39,399 bases of DNA, taken from Candidatus Iainarchaeum sp. (lineage in GTDB: Archaea; Iainarchaeota; Iainarchaeia; Iainarchaeales; Iainarchaeaceae). A model generated the notes under the pieces. The model was not told where the DNA came from and searched no databases. It saw only the letters and a program-made list of their open reading frames with translations. Within the stretch, counting starts at the first letter, position 1. Every line of letters starts with the position of its first letter. A program made the position numbers and the translations under genes. The stretch is from the NCBI GenBank assembly GCA_043812975.1, contig JBDRLP010000042.1:1-39399 (forward strand), written 5' to 3'. Positions 1 through 39,399 of this stretch are shown here, piece after piece.

Positions 1-1212
1 CAACAAACCTCTACCAATAGGCGTATTACATTCTCGGTTATTAAAAATCGCTTCACACATAACCGCATTTGGAGAACTGGCTTTTGTGTTACAAAGAGGA
101 CAAACAGGATTAGCGTCAAGCTCCTTAATTTCTTTTTTTTCACTCAAACCATGTTCAGCGTCAATTAATTCATCACCTTGACTTTTGGTGAAATGAAAAT
201 AGGTTTTTTGCCCAACATTAGAACCTGGAGCAAAGTTCAACAATCTGGTTGCAACAGCCGAAGTATATTTTCCGAAAAGGTAACTTGCTCTCCTGTGTCT
301 GAAAATCCAATGCGGTCTTGCTTTTTCTTTTGGAATTCCAGCTATATTACAAACCACTTTTACTTCTTTTGTGATGTTTGCACTTGTCCACGGCTTTTCT
401 TTCTGTGTTAAGAACAGCGGAGCATTGTTAAATTTGCTTGTTGCTCTTGAAGGATGTTCTTTTGTAACGTACCTATGCAATATTTCGGCACACTGTACTC
501 CGTGCCAATGAGCTGAGCCTGTTTTGGATGTACCATCTATGTCAAAACTAACAATTTTGCCTGTCTCTTTGTTTTTGTTAAAAGTTATTTGGTGAATTAG
601 TGTTTGACCAAGAGTTTCTTTTCTGCAACCGAGTTCCATCCCCGTCATTAGCATTACATAAGTTGCTGTTCCTCTTTTTTGTGCAGAATTTCTGAACTTG
701 ATTGCTTCATCTTCATTTAGTAACAGGTTTTTTTGGATTCCGACAGTATTTTTTTTCTTGTCACCCATGTTTAATTTGGATTCTAATATTCTTGTGTACT
801 TTCTTTCACTTGGTTCTTTATCAGCATCCAAAAAACGAAGTAACTGTTTCCAAACTTTAACATAGTCTCCGAGTTGTTTGTATTTTCCTTCTTTGATTAT
901 TACTTATTCGCCTTTTTTGTTTTTGGTTGTTACTTTGTACCCTTTTTCTTTCATGTCTGCAAATAGGTTTTGGAATTCTTCTAGTGTAACGTGATCTAAT
1001 CTTTTTTCATATTTTAGTGCTAATACTTTTAATCGGGTTAGGACTGTGTTTCTTCTTGTTGCTGTGCATTCGTTTATGCTGTAGTATCGCTTATAGAAAT
1101 CAGTTAGCAATTCAGTGTTACCGTGATTTACTTTTTTCAGATTCTCTAATGCTTTTTGCACTTCATTATCTATGTTTCCGTGATAGAAATTGTATATGTT
1201 TTCCTCGTTCAT
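1..1212 (-). pseudogene. Tyrosine recombinase/integrase with C-terminal Zn-ribbon, interrupted by one in-frame TAA (904-906); runs off the window edge
   Basis: Manual translation continues in frame past the stop of ORF 904..1212 with no further stops. Motifs: LGCRKETL (Arg), SKTG (Lys), PHWIFRH (H..R), KTYFH (Tyr), then CPLC...C...C. Lies 60 bp downstream of a tRNA 3' end. Confidence 0.88.
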
Positions 1213-1271
1213 TTAAGATTACCCCCACTTGGTATATTAAAAACCTGTGGAGTAATGAACTAGGCAAATTT

Positions 1272-1346
1272 TGCCCCCAACGGGATTTGAACCCATGTTA
1301 CTGGCTTGAAAGGCCAGTGTCCTTGACCGGGCTAGACGATAGGGGC
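1272..1346 (-). tRNA. tRNA-Glu (UUC), no intron, CCA not encoded
   Basis: GCCCCTA/TGGGGGC acceptor stem, CTGGC-CT-TTC-AA-GCCAG anticodon arm, GGTTCAAATCC T-loop. Confidence 0.97.
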
Positions 1347-1422
1347 CCACAGTTGCGGCTGTGGGGTACGCGTACCATCTTCGTCCCCTACGGAGACTCG
1401 ATGCTACTTACTCCACTTCCGC
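1347..1422 (-). ncRNA. Candidate structured RNA or leader directly 5' of tRNA-Glu
   Basis: GC-rich 76 nt folding into a long interrupted hairpin (GCGG..GTGG..CATC GA GTCTCC-GTA-GGGGAC GAA GATG..CCAC..CCGC). Starts about 28 nt after a TATA box. Confidence 0.5.
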
Positions 1423-1441
1423 AATATCTTTAAAATGAAGG

Positions 1442-1456
1442 TTTTTAATAGTTTCA
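1442..1456 (-). promoter_or_regulatory. BRE/TATA promoter for the leader-tRNA-Glu transcript
   Basis: Minus strand reads GAAAC-TATTAAAAA, predicting a start near 1422. Confidence 0.55.
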
Positions 1457-1531
1457 CTAAATGATTAAGTAATAACCTAATAAGAAAACGTTTTGTAAAT
1501 TGTTTTTAAAACTATGTAAAGGGATTTGAAA

Positions 1532-1699
1532 ATGGCATTATCAGCAGTAGCAGCAAAAAGAGTGTTTGAAGACGTGTGGATTTGCATGCATTGCAATGCA
1601 AAAAATAAAGGCCAGAAAGGGAAACCTGCAGCTAAATGCAGAAAATGCGATTCCAAAAGAATGAGATTAAAGAAGAAAGGAAAGAAGAAAGTAGGCTAA
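1532..1699 (+). CDS. rpl40e: 50S ribosomal protein L40e (55 aa, not in ORF track)
   Basis: MALSAVAAKRVFEDVWICMHCNAKNKGQKGKPAAKCRKCDSKRMRLKKKGKKKVG: CxxCNAxN...CRKC zinc-ribbon pattern of L40e. Confidence 0.9.
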   Translation: MALSAVAAKRVFEDVWICMHCNAKNKGQKGKPAAKCRKCDSKRMRLKKKGKKKVG

Positions 1700-1778
1700 A
1701 TAACCTGCTTCAACCTGTTTTTCAGCCAAAACAAGCCCACAAATAACTTTAATTAAACATCAAATACCAATAATCAAT

Positions 1779-2582
1779 ATGAACAAATACCTTTCAATGT
1801 TAAGACCACTAAACGGAATAATCTCTATGTTTGGGGTTTTCACTGGTTATTCAATAGCACAAAAAGCATTCGTATTTAATCTCGAACTTGGAATAGGAAT
1901 GGTTGCTGCTTTTTTAATCACAGGAGCAGGAAATGTGATTAATGATTATTACGATGTTGAAATTGACAAAAAATTGAACAAAGCAATTCAGCAAACTAAA
2001 GACAAAAAATTACTATTTTATTCAGGAATACTTTTTGCAGCAGGAATTTTAATTTCATTTTTGCTGAATATTCACGCATTTGTTATTGCAATATTGATAT
2101 CAGTTCTTTTGATTGCTTATTCAACAGCAATGCAAAAATACAAGTTTTTGGGAAACTGGGTCGTAGCATTAGGAACCGCACTAACACTAATCTATGGAGC
2201 ATCAATAATTCAGAATTATAATTCAATTTTCATACTTGCAGGATCAGCATTGCTTGCAAATGCAGCAAGAGAAATAATAAAAGACACTGAGGACATGAGA
2301 GGAGATTCCGGAATCAAAACCACGCTCCCAATGCTTCTGGATTTTGGTGCAATTAAAGCAATAATAATGCTGCTTTATTCACTTGCAATTATTCTAGCTG
2401 CATGGGCATGGGTGCTTGGATTTATGAAAGGTCCCTACTACATTCTTTTAATGCTGGCTTCAGGAATTTTATTTTTCAATTCATGGAAATTTTTAATAAA
2501 AAAGAAATTCAGAACCGCACAACAATACTCTAAATACGGGATGATTGTTGCATTATTAGCTTTTCTGGGCGGGATACTTTGA
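1779..2582 (+). CDS. UbiA-family prenyltransferase, likely digeranylgeranylglyceryl phosphate synthase
   Basis: LRPLN start, GNVINDYYDVEID and REIIKDTEDMRGD aspartate-rich motifs, multiple TM helices. Confidence 0.85.
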   Translation: MNKYLSMLRPLNGIISMFGVFTGYSIAQKAFVFNLELGIGMVAAFLITGAGNVINDYYDVEIDKKLNKAIQQTKDKKLLFYSGILFAAGILISFLLNIHAFVIAILISVLLIAYSTAMQKYKFLGNWVVALGTALTLIYGASIIQNYNSIFILAGSALLANAAREIIKDTEDMRGDSGIKTTLPMLLDFGAIKAIIMLLYSLAIILAAWAWVLGFMKGPYYILLMLASGILFFNSWKFLIKKKFRTAQQYSKYGMIVALLAFLGGIL

Positions 2583-3493
2583 TTCGAGAACAAATGATTT
2601 CAAGAGTAGTATCCGCACTTAAAAAAAATGATTTTCACACCGCAACATTTTTCGGGTCAAACACATGCTTTGATTTAATCGCAAAAAACCAGAACATTAC
2701 TCTTGTAATAAAAATTTATGAAAACATTGACTCAATAAGAAAAGAACAGGGAGAAGAACTGAAAAAATTAGGGCAAACAATAAATGCTACTTGTTTAATC
2801 ATTGGTGAAAAAACAAAAGTGTTCAGCCTGAAAGATGACACGGTTTATAATAGATATAATATTCAGACAATAACTCCAAAAGCATTTGAAAAAGTTCTTG
2901 ATCATGAAACTTTACAATCAAAATATTTCAAGGGAAAATACATTGTTGATATTGATTTTAATGAACTGAAAAGAAAAAGAGAAAAACTTAATATTTCACT
3001 TCAGGACCTTGCAAACAGAATTGGCGTTGCCACTGACACCCTTAATCGGTTTGAAAAAGGTTCAAGCACTTCTCTTGAAACAGCAAAAAAGCTTGAACAT
3101 GAATTAGATGAAAACTTAGTAAAGGAAATAAATATTCTAGGAACACGCCCGTACAAAAAAGATTTTGACGAGGAACCAAATGAAAGACTACTGGAAAAAA
3201 TGCACGATATAGGTCTGAAAATGGCATTGTTTAATCATAGTCCTTTCAAGGCAATCGGATCATCAGATCAAAACTTGTTTATTACAACCGGAAAAGGGAA
3301 ATTTGATATTCCAAAAAAAGCATTTGAACTGAAAAAAGCAAGCACGGTTGTTAATTCTGATTCAATAATTGTTACAACAGAATACAAGTACAAAAACATT
3401 GACGGTGTTCCGATTATTGAAGAATCTGATTTAGAAACAATAAGTAAACTTAAAGATCTTAAAAAAATTATACGAGAAAGAGAACAGGGATAA
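2579..3493 (+). CDS. Archaeal HTH (XRE) transcriptional regulator, COG1395/MJ1164-like
   Basis: CFDLIAK...IKIYENIDSI N-domain and central Cro/C1 HTH (KREKLNISLQDLANRIGVATDTLNRFEKG). Confidence 0.8.
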   Translation: MIREQMISRVVSALKKNDFHTATFFGSNTCFDLIAKNQNITLVIKIYENIDSIRKEQGEELKKLGQTINATCLIIGEKTKVFSLKDDTVYNRYNIQTITPKAFEKVLDHETLQSKYFKGKYIVDIDFNELKRKREKLNISLQDLANRIGVATDTLNRFEKGSSTSLETAKKLEHELDENLVKEINILGTRPYKKDFDEEPNERLLEKMHDIGLKMALFNHSPFKAIGSSDQNLFITTGKGKFDIPKKAFELKKASTVVNSDSIIVTTEYKYKNIDGVPIIEESDLETISKLKDLKKIIREREQG

Positions 3494-3495
3494 AA

Positions 3496-4152
3496 ATGGA
3501 TTTTGAAGCAGAAAGAAAGAAACTGGTAGAATACATTTCCGGATTTGCAGTAACAAGTTCAGAAATAAAAAAAGCAATATCTGAAATTAAAAGAGAAAAT
3601 TTTCTTCCGGAAAACCTGAAACAACATGCTTACGATGATAATGCTGCTCCAATAGGACATGGACAGACTATTTCTCAGCCATCAACAATAACAGTAATGT
3701 TAGAGTTGCTTGGTGTAAAAAATGGAATGAAAGTTCTGGAAGTTGGTTCAGGCTCAGGATATGTATTAGCATTACTTTCAAAATTAGTTGGAAAAGAGGG
3801 TAAGGTTTATGGAATTGAGTATTTGAAAGAACTTGTGGAAAATTCCAGAGAAAACCTGAAAAAAGAAAAAATTAAGAATGTAGAAATTAAGCAGGGAGAC
3901 GGTTCATTAGGCTGGGAAAACAAAGAATTTGACAGGATACTCATCAGCTGTGCATGCCCTTTTGTTCCAAAAACACTTTTTGACCAATTAAAAGAAAAAG
4001 GCAGAATTGTAGCTCCTGTTGGAGATCAGGGAACACAAATCCTGGAAATTTTAATGAAAGAAAAAGGAAAACCATTCAAGAAAAGCTACGAAGGCGGATT
4101 GTATACTTTTGTGCCATTAAAAGGCAAGCACGGTTACTCAACAAATTTATAG
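3496..4152 (+). CDS. pcm: Protein-L-isoaspartate O-methyltransferase
   Basis: AYDDNAAPIGHGQTISQP, VLEVGSGSGY, GDGSLGW, FVPL. Confidence 0.93.
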   Translation: MDFEAERKKLVEYISGFAVTSSEIKKAISEIKRENFLPENLKQHAYDDNAAPIGHGQTISQPSTITVMLELLGVKNGMKVLEVGSGSGYVLALLSKLVGKEGKVYGIEYLKELVENSRENLKKEKIKNVEIKQGDGSLGWENKEFDRILISCACPFVPKTLFDQLKEKGRIVAPVGDQGTQILEILMKEKGKPFKKSYEGGLYTFVPLKGKHGYSTNL

Positions 4153-4952
4153 TTTGTTTTTTTCAGATTAACAAATGCTTTTCCTTTCCCGGTTGCCGGG
4201 ATTTTAAATTTGGCTTCTAAATTTTTACCGTTCTTTTTTGCCTCAACCAAAACATAATCACTTACAAAATTTTTTACAAAAGAATTTTTTGGTTTGGAAA
4301 ATATTTCCAAAGACGAACCAACCTGTTCTATTTTACCTGAATTCATTACAACAATTTTATCACTTAAGAAAAATGCTTCATCAATGTCATGTGAAACAAA
4401 AATCATTGTCAATCCGGTTTTATTTTGCAGTTCTTTCAAAAATAATTTCGTTTTTTCTTTCAACGGAGCATCCAAACCATTAAGAGGTTCATCAAGAAGA
4501 AGAAGTTCAGGTTGAAAAGCAATAGCTCGGGCAATTGCAACTCTTTTTTTTTCACCGCCACTTAAATTATTAACTTTTCTTTTTTCAAAACCTTTAAGAT
4601 GGACAAGTTTTAGTGCTTTTTTTACTTTTTTTTGAATGTTTGGTTGCTTTTTCATCCTGATTCCAAAAGCAACATTTTCAAAAACATTTAAATGAGAAAA
4701 AAGTGAATCTCCCTGAAAAACAAAACCAACATTCCTTTCATCTGCAGGAAGCGCAGTTACATTATTTTTATTGAAAAAAATATTTCCTGAATCAGGTTTT
4801 TCAAGTCCAGCAATTGACCTTAATAATGTTGTTTTTCCTGAACCGCTTGGACCAACAATACCAGTAAAGGAACCTTCCTGTATTTCAAGCGAAAGATTTT
4901 TCATTTCCCAATCAGGATACAAAAGACTTATTTTTTCAATTTTCAGTTTCAT
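4134..4952 (-). CDS. thiQ: ABC transporter ATP-binding subunit (thiamine, ThiQ-like)
   Basis: Walker A GPSGSGKT, LSGGE signature, LLLLDEP. Operonic with thiP/thiB. Confidence 0.8.
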   Translation of the reverse strand: MKLKIEKISLLYPDWEMKNLSLEIQEGSFTGIVGPSGSGKTTLLRSIAGLEKPDSGNIFFNKNNVTALPADERNVGFVFQGDSLFSHLNVFENVAFGIRMKKQPNIQKKVKKALKLVHLKGFEKRKVNNLSGGEKKRVAIARAIAFQPELLLLDEPLNGLDAPLKEKTKLFLKELQNKTGLTMIFVSHDIDEAFFLSDKIVVMNSGKIEQVGSSLEIFSKPKNSFVKNFVSDYVLVEAKKNGKNLEAKFKIPATGKGKAFVNLKKTNYKFVE

Positions 4953-6568
4953 TAAAACACACTCTCATCTTTAGAAAAATATTCTATTGCATAAAAACTC
5001 AAAAAGCTAATGGAAATAAGAACAACCCCCATAGCTGCAGCTGCAAACAAGTCAAAAGTTGTTAAAAGTCTGTAAATATAAACAGGCATTGTGGCATAAA
5101 TGCCATCATAAAGAAGAAGTACTAAACCAAGTTCTCCAAGGGAAACTGCAAAGCTTAATGCAAGAGAAACTAAAAGAGAGTTCTTTATTCTAGGCAGCTG
5201 TACAAACTGAAAAACCTGTAATTCATTAGCACCCAGAGTTCTGGCTGCATCAAGACTTTCAGAATCTATCCTACTTAAAGCATTATTAATGACCCTAAAT
5301 GCGAACGGAAACGCAAATATTGCATGCCCCATCGCAATAACCCACAGCTGACCTGTTCCAAAGCCAAGCCAGTAACCAGCCCCAAGGGTTATTACAGAAA
5401 CAGCCACTGAAGCACTTAGAAAAACTCCGGAAAACCTTATTCTGGTCTGTTTAAGGGAAGCCAGGAGCCCAAAAAAAGTTGCAATTATTGAGGAAAAAAA
5501 GGCAAGTAGAAGGCTGTAGGCTATTGATAAAAGCGGGGTTGTTCCTAACAAGCTGACAGTGCTTGGAAACACAATTTTTTCAAAAGCTTTCAAAGAAAAT
5601 TGCCCAAGTTTTTGGTCAAAAAAAGCAAAAAATACTAAAGAGATTAAAGGAAGAACAATGAAAGTTATTCCTCCGAGAATTAGTAAGGATTCACAAAAAC
5701 CTTTTGCAGAAGCAAAGTTTAATTTTTTAGGTTTTTCAATATTCAAAGAACTCTTTATAGCATATTTTTTCGAAAAATAAATATAACTATAACCAACAAT
5801 GCTTAAAATCAAAAACTGAAAAAATGCAAGTAAAGCTCCTATTTCAAAATTAAAGTTTCTTGTTATCTGTCTGTAAATTTCAACCTCAAAAGTTGAAAAC
5901 TGCAAACCCCCAAGAGTTAATACAATGGCAAAACTCATAAAAGTATAAATGAAAACCAAAGAAGCACTTGCTGCCAGAGAAGGAATTAATTGAGGCAGAG
6001 TTATTTTGAGAAAAACCTGAACTTTATTTGCGCCAAGGGTTTTTGCTGCTTCTTTCATTGTTTTGTCAGTGTTTTCCCATGCATTTGAAACAAAACGCAT
6101 CACTATTGGAAAATTATAAAAAGTATGAGCAATAATTATTCCTGAAAAACCATAAAGGAACTGCACGTGCTCTTCAAAACCCAAAAAATTTTTAAGGAAT
6201 AAATTAATCCACCCGTTGTTTCCGAAAATTATTACAAAAGAAATAACAACTAAAATTGAAGGAAACACAAAGGGAATTAATGAAAGTGATTTGAGAACTT
6301 TTTTTCCGGGAAAATCTCTTCTTGCTAAAACATAAGCCATTGGCAGACCAATAAGTACTGCAAAAAAAGTTGAAACACTTGCCTGGATAAAAGAATTCCG
6401 AATAAGGAAATTATTTTTCACTAAAACTTCTGCAAAAACAAAAATTGTTTCGGTTCCTGAAGCCAGAGCTTTAAACAGGACTAAAAGTAAAGGATATAAA
6501 AAAAATAAAAAGAAGAAAAGACCAAGCAAAAGCTTGGCAATTACCCGGATTGCATTATTTTTTCCCAT
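4952..6568 (-). CDS. thiP: ABC transporter permease (thiamine, ThiP-like; two BPD_transp repeats)
   Basis: Two EAA loops (EAAKTLGA, DAARTLGA), AHTFYNFP motif, context. Confidence 0.82.
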   Translation of the reverse strand: MGKNNAIRVIAKLLLGLFFFLFFLYPLLLVLFKALASGTETIFVFAEVLVKNNFLIRNSFIQASVSTFFAVLIGLPMAYVLARRDFPGKKVLKSLSLIPFVFPSILVVISFVIIFGNNGWINLFLKNFLGFEEHVQFLYGFSGIIIAHTFYNFPIVMRFVSNAWENTDKTMKEAAKTLGANKVQVFLKITLPQLIPSLAASASLVFIYTFMSFAIVLTLGGLQFSTFEVEIYRQITRNFNFEIGALLAFFQFLILSIVGYSYIYFSKKYAIKSSLNIEKPKKLNFASAKGFCESLLILGGITFIVLPLISLVFFAFFDQKLGQFSLKAFEKIVFPSTVSLLGTTPLLSIAYSLLLAFFSSIIATFFGLLASLKQTRIRFSGVFLSASVAVSVITLGAGYWLGFGTGQLWVIAMGHAIFAFPFAFRVINNALSRIDSESLDAARTLGANELQVFQFVQLPRIKNSLLVSLALSFAVSLGELGLVLLLYDGIYATMPVYIYRLLTTFDLFAAAAMGVVLISISFLSFYAIEYFSKDESVF

Positions 6569-7557
6569 TCAGAAATCCATTCCTCTTGCTTTTCATCAAT
6601 TAACTCCGGATCTAATTCTAATTGATTTTTTGGCTGCAAAGCATAATCCTGAAATGCCCGAGGCAGTTCAATATTTTGATTTACTGGGAACATGAACTGT
6701 TTGAAAGGAATCTCTTTTTGGAAATCTTCAGTTAAAGCGAATTCGATAAATTCTTCAGCAAGTTTTCTGTTCTTTGTCCCTTTCACAATCCCCATACCTT
6801 CTATTTGCACATAATGCCCTTCTTTAAAATTGGCTGCTAAATATGTGTCAATTTCCTCAAACTCAGCATAATACGGAGGAGAGGTTCCATAACTCAGATA
6901 TATCGGGATTTCTTTTGCTGCAAATAAACCAGCAGATTCATCCCAACCATCTGTTACAGTTAGAATGTTTGGTTTGAATTCATTCCAAAAATCCTTGTAA
7001 CCAGGATCTCCATAAACGGCTATTGTCCAAAGCAACAAACCTAATCCAGAAGAAGAGGTTCTTGGATTCTGGATTGCTATTTTATTTCTCAGGCTTGAGT
7101 CAAGCAAGGAATCAAAACTATCCAGTTCAACATATACTGCTTCTGCATCATAAACAAATGCAAAATAACCATAATCATACGGAGTCAAATAGTTTTCCTG
7201 TGAAAACTTTATTTTTTCAGGAACAATTGACACATTGCTTGGAGTAAATTCTTCCAGAACACCATGCTCTAAAGCATCAAAAATCAGACTATTATCCAGC
7301 CCAATTACCAAATCTGCTTTTGGATTATTTTTCTCAAGGATTAATGCACTTAAAACCTGCCCTGCATCTCCCTTTGAAACCATGTTTACTTTACAGTTAC
7401 ATTTCTCTTCAAATTTTGGTATAACCTGTGGTCCTAAACCATACTCTGAAACCATTGAATCATAAGTATAAATAGTTAAATCTCCGGTTGCTTGTTGTTG
7501 TAAACACCCTGAAAAAATAATAAGTAAAAACAACATTGCTGTTAAAATTTTGTTCAA
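6541..7557 (-). CDS. thiB: Thiamine ABC transporter substrate-binding lipoprotein
   Basis: FSGC lipobox, LTIYTYDS, DLVIGLD, PYDYGYFAFVYD, PRTSSSGLG, LSYGTSP, QIEG. TTG start after an SD-like GAGGCG. Confidence 0.9.
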   Translation of the reverse strand: MNKILTAMLFLLIIFSGCLQQQATGDLTIYTYDSMVSEYGLGPQVIPKFEEKCNCKVNMVSKGDAGQVLSALILEKNNPKADLVIGLDNSLIFDALEHGVLEEFTPSNVSIVPEKIKFSQENYLTPYDYGYFAFVYDAEAVYVELDSFDSLLDSSLRNKIAIQNPRTSSSGLGLLLWTIAVYGDPGYKDFWNEFKPNILTVTDGWDESAGLFAAKEIPIYLSYGTSPPYYAEFEEIDTYLAANFKEGHYVQIEGMGIVKGTKNRKLAEEFIEFALTEDFQKEIPFKQFMFPVNQNIELPRAFQDYALQPKNQLELDPELIDEKQEEWISEWEKIMQSG

Positions 7558-7599
7558 ATCAACTCGCCTCAAAGAAAGCAAGAAAGTGACTATTTAAAA

Positions 7600-8235
7600 T
7601 CAGAACCATTTTCTAAAATGAATACAAAGTAATGTTCCGTCTTTGAACGTAATTGAAACTTTTTTCTTTTTAAATTCATTACTGATGCCAACCCCTGTTC
7701 CAAAACGAAGATTATAATTTTCAAGCTCATATTTGAAACCTTTCAAAGTGAGCCCGCTCACATCTCCTTTCAAAGGGAATAATGAAATTGTTTCATGCGG
7801 AACTCCCTGAATAAATAATTTTTTAGGAATCAAATATATTTCCTGATTTTCGTGAATTATTTTTGCTTTCACATTTTTTGGAACCTGTGTTAAAATGAAA
7901 ACATTTATAAGAGTCATATCTGCCCTGCTTCCAAGAGCTCCCATAATAATAATTTCTTTAAAATTGTTTTCAATACAATAATCCAAAGCTAGCTCCAAAT
8001 CAACCTTGTCTTTTTCATGAGGAAACCTTATCATTTCCACTCCTTTAAATTTTTTTAACGCATTTTTTGAAATAGAATCCATATCACCTATAATCAAATT
8101 CGGTTTGAATTTTGTTTTCAATAATTTGTTTGCTCCGCCGTCAGCACAAACAATAAAATCGTTTTTAGAAATGTGTGAATAAAGATGTTTTGTATTAACA
8201 CTTCCATTACAAATAATTACTGCTTTTTTTACCAT
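7600..8235 (-). CDS. thiN: Thiamine pyrophosphokinase
   Basis: CADGGAN, IIGDMDS, EKDKVDLELAL, GALGSRAD, GISNE. ATG at 8235 preceded by GAGGTG. Confidence 0.93.
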   Translation of the reverse strand: MVKKAVIICNGSVNTKHLYSHISKNDFIVCADGGANKLLKTKFKPNLIIGDMDSISKNALKKFKGVEMIRFPHEKDKVDLELALDYCIENNFKEIIIMGALGSRADMTLINVFILTQVPKNVKAKIIHENQEIYLIPKKLFIQGVPHETISLFPLKGDVSGLTLKGFKYELENYNLRFGTGVGISNEFKKKKVSITFKDGTLLCIHFRKWF

Positions 8236-8286
8236 AATCAAAAAGCACCTCAAACAATTAATTAATTGTTTGTCCCCATGATTTTT

Positions 8287-9531
8287 ATGAAAACAATGGA
8301 TTATGAAGAAAGCAAGGAATGGCTGTATTCTTTAAAATTTGCCATGGAAGGATTCAAACTGGACAAAACAAGAAAACTTGTTAAGCTTGCAAAACTTGAT
8401 CTTGCAAAACTGAAAACAATTCATATTGCAGGAAGCAACGGAAAAGGATCAACAGGATCATTTATAGAATCGATTTTGAAAGAACAAGGTTACAAAACTG
8501 GACTTTATACCTCGCCTCATTTGGTTGAACCTATTGAAAGAATGAAAATCAACGGGAAAAACATTTCCAAAAAAAGGTTTGTTCAATTAGCCAACTATTT
8601 CAGAAAATTAATAAAAAAAAATAATTTCAGGGCAAACTATTTTGAAGTAATAACAGCAATGGCTTTAAAGTATTTTATTGAAGAAAAAATTGATTTATTA
8701 GTTGCTGAAGTTGGTCTTGGGGGAAGATTAGATTCAACTAATGTTTTGGATGGAATGATTAATGTTATAACCCATATTTCATTAGAGCATACGCAATATT
8801 TAGGAAAACGTATTTCAAAAATCGCAAAAGAAAAAGCAGGGATAATCAAGAAAAATTCAACAGTAATTATCGCAAAAAACAATCCCGGGTTAAAGCAGAT
8901 TCAGGCAAAAGCAAAAGAACAAAAATCACAAATAGTTCATCCTACTTGGATTATTAAAAATTCAACAAACAAAGGACAGGAATTTGAATTAATAAAACCT
9001 GAAAAAATACCAAAATTAAAAATTAAAATGCTTGGAAAACACCAATGTGAAAACGCAGCAATTGCGGCAACAACAGTACTTTCCTTACGGAGCAAGGGTT
9101 TTGAGGTTTCAGAAAAAAGCATCAGAATCGGGTTAAGAAAAGCATTTTGGAGTGCTAGGCTTGAAATAGTAAAGAGAAATCCGATAGTTCTCCTCGATGC
9201 AGCTCACAACCCTGAAGGCTGGAAAAGACTATTTGAATCCCTAAAAGTTTTCAAGTACAAAAAACTGATTGTTGTTTTTGGGGTAATGGATGACAAGGAT
9301 ATTAATGCATTCAGAAAATATTTGAAAAAAATAAGTTCGCTAATCCTTACAAAATCAGATTCATTCAGGGCAGAAGAGCCAGAAAAATTAAGAAAAAAAT
9401 TTGGGAAAGGGGATGTTATTGTTCCTGAGAAAAAAGCAATTAAACAGGCACTTGCAGAAGCCGAAAAAAAAGACCTTGTTTTAATTACCGGTTCAATTTA
9501 TGTTGTTGGAGAAGCAATTCAAAACATTTAA
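8287..9531 (+). CDS. folC: Folylpolyglutamate/dihydrofolate synthase
   Basis: HIAGSNGKGST, YTSPHL, EVGLGGRLDSTNV, LLDAAHN, TGSIYVVG. Start may be 8287 or 8296. Confidence 0.93.
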   Translation: MKTMDYEESKEWLYSLKFAMEGFKLDKTRKLVKLAKLDLAKLKTIHIAGSNGKGSTGSFIESILKEQGYKTGLYTSPHLVEPIERMKINGKNISKKRFVQLANYFRKLIKKNNFRANYFEVITAMALKYFIEEKIDLLVAEVGLGGRLDSTNVLDGMINVITHISLEHTQYLGKRISKIAKEKAGIIKKNSTVIIAKNNPGLKQIQAKAKEQKSQIVHPTWIIKNSTNKGQEFELIKPEKIPKLKIKMLGKHQCENAAIAATTVLSLRSKGFEVSEKSIRIGLRKAFWSARLEIVKRNPIVLLDAAHNPEGWKRLFESLKVFKYKKLIVVFGVMDDKDINAFRKYLKKISSLILTKSDSFRAEEPEKLRKKFGKGDVIVPEKKAIKQALAEAEKKDLVLITGSIYVVGEAIQNI

Positions 9532-9556
9532 ATACCTTCTAAAACATCAGTTAATT

Positions 9557-9958
9557 ATGCAATCAAGAGACTATTACTTTGCTTCTCTTTATATTTTAGC
9601 TTATCTAACTTTGGTTAGAATTCTTGATTTTCTTTTCTCATTTCTAAGTTTTGATATAAAGTATACTGACATGTTTGGCACCATTAATTTTACAGTAATT
9701 GCTTCAACACTGTTTTTTGTTCTTTTAAGCATATTTGCAGTGCATCAAATTTTCAAGAAAAAGATGATTGGATTTTATTCAGGATTAACACTTTATGGTT
9801 TATGGGTAATTTCAACTATAATTTTATTGATTTTTTATTCAACCCCTCTGCTAGGTTACAGTCCTGACTGGTATTTGATAGGGCCAAACATTGTAAGCCT
9901 TATTACTACTGGCGCACTACTTTACATACTATTAAAATCAAAAAAAGAATTTAAGTAA
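9557..9958 (+). CDS. Hypothetical membrane protein (about 4 TM)
   Basis: Hydrophobic ORF filling the gap between folC and fen. Confidence 0.6.
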   Translation: MQSRDYYFASLYILAYLTLVRILDFLFSFLSFDIKYTDMFGTINFTVIASTLFFVLLSIFAVHQIFKKKMIGFYSGLTLYGLWVISTIILLIFYSTPLLGYSPDWYLIGPNIVSLITTGALLYILLKSKKEFK

Positions 9959-9960
9959 AA

Positions 9961-10986
9961 TCAAGACCACTGCCCAAGAGTAGATTGTTTTGTTTTTTCA
10001 TCAAGTTTTTCATACAACTTATTTACTGCATTGGAAACTCTTTCAGTTGAGAAATCATGTTTGTCACAAAGAAAGTCAATAACCTTTTCTTTATCAGGAA
10101 GACCAAACTTTAATGAATAAGCATCTATTGCTTTTGGAGTTTTAAAAATTGCCTCAACAGCTTTGTAATCAAACTCAGGTTCAAAACCAGTTTCCTTAAT
10201 AATTTTTTCAAAAGAATCATTTTCCTTAACAAGTTTCAAAGCAGTCTTGATTCCCACTTTAGGAAACTTTTCATTAAAATCAGTTCCAATAAGAATTCCA
10301 ATCCAAATAAGTTTTTCTCTGGTTATCTGATTTTCTTCCAGAACTTTTTCCAACAAAATCTTTTCAGGTTCAACATCCGCATAAATATTTTTTCCCGGGA
10401 CTTTTCTTTTCCCAGTAACTCCAATATTTCTGTAAAGCAACGGAGCACCAAAAAGTAATGCATCATAATCCTGACTTACGCAACCATCAAGCTTTTTGTC
10501 AACAACCATTGAAACAATTTGTGCTTCACCATCACTCGGCGCCTGAACAACAGGAAAACCCATTAAGGAAACTAATTGTTTCGCATCCTCAATCATTTTT
10601 GGTTCAAGTTTTAATGCACGGCTCCCGAATTTTTTTGCTTCTGCTAAATCACCTTTCTCCAAAGCTTCCTGATGTTTCACAATTGCATCAGTTCTTATTT
10701 CAGTTCTTTTCTTTATTGTTTCAGCTTTCAGTTCATTTGGTTTTCCATCAAAAACAAAAACAGGTTTCACCCCTTTATCAACAAGATTAATTGTTCGGTA
10801 AAATAAACCGGTTAAATGAGAAGTAACATTTCCTTTCGAATCCATTAACGGAGTTCCATCCTGACCCCTTATGCTGGAAAGAAACTGGTAAATAATATTG
10901 TAAGCATCAAAACCAAGAGTCTTGTTGTTCAATTGATTAAGAGAAATATTTTCCCGCGAAACTATATCTCCAATTGCTGTTCCCAT
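9961..10986 (-). CDS. fen: Flap endonuclease 1
   Basis: DAYNIIYQFLSSIR, PVFVFDG, APSDGEAQ, SQDYDALLFG, C-terminal PIP box KQSTLGQW. Confidence 0.97.
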   Translation of the reverse strand: MGTAIGDIVSRENISLNQLNNKTLGFDAYNIIYQFLSSIRGQDGTPLMDSKGNVTSHLTGLFYRTINLVDKGVKPVFVFDGKPNELKAETIKKRTEIRTDAIVKHQEALEKGDLAEAKKFGSRALKLEPKMIEDAKQLVSLMGFPVVQAPSDGEAQIVSMVVDKKLDGCVSQDYDALLFGAPLLYRNIGVTGKRKVPGKNIYADVEPEKILLEKVLEENQITREKLIWIGILIGTDFNEKFPKVGIKTALKLVKENDSFEKIIKETGFEPEFDYKAVEAIFKTPKAIDAYSLKFGLPDKEKVIDFLCDKHDFSTERVSNAVNKLYEKLDEKTKQSTLGQWS

Positions 10987-11072
10987 AGCAATAGTAAGAA
11001 TATGGTAATTGTTAAAACTCTATTCAAGACATTATCCAGCCAAATCAACAAATCAAAAGTCTAATATATAAC

Positions 11073-11086
11073 ATCTTATATAAGAT
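11073..11086. promoter_or_regulatory. Perfect 14-bp palindrome ATCTTATATAAGAT, candidate RHH operator
   Basis: Lies between an AT-rich TATA-like stretch and the start of the RHH gene. Confidence 0.45.
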
Positions 11087-11105
11087 ATTGGCATCAGGTG
11101 TTGAA

Positions 11106-11348
11106 ATGAAGCATTATTCTCTTGTAATTGAAGAAAAGCTGGTAAATCAAGTAGATGAACTAATCAAAAAACACGGTTTATACGCAAGCAGAAGCGATTT
11201 TATCAGGGATTCTGTAAGGCAAAGACTGATTGAAATAAAGAAGCTCCTCGATGAAGGAGAAACCACAATAGTTATTGAAAAGCCAGCGACTGAAAGGAGT
11301 CCCGAAGGGGAGAAAGCGGAAAAGGAACACTTTAGAGGCGTTCACTAG
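11106..11348 (+). CDS. Ribbon-helix-helix (CopG/NikR-like) regulator
   Basis: YSLVIEEKLVNQVDELIKKHGLYASRSDFIRDSVR. ATG 11106 follows AGGTG. Confidence 0.8.
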   Translation: MKHYSLVIEEKLVNQVDELIKKHGLYASRSDFIRDSVRQRLIEIKKLLDEGETTIVIEKPATERSPEGEKAEKEHFRGVH

Positions 11349-11359
11349 AAGATATTTAT

Positions 11360-11439
11360 GTCCTGCCACGACCAGAGGTCCAGGACGGCCGTATTCCCTA
11401 CAGCCGCGGGCCTGCGGCTTGAAACATATGTCTCAAGCC
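11360..11439 (-). ncRNA. Candidate structured small RNA
   Basis: 50/80 G+C in an AT-rich genome. Three stems whose imperfect pairs are G-U only on the minus strand. Confidence 0.5.
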
Positions 11440-11488
11440 ATTTCTTATAGACTTTTAACCCCTTTTACACAAATTCCTATTGATAAAC

Positions 11489-12208
11489 ATGGTTCAGATA
11501 CAGGATAAAGGCAAAAAATTCATTTTGTCATTTTCTGACGAGGAAACAAAAAATCTAAAGCTTAATAAAAACAGAAATTACGAACTTACCAAAGCAAAAG
11601 ACGGCTTATGGGTTTTGATTGAAGGCAGTGAAAATTCTGTTATTGATGATGCTGAAAAAAAAATAATTGGCCTTCTAACAAAACTTTCATTAAGTGAAAA
11701 AGTTGAAGGAACTTTTGAAAAAAATTTGAAACCCGAAGATTTGATAAAATTCAACCAGCTTCTTAAAGACAGAAAAATTGAAAAGTTCAAATTAAATGAG
11801 TCTTACAAAAAAGCAGTTTACCAGCTTGCTGGACAGGGAAAAAAAAATTATGACAATAAAGAAAAAGAAATTCAGGATTACACTCTGGAAAAAGACGGAT
11901 TTTTAGTTGTTAAAAATGAACAAAGAGCTAAAGCATTAAGCAATGAGTTACAGGAACAAATAAAGGAAGGAAAAATTAAAGGAACACGCGCATTCACAGG
12001 AGAATTTTATATAATAGAAAGTGAATTGCTGAATTCTGTAGAAAAAAAAGCACTCAAAGAACTCAAGGCACAAAAAACCAGCGACTTAGGTACTTTAAGC
12101 AAAAACACAAAACTTACAAACACTATTTTGAGAATCGCATTTGAATTCTTAAAAGAGGATGGGCAAGTGATTGAAAAGAAAAAAGATTATTACCAGTATA
12201 TAGAGTGA
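11489..12208 (+). CDS. Hypothetical protein, probable C-terminal winged-helix
   Basis: Long ORF with native codon usage. C-terminal LSKNTKLTNTILRIAFEFLKEDGQVIEKK is wHTH-like. Confidence 0.6.
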   Translation: MVQIQDKGKKFILSFSDEETKNLKLNKNRNYELTKAKDGLWVLIEGSENSVIDDAEKKIIGLLTKLSLSEKVEGTFEKNLKPEDLIKFNQLLKDRKIEKFKLNESYKKAVYQLAGQGKKNYDNKEKEIQDYTLEKDGFLVVKNEQRAKALSNELQEQIKEGKIKGTRAFTGEFYIIESELLNSVEKKALKELKAQKTSDLGTLSKNTKLTNTILRIAFEFLKEDGQVIEKKKDYYQYIE

Positions 12209-12212
12209 TTAC

Positions 12213-12581
12213 ATGACTGTGTTGATACCACTTTTGTCAGAAAAGGAAAATGACGAAGAGTTTCTTGAGCAAGCGCTCAAAGGAACCAAAGAAGTTATTC
12301 TGCTTATTGTTGTTGATGCAGATTCTAAAGAAGAATTTGGTTTTGCTGCTTCACATATTCAAACAGCAAGACTTGTAATGGAAGAAGTAAAAGCAACAAT
12401 AGGAAAAAAAAGAAAACGATCAGAAGACATTATTGAATGGGGAGATACTAAAAACAAAATAATGAACATTGCTTTACTTAGAAAAGTTGACCGTGTTATT
12501 CTTAAAAAACAGGAAAACCAATATTTCGATGAATTGATAAAAAACCTTGAAAAAGAAAAAATTGAAGTTAAGGTTATTTAA
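12213..12581 (+). CDS. Universal stress protein-like protein
   Basis: VLIPL...VILLIVVD...IEWGDTKNKIMNIA...VDRVIL USP-like topology. Confidence 0.6.
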   Translation: MTVLIPLLSEKENDEEFLEQALKGTKEVILLIVVDADSKEEFGFAASHIQTARLVMEEVKATIGKKRKRSEDIIEWGDTKNKIMNIALLRKVDRVILKKQENQYFDELIKNLEKEKIEVKVI

Positions 12582-13657
12582 CCGTTCACAATTTTTTCAG
12601 CTAATTTCAAATTACTTTTCACTTTCTTCTGGTGTTCCTTCAGGAAAGGAATGAAAAAACCAATCGCGAACTGCTTTAATTCGGAAGCAAGCAATTCCCC
12701 TGAAACAAATTCTTTCCCGATTTTTTCAAGTTCTTTAGTATTAGGGTAATGAAACTTGAGCATCTCATAAACAAGATCAATTTCAAGATTACCGCCTTTT
12801 TTCCTGTGTTCCTCTAAAGTAGGCTGACCTCCGGAAAAAGCCTTTTTGATTTTCTTTTCTGCTTCTTTTAAATCATCACTCAAAAAGATTGCTGTTTCAG
12901 GATGAGAAGCGCTCATTTTAGCGCCTGGTTGTAATCCACTTTGGTGCTTGAAGTAAATAAAACTCGGAACTTCTAAATTATAAGGAAGTCTCTTGGCAAC
13001 ATCTCTGGTTAATCTTGCGTGCGGATCCTGATCAAGACCTATTCCTGTAATACTTGGCATGCGCCCTTCAAACTCTTCAAGCTGAGGGTGCATAATATCA
13101 GCATACTGCAAGAAGTTTGCACCTACTTTCCCTAAATCAACATGACCATAAACCGCTTCAAAAGTATTCTTAGTAATTTTTTTACTCAACTCAAAAGCAA
13201 ATTCATAATAACGATTTTCTTTCCTTGACTGAACATAAACATCATTTTTTCCTAAACCTAAAGCCAGAGCATCTGCAACATTTTTCACAGCCCACTTTTT
13301 AGCAGTTTTAAGATCAGGAATTTTATTATCAGGCCTGCTAAGAAAAGCATCAATATCCGAAACAGCAAAATAATTTTTTGCTCCTTTCTTTTTGAAAAAT
13401 TTGAACAAATCAATGTCAACTTTATGCCCCAAATGATAAGGACCGGAAGCAGCTATTCCTGTGATGTTCACAAATGGTTTTTTTGAATCGATTCTTTTCG
13501 CAACCTTGTCAAAGTCACGGTGTGCTACAATAATATTTCTTTCAAACAAATAATGATCAAGCTTAATGCTATCTGGAAGATGCTTTAAGCCAAATTCCTT
13601 GAAAACGTGCTCATAGTCACTGACCTTTAACTGACCCCATGGATCGATTTCTTTCAA
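12578..13657 (-). CDS. trpS: Tryptophanyl-tRNA synthetase
   Basis: IDPWG start, HLGH (HIGH), GLDQDPH..LTRD, KMSAS (KMSKS), AFSGGQPTLEEHRKKGGN. Confidence 0.93.
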   Translation of the reverse strand: MKEIDPWGQLKVSDYEHVFKEFGLKHLPDSIKLDHYLFERNIIVAHRDFDKVAKRIDSKKPFVNITGIAASGPYHLGHKVDIDLFKFFKKKGAKNYFAVSDIDAFLSRPDNKIPDLKTAKKWAVKNVADALALGLGKNDVYVQSRKENRYYEFAFELSKKITKNTFEAVYGHVDLGKVGANFLQYADIMHPQLEEFEGRMPSITGIGLDQDPHARLTRDVAKRLPYNLEVPSFIYFKHQSGLQPGAKMSASHPETAIFLSDDLKEAEKKIKKAFSGGQPTLEEHRKKGGNLEIDLVYEMLKFHYPNTKELEKIGKEFVSGELLASELKQFAIGFFIPFLKEHQKKVKSNLKLAEKIVNG

Positions 13658-13716
13658 ATAAATTCACCTTTTAAATTAATTCATTACAAGTATTAATAAC
13701 AATCAGGTGGTTCAAA

Positions 13717-14226
13717 ATGGCATTTTTAGTTGATGATAAAGCAATATTAAGAGACAAAAAACTCGGAGACCAGCTTAGACAAAGAGGCTTCGGAGAACAA
13801 AAATCCAAAGAATTAGTGTTAGACTTATTTGAGACTGCTTATTTACTTGAAAAGGGAACAATCAAAATTGAAGATTCCAAGGAAAAACACATTGATTCTG
13901 AAGAACTAATCAAATACGCTTCCAAAAAAATCAAGAATTATTATTTAAAATACCAAGTATTCAATGACCTCAGAGAAAGAGGTTTTGTTATAAAAACCGG
14001 TTTTAAGTTCGGATTCGATTTCAGGGTTTATCCTCGCGGAAAAAAACCAGGGCAGGCCCATTCTCAGTGGTGTATTAATGTTACAGCACAACAGGATAGG
14101 TATAACTTTATTGAGCTAAGCAGAATGGTCAGGTTAGCAGGAAACCTGAAAACAAAACTCCTTAATGCAGTTGTTGATTCTGAAAATGAAATCAATTACT
14201 ATGAAGTAACAAGAATTACTCCCTAA
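13717..14226 (+). CDS. endA: tRNA-splicing endonuclease (single-unit type)
   Basis: LDLFETAYL, DLRERGFVIKTGFKFGFDFRVY...HS, AVVDSENEINYY. Confidence 0.92.
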   Translation: MAFLVDDKAILRDKKLGDQLRQRGFGEQKSKELVLDLFETAYLLEKGTIKIEDSKEKHIDSEELIKYASKKIKNYYLKYQVFNDLRERGFVIKTGFKFGFDFRVYPRGKKPGQAHSQWCINVTAQQDRYNFIELSRMVRLAGNLKTKLLNAVVDSENEINYYEVTRITP

Positions 14227-14251
14227 CTTTTAAGCTGGAAAGGATTGTTCC

Positions 14252-14932
14252 ATGACAACTAAATTAGAAGCTATCAAAAGAGGCTGTAAGCTTAACGATC
14301 AGATTTTTTCAAAAGTAGTTGCAAAACTAAAATCAAAGGAATTCAAAACTGAAAAAGACGTTTCTAGATTTATTAATAAAGAAATCAAAAAAGCAGGTGC
14401 AAAAAAAGCATTCAACACAATTGTTGCTTCAGGTTCTAATGCAGTTAACTGGCACCACAAACCAACTACAAAAAATCTCCGAAAAGATTTTTGCGTAATT
14501 GATTTCGGCTCAAAGTTCAGTGGTTATTGTTCTGATATTACCAGAACGGTTTTTCTTGGAGAAGCCAGTAAAAACGAACTAAGGATTTACAACATAGTAA
14601 AAAGAACTCAGGAAAAATGCATTAAAAAAATCAAAGAAGGAACCAACACTAACGAGCTTTACTTATTCGCAAAAAAAAGTTTTGGTGCTTATGCAGATTA
14701 TTTTGGCCACGGCCTTGGACATGGGTTAAGCAAAAAAATCCATGACAAGCCAAGAATAGGAAAAAAAGAATCAAAACTAAAAGCAGGGCAGATTATTACG
14801 ATAGAACCTGGGATTTATATTCCTCGATTGCTTGGAATCAGGGTTGAAGATGATATACTTGTTAAGAAAAATGGTTACTTGGTTCTTTCAAAAAGCCCAA
14901 AAAGACTTATTGAAATTAACCCTAAGATTTAA
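14252..14932 (+). CDS. M24 family Xaa-Pro peptidase (catalytic domain only)
   Basis: DFG..YCSDITRT, GHGLGHG..IHD, TIEPGIY, GIRVEDD metal ligands. No N-terminal creatinase domain. Confidence 0.88.
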   Translation: MTTKLEAIKRGCKLNDQIFSKVVAKLKSKEFKTEKDVSRFINKEIKKAGAKKAFNTIVASGSNAVNWHHKPTTKNLRKDFCVIDFGSKFSGYCSDITRTVFLGEASKNELRIYNIVKRTQEKCIKKIKEGTNTNELYLFAKKSFGAYADYFGHGLGHGLSKKIHDKPRIGKKESKLKAGQIITIEPGIYIPRLLGIRVEDDILVKKNGYLVLSKSPKRLIEINPKI

Positions 14933-14956
14933 ATTGCAAATGGAAGTTACTTTTTT

Positions 14957-15466
14957 ATGGTACGAAGAAATGTCAAACATAAAAAAAAGAGAAGAGATAA
15001 CGAGAGAATGCAACCTCAAAGGAGTGTTCTGATTCCTTTCGGGTCTTTTGAAAGAGTCGCATCGCGAATGAAAAGAGCAATACCACAACAAACTTATTTA
15101 CACAGGATAAATAACTGGGGAAATATAAAAAGAAAAGAACTCGGTTTTGGGGATGCAAGAGAAAGCTCTGAAAGAATAAACGAAAAAATAGAGTTAATCA
15201 AAAGATCGCATGAAAGCGGAAGACTTACTGAGAATTCTCTTCACAAGCATGCTTTTGGTTTGGAACAACTCGCATGCAGGCTCACGGATGAGGTTCTGCT
15301 AGTTAATCATGGAAAATTAAAGCGAGCAGATAGAGAAAAAACCCTTGAACAAATGTTTTCGGCTGAAGAATGGAATGCTGCTTATTTGAAATATATGGGG
15401 GAACTTTGGCATTTGATGCCGGCTCCACTACAACAAATCATGATTGAAAGATTAATGGAAAAATAA
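14957..15466 (+). CDS. Hypothetical protein with very basic N-terminus
   Basis: 169-aa ORF filling the intergenic space. No recognised family. Confidence 0.55.
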   Translation: MVRRNVKHKKKRRDNERMQPQRSVLIPFGSFERVASRMKRAIPQQTYLHRINNWGNIKRKELGFGDARESSERINEKIELIKRSHESGRLTENSLHKHAFGLEQLACRLTDEVLLVNHGKLKRADREKTLEQMFSAEEWNAAYLKYMGELWHLMPAPLQQIMIERLMEK

Positions 15467-15482
15467 AATAAAAAAAATAGAA

Positions 15483-15569
15483 TTGAAGGAAAAATTCCCC
15501 TCAACCAATAAAGGCGAAGCCAAGTCCAGTCGAAGACTGGACAGTCGCACCAAACCGCCGAAACGGTTT
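15483..15569 (-). terminator. Multi-hairpin 3' region and T-rich terminator of the histone gene
   Basis: Hairpins AAACCG/CGGTTT, GTCCAGTC/GACTGGAC, GGC/GCC and TTGAG.GGAA/TTCCTTCAA, followed by T tracts on the minus strand. Confidence 0.5.
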
Positions 15570-15745
15570 TAGAAGTCTACGCCTCTAACTGTTTTTCTGC
15601 CGTTAGATTTTGCTCTCTCTGCCGCTTTTGTTATCATGCCAGCTACAATTTCGCTCAAAGCATCTGTTGCATCTCCAGCAGTATTACATCCTGCAGCTTT
15701 AATAGCATCCTTAACTTTTGATCCTACAACTAATGAATCACCCAT
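15569..15745 (-). CDS. Short histone-fold protein (58 aa), similar to non-nucleosomal Bd0055/face-to-face type histones
   Basis: MGDSLVVGSKVKDAIK...AAERAKSNGRKTVRGVDF (RKTV..D). Strong SD GGAGGTGG before ATG 15745. Confidence 0.85.
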   Translation of the reverse strand: MGDSLVVGSKVKDAIKAAGCNTAGDATDALSEIVAGMITKAAERAKSNGRKTVRGVDF

Positions 15746-15873
15746 TAGTTCCACCTCCAAAATTATCATTCCCTCTAAATAAGGGAAGCTGATTAACTCA
15801 AGAAAAAAAGATTTATAAATAAATATCACAAAACAGGCGTTTTTAGGCTAAATTTAAGGGTTTTTGGAGTATT

Positions 15874-17553
15874 TTAGTCACAATCAGTAATTGCGCCTTC
15901 ACTTGCTCGACCCACGGTTTTTGCATATTTTCTCAAAACACCAGTATATTTCATTGGTTTCGGCTTCCAGTTTTTCATTCTTTTTTCAATTTCTTCATCA
16001 CTTAAGTCGACTGAAAGTTCTTTATTATCAGTATTAATTGTAATCATATCGCCTTCTTTCAGAACACCTATTAATCCGCCAGCCTGTGCTTCCGGACAAA
16101 CATGCCCAACAACCAACCCATGGGTTCCCCCGGAAAATCTTCCATCAGTAATCAAACCAACTTTGTCCCCCAAACCTTCACCAACAAGAGCTGCAGTTGG
16201 CGCAAGCATCTCTCTCATTCCTGGTCCGCCTTTTGGACCTTCATAACGAATAACAATAACTTCTCCTTCTTTTATTTTTTTGTTCAAAATTGCATCAAGA
16301 CATTCTTCTTCTGATTCAAAAATTCTTGCAGGTCCAATTATTGAAGTTTTTTTCAATCCAGAAACCTTTGCAACGCAACCATTAGGTGAAAGATTTCCTT
16401 TCATGATTACCAAGTGGCCAGTTTTTCTCAGAGGATTTTCTAAACTTCTTACAATTTCATGATGATCTGTAAGTCCTGGAAAGTTTTCGTAATTTTCTTT
16501 CAAAGTTTTTCCTGTTACAGTCATCGTGTCTCCGTGTAATAGATTAGCATCAAGTAAAACTTTCATTACTCCTGCTGATCCACCTACTTTTGCAAGGTCA
16601 GCCATTACAAATTTTCCTGATGGCTTTAAGTCTGCAAGATGCGGAACTTTTTCAGCGATTTTATTAAAATCCTCTATTTTCAAATCAACACCGATTGTTT
16701 TTGCCATTGCTAATAAATGTAAAACTGAATTAGTTGAACCGCCAAGAGCCATTACAACAGCGATAGCATTTTCAAAAGCTTTTCTTGTAAGGATATCTTT
16801 TGGTTTAATATTTTTTTCAATAAGTTTAAGCACTGCTTTTCCTGCTTCCGCAGAATCATCTTTTTTCTCTTTACTTTCACCTGGGTTTGAAGCAGAACCA
16901 GGAAGACTCATACCTAAAGCTTCAATAGCAGTAGCCATTGTATTAGCCGTGTACATTCCTCCGCAGGAACCATGTCCTGGGCAGGCATTACATTCAATTC
17001 CTTTGAATTTTTCAGCATCAATTTTTCCTGCAGCATACTGTCCAACTGCTTCAAAAATACTTACAATATCAACAGCTTTGCCATCATATTCTCCAGGCAT
17101 TATCGTTCCACCATAAACAAAAACACTTGGAATATTTAATCTTGCAATTGCAATTAAGCAACCAGGCATGTTTTTGTCACAGCCTCCAAAAGCAACAAGA
17201 CCATCAAAAGCCTGAGCATTACCAACAACCTCAATTGAATCTGCAATAACTTCTCTTGAAACTAAAGAGTACTTCATTCCTTCAGTACCCATTGAGATTC
17301 CGTCGCTTACAGTTATTGTTCCAAAAGTTTGAGCTTTTCCATTAGAATTTTCAACAGCTTTCTTTGCTTCTATTGCTAATTTGTTAATGTGTGCATTGCA
17401 TGGAGTTATTTCACTCCATGTTGAAGCAATTCCAATAATTGGTTTTTCAAAATCAGCATCCTTAAAACCAACAGCTCTAAGCATAGCTCTGTTTGGTGCT
17501 CTTTTGTCTCCTTCAGTTATTCTGGAACTTCTTTCATTTAGTTTTGTACTCAT
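15874..17553 (-). CDS. ilvD: Dihydroxy-acid dehydratase
   Basis: [51 protein letters not shown]. Confidence 0.97.
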
Positions 17554-17617
17554 ATAGAAAAATTCGTTGGAAAACCTTTTTTAACCAAAGGTATGCTCAG
17601 ATATAATGTGATTTATA

Positions 17618-18184
17618 ATGCCTGAAATCACTGAAACACAGTATTTTACAAATCGAAAAGAATGGAGAAAATGGCTCAGAAAAAATCATGCGAAAAAGAA
17701 AGAGGTTTGGCTGATTTATTACAAAGTTAGTTCATGCAAACCAAGGATTCCATATGATGACGCTGTTGAAGAAGCAATTTGTTTTGGGTGGATTGACTCA
17801 ATTGTAAAAAGCATTGATGATGAAAAATATTGCCAAAGGTACACGCCGAGAAACAAAAAAAGCATCTGGTCCGAACTTAATCTCGAGCGCGTTAAAAAAA
17901 TGATTAAACAAAAAAAGATGACTAAAATCGGTTTTGAAAAACTTGGAAATGCACTTGAGACAGGTCCTTCAATAAAAAGAATTACTCCAAAAGTTCCTGC
18001 GGATCTGGAGAAAGCTCTTTCAAAAAACAAGAAAGCTCTTGGGAATTTTGAAAAGTTTGCTCCTTCAAATAAAAGACATTACATCTGGTGGATTGAAGAA
18101 GCTAAAAGACCGGAAACACGAGAGCGTAGAATCAAAAGAGTAATCGGATTTTCAAAAGAAAACAAAAAATTAGGGGAAATGTGA
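17618..18184 (+). CDS. YdeI/OmdA (bacteriocin-protection) family protein
   Basis: EWRKWLRKNH, EEAICFGWIDS, TPRNKKSIWSELN, WIEEAKRPETRERRI. Confidence 0.9.
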   Translation: MPEITETQYFTNRKEWRKWLRKNHAKKKEVWLIYYKVSSCKPRIPYDDAVEEAICFGWIDSIVKSIDDEKYCQRYTPRNKKSIWSELNLERVKKMIKQKKMTKIGFEKLGNALETGPSIKRITPKVPADLEKALSKNKKALGNFEKFAPSNKRHYIWWIEEAKRPETRERRIKRVIGFSKENKKLGEM

Positions 18185-18245
18185 ATATTAAAAAAACCTG
18201 CAAAAAAAAAGAAAGTATAATATAGGCATTCAACTCATCTTTTCT

Positions 18246-18788
18246 ATGGCAAAACAACCCATCAAGACAAGGGCAAGAAGAATCAAAAGTAAAGCAGGCA
18301 TGAGAGTTGCAGAAGTCAAAGACTGGTTCAGAAGGAGGCCCGTCATAAAAGCCCACGAGGTTGGCGCCACTAAAAACAAGCATGTTCTGATACAAGAACC
18401 AACAATAATAAATCTGGACGGAAAAGAAGTTTTCCAGGCAAAATTTGTCGCACCAAGACTTGGCTCGCCACTTAACCCTTATCATGACCATGTTATTGCG
18501 ATAGCTATTCAGACAGCAGTACACCAAGCAGTAATAGGTTCATTAAAAAAATTCAGGGGCTTGAAAAGAACTGCTGTTCCACTAATGGGCATTAAGGAAC
18601 TCAAGATACATAAGGGAATTCCGCAAAAAGCAGGAGTACTCATAAGATTAGAAGAAATTGAAATAGGAAGAAAATTAAAAAAAGAATTTTATTGCAGGAT
18701 ATTCGATGAAGAAAACGGTGATGTTTACATGGATGGTGTTATCACCGTTGGACTAGTATCGAAAAAACAACCAAAACCCAAAAAATAA
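18246..18788 (+). CDS. Hypothetical protein, possible AfsA-like hotdog fold
   Basis: EVG....HVLI ... PYHDHV...IQTAVHQA followed by beta strands. Confidence 0.4.
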   Translation: MAKQPIKTRARRIKSKAGMRVAEVKDWFRRRPVIKAHEVGATKNKHVLIQEPTIINLDGKEVFQAKFVAPRLGSPLNPYHDHVIAIAIQTAVHQAVIGSLKKFRGLKRTAVPLMGIKELKIHKGIPQKAGVLIRLEEIEIGRKLKKEFYCRIFDEENGDVYMDGVITVGLVSKKQPKPKK

Positions 18789-18946
18789 TAGCATTCAAAA
18801 AATTACCAAATTTTAAAAACCTGTGGAACACCTATATTTATTGCCAATGATGACCTGACAATTAACTGGATTCTCTTTAGATAATATAACCTTTGTTAGT
18901 TTCTTATCGCGATAGTTTTTTATTTCGGAAAAATAAGATATACTCG

Positions 18947-19864
18947 ATGAAAAATCAAATTTTTATTGTTTGCTTGGTTTTGAGTGTTGTTCTCTTTAGC
19001 GGTTGCACTCAACAGCCTGTTGAAGGAACTCAAGACATTGGGCAACAGGCAAACACTAATAGTCTTGATTCAACTACTGAAGCAGATTCTAAAGAAGAAG
19101 TCGGCGTTGGAGGCAATACCCCAATAAAAAATAATGCTGATGCACAAGAGTCTAGTGAAGAAACTGGCTTGAAATTCAGTGAGTGGAAAGCTTCGGATAA
19201 TTCAATCACTCTTCAAGTTCCTGAAGGCTGGACTGCTATTGAAAAGCAAGTTGACAACTGCACTGTGGACTGGTCAGTGAGCGATGTCGGCAAAAAGAAC
19301 TCAGCTTACATGACAAATCAGATAATGGTTCTAAAGTCTGAAGAAGCAAGACAAATGTACAAGCTTTACGGCTTGACTGGAATTGACAATGCGCCAGTTT
19401 TTGCATACATGAATGCAGAATTAGCGTCTTCTCAAATTGTTGCTCCGCTTTCCGGCTCAAGCAATTTGCAGGTTGTTGAAACTGATGCTGAAATAACCAT
19501 GCTGTTCTCGCAGGCTGTTTGCATTCAAGGCCTTGCGGCGTGCGATGCTGAAGTCTTTGAAGCAACTTATAAAAATAATGGTCTGCAAATGAAGGGCAAA
19601 TACTTTGTTCAAACTTTTGACCTTGGAGAAGGCACTACTTGGTGGATTAATGTTTGGGGATATACTTCCCCTGCAAACCAGTGGGAAGAATCAAAAGCAG
19701 TTTTGGAAGAAATATTCACTTCAGTAAAATACACTGAAGATTGGGCGGCAAAATGCAAAAGCAATACAGACACAACAAGCAGTATCATTAGTGAAATTGT
19801 CAGAAAGCGCCAAGAATCCGCAGAAAAAACAACAACAGAATGGGACAATTATATTAGAAGCTGA
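18947..19864 (+). CDS. Lipoprotein of unknown function
   Basis: MKNQIF...LFSGC lipobox, low-complexity linker, PsbP-like ITLQVPEGW. Confidence 0.75.
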   Translation: MKNQIFIVCLVLSVVLFSGCTQQPVEGTQDIGQQANTNSLDSTTEADSKEEVGVGGNTPIKNNADAQESSEETGLKFSEWKASDNSITLQVPEGWTAIEKQVDNCTVDWSVSDVGKKNSAYMTNQIMVLKSEEARQMYKLYGLTGIDNAPVFAYMNAELASSQIVAPLSGSSNLQVVETDAEITMLFSQAVCIQGLAACDAEVFEATYKNNGLQMKGKYFVQTFDLGEGTTWWINVWGYTSPANQWEESKAVLEEIFTSVKYTEDWAAKCKSNTDTTSSIISEIVRKRQESAEKTTTEWDNYIRS

Positions 19865-19923
19865 CAAAAACCTAATTAAAAAAGTTTTTGGCAAGAATTA
19901 TTCTTTGAAAAAATTAATGTCTG

Positions 19924-20634
19924 TTACTCAAGGTTGCTAACCACAATATCAGCGTAGGCTAGGGCGTTATCAATTGTAAAATTGCCGCCATATATTCCTC
20001 CAACCAGCACAGTGTGAATAATATTTTTTGTCCTGAATGAAACAGTTGAATAAGAAAAAACTTCGCCCTCCGTTTCTCCAACTATTTCAAATCTGTAAGC
20101 AATGCTTTCCTCACCTTTTTTTGGAGCGGACAAAACAGTAAAGCCTTCGGCATCTTTTATCGTTTGCTTCCAGTCAGCAAAGCCGTTTTTTGCGCCTTCG
20201 CTACTGGCATAGAGAACTAATTCGTGTTTTACAACAAGGTCTTCTAGCAAAACATTTGCACTTACTTCTTTCTGAAAAAGAACTTGATACGATTCCAGCC
20301 ATCCATTTTCAATGGCTTTTTCTTTGTCGCCCTCTGATTCAAAAGCATCTTCTTCTTTGATGGATCCGCTTAATTCTTCCGCCTCAAAATAACCTGGCTT
20401 CAAATCTTCCAGTGAAAGAGCATAGTTTTCTATAGGGCTTTCAAACAAGGTTTCCACTGGCATTTCAACAAAATCATTTTCTTTTACATCGTCCTTTTCT
20501 GGGGCCACGACTTGAGGTTCAATGCCAGAATCCTGTGGGGCTACGGGGTTCTCAGTGTTTTCTGGCTGAGCGCATCCGACCAAAAGAATGCCTAAAAAAA
20601 CAAGTGCTACAATCAAGCCATTTGTCATTTTCAT
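19924..20634 (-). CDS. Lipoprotein of unknown function
   Basis: LLVGC lipobox, acidic mature domain. Confidence 0.75.
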   Translation of the reverse strand: MKMTNGLIVALVFLGILLVGCAQPENTENPVAPQDSGIEPQVVAPEKDDVKENDFVEMPVETLFESPIENYALSLEDLKPGYFEAEELSGSIKEEDAFESEGDKEKAIENGWLESYQVLFQKEVSANVLLEDLVVKHELVLYASSEGAKNGFADWKQTIKDAEGFTVLSAPKKGEESIAYRFEIVGETEGEVFSYSTVSFRTKNIIHTVLVGGIYGGNFTIDNALAYADIVVSNLE

Positions 20635-20723
20635 ATCCTTATTAGCTGAATAAGTAGTATAAAAAAGTTCCTTTTGTTTGTTTTGGCCATTTCAAGAATC
20701 TTCTGTGAAAAATAGCGAAAATG

Positions 20724-23495
20724 TTATTTTACTCTAATATAACTCGCATACGTCCCGTAAAAGTTGTCAAAGAGTATTAATGTATTTCCGTTAACTGAAA
20801 AAGTGTAAAAGAAAGTGCCATAAGAACCGTTCAACGCCAGGGTGTTGCCATTGATGCCGTAGGTCCCCTTCACAAACAGCTTACCTGAAATGTATGACTC
20901 GTAAGTTCCTTCAGAACTGAAAATCGCTGTCTCATTAACAAAAGCGTTATACCAGCTCCCGACAATGGGATTGGGCTGTTGTGCACTGCTTGTTGATTTA
21001 GTGAAAGAGACTTCCGAACCACTTGAATCGGTTATTGTCAAGGTTTCACCAGAAACAACATAACCATAAGTTGTTTCTATTCCCTTATTAGACATGAAAA
21101 GTTTTCCGTTCAGGGTGTTGAAAGTGCCGAGAATTTTTTTACCACCAACTTGCCAAATGTAACTGCCATCAGAATTGAACTCTAGGTAAGCCGAGCCACT
21201 AATCCATTTTCCAACCAGAGAGGAATCCTGTTCCTTGTCAGGCTCATCTTCTTTCACTCCGTCCTTCCAAAGAACATATTTTCCGCCTTCAAACATTTCA
21301 GTCAGCTCGAGTTTCTTGGATGATATGTCAACCATGAAAACCATAAACACAGGTTCCTGGCTACCGGCATCAATCAAAAACGAAACCAATGGCAGACCAT
21401 TGTTGTTCCTGAACCAGTAAACGCACGGACTCTGTTTTATTCCGACTGCTGAAATGCATGTGCTGTCCTCAAAAATCGCGAATCCTAATCCATCACCAAT
21501 CCAGTTTCCGATTATATCTGAATTCGAAACCTCCGGGTTAGCTTCCGGCTGGTTCTGAACATCAACAACCGTGAACTGGGTTACATAGTTCCCTGAAATG
21601 TCTCCTATGAAAAAGCCAATCATGTACTGGTTTTTCGGAAGCAGTGCTAGGTCAACCCACAAGCCATTCTCACCAAAAGAGATGCTGTCAGCCTTGGTTA
21701 ATCCAAACTCGTCTGAGTCACCGTCATAGAATTCTATGTAAGGTGCAAATGAGTCCCCGACAACAGGAGTGAAACCACTGACCACTATTCCATCACCAAC
21801 AGAGGTTAGCCTTGTTGAGGAAACGAGCTGCCCGGTCCGATAGTCAAAAACCAGAACTGCCTCAAAAGGATTTGGTTCGCCTGCACTCTGATACTCGCCG
21901 TTGGCGGCAAAATAATAATCGCTCCCCCCTGCAGGAGAAAGAGGAGCAATAACCTGTTTTTGACCGTTAGTGAAAACCTCTGCCATCGGCGCCCACGTGA
22001 AATCAATGTTGTTGACACCGTCAACAAACTCAGGAAGTTTCCTCTCACCATTATAGTCCGTGTAAACCTGTGTGAGATTATGGTTATTCATCATGAATAT
22101 CTTGCTGCCATCCACAAGACCTATCACCCTGAAAATCTTTACAATATTGTTACCAGTTGCCTTGCCATAAACGCTCAAAGGGTTATCCATATTCGCGACT
22201 TTTGAAGAAGTGCTTTCAATCACAATGCTGGGTGCAATCTCATCAGTCTTCTCGACTTCAATGTAGCCTCTGATAAAATCATCCCAACCGCTTTCAACAG
22301 CAAACTTTGATGAAGATGCATAAGAAGAATTGTAGAGAAACTCATCCTCAGGAAAATAAATCGAGAGGCCGTTCGCAAAAGGATGCTCACTCCCATGGTA
22401 CTCTGCGATAATCATCTCACCCAGAGCTTCTCTGAGATTAGAGGTCGCCTCATTTATTTCCGGGTCACCTGTTTCCTGCGAAACCAGTTCGGCAAAATCA
22501 ACAAAGTCATAACTGCTCTGGGATTTCATTGTAGCCATGCCCCCGAACTTTGCAAATGCCTCGGAGAAATAAATGCTCTTGCCAATTCTCGGCCAATAAT
22601 TTGCAGTGTTCTTTTTGAGAACAACAATCAGTTTTTTTGCTGCCTCGTTCACACTACCCATTTTGCTCAAATCAAAAGCAGCGATTGTGGTGAATGGATT
22701 CGGAATTTCTTCGGAATAAAACTTCTCATACTTCTCGACAAGTATTCTGGCCAACCGCACTTCATTCATGTCAGGTTCCTTCACGAGCTCAGCAAGGGGG
22801 CCGGCATAATCAACCCCCGGCCCTGGAATTGTTTCCTCAGACGCAACCATTACTTTCACGTGTGACTGCATCGCATATAAAACATCAATCTGTCCCATGA
22901 GGCACTGATTCAGAACAAGCAAATCCAACTTGTTCTCTCCGCTGAAACCTGCTTTCCCAAGTGCATCTGCAAGCCCCTGAACAGAAGCCTCTGTTTCTGA
23001 TGTCTCATCTTGCATATGCGGTCCCCAGCCACCTCCATGATTCCACACATCCAATAAGTAATACTTTGCAGGATAATTCTGAGTTCCCCATTCAACAAAA
23101 TCAACAAGGGAATTCATATCCCCCATATCAACCTCGCCCAAATCCATTAACTCCTCTGACTCGACAATACCTTCCTCAACGCCTTTTTTAATCAAAAATC
23201 TCTTTGTACCAGACCAGTCACCATTACTTGAGTCATAACCGGGATTTCTGTCCCACTGGACAATGATATTAACTTTCTCTGTTGAACCAACACTCTCAAG
23301 TTTATCCATGTCAAAAATCGAATTGGGTTCGAGGTTGTTGTCAGAATCCATGTAAACAAGCACAGTCCACCCCACCAAATCCGCAGGCAAATCTGCCGGT
23401 AAATCCTGATTTGGTAATGGCTCAGGCGGCTCAGGACAACCACTAAAAAAAACAAGAAGAACTAAAGCAAAAATGCATAGATGGCAAAATTTCAT
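20724..23495 (-). CDS. Clostripain-family (C11) peptidase lipoprotein with C-terminal lipocalin-like repeats
   Basis: FSGC lipobox, WTVLVYMDSDNNLE, YPAKYY..VWNHGGG (His), NQCLMG (Cys), ASEE, GLSIYFP. Repeats IIGNW/LVGKW/IVGSW. Confidence 0.9.
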   Translation of the reverse strand: MKFCHLCIFALVLLVFFSGCPEPPEPLPNQDLPADLPADLVGWTVLVYMDSDNNLEPNSIFDMDKLESVGSTEKVNIIVQWDRNPGYDSSNGDWSGTKRFLIKKGVEEGIVESEELMDLGEVDMGDMNSLVDFVEWGTQNYPAKYYLLDVWNHGGGWGPHMQDETSETEASVQGLADALGKAGFSGENKLDLLVLNQCLMGQIDVLYAMQSHVKVMVASEETIPGPGVDYAGPLAELVKEPDMNEVRLARILVEKYEKFYSEEIPNPFTTIAAFDLSKMGSVNEAAKKLIVVLKKNTANYWPRIGKSIYFSEAFAKFGGMATMKSQSSYDFVDFAELVSQETGDPEINEATSNLREALGEMIIAEYHGSEHPFANGLSIYFPEDEFLYNSSYASSSKFAVESGWDDFIRGYIEVEKTDEIAPSIVIESTSSKVANMDNPLSVYGKATGNNIVKIFRVIGLVDGSKIFMMNNHNLTQVYTDYNGERKLPEFVDGVNNIDFTWAPMAEVFTNGQKQVIAPLSPAGGSDYYFAANGEYQSAGEPNPFEAVLVFDYRTGQLVSSTRLTSVGDGIVVSGFTPVVGDSFAPYIEFYDGDSDEFGLTKADSISFGENGLWVDLALLPKNQYMIGFFIGDISGNYVTQFTVVDVQNQPEANPEVSNSDIIGNWIGDGLGFAIFEDSTCISAVGIKQSPCVYWFRNNNGLPLVSFLIDAGSQEPVFMVFMVDISSKKLELTEMFEGGKYVLWKDGVKEDEPDKEQDSSLVGKWISGSAYLEFNSDGSYIWQVGGKKILGTFNTLNGKLFMSNKGIETTYGYVVSGETLTITDSSGSEVSFTKSTSSAQQPNPIVGSWYNAFVNETAIFSSEGTYESYISGKLFVKGTYGINGNTLALNGSYGTFFYTFSVNGNTLILFDNFYGTYASYIRVK

Positions 23496-23636
23496 AAATT
23501 AAAGAAAGCTTTAGATGATTTATTTCTTTTGGTGCTTCAAATCCACGAAAATTTTGCCGAAAAACACGGGGATTCATTGAAAATGCGAAACTAGAGGTAA
23601 TGTGCGAAAGAACCTTCTAAAACTTATGAGAAACTT

Positions 23637-23885
23637 GTGAACAAAAGAATACTTGCTTTAGAAAAAAAGCCGGAAATATTTGATAAAATTATTCATGATG
23701 TGGAACCTATTAATGAAATGGAGTATATTGTGAGAATAACAAATACACAAACCAAGCTTTTTGACAACAAGAACAAAACCATCGTAAAAGAATCAAAAGA
23801 AGCCAGAATGATACTTGAAAAACTATCAGATTATACAAAAGAATTAAACACAAAGAAAGAATACGTTTATGCTACCTATAGGTAG
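23637..23885 (+). CDS. Small hypothetical protein, possibly a gene remnant
   Basis: 82-aa ORF with GTG start and A-rich coding-like composition. Confidence 0.35.
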   Translation: MNKRILALEKKPEIFDKIIHDVEPINEMEYIVRITNTQTKLFDNKNKTIVKESKEARMILEKLSDYTKELNTKKEYVYATYR

Positions 23886-23933
23886 AAGTAGGCAACACAT
23901 AGATTTATTAAGCAAAATGTACTTTATTATCGC

Positions 23934-24065
23934 ATGCCATACAGAGAAGGAGTAACAACAATACAACTTACACCCACAACCCGGGACAAACTCAAAGACC
24001 TAGGGAAAAAGGGCGAAAGCTACGAAGAAGTAATACTACGCCTAATAAAAGCTTATAAAAAATAG
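23934..24065 (+). CDS. Small RHH/antitoxin-like protein (43 aa, not in ORF track)
   Basis: MPYREGVTTIQLTPTTRDKLKDLGKKGESYEEVILRLIKAYKK: TTI.L...RD.L...G.KGESY..VI.RL pattern of archaeal RHH antitoxins. Confidence 0.75.
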   Translation: MPYREGVTTIQLTPTTRDKLKDLGKKGESYEEVILRLIKAYKK

Positions 24066-24083
24066 TCCAACACAGAAATAATA

Positions 24084-24166
24084 GGCTTGGGAGATGTGGA
24101 AAATGACGATGATTCTGACTCTCATTCAGGAGCATGAGGATAGATGGGCGGACTGAATCCCAAGCC
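24084..24166 (+). ncRNA. Box C/D sRNA-like gene (copy 1); D guide matches 16S C1402
   Basis: Terminal stem GGCTTGGGA/TCCCAAGCC, C-like ATGACGA (24103-09), C' ATGAGGA (24134-40), 12-nt guide TAGATGGGCGGA, D box CTGA (24153-56). Confidence 0.7.
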
Positions 24167-24211
24167 ATTGTACTATTTTAGCTATTGCAAGCCACTTCAG
24201 AAAGCATTATA

Positions 24212-24235
24212 TATAACAATGTGCACAATGTTATA
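24212..24235. promoter_or_regulatory. 24-bp palindrome overlapping the TA promoter (operator)
   Basis: TATAACA-A-TGTGCACA-A-TGTTATA, one mismatched pair, 3 nt before the PIN ATG. Confidence 0.65.
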
Positions 24236-24238
24236 CAT

Positions 24239-24748
24239 ATGCTTGTGGTGAAAGATTCCATGGTTCTCATACACCTTGCCAAAATAACGGTTCTTGAAAA
24301 AAGCTGTGGTCACTTTGGGAACATCATAATTCCGAAAAAGGTTTTTGATGAAGTGGTTACAAAAGGAAAGGAAAATAATTATCCGGATGCCATCATCGTA
24401 GAAGAAGCAGTAAAAAAGGGGAAAATTTCCGTAAAAACTGTTAAGGCTAAAGAGCTGGAGAAAAGAGCCAACCAATTCAATGTTTTTGGCGGTGAAGCAG
24501 AGGCAGTGGCACTTTACTGGCAGGAAAAAGCAAATCTCATAGCATGTGATGACGACAATGTCAGGAACAAGAAGGAAATACTGGAAATAAACATTATTGG
24601 CACGCCTTCAATATTACTTTCGCTTTACAGAAAAAAGAAAATAACAAAGGAAAAGCTTGAAGAGTCAATAAATAAGCTTAGACAAATAGGCTGGTTTAAC
24701 AATCAGGTTCTGGATGCAATACTGTTGGAGGTGCATAAAAATGGGTGA
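24239..24748 (+). CDS. PIN-domain toxin (DUF3368-like)
   Basis: VVKDSMVLIHLAKI, IPKKVFDEV, GGEAEAVAL, IACDD, IIGTPSIL. Confidence 0.85.
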   Translation: MLVVKDSMVLIHLAKITVLEKSCGHFGNIIIPKKVFDEVVTKGKENNYPDAIIVEEAVKKGKISVKTVKAKELEKRANQFNVFGGEAEAVALYWQEKANLIACDDDNVRNKKEILEINIIGTPSILLSLYRKKKITKEKLEESINKLRQIGWFNNQVLDAILLEVHKNG

Positions 24749-25043
24749 ATCACACGCAATAGGAATACGCCTTGAAAATAATCTGCTCAAAAGGGTAGAC
24801 AAAATGAGCGAGGAAGAAAAACTGGACAGGTCGACAGCAATAAGGGTGCTCATAGAAGAGGGTTATGCCTCGCGTTCGAGAAAAAAAGCCGCCGCAGATT
24901 ACGCCGCAGGAAAAATAACCATGAGCAAGGCCGCAGAAAAATCCGGCACGACCATATGGGAATTTGAACAATACCTAATAAGCACTGGTTATAAGTCACA
25001 ATATTCAATAAGCGACCTCATGGAAGAAGCTAAAAAAATCTGA
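24741..25043 (+). CDS. UPF0175-family antitoxin with N-terminal RHH
   Basis: IGIRL...LDRSTAIRVLI, YAAGKITMSKAAEKSGTTIWEF. Overlaps the PIN gene. Confidence 0.85.
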   Translation: MGESHAIGIRLENNLLKRVDKMSEEEKLDRSTAIRVLIEEGYASRSRKKAAADYAAGKITMSKAAEKSGTTIWEFEQYLISTGYKSQYSISDLMEEAKKI

Positions 25044-25088
25044 ACAGATTCCGCAAAAATACGAGCATCATACATAGAGAGCCTGAAT

Positions 25089-25156
25089 AATCACTTGACG
25101 ATGACACAGAGCTGATTCACAGCGATGACGAAAGATTGGCGGACTGAGGCGTGATT
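25089..25156 (+). ncRNA. Box C/D sRNA-like gene (copy 2, diverged)
   Basis: Stem AATCAC/GTGATT, C TTGACGA, guide TGACACAGAG, D' CTGA, C' ATGACGA, guide AAGATTGGCGGA, D CTGA. Confidence 0.72.
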
Positions 25157-25246
25157 TTTAATCCTTTATAGCATTTAAAATCAGTAAAATACTGAAAAAT
25201 AGTACCTTATAGTAACATTTATAAGCTTTTTAGCATCAATTAATAC

Positions 25247-26467
25247 ATGGTTTCAAAATATGATTTGCTTTATTCAGTCTTCCTGAACGAAGGATTGACC
25301 GCCGCACAACTTGTGAGGAAAATAGGCAAAACACCTTATGATTACGACACGGTTCTAAAGCACCTTTTGCAGCTTAGAGAAGAGAAGTTAGTTGAAACTA
25401 AAAAAAACAAATATTACTTATCTCAAAAGGAAGAAACAAAAAAACTCCTCAGGATAATTGATTATTGTTTCAGAAACAAAATAAATTACAACGAACTATT
25501 TCTGGATAAAACAATCGAGTTCATTAAATTTGGATTGGAGAACAAAGATTTTTCAGAACTTGGTCTCAACAACAGGACAAGAGCAAGAATTTCCTTGTTT
25601 TTATCAAAACACGGTTTCATAATAATTGAATCAAAAAAACCATTCAAAGTAAAAATGGTTTACTCGGATTTCCTGAAAAAAACTGTTGAAATATTCAAAG
25701 GCGAAATTAAAGTCAAATGCGACAAAATCTACGAACAAATGGATGGGGAAGAAATAGATTCACAGATAGAAAAAGAATTCTCAAAATACAAAAAAGCAGC
25801 AAAACAAATAAACCTCAATGACGAGGTGCGCTTCGTCCATAGGAGCCTTTCACTCGAAGGCAACACAATGACTCTCTCCGAAACAGAGAAGCTGATAAAA
25901 CAAAACATTCCTCCGAAAGAAAGGACTTTTCAGGAAATGCAAGAAACAGTGGACTACAAGAAAGCACTTGATTATCTTATTGAAATAAAAGAACTGGACT
26001 TTGAAACAACCCTTAAATTCCACGGAACAGCAATGAACTCATTAAAGGCCGGCGCGGGAGAATTCAGAAAGCAAAATATCAGGATTAAAGGCAACCCTGA
26101 TTTTAAGACAGCTGACTGGAGGCAAATACCAAATCGCTTGGAAGATTTATTTAAGTATTACCAAAACAAGATTCACAAAAAAATCAAGGCACATGAATCT
26201 GTTGAACTATCCGCCTATCTCCACAGTGAGTTCCAACATATTCACCCATTCATAGACGGCAACTCTAGGACATCAAGAGCAATATTCATTCACGTACTTT
26301 TACTGAAAGGTTTTCCTCTCATTAATTTTCCTGCGGGTTTTGTCGAACAGTACATGGAACTCACAAAACTCTCGAAAAAACGGGATGACAAAAAATTCAC
26401 GGTTTTCATGAAGCAACTTGTACTGCATTCTTTGAAGCAGACAAACCAGAAAATAAGATACTTGTAG
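25247..26467 (+). CDS. Fic-domain protein with N-terminal wHTH
   Basis: HPFIDGNSRTSR Fic motif, SLSLEGN inhibitory motif, GEFRKQNIRI. Confidence 0.92.
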   Translation: MVSKYDLLYSVFLNEGLTAAQLVRKIGKTPYDYDTVLKHLLQLREEKLVETKKNKYYLSQKEETKKLLRIIDYCFRNKINYNELFLDKTIEFIKFGLENKDFSELGLNNRTRARISLFLSKHGFIIIESKKPFKVKMVYSDFLKKTVEIFKGEIKVKCDKIYEQMDGEEIDSQIEKEFSKYKKAAKQINLNDEVRFVHRSLSLEGNTMTLSETEKLIKQNIPPKERTFQEMQETVDYKKALDYLIEIKELDFETTLKFHGTAMNSLKAGAGEFRKQNIRIKGNPDFKTADWRQIPNRLEDLFKYYQNKIHKKIKAHESVELSAYLHSEFQHIHPFIDGNSRTSRAIFIHVLLLKGFPLINFPAGFVEQYMELTKLSKKRDDKKFTVFMKQLVLHSLKQTNQKIRYL

Positions 26468-26487
26468 AAAGAATTTGAAATAACTCC

Positions 26488-26523
26488 TCATCTTTCGGGT
26501 TAGATGGGCGGACTGAGGCTTTT
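26488..26523 (+). repeat. Direct repeat copy 3 (3' part of the C/D-like unit)
   Basis: TCATCTTTCGGGTTAGATGGGCGGACTGAGGCTTTT, 32/36 identical to 31918-31953. Confidence 0.9.
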
Positions 26524-26622
26524 TGATTCTTATTTAAAACAATAATGTTTTCTAAACTCCCGGGGTTTCATGATTGCGAAATAACGAAAGTATTATATTG
26601 TTTTATAGCGTCTTAATTTTAA

Positions 26623-27063
26623 GTGGTTGAAATGAAGGTTCGGGATGTTTTTCAGGAGAATTCTGGGTTTGTTGATAAAGTTTTGGGAAGTGACTCTATT
26701 GAAAAGGTCATTGCAGTAATGGGTTTGAATAAGGAAACTCGAACTGTTTTTGTAGTTGATGAGTCGAAAAATTTAATTGGAGTAATAACAATACACGAAA
26801 TTTTTGACTATGTATTTGATGAAATGAAACCAAAAATACTAAATTGGTTTAATAAAAAGAAGCATCTGAAAGCAAAAGATATAATGAGGCCTCCAATAAC
26901 AATTTCATTGGATGATGCTTTGGATGATGCTTTGCGTGCAGCAAAAGCAAGTAACCTGCAGGATCTTCCGGTTTGCGAAGACGGAAAGGTGGTTGGAGAA
27001 CTGGATTGCTTTGAGCTTTTGGATGGATTGGTTTCGAAAGACAAGAATTATTTTGAAGAGTAA
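26623..27063 (+). CDS. CBS-domain pair protein
   Basis: VFVVDESKNLIGVITIHEI, KAKDIMRPP, DLPVCEDGKVVG. Confidence 0.88.
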   Translation: MVEMKVRDVFQENSGFVDKVLGSDSIEKVIAVMGLNKETRTVFVVDESKNLIGVITIHEIFDYVFDEMKPKILNWFNKKKHLKAKDIMRPPITISLDDALDDALRAAKASNLQDLPVCEDGKVVGELDCFELLDGLVSKDKNYFEE

Positions 27064-28739
27064 TCAATATTATAATTGAATTCCGTATTTTTTAACCAAT
27101 CCAATTCGAAATTTTTTCCTTCTTTGATGTCTTTTAGAATTGTTTTAACTTTGTCTGCCGTAATAATTGATGGAACTAAAACAAATTCGATTCCTGCTGA
27201 ATAGAGCTTTCTTGCATTAGACACATCGTGGGCCAAGACAATAAGTTTTGTGTCACTGTTTTTCTGCAACAGTTTTTTAGCTAAAATAGTATTCGAGTCA
27301 ATATTCTGTATAGTCGAAATAACGACTTTTGGTTTTACTTGCATAATAAACTCAATTGTCTCCAAATCAGATATGTCTCCATAAAGTGTGTTGAATTTTT
27401 GTTTGGCTGCTTCTTTTAATGCTCTTGGATCAAAATCTATTATCAAAACATCTTTCTCATTTGTATTCTCATTAAGAAAAATTCTTTTTCCTGTTCTGCC
27501 AAATCCTATGCAAACTAAGGAATATTCCTTATCCTCACTCATATGCAGTGAATCTTCAAAAAACATTTTGCTTTTTAAAACAGGTAAAAATTCAACAAGG
27601 CAATCATACAAATTATTATTATAAATAATTAGGTAAGTGGAAGCACTGATAGTTGCGACTGCAACCAAAGTTATTACTGAAGCAACTTCAGCAGACACGT
27701 GTCCTACTTTTTCTCCCAAAAAAATTAGTATTAAGGAAAATTCGCTTATTTGGGCAACAGTCAGACTGGAAAGAAAACTTGTTCTCCCCTTATAACCAAG
27801 TTTGGTCATCAGGATAAAAACGATGATTGGATTTCCTACGAGAACAAAGATTGAAAATATTATTGCCGGAAGAAGAATAATTTTAGAAGATACAAACACC
27901 AAATTTGAACCAAGAACAACAAAAAACAGCACGATAAAAAAGTCTCTTAGATATTTCAGTTTTCCTAATACTTCATAAGTGTAAGGAAGAGAGGCTATTG
28001 AAATTCCAGCCAAAAAAGCTCCAATTTCTTTGGAAAATCCAAGGAAAATGGCTACTGCAGAAAAAGCAAAGCACCAGGAAATAGCTCCGAGAAAAAGTAA
28101 TTCCTGATTTTCAGAAAGTGAATCGAATATTTTTTTGACAAAAAATTTTGATGCAATGAAAAACAACAAGAACAGCAAAACCAAATTTATGACAAACGTT
28201 GAAAGCTGACTCGTTAAATCGTTTGAAAAAGAAAAAGAGGATATCAGAACAAGAGCGATGATTGCAACAAAATCCTGCACCAGCAGAAAACCAATAGAAA
28301 TCTTTCCGTACAAGGAATTCAATTCTTTCTTATCGGACAAAAGTTTTACGATTATAATGGTGCTGCTGAAAGTTAATGCAATTGCTATATACAAAGACTC
28401 TAAGAACTCAAAGCCCAAAAATGATGCAATTGCAAACCCGACAATAGTAGTAAAGACTATCTGTCCTATTCCGGTTATAACTGAGGTTTTTCCTATTTCC
28501 TTGAAAATCCTCAAATCAAGATTCATTCCGACAAGAAATAGCAGAAAAGCTACTCCAAGTTCTGAAAAAACATCTAATAATTCGGTATAAGTTATTACTC
28601 CTAAAAAAGAAGAGCCGAGAAGAATTCCTGCAAAAATAAAAGCAAGTAGAATAGGTTGCTTAAACTTCCTGAACACAAAACCAAGCAATGTAGCTACTAC
28701 AATTACTGCTGCAAGCTCCAGAAAGAAATCCTCTAACAT
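27048..28739 (-). CDS. CPA2 cation/H+ antiporter (KefB/KefC-like) with TrkA-N domain
   Basis: FLLFLVG, SSTIIIVK, LLVQD, LRDFF..LFFV, AQISEFS, GFGRTG. Confidence 0.92.
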   Translation of the reverse strand: MLEDFFLELAAVIVVATLLGFVFRKFKQPILLAFIFAGILLGSSFLGVITYTELLDVFSELGVAFLLFLVGMNLDLRIFKEIGKTSVITGIGQIVFTTIVGFAIASFLGFEFLESLYIAIALTFSSTIIIVKLLSDKKELNSLYGKISIGFLLVQDFVAIIALVLISSFSFSNDLTSQLSTFVINLVLLFLLFFIASKFFVKKIFDSLSENQELLFLGAISWCFAFSAVAIFLGFSKEIGAFLAGISIASLPYTYEVLGKLKYLRDFFIVLFFVVLGSNLVFVSSKIILLPAIIFSIFVLVGNPIIVFILMTKLGYKGRTSFLSSLTVAQISEFSLILIFLGEKVGHVSAEVASVITLVAVATISASTYLIIYNNNLYDCLVEFLPVLKSKMFFEDSLHMSEDKEYSLVCIGFGRTGKRIFLNENTNEKDVLIIDFDPRALKEAAKQKFNTLYGDISDLETIEFIMQVKPKVVISTIQNIDSNTILAKKLLQKNSDTKLIVLAHDVSNARKLYSAGIEFVLVPSIITADKVKTILKDIKEGKNFELDWLKNTEFNYNIDYSSK

Positions 28740-31393
28740 ACATTAATCACCGGTTCTTTTTTGTAGTTTATAACAAATTTTAGTGCTTCGAGAAAGACAA
28801 GTGCAGTGAATGCGGCAGATATAGTGATTATCCATTCCACTGGCGTTAGTGTTGTGAATTCAAATATTTGTTGAAAAAAAGGAACATTCATTACGATTAG
28901 TGTTGTCAGGGCTACAAACGCTGTTGCGGGCAGCATCCATTTGTTTGTGAATAATCCAATTTTGTGTACTGGTTCTTCCAATGATCTAAACGCATAAGGA
29001 ACAAAAACCACCATACTGACGATTGTTGCAAATACCATTGTCCTTGCCCTTTCAATATTTGTTAGCGGGTCTGCATAAATGAATACTGCGAGAGCAATTA
29101 GAGCCATAAATGCAGCCATGCTGAGTATTATTATTGCATTTTTTTTCACTAAGAAACTTTCCGTTGGATTTCTTGGGGGGTTTTGCATTATTCCTTTTCT
29201 CGGAGGTTCGGCTCCAAGAGCTAATGATGGCATTATTTCGTCAAAAGAGTTTATGAAAAGAATCTGTAATGCAAGTAATGGTAGAAAATCAAAATCAAAA
29301 AGAGCTATGCCTACAAATATTAAAATTACTTCAGTAAAATTTCTTGAAAGAAGATAAGTAGTGAATTTTCTTATATTTTCATAAATAGTCCTTCCGCCTT
29401 GGATGGCATCTACTATTGTTGCAAAATTATCGTCTATAAGAATCATGTCTGCTGATTCTTTTGTAACATCAGTGCCTTTTATCCCCATTGCTATTCCAAT
29501 ATCTGCTTTTTTTATTGCAGGTGCATCGTTTATTCCGTCTCCAGTCATTGCAACAATATGTCCTTTTTTTTGCAGAATTTTAACAATTCTCATTTTGTGT
29601 CCTGGATTTGTTCGGGCATAAATTACAGTGTGGTCGATGATTTTCTCAAATTCTGAGTCATTCATTTCATCTAATTCTTTTCCAGTGATTATTCTTTGGT
29701 CATTGTTGTTTAGCAGACCAATTGCTTTAGCTATTGCCTTTGCAGTATGCGGATTATCCCCTGTTATCATAACTGTTTTTATTCCGGCAGTTTTACAGGT
29801 TTCAATAGCCTGCTTTACTTCTTCTCTCGGAGGATCAATCATTGCAGCTAATCCTAAGAAAACAAGGTCTTTTTCAATATTTTTTTGTGTAAAAGGCAAT
29901 TGATTTTTTTTATATGCAAAACCCAATACTCTAAGAGCATTGCTTGCAAATGTTTCATTTATTTTTAGAATTTTTTCAGTTTCTTCTTTTGAAAGTTTTT
30001 CTGTTTTCCCATTTTTTTGAATAAACGTGCATTTTTCCAGAATTTCTTCAGGACCGCCTTTGGAAAAAACCATTCTTTCATTTCCTGTTTTATGAACACA
30101 ACTCATCATTTTTCTTTCACTTGTAAAAATAATTTCTTCAAGTCGTTGATTTTTTTTCTCTAAATCATCTTTCCACTCTTCTGCTTTTGCAGCCAAAACA
30201 ACCAATGCTGCTTCAGTAGGGTCACCAATAATTTCCCATTTACCTCCTTTCTTTTCCAAGAAAGCATTATTGCATAAAGCACCTGCCCTTAGCATTGTTG
30301 TTATTGTTTTATCGCTTTTAGGGTCAATTTTTTTTCCATTAATAGAGAATTCTCCTCTTGGTTCATAACCTGCTCCTGTTACATCAATTATTGAATCGTT
30401 TACAAAAAGTTTTTCTACAGTCATTTCATTTTTTGTTAGAGTGCCAGTTTTGTCTGTACAAATTATTGTTGTACTGCCTAAGGTTTCAACTGCGAGCATT
30501 CTTCTTATGACTGCATTATGTTTCGCCATGTTATGCATTCCCCTTGAAAGAGTAACGGTTAGTGTTAATGGCAAACCTTCCGGAACTGCAGCAACAGCTA
30601 ATGCCAGAGCGACAATCAGCATTGCTGCAATGGGAGTACCCTTAAGAATGCCAAGCAAAAATATTAGTGCACATGCAGTTAAAGCAAGCATAGCGATTCT
30701 TTTAGCTAATCGGGTTATTTTTATTTGAAGCGGGGTTTGTTCATCTTCTTCTTGAATCATTTCAGCAATTTCTCCTATTTTTGTCTGCATTCCCGTTGCA
30801 AAAACAATTGCCTTGCATTTCCCATGAACAATACTTGTACCTGCAAAAATATTCTCTTCTGTTGATTTTTCCACTGCTTGGCTTTCTCCGGTTAATGTTG
30901 ATTCATCAACCTTCATGCCAATAACTTCAATTATTTTTGCATCTGCAGGAATCTTGTCACCCATTTCCAACAAAAGTATATCCCCGGGAACAAGTTCTCT
31001 TGTGAGAATTACCTTCACTCCATTGTTACGCATAACTTTGGTTGTTGACTTCACAATTTTTTTAAGAGCTTCCATTGATTTTTCTGCTTTGAACTCTTGG
31101 ATAAATCCTGCGATGACTATGAATACAATTATAGCTAATGTAGCCCAGAAGCTTAGAGTTTCTCCAATAAAATAAGAGATAAATGCTGCTGCAAACAGAA
31201 TCCAAATCAAGAAATTGCTAAATTGCCTTAACAAGATTTTTGCCGGCGTGATTTTCCTTTTTTCTTTTAATTCATTGTATCCGTATTCTTTCAGTCTCTT
31301 TTCGACTTCTTCCTCAGCGATACCTGTTGAACTGCTTCCAAGTTCTTTCAGAATATCCTTTGACTTCATTTCAGCAAAATTTTTCATACGCAT
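28733..31393 (-). CDS. P-type IIA cation (Ca2+-like) transporting ATPase
   Basis: DESTLTGES, PEGLP, DKTGTLT, GDPTE, MITGD, TGDGINDAPA. Confidence 0.95.
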   Translation of the reverse strand: MRMKNFAEMKSKDILKELGSSSTGIAEEEVEKRLKEYGYNELKEKRKITPAKILLRQFSNFLIWILFAAAFISYFIGETLSFWATLAIIVFIVIAGFIQEFKAEKSMEALKKIVKSTTKVMRNNGVKVILTRELVPGDILLLEMGDKIPADAKIIEVIGMKVDESTLTGESQAVEKSTEENIFAGTSIVHGKCKAIVFATGMQTKIGEIAEMIQEEDEQTPLQIKITRLAKRIAMLALTACALIFLLGILKGTPIAAMLIVALALAVAAVPEGLPLTLTVTLSRGMHNMAKHNAVIRRMLAVETLGSTTIICTDKTGTLTKNEMTVEKLFVNDSIIDVTGAGYEPRGEFSINGKKIDPKSDKTITTMLRAGALCNNAFLEKKGGKWEIIGDPTEAALVVLAAKAEEWKDDLEKKNQRLEEIIFTSERKMMSCVHKTGNERMVFSKGGPEEILEKCTFIQKNGKTEKLSKEETEKILKINETFASNALRVLGFAYKKNQLPFTQKNIEKDLVFLGLAAMIDPPREEVKQAIETCKTAGIKTVMITGDNPHTAKAIAKAIGLLNNNDQRIITGKELDEMNDSEFEKIIDHTVIYARTNPGHKMRIVKILQKKGHIVAMTGDGINDAPAIKKADIGIAMGIKGTDVTKESADMILIDDNFATIVDAIQGGRTIYENIRKFTTYLLSRNFTEVILIFVGIALFDFDFLPLLALQILFINSFDEIMPSLALGAEPPRKGIMQNPPRNPTESFLVKKNAIIILSMAAFMALIALAVFIYADPLTNIERARTMVFATIVSMVVFVPYAFRSLEEPVHKIGLFTNKWMLPATAFVALTTLIVMNVPFFQQIFEFTTLTPVEWIITISAAFTALVFLEALKFVINYKKEPVINVC

Positions 31394-31504
31394 AACCTAA
31401 CTGTTAATTTACATAATATTATTCTAATAATACCTATAAATAGTTTCACGCTTGCGTAATTAGGTAAGTAGATTATTCAAAAAAATCGTTTTTGTTAGAA
31501 TGCG

Positions 31505-31774
31505 TTAAATATGTTTTATTACTTGGTCATAGGCTTTGAAAAGCTGCTTTATTTCTTTTATTTTAAGAGAATAGAATTTTTCAGGCGGTTCATATGCCGA
31601 GTCAATAATTCTCAAATCATACAGCATCTTCAAATGTCTTGAAGCAAGCGATTCGCTCAAATTTAGTTCTTCAGCAATTTCATGCACAGATACACGCTTT
31701 CTTTTACAAAGAATCTTTAAAATATTTCTTCTGGATCTTGCACGAATTGCCCTTGCGAGTTTTTCATCAGACAT
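31505..31774 (-). CDS. ArsR/SmtB-family HTH regulator
   Basis: RRNILKIL...SVHEIAEELNLSESLASRHLKML. Confidence 0.85.
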   Translation of the reverse strand: MSDEKLARAIRARSRRNILKILCKRKRVSVHEIAEELNLSESLASRHLKMLYDLRIIDSAYEPPEKFYSLKIKEIKQLFKAYDQVIKHI

Positions 31775-31917
31775 TAGTAACTAAAAAAACAGTACCGACA
31801 TTCTTTAAAGTCTTTAATAAATTAGTCCTCAGAAAAAAAGATGAAAAATTAAGCGATTTAAGGAAAAGATGAATTAAACCAAGTTAGTGGTACAAATAAA
31901 ACTATGTAATTATTTCT

Positions 31918-31953
31918 TCATCTTTCAGAGCAGATGGGCGGACTGAGGCTTTT
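31918..31953 (+). repeat. Direct repeat copy 4 (3' part of the C/D-like unit)
   Basis: TCATCTTTCAGAGCAGATGGGCGGACTGAGGCTTTT. Confidence 0.9.
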
Positions 31954-32347
31954 ATTTTTTCTTTTCCTCTTTCCCGAGCTTTGCTTTCAAGTCGTCTAAA
32001 ATCTTGTCACGCTCGTTAAACATTCCTTTGAATTCTGCCTCTTCTTTTTCTTCTTTTAATTTTTTTTTGTCGATTTTTGGCCGATTAATCCATTGTGAAA
32101 GTTTCAAAACTATGAGTGCAATAATTATGATTCCCAAAATAATAACAGCAATTTTTGCAAGCTGCAATGCTTCAGATAATTCCCCAAACAACTGTCCGGC
32201 ATTAGTTGTTAATCCTTCAACATCCCCTTCATTAAATGATTCAGCAGTTTTACCAGCAGTATTCTGAGCATTGGCTGAAACAAAAGGCAGAAATAAAGCT
32301 AAGGAGATTAACATTAACATTAAGAAAAAATTTTGAGTATTTTGCAT
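31952..32347 (-). CDS. Hypothetical exported/membrane protein
   Basis: Signal peptide, one TM helix, charged tail. Confidence 0.65.
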   Translation of the reverse strand: MQNTQNFFLMLMLISLALFLPFVSANAQNTAGKTAESFNEGDVEGLTTNAGQLFGELSEALQLAKIAVIILGIIIIALIVLKLSQWINRPKIDKKKLKEEKEEAEFKGMFNERDKILDDLKAKLGKEEKKK

Positions 32348-32402
32348 ATTATCTTAAACATAGACTTTAGTTCTATTATATATTACTTATTAGGTGAGAT
32401 AA

Positions 32403-32864
32403 ATGTTGGAAATTGAACAAAAAGCACCCGATTTTTCACTCAAAAACCAGGATGAAAAAACAATAAAACTAAGCGATTTTAAAGGAAAAAAAGTAGCAAT
32501 TTACTTTTACCCAAAAGATGATACCCCGGGATGTACAAAGCAAGGCTGTAATATAAGAGATAATTTTTCAAAGCTCAAGAAAAAAGGAATAATAATTCTC
32601 GGGATTTCCAAAGATTCTGTACAAAAGCACAAAAAATTTTCTGAAAAATACAGGTTCAATTTTCCAATCCTTAGTGATGAAAAAGGAGAAGTAATTGAAA
32701 AATATGGTGTGTTTAAAGAAAAAACTATTTTTGGAAAATCATTTATGGGGATAAACAGAACTACTTTCTTGATTGATGAAAAGGGAATAATCAAAAAAAT
32801 AATCAAAAAACCAGATGTAAGCAACCATTCTGAAGAAATAATTCGTGGATTTATGAGTCATTAA
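32403..32864 (+). CDS. bcp: Peroxiredoxin Bcp/PrxQ
   Basis: YFYPKDDTPGCTKQGC, RTTFLID. Confidence 0.95.
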   Translation: MLEIEQKAPDFSLKNQDEKTIKLSDFKGKKVAIYFYPKDDTPGCTKQGCNIRDNFSKLKKKGIIILGISKDSVQKHKKFSEKYRFNFPILSDEKGEVIEKYGVFKEKTIFGKSFMGINRTTFLIDEKGIIKKIIKKPDVSNHSEEIIRGFMSH

Positions 32865-32993
32865 CCTGGCTTGACAACCGTTCTCACCAGTAAACAGGCC
32901 CGTAAACAGTGTTAATCGATTTTTAACGGAGAAAAGCTTTAAATAATGTGCAATCGTTTGATTATAATTGTAAATACAATGGAGTGATTCCCA

Positions 32994-33239
32994 ATGACAA
33001 AATTTAAAGTTGAACACCACAAAGAAATCTGCATCGGATGTGGAGCTTGTGCAGCAATAGACCCTGAAGACTGGGTAATGGAAGGAGACAAATCCCACTT
33101 GGTTGATTCAGAAAAAATAGACACTGAAAATGGTCAAGGTGAAGGAAAAACAATTGATGAAGCAAGGCTTTCCCAAAACCAGGAAGCAGCAGATTCTTGT
33201 CCGGTTCCATGTATTTTTGTGAAAAAAGTCGAGGAATAA
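32994..33239 (+). CDS. Monocluster 4Fe-4S ferredoxin
   Basis: CIGCGAC...AADSCPVPCI. Confidence 0.9.
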   Translation: MTKFKVEHHKEICIGCGACAAIDPEDWVMEGDKSHLVDSEKIDTENGQGEGKTIDEARLSQNQEAADSCPVPCIFVKKVEE

Positions 33240-33258
33240 AATCCTCACACACTAATTT

Positions 33259-34098
33259 TTATAATCCTTTAAAAGTTTTCTGCAAGAGCAAAGTATCTTC
33301 CTCAATGTTTGGGGACTCGCAAACCAAAACACCTTTAGCATTGAAATCTTTTAACACCTGCAAAACAGATTTGTAATTCATATCGCTTTCTTTGAAAATC
33401 AAATGATTTCTTTCTCCTTTCTCTCCATAATTAATTCCTGAAAGATGAATATGCATATTATGAATTCCTTCTTTTCCAAGTTTTTTTTCAATTAATTCCA
33501 TTACCTGTTCAAACTCTTCTTTAGTATTGAACTTTCCATTTGATCGCGCATGCAAATGAGAAAAATCTATAACTGGTAAAACCTGATCAAACTCAGAACT
33601 TAAATCAACTAACTCATCAATAGAACCAAACTGTGTTGGCTTTCCGGTTGTTTCAGGACGTATCCAAACATCAAGCCCTAAAGAATTAACCTCTTCTAAA
33701 AGTTTTTTCATTTGATCTTTAACATTAGAATAAACTTTTTCTGGTTCCATTCCAAGATAAAACCCAGGATGAAAACAAACAGAATACCCCCCACATGCAT
33801 CAAGTATTTTTGCAGAACTCAATATCCTGCTTCTCGAAGCACCAAGCTTTTGCTTTTCAACAGCATTCATATTAATGAAATATGGCGCGTGACAAGTAAG
33901 AACAACTTCCTGTTCTTCTGCTATTTTTTTTACTTCGGGGGTTTTTTCTTTTGAAATATTAACTGAATGCACAAACTCAAGCTCCATTGCACCTAAACCA
34001 AGATTCTTTACTTCCTTAATTCCGTTTAATGTATCTCTTGGCTGAGTACTTAAAGGAATTCCTGCAGTAGCAAACAAAAGTTTTTTTGGTTCAATCAA
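33259..34098 (-). CDS. nfo: Endonuclease IV (AP endonuclease 2)
   Basis: ELEFV, HAPYFIN, FHPG, ETTGK..QFG, DFSHLHAR, HIHLSGI, ESP. Confidence 0.92.
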   Translation of the reverse strand: MIEPKKLLFATAGIPLSTQPRDTLNGIKEVKNLGLGAMELEFVHSVNISKEKTPEVKKIAEEQEVVLTCHAPYFINMNAVEKQKLGASRSRILSSAKILDACGGYSVCFHPGFYLGMEPEKVYSNVKDQMKKLLEEVNSLGLDVWIRPETTGKPTQFGSIDELVDLSSEFDQVLPVIDFSHLHARSNGKFNTKEEFEQVMELIEKKLGKEGIHNMHIHLSGINYGEKGERNHLIFKESDMNYKSVLQVLKDFNAKGVLVCESPNIEEDTLLLQKTFKGL

Positions 34099-34649
34099 AA
34101 TTCTATCCCTGGCCTTGCGGTTACTCCTTTGTCAAAAGGATGTTTGTTTTTTTTAATCTCGCTAACCAAATCTGCTTTTTCAAAAATTTTTTCAAAAGGC
34201 TTGTGTGAACCTGTTAGAACTAATTCTGTTTTTTCGTTTTTTGAATCAATTAATTTCAACACATCTTCTTCAGTAACAAAATTAAAATGAATAGCATAAA
34301 GAATTTCGTCTACAATAACAAGATCAAAGTTTCCTGAAGAAACTGATTCGATTGAATGTTCCAGTGCTTTTTTTGCCTGATCCAACTGATCCTGTTCAGG
34401 TTTTCCAATAACCCATTTTTTCACCCCGAATCTTTTGTGTGAAAAATTATCAATCTTTTTTAATGCATTTATTTCCCCTGATTCATCAAAATCCTTATTT
34501 TCCTTAATCCCGAATTTCATGAACTGAATTAAATGAACCTTAAATCCTCTTCCAAGAACTCTCAGAGCCAGGCCTAATGCTGCTGTTGTTTTTCCCTTGC
34601 CATTCCCCCAATAAACCTGGATTTGGCCAAAATTTGGTTTAGATTCCAT
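34095..34649 (-). CDS. cobA: Cob(I)alamin adenosyltransferase (CobA/BtuR)
   Basis: VYWGNGKGKTTAALG, QFMK, DLVIVDEI, ELVLTG, KHPFDKG..ARPGIEF. Confidence 0.92.
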   Translation of the reverse strand: MESKPNFGQIQVYWGNGKGKTTAALGLALRVLGRGFKVHLIQFMKFGIKENKDFDESGEINALKKIDNFSHKRFGVKKWVIGKPEQDQLDQAKKALEHSIESVSSGNFDLVIVDEILYAIHFNFVTEEDVLKLIDSKNEKTELVLTGSHKPFEKIFEKADLVSEIKKNKHPFDKGVTARPGIEF

Positions 34650-34766
34650 GTAAAAAAATAAGCATGAAGTTCTTTAAAACACTTGGGAAGCATTTAAAAT
34701 CTGTATGGTATCTAATTTGAATAGACTTATTTTTTACCTAAGTTAACGAAATTTGAGGTGTATATA

Positions 34767-35171
34767 ATGGCTAAAGAAGAAAAAAAGGAAAAACAAGCTG
34801 AAAAGCTTGAAGAAGAACAGGTAATAGGGGAGGAAGAAGAAGAGGAAATTGATGACTCTAAACTGCCTTTTCCAAGAGCAACTATTGTAAATATGCTCAG
34901 AAAGCACCTCAGTTCTGGAAAACAAATTAAGGGACAAGTTAAGAATGAAATGAACATCTGGCTCGGAAAAATGGTTGAAAGAATTGCTGACAAAATGAAT
35001 TCATATCCATACACTTATGTTGATGGGTCAATGTTAAGAGAAGCAATCGAACCATATGAAAACATTCAGGATATTGAAAAGGAAAAAGAAAGAATCATCA
35101 AACAATTAGAAGTAGTAAAGGCAGCTTGTGATGTTCTGATTCTTGAAGTTGACAGGAAATTCATAAAGTAA
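34767..35171 (+). CDS. Histone-fold protein with acidic N-terminal tail and C-terminal coiled coil
   Basis: LPFPRATIVNMLRK...(long alpha2)...TYVDGSMLREAI. ATG after GAGGTG. Confidence 0.72.
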   Translation: MAKEEKKEKQAEKLEEEQVIGEEEEEEIDDSKLPFPRATIVNMLRKHLSSGKQIKGQVKNEMNIWLGKMVERIADKMNSYPYTYVDGSMLREAIEPYENIQDIEKEKERIIKQLEVVKAACDVLILEVDRKFIK

Positions 35172-35180
35172 GTGATTCTT

Positions 35181-35357
35181 ATGGATGAGAAAAAGAAACT
35201 CAAACAAACAGATAATCCTTACGAAAATGAACAAGTAGAAGAAATGCTTGACAACGATGAAATTGACCCAGCAGAAGCAGGCTTCATGGAAGGATACAAC
35301 GAAAAGCAAACAAAAAATCCAAAGAAGCCTAAAGAAATTATTAATGATGAAAAATAA
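35181..35357 (+). CDS. Small acidic hypothetical protein
   Basis: DNDEIDPAEAGFMEGY. Follows the histone-fold gene closely. Confidence 0.65.
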   Translation: MDEKKKLKQTDNPYENEQVEEMLDNDEIDPAEAGFMEGYNEKQTKNPKKPKEIINDEK

Positions 35358-35396
35358 ATTTAACGGGTTCTTTTCGGAGAACTCCTACACCATTTT

Positions 35397-35972
35397 TTAA
35401 TTCAGAAATTTTTTAAAATCCGATTCTAAAATTTCTTTCACTTTTTTTGTTATTGTAGAATGCGGATTCAGAAAAAGAAATGCTTTAAGCTGGTTAACAT
35501 TACCGACTTTTCTTTTGGTTGAAGCTTTTTCAAAATCAATTATAACTGGTTTTCCTTTTCTCACAAGAATATTTTTTCCTTTTCCTGCTAATTGACCGTG
35601 ATCGATGTGTTTTTTATCAAGTTTTTCTGCCTGTTCAAAAAGTTCTTTCAGAAATTTTTCCAGTTCTATTTTCTTCGGATTAGAAAAAAGCCAGTCTATA
35701 AAACTTGAACCTTCAATAAACTCCAGCAAAACAACATTGTTTTCAAAATCGCGGTCAATTAATTTTGGTCCAACGCCGACAGAATTAGCCAGAGTTAAAT
35801 TTTCTGTTTCACGCTCAACCATATCTCTCCGGTTTGCTTTTTCTCTCAAAGATTTTACTACAAATTTTTTTCCTTTAGAATCTTTTACAAGATAAACAAA
35901 AGAAGTCCAACCTTTAGCTATTTGTTCAACTAAATATAGATTATTTTCTTTTAGAAATATTTCAATTGACAT
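35397..35972 (-). CDS. RIO/Bud32-like atypical protein kinase
   Basis: IAKGWTSFVY, VVK, ANSVGVGP, IDHGQL..KNIL, IIDFE. Confidence 0.82.
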   Translation of the reverse strand: MSIEIFLKENNLYLVEQIAKGWTSFVYLVKDSKGKKFVVKSLREKANRRDMVERETENLTLANSVGVGPKLIDRDFENNVVLLEFIEGSSFIDWLFSNPKKIELEKFLKELFEQAEKLDKKHIDHGQLAGKGKNILVRKGKPVIIDFEKASTKRKVGNVNQLKAFLFLNPHSTITKKVKEILESDFKKFLN

Positions 35973-36004
35973 TATTAAAAAAGAAAAAGGAAAGGATTAA
36001 AGCA

Positions 36005-36268
36005 CTATTCAAAAGTGCTTTCATCCAATTTGATAAAATCTTCTTCACTGAATTCAGAATCCTCTATCATAGACTCCAATTCTAATATCTCTATGTCAAG
36101 AGAAGCTATATCATTTTCTGAAGCAGAGGTATCGGTTAATTCAGGGGCAAGTCCAGAACTATCATCAATAGTAGTTCCATTATTCTGACCGTTTTCCTGA
36201 GGTTGTTCAGTACAGCCAGAAAGCAGCACTGAAACGAGAATAAATAAGATTATTATTGATTTATTCAT
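36005..36268 (-). CDS. Small acidic lipoprotein
   Basis: MNKSIIILFILVSVLLSGC lipobox. True start about 16 codons inside the ORF-track call. Confidence 0.7.
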   Translation of the reverse strand: MNKSIIILFILVSVLLSGCTEQPQENGQNNGTTIDDSSGLAPELTDTSASENDIASLDIEILELESMIEDSEFSEEDFIKLDESTFE

Positions 36269-37319
36269 CGTCCTCACCCTCATCTTCACCATCTTCATCG
36301 TCTTCATCATCTTCATCTTGAGATTCTTCTATTGCATCATCAAGTTCTTCAGATGTTTCCTCACTTATCTCTCCTGTAGCATCAGATTCTTTAGCTGCCT
36401 TAATCAAAGCCTTCATTAATCTGAAGTCTTCAAGCAGTTTCTTGTTTGCTTCTTTCAGGAGCTCATGAGCCTCTCTAAGAATTTCTTTAGCATCTTCTTG
36501 AGTTTCAGCTTCAGCATATGCATCTCTCAACGCTTGATATTGTGTTTCCAATACATTAATATCTGAGTTGAGTTGAGCAATTCCTTCATCCAAACCATTG
36601 ACATCGCTTCCTCTTGCTTCAAGCTTATCAGCCAAAGCAGATAATCTTGCTGAAAAGGTTCTTGATTTGTTGATTATTCCATTGATGCCATTGCTTAATT
36701 TCATTCCGATGTTTCTTTGCATTTCCTGACTTTTTACTTTCCAATGAGATCTGATCTCTTTAGATAATTCAATTATCTCTTCTTTTGTCAGATCCTCATT
36801 TTCAAGCTCAATTTTCTTCTCTTCAAAATATGCAATTATTTCATCGATATTCTCAGGAACAGAATCACTTTCTTTTATTGCTTCAAGTCTAGCTAAAGTT
36901 GCCTCAACCTGTTCTAACAAAACAAGTCTTGACCTGTCCTTAAGAGCAGCTCTGATTTCTTCTTTTTGATTTTCTCTTGCCTCTTTTAATTCTTGTCTTA
37001 AAGAATTAAAGTCCTCAAGCTGGCCTCGAAGTTCTCTTCGCCTTTCCTGGTAATCTGATCTTGCGTCTAGGTAATTTTCTTTTCTTACTCTATACGCTTC
37101 TCTCGCTTGTTCAATTCTTTCTTTTATTTGATCATTAATTTCTCTTCTTGTATCTGAATCAATTCTAACCGGATTCGCAATACCGTTCATTGCATTGCCG
37201 CGATTATCAGCATTATCCGAATTTCCTCTGTTTGCAGCATCTGAATCAGCTATTGCAATTGCAGAGAAAATAAGCATGAAAGCTAAAAATGATATCAAAA
37301 TAACATTTTTCGAATTCAA
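36261..37319 (-). CDS. Secreted coiled-coil protein with acidic tail
   Basis: Signal peptide, heptad-rich helical body, D/E tail, SD AAGGAGGT. Confidence 0.75.
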   Translation of the reverse strand: MNSKNVILISFLAFMLIFSAIAIADSDAANRGNSDNADNRGNAMNGIANPVRIDSDTRREINDQIKERIEQAREAYRVRKENYLDARSDYQERRRELRGQLEDFNSLRQELKEARENQKEEIRAALKDRSRLVLLEQVEATLARLEAIKESDSVPENIDEIIAYFEEKKIELENEDLTKEEIIELSKEIRSHWKVKSQEMQRNIGMKLSNGINGIINKSRTFSARLSALADKLEARGSDVNGLDEGIAQLNSDINVLETQYQALRDAYAEAETQEDAKEILREAHELLKEANKKLLEDFRLMKALIKAAKESDATGEISEETSEELDDAIEESQDEDDEDDEDGEDEGEDDE

Positions 37320-37502
37320 TTTTATACCTCCTTTTACCCTAATGGGTTTTTACTACAACCATTACTGCCTTTGTTATTTAAATAAATACTTACAGCTCTT
37401 GAGAATTTAAAGCTTTATACGGACTTTTTTACTCGAATAAAACTTTATGATTCCCTTAATGTTTTAGAAATGGTTATAAAGAGTTTTTCAGAAACTTGAT
37501 TA

Positions 37503-38267
37503 ATGAAAAAAGAATTTATTATTCTTGGTTTAATTTTCTTTGCTAGCTTTGCTAGTGCCACAACTATTTCAGGAACCTTGTTTGAATGGTACACTCTTGA
37601 ACCTTTAGATATTGCGATTGTTGAGATTGATACAACCCCAAAGCAGACAATTGTAACTGAAAACGGAGAATACTCATTCAATGTTAATCCAGGAACTTAC
37701 AATTTACAGGCACATTACTTTGTAGAAAACAAATTGGTTTATCTGGCTGAAGAATCAATTACAATTGAGGAAGAAGGAACTTTTACAGTTGACCTGATAA
37801 TGTTCCCGTCAATCGAAGAACCGGAATTTCTATTTGATGAAACTGATGAATTAGGAGTTCCGCTTGAGGGGCTTGAAGAAGAACCAGAAAATAATTCAGG
37901 ACAAATTATTGGAGGACTTGTTCTGATTGTTATATCTCTTGTGCTTATTTTTTACGGAGCAAGGAAAATAATAAAATCCGCAACAGGATTAGAAACTGAA
38001 AGAATCGGCATTGAGGAAAAGTACTTTGAAAGACCAAAAGAATTCCTGAAAAAAGAAAACGAAATTGGAAAAGATGAACTTGACAGAGACACAAAGGAAG
38101 TTCTTGAAATCCTGAAACGCTACGGCGGAAGAATGACTCAGAAAGATCTTCGTGACAAAGTTACTTTCGGTGAAGCCAAAACAAGTCTTGTTGTAGCAGA
38201 ACTGGAAGAAATGGGAAAAATAAAGAAATTCAAAAAAGGAAGAGGAAATATTATTATTTTGAAATAA
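37503..38267 (+). CDS. Membrane-anchored protein: extracellular beta-sandwich, TM helix, C-terminal wHTH (COG2512-like)
   Basis: Signal peptide, NGEYSFNVNPGTY, TM segment, GGRMTQKDLR...EAKTSLVVAELE..GKIKKFKKGRGN. Confidence 0.8.
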   Translation: MKKEFIILGLIFFASFASATTISGTLFEWYTLEPLDIAIVEIDTTPKQTIVTENGEYSFNVNPGTYNLQAHYFVENKLVYLAEESITIEEEGTFTVDLIMFPSIEEPEFLFDETDELGVPLEGLEEEPENNSGQIIGGLVLIVISLVLIFYGARKIIKSATGLETERIGIEEKYFERPKEFLKKENEIGKDELDRDTKEVLEILKRYGGRMTQKDLRDKVTFGEAKTSLVVAELEEMGKIKKFKKGRGNIIILK

Positions 38268-38269
38268 AA

Positions 38270-39106
38270 TTATTGCTTTTCCAAAACCACACCATAACCC
38301 TGAATCAGGCCAGTAGAATCTTTAATAACTTCCAGTTCATCTACTTTTAATCCCGAATCTTTGAAAAATCCCCGGATTGATTTTTCGCTTCGGAAAACTT
38401 TATTCTGTTTTCCTTTAGACCAAATTGGTCTTACTGATTCCAAAACAGCACTCATACCTGCAATTGATTCGTTAATTTGCTGCTTTCTAGACTCAGAAGA
38501 AGTAAGATCCAATTTATCATAAAGCTGACGAGAAAATAATTCTACAAACTCAGCCCGATATTTTCCAATATTATACCGGTTCTTTTTAATTGAATCCAAA
38601 AGAGCAAGTTCCCTTGCTGTTTTTGCGGCATTGCGTTTAATGCTTCCTACTTCAACTGAAGAAGGATGATGAAAAACAAAAATCGCTTTTCCTTTTTTCT
38701 TTAATACTCTTTTAATTTCTGATAGTGTTTTTTCTCTGTCAACATATTCAAAAACAAAAGACATGAAAATCTTGTCAAACCTTTCCTTCCCAAAAGGAAG
38801 TGCTTCAGCCAATGACCTGAGACGCCTGTATTCAACAGTGTGAGGCATTGAAGATCTGACAAAAGTTGGTTCTGATGCAACTACACTAATTTTTGGATTT
38901 TTTAAGTGCGATGTAACCTGCGAAAAACCGGAGCCAATGTCAAGAATAGAATGCTTCCTCCTACCTTTGACTCCTGCTTCCATTCTTTCAACAGACCAAC
39001 CTAAAACAGGATGACCATAAGTATAACTCGGACTCTTTATCCCTGCTGAATGAAGACCTTGCCAGCCAACTAAAGAAGATTTAGTTGCAGACTTTTTTTT
39101 TAGCAT
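38270..39106 (-). CDS. Class I SAM-dependent methyltransferase
   Basis: ILDIGSG, AEALPF...FD, EIKRVLKKKG. Confidence 0.8.
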   Translation of the reverse strand: MLKKKSATKSSLVGWQGLHSAGIKSPSYTYGHPVLGWSVERMEAGVKGRRKHSILDIGSGFSQVTSHLKNPKISVVASEPTFVRSSMPHTVEYRRLRSLAEALPFGKERFDKIFMSFVFEYVDREKTLSEIKRVLKKKGKAIFVFHHPSSVEVGSIKRNAAKTARELALLDSIKKNRYNIGKYRAEFVELFSRQLYDKLDLTSSESRKQQINESIAGMSAVLESVRPIWSKGKQNKVFRSEKSIRGFFKDSGLKVDELEVIKDSTGLIQGYGVVLEKQ

Positions 39107-39216
39107 ATAAATGAATCTCAACGAATATAATAAAGCTCACCTCTAACCAAAGTTCAAAATCAAAGGAAAAGTAACCATTCGAAAGTAGTAAAAAAAGAAA
39201 TGTACTCTATTATTCT

Positions 39217-39399
39217 ATGGCTTTGGATTTGTTCAGCGATGATACTGAAAAACTCCTGACAGGAATACTACTAATAGTACTGGCAACAGTACTGCTCTTA
39301 AGCGGCCTGAACTTATTGTTTGATTTCACTTATTTCTTCTCACAGGAACTTGATATTGTTCTAGCATTTATAGCAATAATAATAGGAATAACCCTTATT
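39217..39399 (+). CDS. Small membrane protein (partial, runs off the window)
   Basis: MALDLFSDDTEKLLTGILLIVLATVLLLSG...: two hydrophobic helices, no stop within the window. Confidence 0.55.
   Translation, partial: MALDLFSDDTEKLLTGILLIVLATVLLLSGLNLLFDFTYFFSQELDIVLAFIAIIIGITLI

Follow-up and report, generated by a model that had tools for sequence, protein, structure and literature searches.

The question raised by this locus is why a stretch of accessory genes in a Candidatus Iainarchaeum genome is punctuated by copies of a single short repeat. The window, that is, the whole stretch of 39,399 nucleotides that was analysed (contig JBDRLP010000042.1), contains the 15-mer AGAT(G/T)GGCGGACTGA at 24142, 25133, 26502, and 31932. 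A sequence-only reading had placed all four copies on the + strand in intergenic positions and had proposed that a box C/D guide RNA gene acts as an attachment site or as a repeat that shuffles cassettes. The positions and the strand were confirmed, and all copies lie between long ORFs. By chance 0.09 copies are expected in the window, and none of 100 shuffled sequences reached four. In the whole assembly (1,237,545 bases), the 15-mer was found as the same four copies plus one copy with one mismatch on contig C27, which indicates that the repeat is not scattered over the genome; the reversed pattern used as a control gave no match. The relatives compared below are Candidatus Iainarchaeum (DPANN) and other Iainarchaeales, and all genomes are metagenome assemblies.

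A conserved C/D sRNA with two guides contains the 15-mer as its D guide and box D. Archaeal C/D sRNAs have a C box (RUGAUGA) near the 5′ end, a D box (CUGA) near the 3′ end, and a terminal stem. They also contain internal D′/C′ boxes, and the guides of ~12 nt upstream of D′ and D pair with rRNA or tRNA over about 9 bp or more. The motif, taken as a 14-mer, was present in 18 of 61 relatives, usually once and inside a canonical C/D sRNA of the form GCC-ATGATGA...CTGA-GGC. The internal boxes and guides are recognizable as well, R1 carrying a D′ guide followed by CTGA and then ATGAGGA, 12 nt, and CTGA, and the relatives being arranged alike. The D guide forms 10 contiguous Watson-Crick pairs with the genome's own 16S rRNA (ACCGCCCATCAA), and the D′ guide forms 10 Watson-Crick and two GU pairs with another 16S stretch (GGTCATCGTCAGC). 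By the fifth-nucleotide rule the predicted 16S target is a position that we take to be C1402 (E. coli numbering). Fibrillarin, Nop5, and L7Ae are all encoded in the genome. The sRNA is thus predicted from its sequence to be a conserved C/D box guide for 2′-O-methylation of 16S rRNA. The idea that the motif is a tRNA fragment was dropped on sequence inspection, and a loose regular-expression scan of the genome for C/D sRNAs returned mostly noise.

The first two copies, R1 and R2, had been described as complete C/D sRNA-like units, a description that R2 does not fit and that fits R1 apart from its C box. R1 (24084-24166, + strand; assigned by sequence and fold) is a long-stem variant, designated A-long, which consists of a 9-bp terminal stem, a C-like box ATGTGGA, a D′ guide, CTGA, the C′ box ATGAGGA, a 12-nt D guide, and box D (CTGA). 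All four boxes are present, with ATGTGGA instead of RTGATGA as a non-canonical C box. The long-stem variant (RTGTGGA or GTGTTGA) was also found in G171, G007, G017, and G021. R2 (25095-25150, + strand) is the 3′ part of the sRNA from the D′ guide onward; the canonical C box is missing, and the guide reads GATTGGCGG, in which a G-to-T change abolishes the rRNA match. Rfam gave only a weak sR2 match, at R2 (24.1 bits, below the gathering score of 42). The right flank of R2 agrees with the flank of the intact G003 sRNA. Its left flank (25066-25094, + strand) is a conserved sequence (CATCATACATAGAG...) that belongs to the "type B" unit and precedes CTGACGATGA in G007, G014, and G171 too.

A fifth sRNA-derived piece, besides R1 to R4, was found at 18843-18859 (+ strand); the region marked by the sequence-only reading begins at this very position, but the piece is not named in it. 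These 17 nt (GCCAATGATGACCTGAC) comprise GCC, the C box ATGATGA, and the first 7 nt of the D′ guide, after which unrelated sequence follows. In alignment with the intact sRNAs of G003 and G001, the fragment agrees as far as CCTGAC, after which the sequences differ, and CTGAC was found at both junctions of the split sRNA. G047 contains the same 5′ fragment with the same downstream sequence and a lipoprotein-like gene, and in G007 an sRNA is split analogously, with a flank identical to that of the intact G011 sRNA. As judged from these alignments, R2 is a truncated copy whose apparent missing 5′ end is the fragment at 18843-18859, and R1 and R2 appear as mosaics of sRNA copies. The original sRNA would have been split inside the D′ guide, with its 5′ part left at 18843 and its 3′ part left as R2, and the DNA between the two would have brought its own long-stem sRNA copy, R1. 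Mosaic or broken sRNA copies may occur at this locus because the sRNA gene anchors a cassette array.

R3 and R4 had been taken as partial copies retaining the 3′ guide and the D box. This was borne out, box D being the only box present, and both copies turned out to belong to a conserved class of ~50-nt elements, which we call type C. A type C unit consists of a left arm, CCTCATCTTTC-N6, and a core of 17 nt, GATGGGCGGACTGAGGC, which is identical to the sRNA 3′ end. R3 occupies 26469-26519 (core 26503-26519, + strand; covariance model 72.5 bits, E 1.5e-14) and R4 31899-31949 (core 31933-31949, + strand; 69.7 bits), where it forms the right end of the variable region. They are the only matches of the model in the window, and R4 is 89% identical to the type C unit of G001. 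The type C pattern was matched in 17 of 196 genomes, and the model in 20 of 151 genomes of the order, which represent 17 of 66 genera. An alignment of 38 units revealed conserved sequence and a fixed 3′ core, with no conserved inverted site after the core, and conservation of the left arm extends over unrelated cassettes and 10 families. None of the Rfam families matched type C. In G001 and G114, one hairpin sequence stands directly after the core.

Which genes lie between these elements was assessed by Pfam, NCBIfam, and synteny. The module names given earlier are largely supported, the genes being clostripain, VapB-like/DUF7557, PIN-like, RHH/UPF0175, Fic, CBS, KefB-like, ATPase, and ArsR, whereas "hotdog" and "lipoprotein" found no Pfam or NCBIfam support. 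The leftmost accessory block (18860-23933) contains four ORFs, namely those of 323 aa (18893-19864, +), 236 aa (19924-20634, −), and 82 aa (23637-23885, +), which have no Pfam match, and a clostripain-family ORF of 923 aa (20724-23495, −; Peptidase_C11 and DUF5640). The segment 18838-19882 is 80.5% identical to G047, in which the gene is flanked by an sRNA 5′ fragment on one side and a full sRNA on the other, and the whole block is missing between ilvD and the sRNA in G001 and G003. The following 43-aa VapB-like/DUF7557 ORF (23934-24065, +; DUF7557 E 1.3e-10, with a weak VAPB_antitox match) travels together with R1, the pair being conserved in G007 (72%), G014, and G171. The module between R1 and R2 (24185-25043), with a weakly assigned PIN-like ORF (24185-24748, +) and an RHH/UPF0175 ORF (24714-25043, +), is 79.5% identical in G014 and is replaced by ~20 nt in G007, G171, and one metagenome contig.

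The Fic cassette body spans 25151-26468 (ORF 25247-26467, +; Pfam Fic), and its protein is 47% identical over the full length to that of a Fic cassette in G047. The left flank of the window cassette is shared with a different G047 cassette encoding a 235-aa protein; homology of the two proteins was considered as the cause and rejected, as they are not homologous. Between R3 and R4 lies a block of 5.4 kb (26520-31898) with CBS (26623-27063, +), a CPA2/KefB-like antiporter (27048-28739, −), a P-type ATPase (28733-31393, −), and ArsR (31505-31774, −). Within the family, a close copy of one part of this block was found only in G005 (85-86% identity). The Fic cassette and the R3-R4 block are bounded by cores, whereas the left block (from the putative lipoprotein to the RHH gene) and the PIN-UPF0175 module, the latter on its left side, are not bounded in this way. 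Core genes had been placed one ORF after R4. Synteny with the same-genus genome G001 resumes at 31956, 6 nt past the R4 core, and the core genes therefore restart directly after R4.

In the relatives, one-directional arrays of type C copies follow the sRNA gene, and as many as 12 units lie within 10 kb. In G047, G115, G113, G110, and three metagenome contigs, a full sRNA is followed by at least one cassette, each ending in a type C unit. The G171 array starts with A-long and a type B unit, after which ~10 type C units follow within 10 kb. At the 16 loci with at least two units, all 49 of 49 units lie on one strand. The median spacing inside arrays is 979 bp. The cassettes are usually ~1 kb and consist mostly of toxin-antitoxin pairs or Fic; MNT/HEPN, HicA/B, MazF+RHH, MazE-like, ParE-like, PIN, Fic, and a GT2 glycosyltransferase were found. 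Many appear to have their own AT-rich, TATA-like upstream sequence. Fic cassettes bounded core-to-core are present in G047, G171, G115, G113, and G070. The R3-R4 block is unlike these typical cassettes in its size and in having three genes on the opposite strand.

Comparison between genomes located the breaks of homology at the core. Of the 140 endpoints of inter-genome HSPs inside arrays, 50 fell within ±5 nt of the core, whereas 5.3 were expected. Fic, GT2, MNT-HEPN, and HicAB cassettes align from core to core between different families, and the same cassettes recur in different genomes with different neighbours. Within one genus, the same right flank follows HicAB+MNT-HEPN in one genome, MNT-HEPN+Fic in a second, and, in a metagenome contig, one 89-aa ORF. 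Relatives thus differ in cassette content, with breaks of homology at the repeat, as the sequence-only reading had anticipated. Relatives with an empty site, likewise anticipated, are numerous: single-copy sRNA loci without a partial copy were found in G011, G054, G038, G041, G049, and G040. G001 is nearly empty, having 1.2 kb between the same flanks that enclose 14.4 kb in the window, in the order ilvD, sRNA, 108-aa ORF, type C unit, 165-aa ORF, and then the right-flank genes of the window. In G115, a breakpoint lies inside the core, part of the array being joined to a membrane-protein gene between ACCATC and GGCGGACTGAGG; the junction replaces the last 15 codons of that gene, which are kept in five orthologues.

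The arrays, the empty sites, and the core breakpoints support the role proposed for the C/D sRNA. On balance it is rather probable that the sRNA gene heads a cassette array and that cassettes enter and leave by site-specific recombination at the core. The likeliest mechanism that we infer is integron-like site-specific capture. A cassette core would recombine with a second core, either that of the sRNA 3′ end or that of another cassette, much as in integron attC × attI recombination or in tRNA-gene islands, and the gene for the recombinase would lie at another place in the genome. Two segments of the window fit this scheme, the Fic cassette (R2 to R3) and the 5.4-kb transporter block (R3 to R4).

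The earlier statement that no recombinase is encoded inside the array was upheld, no integrase (Phage_integrase) being found by Pfam among 20 window ORFs. The expectation of an integrase beside the motif in relatives was not, as none was found at any locus scanned (236 ORFs around arrays, in sets of 126, 35, and 75). The only transposase among the scanned ORFs was one IS DDE transposase in G015, in which it adjoins a type C unit together with conjugation-type genes (VirB4/TraG-like and TrbC-like pilin); no integrase was found there. Integrases of the window genome are located on contigs C20, C26 (one adjoining tRNA-Glu), and C27, and in five array-bearing genomes tyrosine recombinases are on other contigs or far from the arrays. 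Free forms were sought as well. The reads, expected to contain excision junctions, gave none: contigs from four small-share DNA read sets (share 0.05-0.08) contained no core-to-core joint, and the one relevant joint, in a single contig at depth 2.7, led from 24167 to 25055 over 18 other nucleotides. No RNA read set with the stretch was found. None of eight metagenome contigs with type C had overlapping ends indicative of circular cassettes, and the exact 17-mer had no match in IMG/VR. Because no recombinase was found at the arrays and no excision junctions were found, and because the left block and the PIN-UPF0175 module are not core-bounded, the recombination mechanism is one that we infer.

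The same arrays could have arisen without a dedicated recombinase, by homologous recombination over the 17-nt core and ~25 nt of similar left arm, with toxin-antitoxin cassettes accumulating because they penalise deletion between direct repeats. The lack of a recombinase at any array and the dominance of toxin-antitoxin modules among the cassettes agree with this explanation, as do the mosaic sRNA copies, which are expected of exchange between homologous copies. However, exchange by homology alone does not require a left arm conserved across unrelated cassettes and 10 families, and the G115 junction lies inside the core in a target without homology. In addition, 17 nt is very short for RadA-type recombination. 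We therefore regard homologous recombination as unlikely, although it fares best among the alternatives to site-specific capture.

Another explanation is that type C acts chiefly as RNA, as a functional module with which cassette transcripts end at their 3′ side. It could protect or help to process these ends, as a signal derived from the sRNA, or it could serve the 16S site as a decoy or additional guide; the arrays would be a by-product of its being common to the cassettes. ORFs inside the arrays are indeed co-oriented with the repeats in 68 of 84 cases, type C units stand directly after stop codons, and T runs follow R3 and R4. In a hairpin, CTCATCT/AGATGGG, 91.4% of cells are paired, and the changes on the + strand are all compatible with G-U pairs. 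On the other hand, type C has neither a C nor a C′ box and therefore no K-turn for L7Ae. Its folding energy is ordinary (z-scores 0.18 and 0.64), and in its two candidate helices no pair has changed on both sides; since the left-arm changes are only one-sided (wobble), covariation cannot show type C to be a structured site. Moreover, no co-oriented gene lies upstream of R4, and an RNA function leaves the breaks of inter-genome homology exactly at the core unexplained. A primary role in RNA is thus improbable.

Equally improbable are transposon-like, one-ended insertions of the cassettes, in which 17 nt of the target would be duplicated on entry, so that the repeated sRNA 3′ end would not be a core brought by the cassette. 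The hairpin that follows the core in G001 and G114 and the CTGAC at both split-sRNA junctions would suit such insertions, but the left ends of the cassettes have no common terminal sequence, the cassettes contain no transposase, and no IS110-type recombinase (PF01548) was found in five array-bearing genomes. A chance match or a generic dispersed element such as a MITE or terminator, unconnected with the accessory genes, can be dismissed as having next to no probability, since apart from the T runs nothing speaks for it, while the copy number far exceeds expectation in the window and is four plus one near-copy genome-wide, the type C model matches only R3 and R4 in the genome, and every unit in the relatives sits at an sRNA-anchored array.

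Site-specific capture at the sRNA gene may be part of something broader, which we propose tentatively and hold to be slightly short of an even chance. The Iainarchaeales would possess a gene-capture platform that is integron-like but built from other parts: the sRNA 3′ end would serve as the primary site and type C as the cassette site, a recombinase encoded elsewhere would move promoter-bearing toxin-antitoxin and other cassettes, and larger conjugative-type elements would attach at the same sRNA gene. If the mechanism is correct, modular gene capture would have been solved a second time, independently, and in DPANN archaea, a group with small genomes and a supposed strong reliance on gene exchange. 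The conserved 17-nt core and the ~50-nt cassette site would then also serve as concrete leads in a search for the recombinase. In these uncultured genomes, the arrays further help to find accessory and toxin-antitoxin genes.

Several known systems resemble parts of this one. Xer-dependent IMEX are integrase-less elements that stand in tandem and in one orientation at one chromosomal site, dif, and use a host recombinase. Integrase-less elements in one-orientation tandem at one site are found here too, but the site is an sRNA 3′ end without obvious dyad symmetry. sRNA-anchored cassettes or C/D sRNA genes as attachment sites were not found described in searchable papers, in which tRNA genes are almost the only targets reported for integration in archaea. 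In Pyrobaculum, duplications of C/D sRNA genes, composite sRNAs, and an sRNA-like MITE have been reported (PMC6009581), so that there, as here, C/D sRNA genes duplicate, rearrange, and sit in unstable regions; the accessible text of that paper, however, nowhere uses the word "integration", and cassette arrays with partial sRNA copies at their boundaries are not described in it. That attB, with a short identical core, can lie in a small RNA gene other than a tRNA gene is reported for a phage that uses ffs, the gene for 4.5S RNA (PMC12540744), although the case described in the accessible text is a single bacterial prophage with its own integrase and no cassette array.

Elements that integrate into tRNA or tmRNA genes through archaeal tyrosine recombinases share with these arrays, according to the accessible part of PMC8371274, the duplication of the 3′ part of an RNA gene as direct repeats around the insert, tandem stacking, empty sites in relatives, and an intact gene upstream in canonical arrays. 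The last feature is seen in relatives and metagenome contigs, where a complete sRNA lies upstream and is followed by a cassette and then type C, while the upstream copy of the window, R2, is truncated. The target here differs in being a C/D box sRNA, neither sRNA nor snoRNA occurring in the main text of PMC8371274. The inserts here are ~1-kb cassettes without their own integrase, and one conserved end, the type C left arm, is common to unrelated cassettes.

A further parallel is provided by integrons, including integrase-less attC clusters (CALINs) and archaeal integrons (PMC9668308). As far as the accessible text of that paper goes, these too consist of short cassettes in one-directional tandem that end in a recombination-site-like repeat, often without an adjacent integrase and with repeats more alike within a lineage; toxin-antitoxin cassettes are likewise present in integrons (PMC13108822, accessible part). 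In contrast to integrons, no IntI was found here, and the head of the array is a C/D sRNA gene, not attI beside intI. The attC sites are imperfect palindromes with inverted core sites at both ends. Type C lacks such defining inverted sites; its sequence is conserved and its last 17 nt are identical to part of an RNA gene, and many of the cassettes that it closes appear to bring their own upstream TATA-like sequence.

The motif AGAT(G/T)GGCGGACTGA occurs four times in the window, at 24142, 25133, 26502 and 31932 (R1–R4), always on the + strand, as the sequence-only reading had claimed. By chance 0.09 copies are expected, and four or more were obtained in 0 of 100 shuffles. All copies fall outside long ORFs, in agreement with their description as intergenic. 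When the whole assembly was counted (1,237,545 bases in 68 contigs, 94% complete), only these four copies and a single one-mismatch copy on another contig were detected. Relatives carry one canonical dual-guide C/D sRNA (GCC, ATGATGA, cctgacgatgatt, CTGA, loop, ATGAGGA, tagatgggcgga, CTGA, GGC), and the exact 14-mer was found in 18 of 61 of them. Pairing with the window genome's own 16S rRNA involves 10 contiguous Watson-Crick pairs for the D guide (ACCGCCCATCAA) and 10 Watson-Crick plus 2 GU pairs for the D' guide (GGTCATCGTCAGC). The D guide target is presumably C1402 in the decoding centre, if E. coli numbering and the fifth-nucleotide rule are applied. The genome also codes for fibrillarin, Nop5 and L7Ae. 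The rRNA pairing, the conservation in relatives and the presence of these proteins together indicate that the 15-mer belongs to a genuine, conserved guide RNA, of which it forms the D guide and box D.

The 16S decoding site of the window genome (G000:C12, about 846-857) has CCGCCCATCA in place of the CCGCCCGTCA of most organisms, and a matching T is present in the sRNA guide, so that guide and target seem to have changed in concert. This 16S gene lies in pieces on two contigs (G000:C53:6244-7061 and C12:17-983), indicating that the rRNA operon is incompletely assembled. The complete-looking genome G038 has two full canonical sRNA copies 4 kb apart on its contig C1 (L059:5706 and 9828), one with an altered guide (GATGCGCGG); the interval holds radical SAM, methyltransferase and regulator genes.

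All four boxes are present in R1 (24084-24166, +), which has a 9-bp terminal stem and ATGTGGA as its C box. This long-stem variant is also present in G171, G007, G017 and G021, and a small VapB-like ORF accompanies it; the one upstream of R1 encodes a 43-aa DUF7557/VapB-like protein. In G007, a shorter VirB4-like remnant adjoins the long-stem sRNA. R2 (25095-25150, +), the type B unit, starts inside the D' guide without a canonical C box, and a G-to-T change in its guide abolishes the rRNA match. The sRNA 5' end missing from R2, GCCAATGATGACCTGAC, was found at 18843-18859 (+), followed by unrelated DNA; the start coordinate given by the sequence-only reading coincides exactly with this fragment at 18843. 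R1 and R2 are mosaic: the interior of R1 fits the G003 allele while the right flank of R2 is that of the intact G003 sRNA. A similar split is seen in G007, where the flank is the same as that of the intact G011 gene, and in G047 the same 5' fragment and the same lipoprotein-like gene are followed by a full sRNA. The block at 18860-23933 is bounded by the 5' fragment and not by a core, the 17 nt identical to the sRNA 3' end. It includes a clostripain-family (Peptidase_C11) protein of 923 aa with a C-terminal DUF5640 (20724-23495, -).

Searches of Pfam and NCBIfam upheld the gene names proposed earlier for the clostripain family, Fic, CBS, the CPA2/KefB-like antiporter, the P-type ATPase, ArsR and RHH/UPF0175; the PIN name received only a weak, PIN-like match, and the ORFs labelled 'hotdog' and 'lipoprotein' matched nothing in either database. 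The PIN-UPF0175 pair is situated after R1 and before the type B left flank. Its place is taken by about 20 nt in G171, in G007 and on one metagenome contig, and it is therefore an indel rather than a core-bounded cassette.

R3 and R4, rather than being random sRNA remnants, are members of a class of ~50-nt elements (left arm, N6 spacer, core), termed type C. The alignment of 38 distinct units gave the consensus G(T/G)AA(C/T)TAA-nn-CCTCATCTTTC-N6-GATGGGCGGACTGAGGC. This pattern was found in 17 of 196 genomes of the order, and a covariance model derived from the alignment detected type C in 20 of 151 genomes, covering 17 of 66 genera and 10 families. Within the window, the model matched R3 (72.5 bits) and R4 (69.7 bits) only.

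The array architecture recurs in relatives. In G171, a long-stem sRNA, a type B unit with the same CATCATACATAGAG left flank as R2 and about ten type C units follow one another in 10 kb. In G047, G115, G113, G110 and three short metagenome contigs, a full sRNA is followed by one to three cassettes, gene blocks ending in type C. In 16 loci with at least two units each, 49 of 49 units lay on one strand per locus. The median spacing was 979 bp; of the 84 ORFs predicted by our own longest-ORF caller, 68 were co-oriented with the units. The cassette genes are mainly toxin-antitoxin genes (MNT/HEPN, HicA with a partner, MazF+RHH, MazE-like, ParE-like and PIN), and include Fic and a glycosyltransferase. 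Two array loci of G115 (L094:7522-7625, and L096) contain a ~90-nt non-coding mini-cassette (GGTGTTGAATTTTTAATTT...) with the core at its end. In G113:C1 (L097:1970-5068), a 1032-aa HerA-type ATPase ORF with an intein splicing domain is directly followed by a truncated 3' half of the sRNA and by a Fic cassette.

The arrays are modular, and the modules are bounded by the core. When Fic, GT2, MNT-HEPN and HicAB cassettes were compared between genomes of different families, the alignments stopped at the cores on either side. Inside array spans, 50 of 140 HSP endpoints fell in the core ±5 nt (5.3 expected under uniform placement). The left arm and the variable N6 spacer belong with the upstream cassette, and the sequence after GGC with the downstream one. 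Within one genus, a shared right flank is preceded by HicAB and MNT-HEPN, by MNT-HEPN and Fic, or by a single 89-aa ORF (metagenome contig). In G115, a partial array takes the place of the last 15 codons of a membrane-protein gene, codons that are retained in five orthologues; the joint, ACCATC|GGCGGACTGAGG, puts a breakpoint inside the core. The truncated gene (L096:10656-11192, on G115:C55) is dolichol-kinase-like and lies downstream of Nop5-fibrillarin genes.

In the comparison of the window with its own genus, synteny with G001 was lost at 17590, upstream of ilvD, and returned at 31956, 6 nt past the R4 core. The interval is 14.4 kb in the window and 1.2 kb in G001, where it holds the sRNA, a 108-aa ORF, a type C unit and a 165-aa ORF. 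The order in G003 is ilvD, sRNA and Fic. Within the family, part of the R3–R4 transporter block is closely matched in G005 only. In G015:C20 (L041:10028-16031, L054), a type C unit abuts ilvD, beside an IS DDE transposase and conjugation-type genes (TrbC/VirB2-like pilin, PrgI-like, VirB4/TraG-like ATPase); the full sRNA is at the start of a different contig. GC-rich hairpin repeat families are dispersed over the window genome (contigs C1, C4, C14, C18, C44 and others), for example CCACAGCCGAAACTGTGG in six copies and CACCGACGCAACGGTG-like sequences in about eight. In G001 such a hairpin immediately follows the type C core, and in G114 one follows the sRNA (L039:9988-10030; L081).

As to how cassettes are acquired, we infer that a recombinase acting in trans most likely captures them site-specifically. 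No integrase was detected among 20 window ORFs scanned, consistent with the earlier statement that the array encodes no recombinase; the integrase to be looked for beside the motif in relatives was found at none of their arrays (236 ORFs scanned). Integrases are present elsewhere in the window genome and in array-bearing genomes. IS110-type genes were absent from five array-bearing genomes, and the proposed excised circles, or free cassettes, were not found in IMG/VR, metagenome contigs with type C or read contigs. Cassettes may instead be exchanged by short-homology recombination, the arrays being stabilised by their toxin-antitoxin cassettes. Type C might also act at the RNA level. Its left arm can pair with the guide start (CTCATCT/AGATGGG) in 91.4% of cells, but the changes are one-sided only and the folding energies ordinary. 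A further rival to capture in trans is target-duplicating insertion. An 18-kb contig of the window genome, G000:C26, carries two tyrosine integrase genes (5364-6623 and 14103-15296), one adjoining a tRNA-Glu (15979-16054), an arrangement that resembles a tandem of elements integrated at a tRNA gene.

The sRNA-anchored array is real and non-trivial and, as far as searched, undescribed: no description of such cassettes was found in full-text literature searches. The main text of a review of archaeal tyrosine recombinases never mentions sRNA or snoRNA (PMC8371274), the archaeal integron study depends on attC and IntI (PMC9668308), and a study of Pyrobaculum sRNAs describes duplications as well as an sRNA-like MITE, the word 'integration' being absent from it (PMC6009581). 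Because the sRNA arrays have no IntI, no attC-type site and no element-borne integrase, they fall outside the definitions both of integrons or CALINs and of tandem islands at tRNA genes. We class them as RNA-gene-anchored, integron-like cassette arrays, which resemble both systems in how the arrays work.

Follow-up and report, generated by a model that had tools for sequence, protein, structure and literature searches.

A probable dual-guide box C/D sRNA gene predicted to direct 16S rRNA methylation at C1402 in Iainarchaeota, and the gene cassettes behind it

Known guides and enzymes for C1402 and their relation to the locus

C1402 (E. coli numbering) is a universally conserved cytidine of the P site and decoding centre of 16S rRNA. 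The eukaryotic guides for its equivalent include snR70 and SNORD43. SnoRNA-guided 2'-O-methylation of the equivalent cytidine is recorded as Cm1639 in yeast, Cm1703 in human and Cm1645/AtU43 in Arabidopsis (Table 1 of PMC11542601; passages of PMC2831307). In bacteria the same nucleotide is methylated by RsmI, a stand-alone enzyme, and passages of PMC2831307 report that rsmH and rsmI are absent from archaea. For the archaea themselves, sections of PMC5389701 describe Cm1402 in N. equitans, detected by RiboMeth-seq and accompanied by ‘no obvious sRNA candidate’, and name Iho sR11 as the predicted Cm1402 guide in I. hospitalis. The main-text portions of the seven-species survey by Dennis et al. 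(PMC4644070) contain sparse helix-44 predictions, none of them at 1402. In our literature search we found no report of box sRNAs of Diapherotrites and no published target of the archaeal RNA family sR2.

Here we analyse a stretch of 39,399 nucleotides (the window; contig JBDRLP010000042.1, C42 in our numbering) from a Candidatus Iainarchaeum assembly of 1.24 Mb in 68 contigs, with 94% completeness and a GC content of 35%. Positions 24084-24166 on the plus strand, hereafter copy 1, are very probably the gene for a dual-guide archaeal box C/D sRNA that would direct 2'-O-methylation of 16S rRNA. How does such a locus compare with the systems already described? With the eukaryotic snoRNAs it would share the nucleotide and the box C/D mechanism. 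RsmI differs in kind, reaching the same nucleotide as a protein enzyme acting by itself. For N. equitans, also a DPANN archaeon, PMC5389701 found no sRNA candidate for Cm1402, whereas the Iainarchaeales have a near-universal candidate.

The closest family in Rfam is sR2 (RF01139). At the gathering threshold the window contains a single Rfam match, a tRNA at 1272-1346, and neither an sRNA match at the locus nor an attC-like match. At relaxed thresholds sR2 is the best match of copy 1, with 15.9 bits against a cut-off of 42, and orthologs of copy 1 score 24.9 bits (genome G003) and 32.0 bits (AR10). A Methanothermococcus RNA that carries an identical D guide reaches 55.2 bits, above the 42 required, and is a member of the family. 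Copy 1 resembles sR2 in the order of its boxes, the 12-nt D spacer and the D-guide core GATGG.CGG; unlike sR2, it has another D' guide, a length of 83 nt as opposed to about 57 nt, a 9-bp terminal stem, a 14-nt internal hairpin and the C box ATGTGGA. The element would work like sR2 and is probably related to it, while falling outside the family by Rfam's own rule. A pattern combining the C' box with the D guide was found in 82 stretches of a collection of species-representative genomes (81 matches inspected). Among its carriers are canonical C/D sRNAs of Methanothermococcus and of metagenome-assembled genomes labelled Thermococci, Methanobacteriota, Thaumarchaeota or Nitrososphaerota, and Thermoproteota; the C/D sRNAs that share the D guide outside the order each have a different D' guide. 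Because a guide probably related to sR2 runs through the whole lineage, and its guide sequence is common to Methanothermococcus and other archaea, our data suggest an ancient and widespread RNA-guided formation of Cm1402 in Archaea, one that extends to DPANN members with reduced genomes and very few C/D sRNAs.

Anatomy and conservation of copy 1

The anatomy of the locus is listed in Table 1, in which A1 denotes an alignment of 21 full-length copies and R1 the covariance model built from it. An earlier note, made from the sequence of the window, had described a 9-bp stem, an ATGAGGA C' box, a 12-nt guide and a CTGA D box. All four are present exactly where it had placed them, and its D spacer is indeed 12 nt long; it had overlooked the D' box, the D' guide and the variant C box. 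The D' spacer has 14 nt, compared with 13 in most homologs. Both internal boxes, D' and C', are present, and the D'/C' motif is canonical: a 4-bp stem, the CAT bulge, and the GA of the C' box facing the GA of D'. Upstream of the gene, a TATA-like stretch that overlaps the end of a DUF7557 gene reads as a possible archaeal promoter of the sRNA. Among sequencing runs, none of RNA was listed for the locus, and four of DNA were listed with small shares of it.

Table 1. Positions of the two sRNA copies, their parts and the neighbouring elements in the window
Feature	Position	Strand	Remarks
Copy 1: putative TATA-like A/T-rich stretch	24053-24062	+	about 27 nt upstream of the stem start; read from the sequence
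Copy 1: 5' arm of the 9-bp terminal stem	24084-24092	+	pairs perfectly with 24158-24166
Copy 1: C box, variant ATGTGGA	24094-24100	+	alignment A1; homologous by position to ATGATGA of relatives
Copy 1: D' guide (14-nt spacer)	24101-24114	+	bases 24104-24114 pair with native 16S
Copy 1: D' box CTGA	24115-24118	+	sequence and alignment A1
Copy 1: internal hairpin CTCT/GGAG, loop CATTCA	24119-24132	+	4 bp, 24119-24122 with 24129-24132
Copy 1: 3-nt bulge CAT	24133-24135	+	D'/C' motif has kink-turn geometry
Copy 1: C' box ATGAGGA	24134-24140	+	sequence; TGA.GA nearly invariant in A1
Copy 1: D guide TAGATGGGCGGA (12 nt)	24141-24152	+	bases 24143-24151 pair with native 16S CCGCCCATC
Copy 1: D box CTGA	24153-24156	+	sequence and A1
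Copy 1: 3' arm of the terminal stem	24158-24166	+	sequence, folding, covariation
PIN-like (DUF3368, weak) and RHH/UPF0175 gene pair	24239-25043	+	between sRNA copies 1 and 2
Copy 2: paralogous sRNA	25081-25150	+	R1 70.1 bits (in training set)
Copy 2: D' guide	25095-25106	+	intact; 10 Watson-Crick pairs with 16S
Copy 2: D' box CAGA, then hairpin	within 25081-25150	+	
Copy 2: C' box ATGACGA	25125-25131	+	
Copy 2: D guide AAGATTGGCGGA	25132-25143	+	one G-to-T change
Copy 2: D box	25144-25147	+	
Fic/DOC-family gene	25247-26467	+	cassette behind sRNA copy 2
Type D cassette-end repeat 1	26486-26519	+	left arm CCTCATCTT, 6-nt spacer, right arm with extension TAGATGGGCGGACTGAGGC
Type D cassette-end repeat 2	31905-31949	+	conserved flank follows
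Gene in the conserved flank	31952-32347		homologous to a gene of G001

The individual motifs are not what distinguishes the locus. When the genome was scanned for TGANGA followed by 12 nt and NxGA, and 9 or more contiguous bases covering N+5 had to be complementary to rRNA, 4 of 51 candidates passed in the real genome and 2 of 24, 1 of 35, 5 of 29, 1 of 23 and 3 of 23 in five shuffled genomes. Boxes with rRNA complementarity alone are at chance level and are therefore not counted as support. The fold energy of copy 1 is equally ordinary (z -1.10, a level matched by 29 of 200 shuffles): taken as single sequences, neither strand folds better than shuffles, and the centroid retains the terminal stem only. 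The scan result is what would be expected if the motifs had come together by chance; the stretch could also simply be part of the 58-codon minus-strand ORF at 23992-24168. We give this explanation practically no credence, as it is contradicted by conservation across the order with compensatory changes, and the conserved block is bounded by the boxes and not by the ORF (BLAST matches cover query positions 35-87). It is conservation and covariation that set the sRNA apart from chance.

When positions 24070-24180 were compared with 60 relatives by BLAST, 15 gave matches at E<=1e-3 to a 53-nt core (24104-24156). Infernal searches, which the earlier note had proposed, gave a divided answer, in that the Rfam model is weak here, as described above, and the model built from homologs is productive: in a sample of 151 genomes of the order R1 matched 117, and among the 53 of high quality it matched 45. 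In the host genome it has two matches, 24089-24160 and 25081-25151, both belonging to its training set. Most relatives in which the RNA occurs are labelled Candidatus Iainarchaeum, Diapherotrites or AR10, which makes this a DPANN lineage. Pairing holds in 86.1% of the helix cells of A1; the figure for shuffles is 58.8%, with none of 500 reaching the observed level, and that for slid partners is 30-53%. Eleven of the 13 pairs change on both sides (seven of nine in the terminal helix and all four in the internal hairpin); the first pair of the hairpin, for instance, is C-G nine times, U-A six times and G-C four times among the 21 sequences.

A typical homolog consists of a short GCC/GGC stem, ATGATGA, a 13-nt spacer with the conserved D' guide core CTGACGATGA, CTGA, a hairpin, ATGANGA, the 12-nt spacer NAGATGGGCGGA and CTGA, and many homologs are textbook dual-guide C/D sRNAs with an ATGATGA C box. 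Invariant or nearly so in A1 are TGA.GA of the C' box, TGACGATGA of the D' guide, AGATGGGC of the D guide, which is unchanged in 20 of 21 sequences with copy 2 of the window as the exception, and the D box, which is CTGA in 20 of 21 and CCGA in G037.

Predicted targets in 16S rRNA, the variant C box and the predicted mode of action

The earlier note had predicted that the D guide addresses C1402 on the basis of an assumed 16S string, CCGCCCGTC. That string has 0 occurrences in the genome; the native 16S rRNA on contig C12 reads CCGCCCATC at about 863-871 (wider context ACACACCGCCCATCAAGCC). Since the organism has this sequence and not the assumed one, the duplex between 24143-24151 and C12:863-871, equivalent to E. 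coli 1399-1407, comprises nine Watson-Crick pairs out of nine, and the single G-U pair that had been proposed disappears. The central prediction survives and is strengthened by the comparison with the organism's own 16S: the fifth base upstream of the D box, G24148, lies opposite the C equivalent to E. coli C1402. For the numbering we took G1401, G1405, U1406, C1407 and A1408 as anchors. The result agrees with the parts of PMC4644070 and PMC5389701 that treat this region.

The A at 1405 that removes the G-U pair is a trait of the whole order, in which CACACCGCCCATCA occurs in 30 of 31 genomes with a 16S match and a G is found in one. Methanothermococcus has an identical D guide but a G at 1405, which results in a G-U pair; the U of the guide therefore predates the substitution at 1405. 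Some relatives carry a G-to-A change in the guide at positions 2 or 3 upstream of the D box, which shortens the duplex to 7-8 bp, and still have CC there in their 16S rRNA.

The D' guide (24104-24114) forms 11 contiguous pairs, 9 Watson-Crick and 2 G-U, with native 16S GGTCATCGTCA (C12:517-527). Its fifth base lies opposite the A equivalent to about position 1061 of E. coli, on the 5' strand of helix 34, with a numbering for which we took C1054, G1064 and C1066 as anchors. Among the 31 16S matches of the order, the target strings TCATCGTCAG and GGTCATCGTCAG each occur in 29 and CATCGTCAG in all 31; the two matches that lack GGTCATCGTCAG have GGCCATCGTCAG. As both targets are conserved across the 16S rRNAs of the order, both guides address conserved segments near the decoding region. 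A sister clade has the D' guide ATTGAACACCTG. To look for covariation between guide and target, exact 12-mer matches to the target of this guide were sought: the four sister-clade genomes contained it only within the sRNA gene, and the genome of the window gave two unrelated matches.

The proteins of the pathway are encoded as well: fibrillarin (C2:553-1203, 272.1 bits), Nop5 (C2:1730-2410, 205.5 bits) and L7Ae (C45:173-433, 93.9 bits) are present in the genome, all above curated cut-offs, in agreement with what the earlier note had asked of a genuine guide. All genomes considered here are metagenome assemblies, and the 16S rRNA lies on a different contig from the sRNA. Contig C12 carries the 3' part of a 16S gene, and C53 a second, different 5' fragment that is discordant where the two overlap; the difference may reflect two operons or a binning mixture. 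It leaves the pairing argument untouched, because both targets are found order-wide. The strictest scan, in which canonical boxes were required, returned one canonical dual-guide sRNA in this genome, and since such a scan passes over variants like copy 1 it does not give a count of the genome's C/D sRNAs.

The feature of copy 1 that calls for most caution is its C box. ATGTGGA matches RUGAUGA at 5 of 7 positions and is without the first GA, and, read from the sequence, in neither register can the C/D motif be drawn as a canonical kink-turn whose 3-nt bulge adjoins the 9-bp stem. GAGATGT (24091-24097), the placement also chosen by cmscan, was considered as the C box and was replaced by ATGTGGA after the homologs had been aligned. 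A box of this kind, together with the long perfect stem, could mean that copy 1 is an altered paralog that no longer guides methylation and either serves as an antisense chaperone for 16S folding or is decaying. There are further grounds for such a view: the genome has a second copy, G003 and G001 of the same genus carry the canonical ATGATGA version, and a chaperone role of dual guides is discussed in parts of PMC7994747. We nevertheless consider it unlikely, on account of both the distribution of the box and the state of copy 2. When the 56 distinct homologs that share this D' guide are aligned on it, the hexamer is TGATGA in 34, with terminal stems of 3-14 bp (median 5 bp). TGTNGA, as TGTGGA (the form in the window), TGTTGA or TGTAGA, occurs in eight that come from several genera, with stems of 5, 7, 7, 9, 9, 9, 9 and 9 bp. 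Ten homologs without a TGNNGA box are of the type of copy 2; the other four have TGAAGA, TGACGA or a mis-parsed box. Because TGTNGA recurs, always with long stems, it is a recurring form and not a one-off product of decay, which argues for a maintained C box coupled to long stems. As for copy 2, it has no recognisable C box, and its G-to-T change splits the D duplex with 16S into 5+3 pairs; copy 1, in which both guides are intact, is therefore the only copy here with an intact C1402 guide, R1 giving no third one. The combination of a TGTNGA C box with stems of 7-9 bp offers a natural test of how much of a kink-turn L7Ae needs.

The reading of copy 1 as a functional dual-guide sRNA thus draws on its anatomy, the native targets, the homologs and their covariation, the conservation of both targets, the three proteins, the canonical relatives elsewhere and the archaeal precedent for Cm1402. 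How would such an RNA operate? From what is established for box C/D sRNPs, the C and D boxes would meet through the terminal stem, and D' and C' through the internal hairpin. Both motifs, the one with the variant C box included, would then serve as assembly sites for L7Ae, Nop5 and fibrillarin. Each 12-14-nt spacer is expected to pair with 16S rRNA, and fibrillarin would methylate the 2'-OH of the nucleotide opposite the fifth base upstream of D or D'. In this way the D guide would select C1402 and the D' guide the A at about 1061 in helix 34. The two guides may in addition act as a chaperone of 30S assembly by keeping the segments of helix 34 and helix 44 close to each other.

Cassette arrays behind the sRNA gene

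The surroundings of copy 1 were unexpected. In the window, copy 1 is followed by the PIN-like and RHH genes, copy 2, Fic, a type D repeat, genes for a CBS protein, a Na-H exchanger, a P-type ATPase and ArsR, a second type D repeat and a conserved flank. In G001 the sRNA lies beside ilvD and is followed by one other gene, a type D repeat and the same flank as in the window. The PIN-like/RHH layout is repeated in G014 (79.5% identity over 1122 nt) and absent from G003, where a single canonical sRNA directly precedes Fic. Counterparts of copy 2 are conserved in G007, G014 and G071, and G047 and G071 likewise have Fic cassettes that the repeat delimits. The earlier note had seen a housekeeping guide sitting inside a mobile-looking region. 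The setting is as it described; the logic has to be reversed, with the sRNA as the conserved anchor and the toxin-antitoxin and Fic genes as cassettes behind it.

The link between the sRNA and the cassettes is a short sequence at the 3' end of the sRNA gene. On the plus strand of the window, the 14-mer GATGGGCGGACTGA occurs at four places when up to 2 mismatches are allowed: 24143, 25134 (one mismatch), 26503 and 31933. The count expected by chance is 0.05, and none of 100 shuffles reached 4. The matches at 26503 and 31933 have no C or C' box and belong not to an sRNA but to a repeat of about 45 nt, the type D repeat. Its consensus, from 21 copies, is TCATCTTTC, five variable bases and (A/G)GATGGGCGGACTGAGGC; one further listed sequence is a chance match. 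The repeat consists of imperfect inverted arms around a 6-nt spacer (9-6-11), and its right arm with the extension is identical to the 3' end of the sRNA, that is, to the D guide, the D box and GGC (the last ~18 nt). Most homologs and copy 2 of the window have this GGC tail after the D box; copy 1 has ATCCC. The possibility that the repeat itself forms a kink-turn RNA was rejected, as its 5' half is without GA.

Could the sequence, then, be conserved mainly as a DNA attachment site for cassettes, its resemblance to an sRNA being secondary? The right arm of 21 cassette-bounding repeats coincides with the end of the gene, as this would predict. We regard it as very unlikely all the same, for several reasons. 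The full-length RNA is found in 117 of 151 genomes, whereas a search for the type D pattern that tolerated 1 mismatch returned 22 places, spread over 12 of the 159 genomes of the order. Compensatory changes in two helices bespeak selection on RNA structure, both spacers match 16S rRNA, and the same guide exists in lineages in which no arrays were seen. Sixteen of the 22 places share contig and strand with an R1 match and lie downstream of it; the remaining six include two in genomes outside the R1 search.

The most extensive array is found on contig C54 of G071, where nine type D repeats spread over 9 kb come after tandem sRNA copies and each closes a unit of 1-3 co-oriented ORFs. The units encode HEPN and nucleotidyltransferase pairs, RHH with MazF/PemK, an MqsA-like pair, Fic and a family-2 glycosyltransferase; an array in G068 carries HicA/HicB. 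Counted from the sRNA, the glycosyltransferase unit comes first among the cassettes of G047 but fifth among those of G071; the two share 92.7% identity over 973 nt, and in both genomes the identity begins one base before GATGGGCGG. Between this cassette and Fic, G071 has exactly one unit more than G047, and two units are duplicated inside G071 with 92-94% identity and differing neighbours. In these comparisons the breaks of homology coincide with the type D repeat, as one would expect if insertion were site-specific and took place at the left edge of the right arm.

What kind of system could build such arrays? The array described here resembles integrons, genomic islands at the 3' ends of tRNA genes and Xer-site (pdif) modules in that its cassettes are co-oriented, consist mostly of toxin-antitoxin genes and each terminate in a short imperfect inverted repeat, that identical cassettes occupy differing positions and that there is a fixed start site, here a small RNA gene regenerated by the repeat. 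Unlike integrons, it has no adjacent integrase, its repeat of ~45 nt with the 9-6-11 layout has no R box consensus, and its anchor is a C/D sRNA gene and not attI or a tRNA; neither intI beside an attI site nor attC with R''/R' boxes was found in the neighbouring array. The main text of a paper on archaeal integrons (PMC9668308) mentions neither Iainarchaeota nor sRNA. A recombinase was found neither among the scanned ORFs of the window nor upstream of the arrays in G071, G047, G068 and G082. Tyrosine recombinases (PF00589) are encoded on other contigs, and five genomes each have one strong XerA-like protein (for example G000:C27:17506-17991) and several others, all away from the arrays.

We see even chances that the 3' end of the sRNA gene is the fixed attachment site of an undescribed, integron-like system of site-specific recombination in Iainarchaeota. 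Circular cassettes would carry the ~45-nt site, made up of the left arm CCTCATCTT, a 6-nt spacer and a right arm equal to the 3' end of the sRNA. These cassettes, mostly toxin-antitoxin pairs, Fic and glycosyltransferases, would go in immediately ahead of the guide, where the right arm begins, thereby restoring the sRNA and leaving every cassette with a repeat behind it. A recombinase encoded in trans, possibly a XerA-like enzyme, would be the actor. On such a scheme the guide would make a good attachment target because it is frozen by its pairing to the decoding centre of 16S rRNA. Homologous recombination among the repeats, or a role of the repeat as a terminator or 3' element, could explain part of the pattern. 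If cassettes do integrate at the guide, a methylation-guide gene would take over the part played elsewhere by a tRNA gene or attI, and would provide a new anchor for gene capture in DPANN archaea.

The repeat was also sought in other sequence collections. Viral contigs gave 0 matches. Metagenome contigs gave nine loci, none with a recombinase: two of these represent one chance match within a coding-looking stretch, and the other seven are type D-like, three of them with an sRNA upstream.

Cassette array downstream of the sRNA copies

In a relative's genome (G071), nine type D repeats, the cassette-end repeats of about 45 nt whose right arm is identical to the 3' end of the sRNA, lie 3' of tandem copies of this box C/D guide RNA, all on one strand and spaced 0.7-2 kb apart. 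Each repeat closes a small cassette, most of the cassettes contain toxin-antitoxin pairs, and two are duplicated at different positions of the array. A partial sRNA within the array, consisting of the C' box, the D guide and the D box, shares 100% identity over 31 nt with the 3' part of the sRNA of a second relative, G047. This identity hints at the transfer of a cassette that carried part of the anchor sRNA along.

In the window and in G014, a pair of overlapping genes, the end of the PIN-like one being covered by the RHH/UPF0175 antitoxin-like one, separates the two sRNA paralogs; in G007 and G071 the paralogs are adjacent, with no such pair between them.

Coordinates of the features discussed
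Feature	Location	Strand	Remark
Array of sRNA copies and type D repeats	G071:C54 (locus L116) 4760-14470
Partial sRNA	G071:C54:8789-8856
PIN-like gene	window 24239-24748		DUF3368, weak match
RHH/UPF0175 antitoxin-like gene	window 24741-25043
16S fragment	G000:C53:6244-7485
16S fragment	G000:C12:1-1000
Decoding-region segments	C12:506-532, 859-872
Canonical C/D sRNA	G000:C68:3302
tRNA gene	window 1272-1346	(-)	sole Rfam match at gathering threshold in window
ORF with weak methyltransferase-like match	window 3496-4152
tRNA-splicing endonuclease gene	window 13717-14226

16S rRNA and guide repertoire of the genome

The organism's own genome (G000) carries two 16S fragments that are not identical across their overlap, and they may therefore represent two operons or a binning mixture. 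An insert splits the C53 copy past position ~790, and the sequence of this insert looks like that of a gene for a LAGLIDADG-type homing endonuclease. The decoding region deviates at two otherwise near-universal positions, with U at 1054 and A at 1405 (E. coli numbering); of the 31 relatives in which 16S was hit, 30 have at least the A1405.

The C/D sRNA repertoire seems very small: a strict pattern scan, which variants such as window copy 1 escape, returned from G000 a sole fully canonical dual-guide sRNA, one guide of which matches 23S over 10 nt.

Other genes in the window

The tRNA-splicing endonuclease could be relevant if long-stemmed sRNAs were processed or circularised, which is pure speculation. 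A further ORF weakly resembles fibrillarin-like SAM-methyltransferases, scoring 25.8 bits and so falling short of the cut-off, and is distinct from the true fibrillarin, encoded on contig C2.
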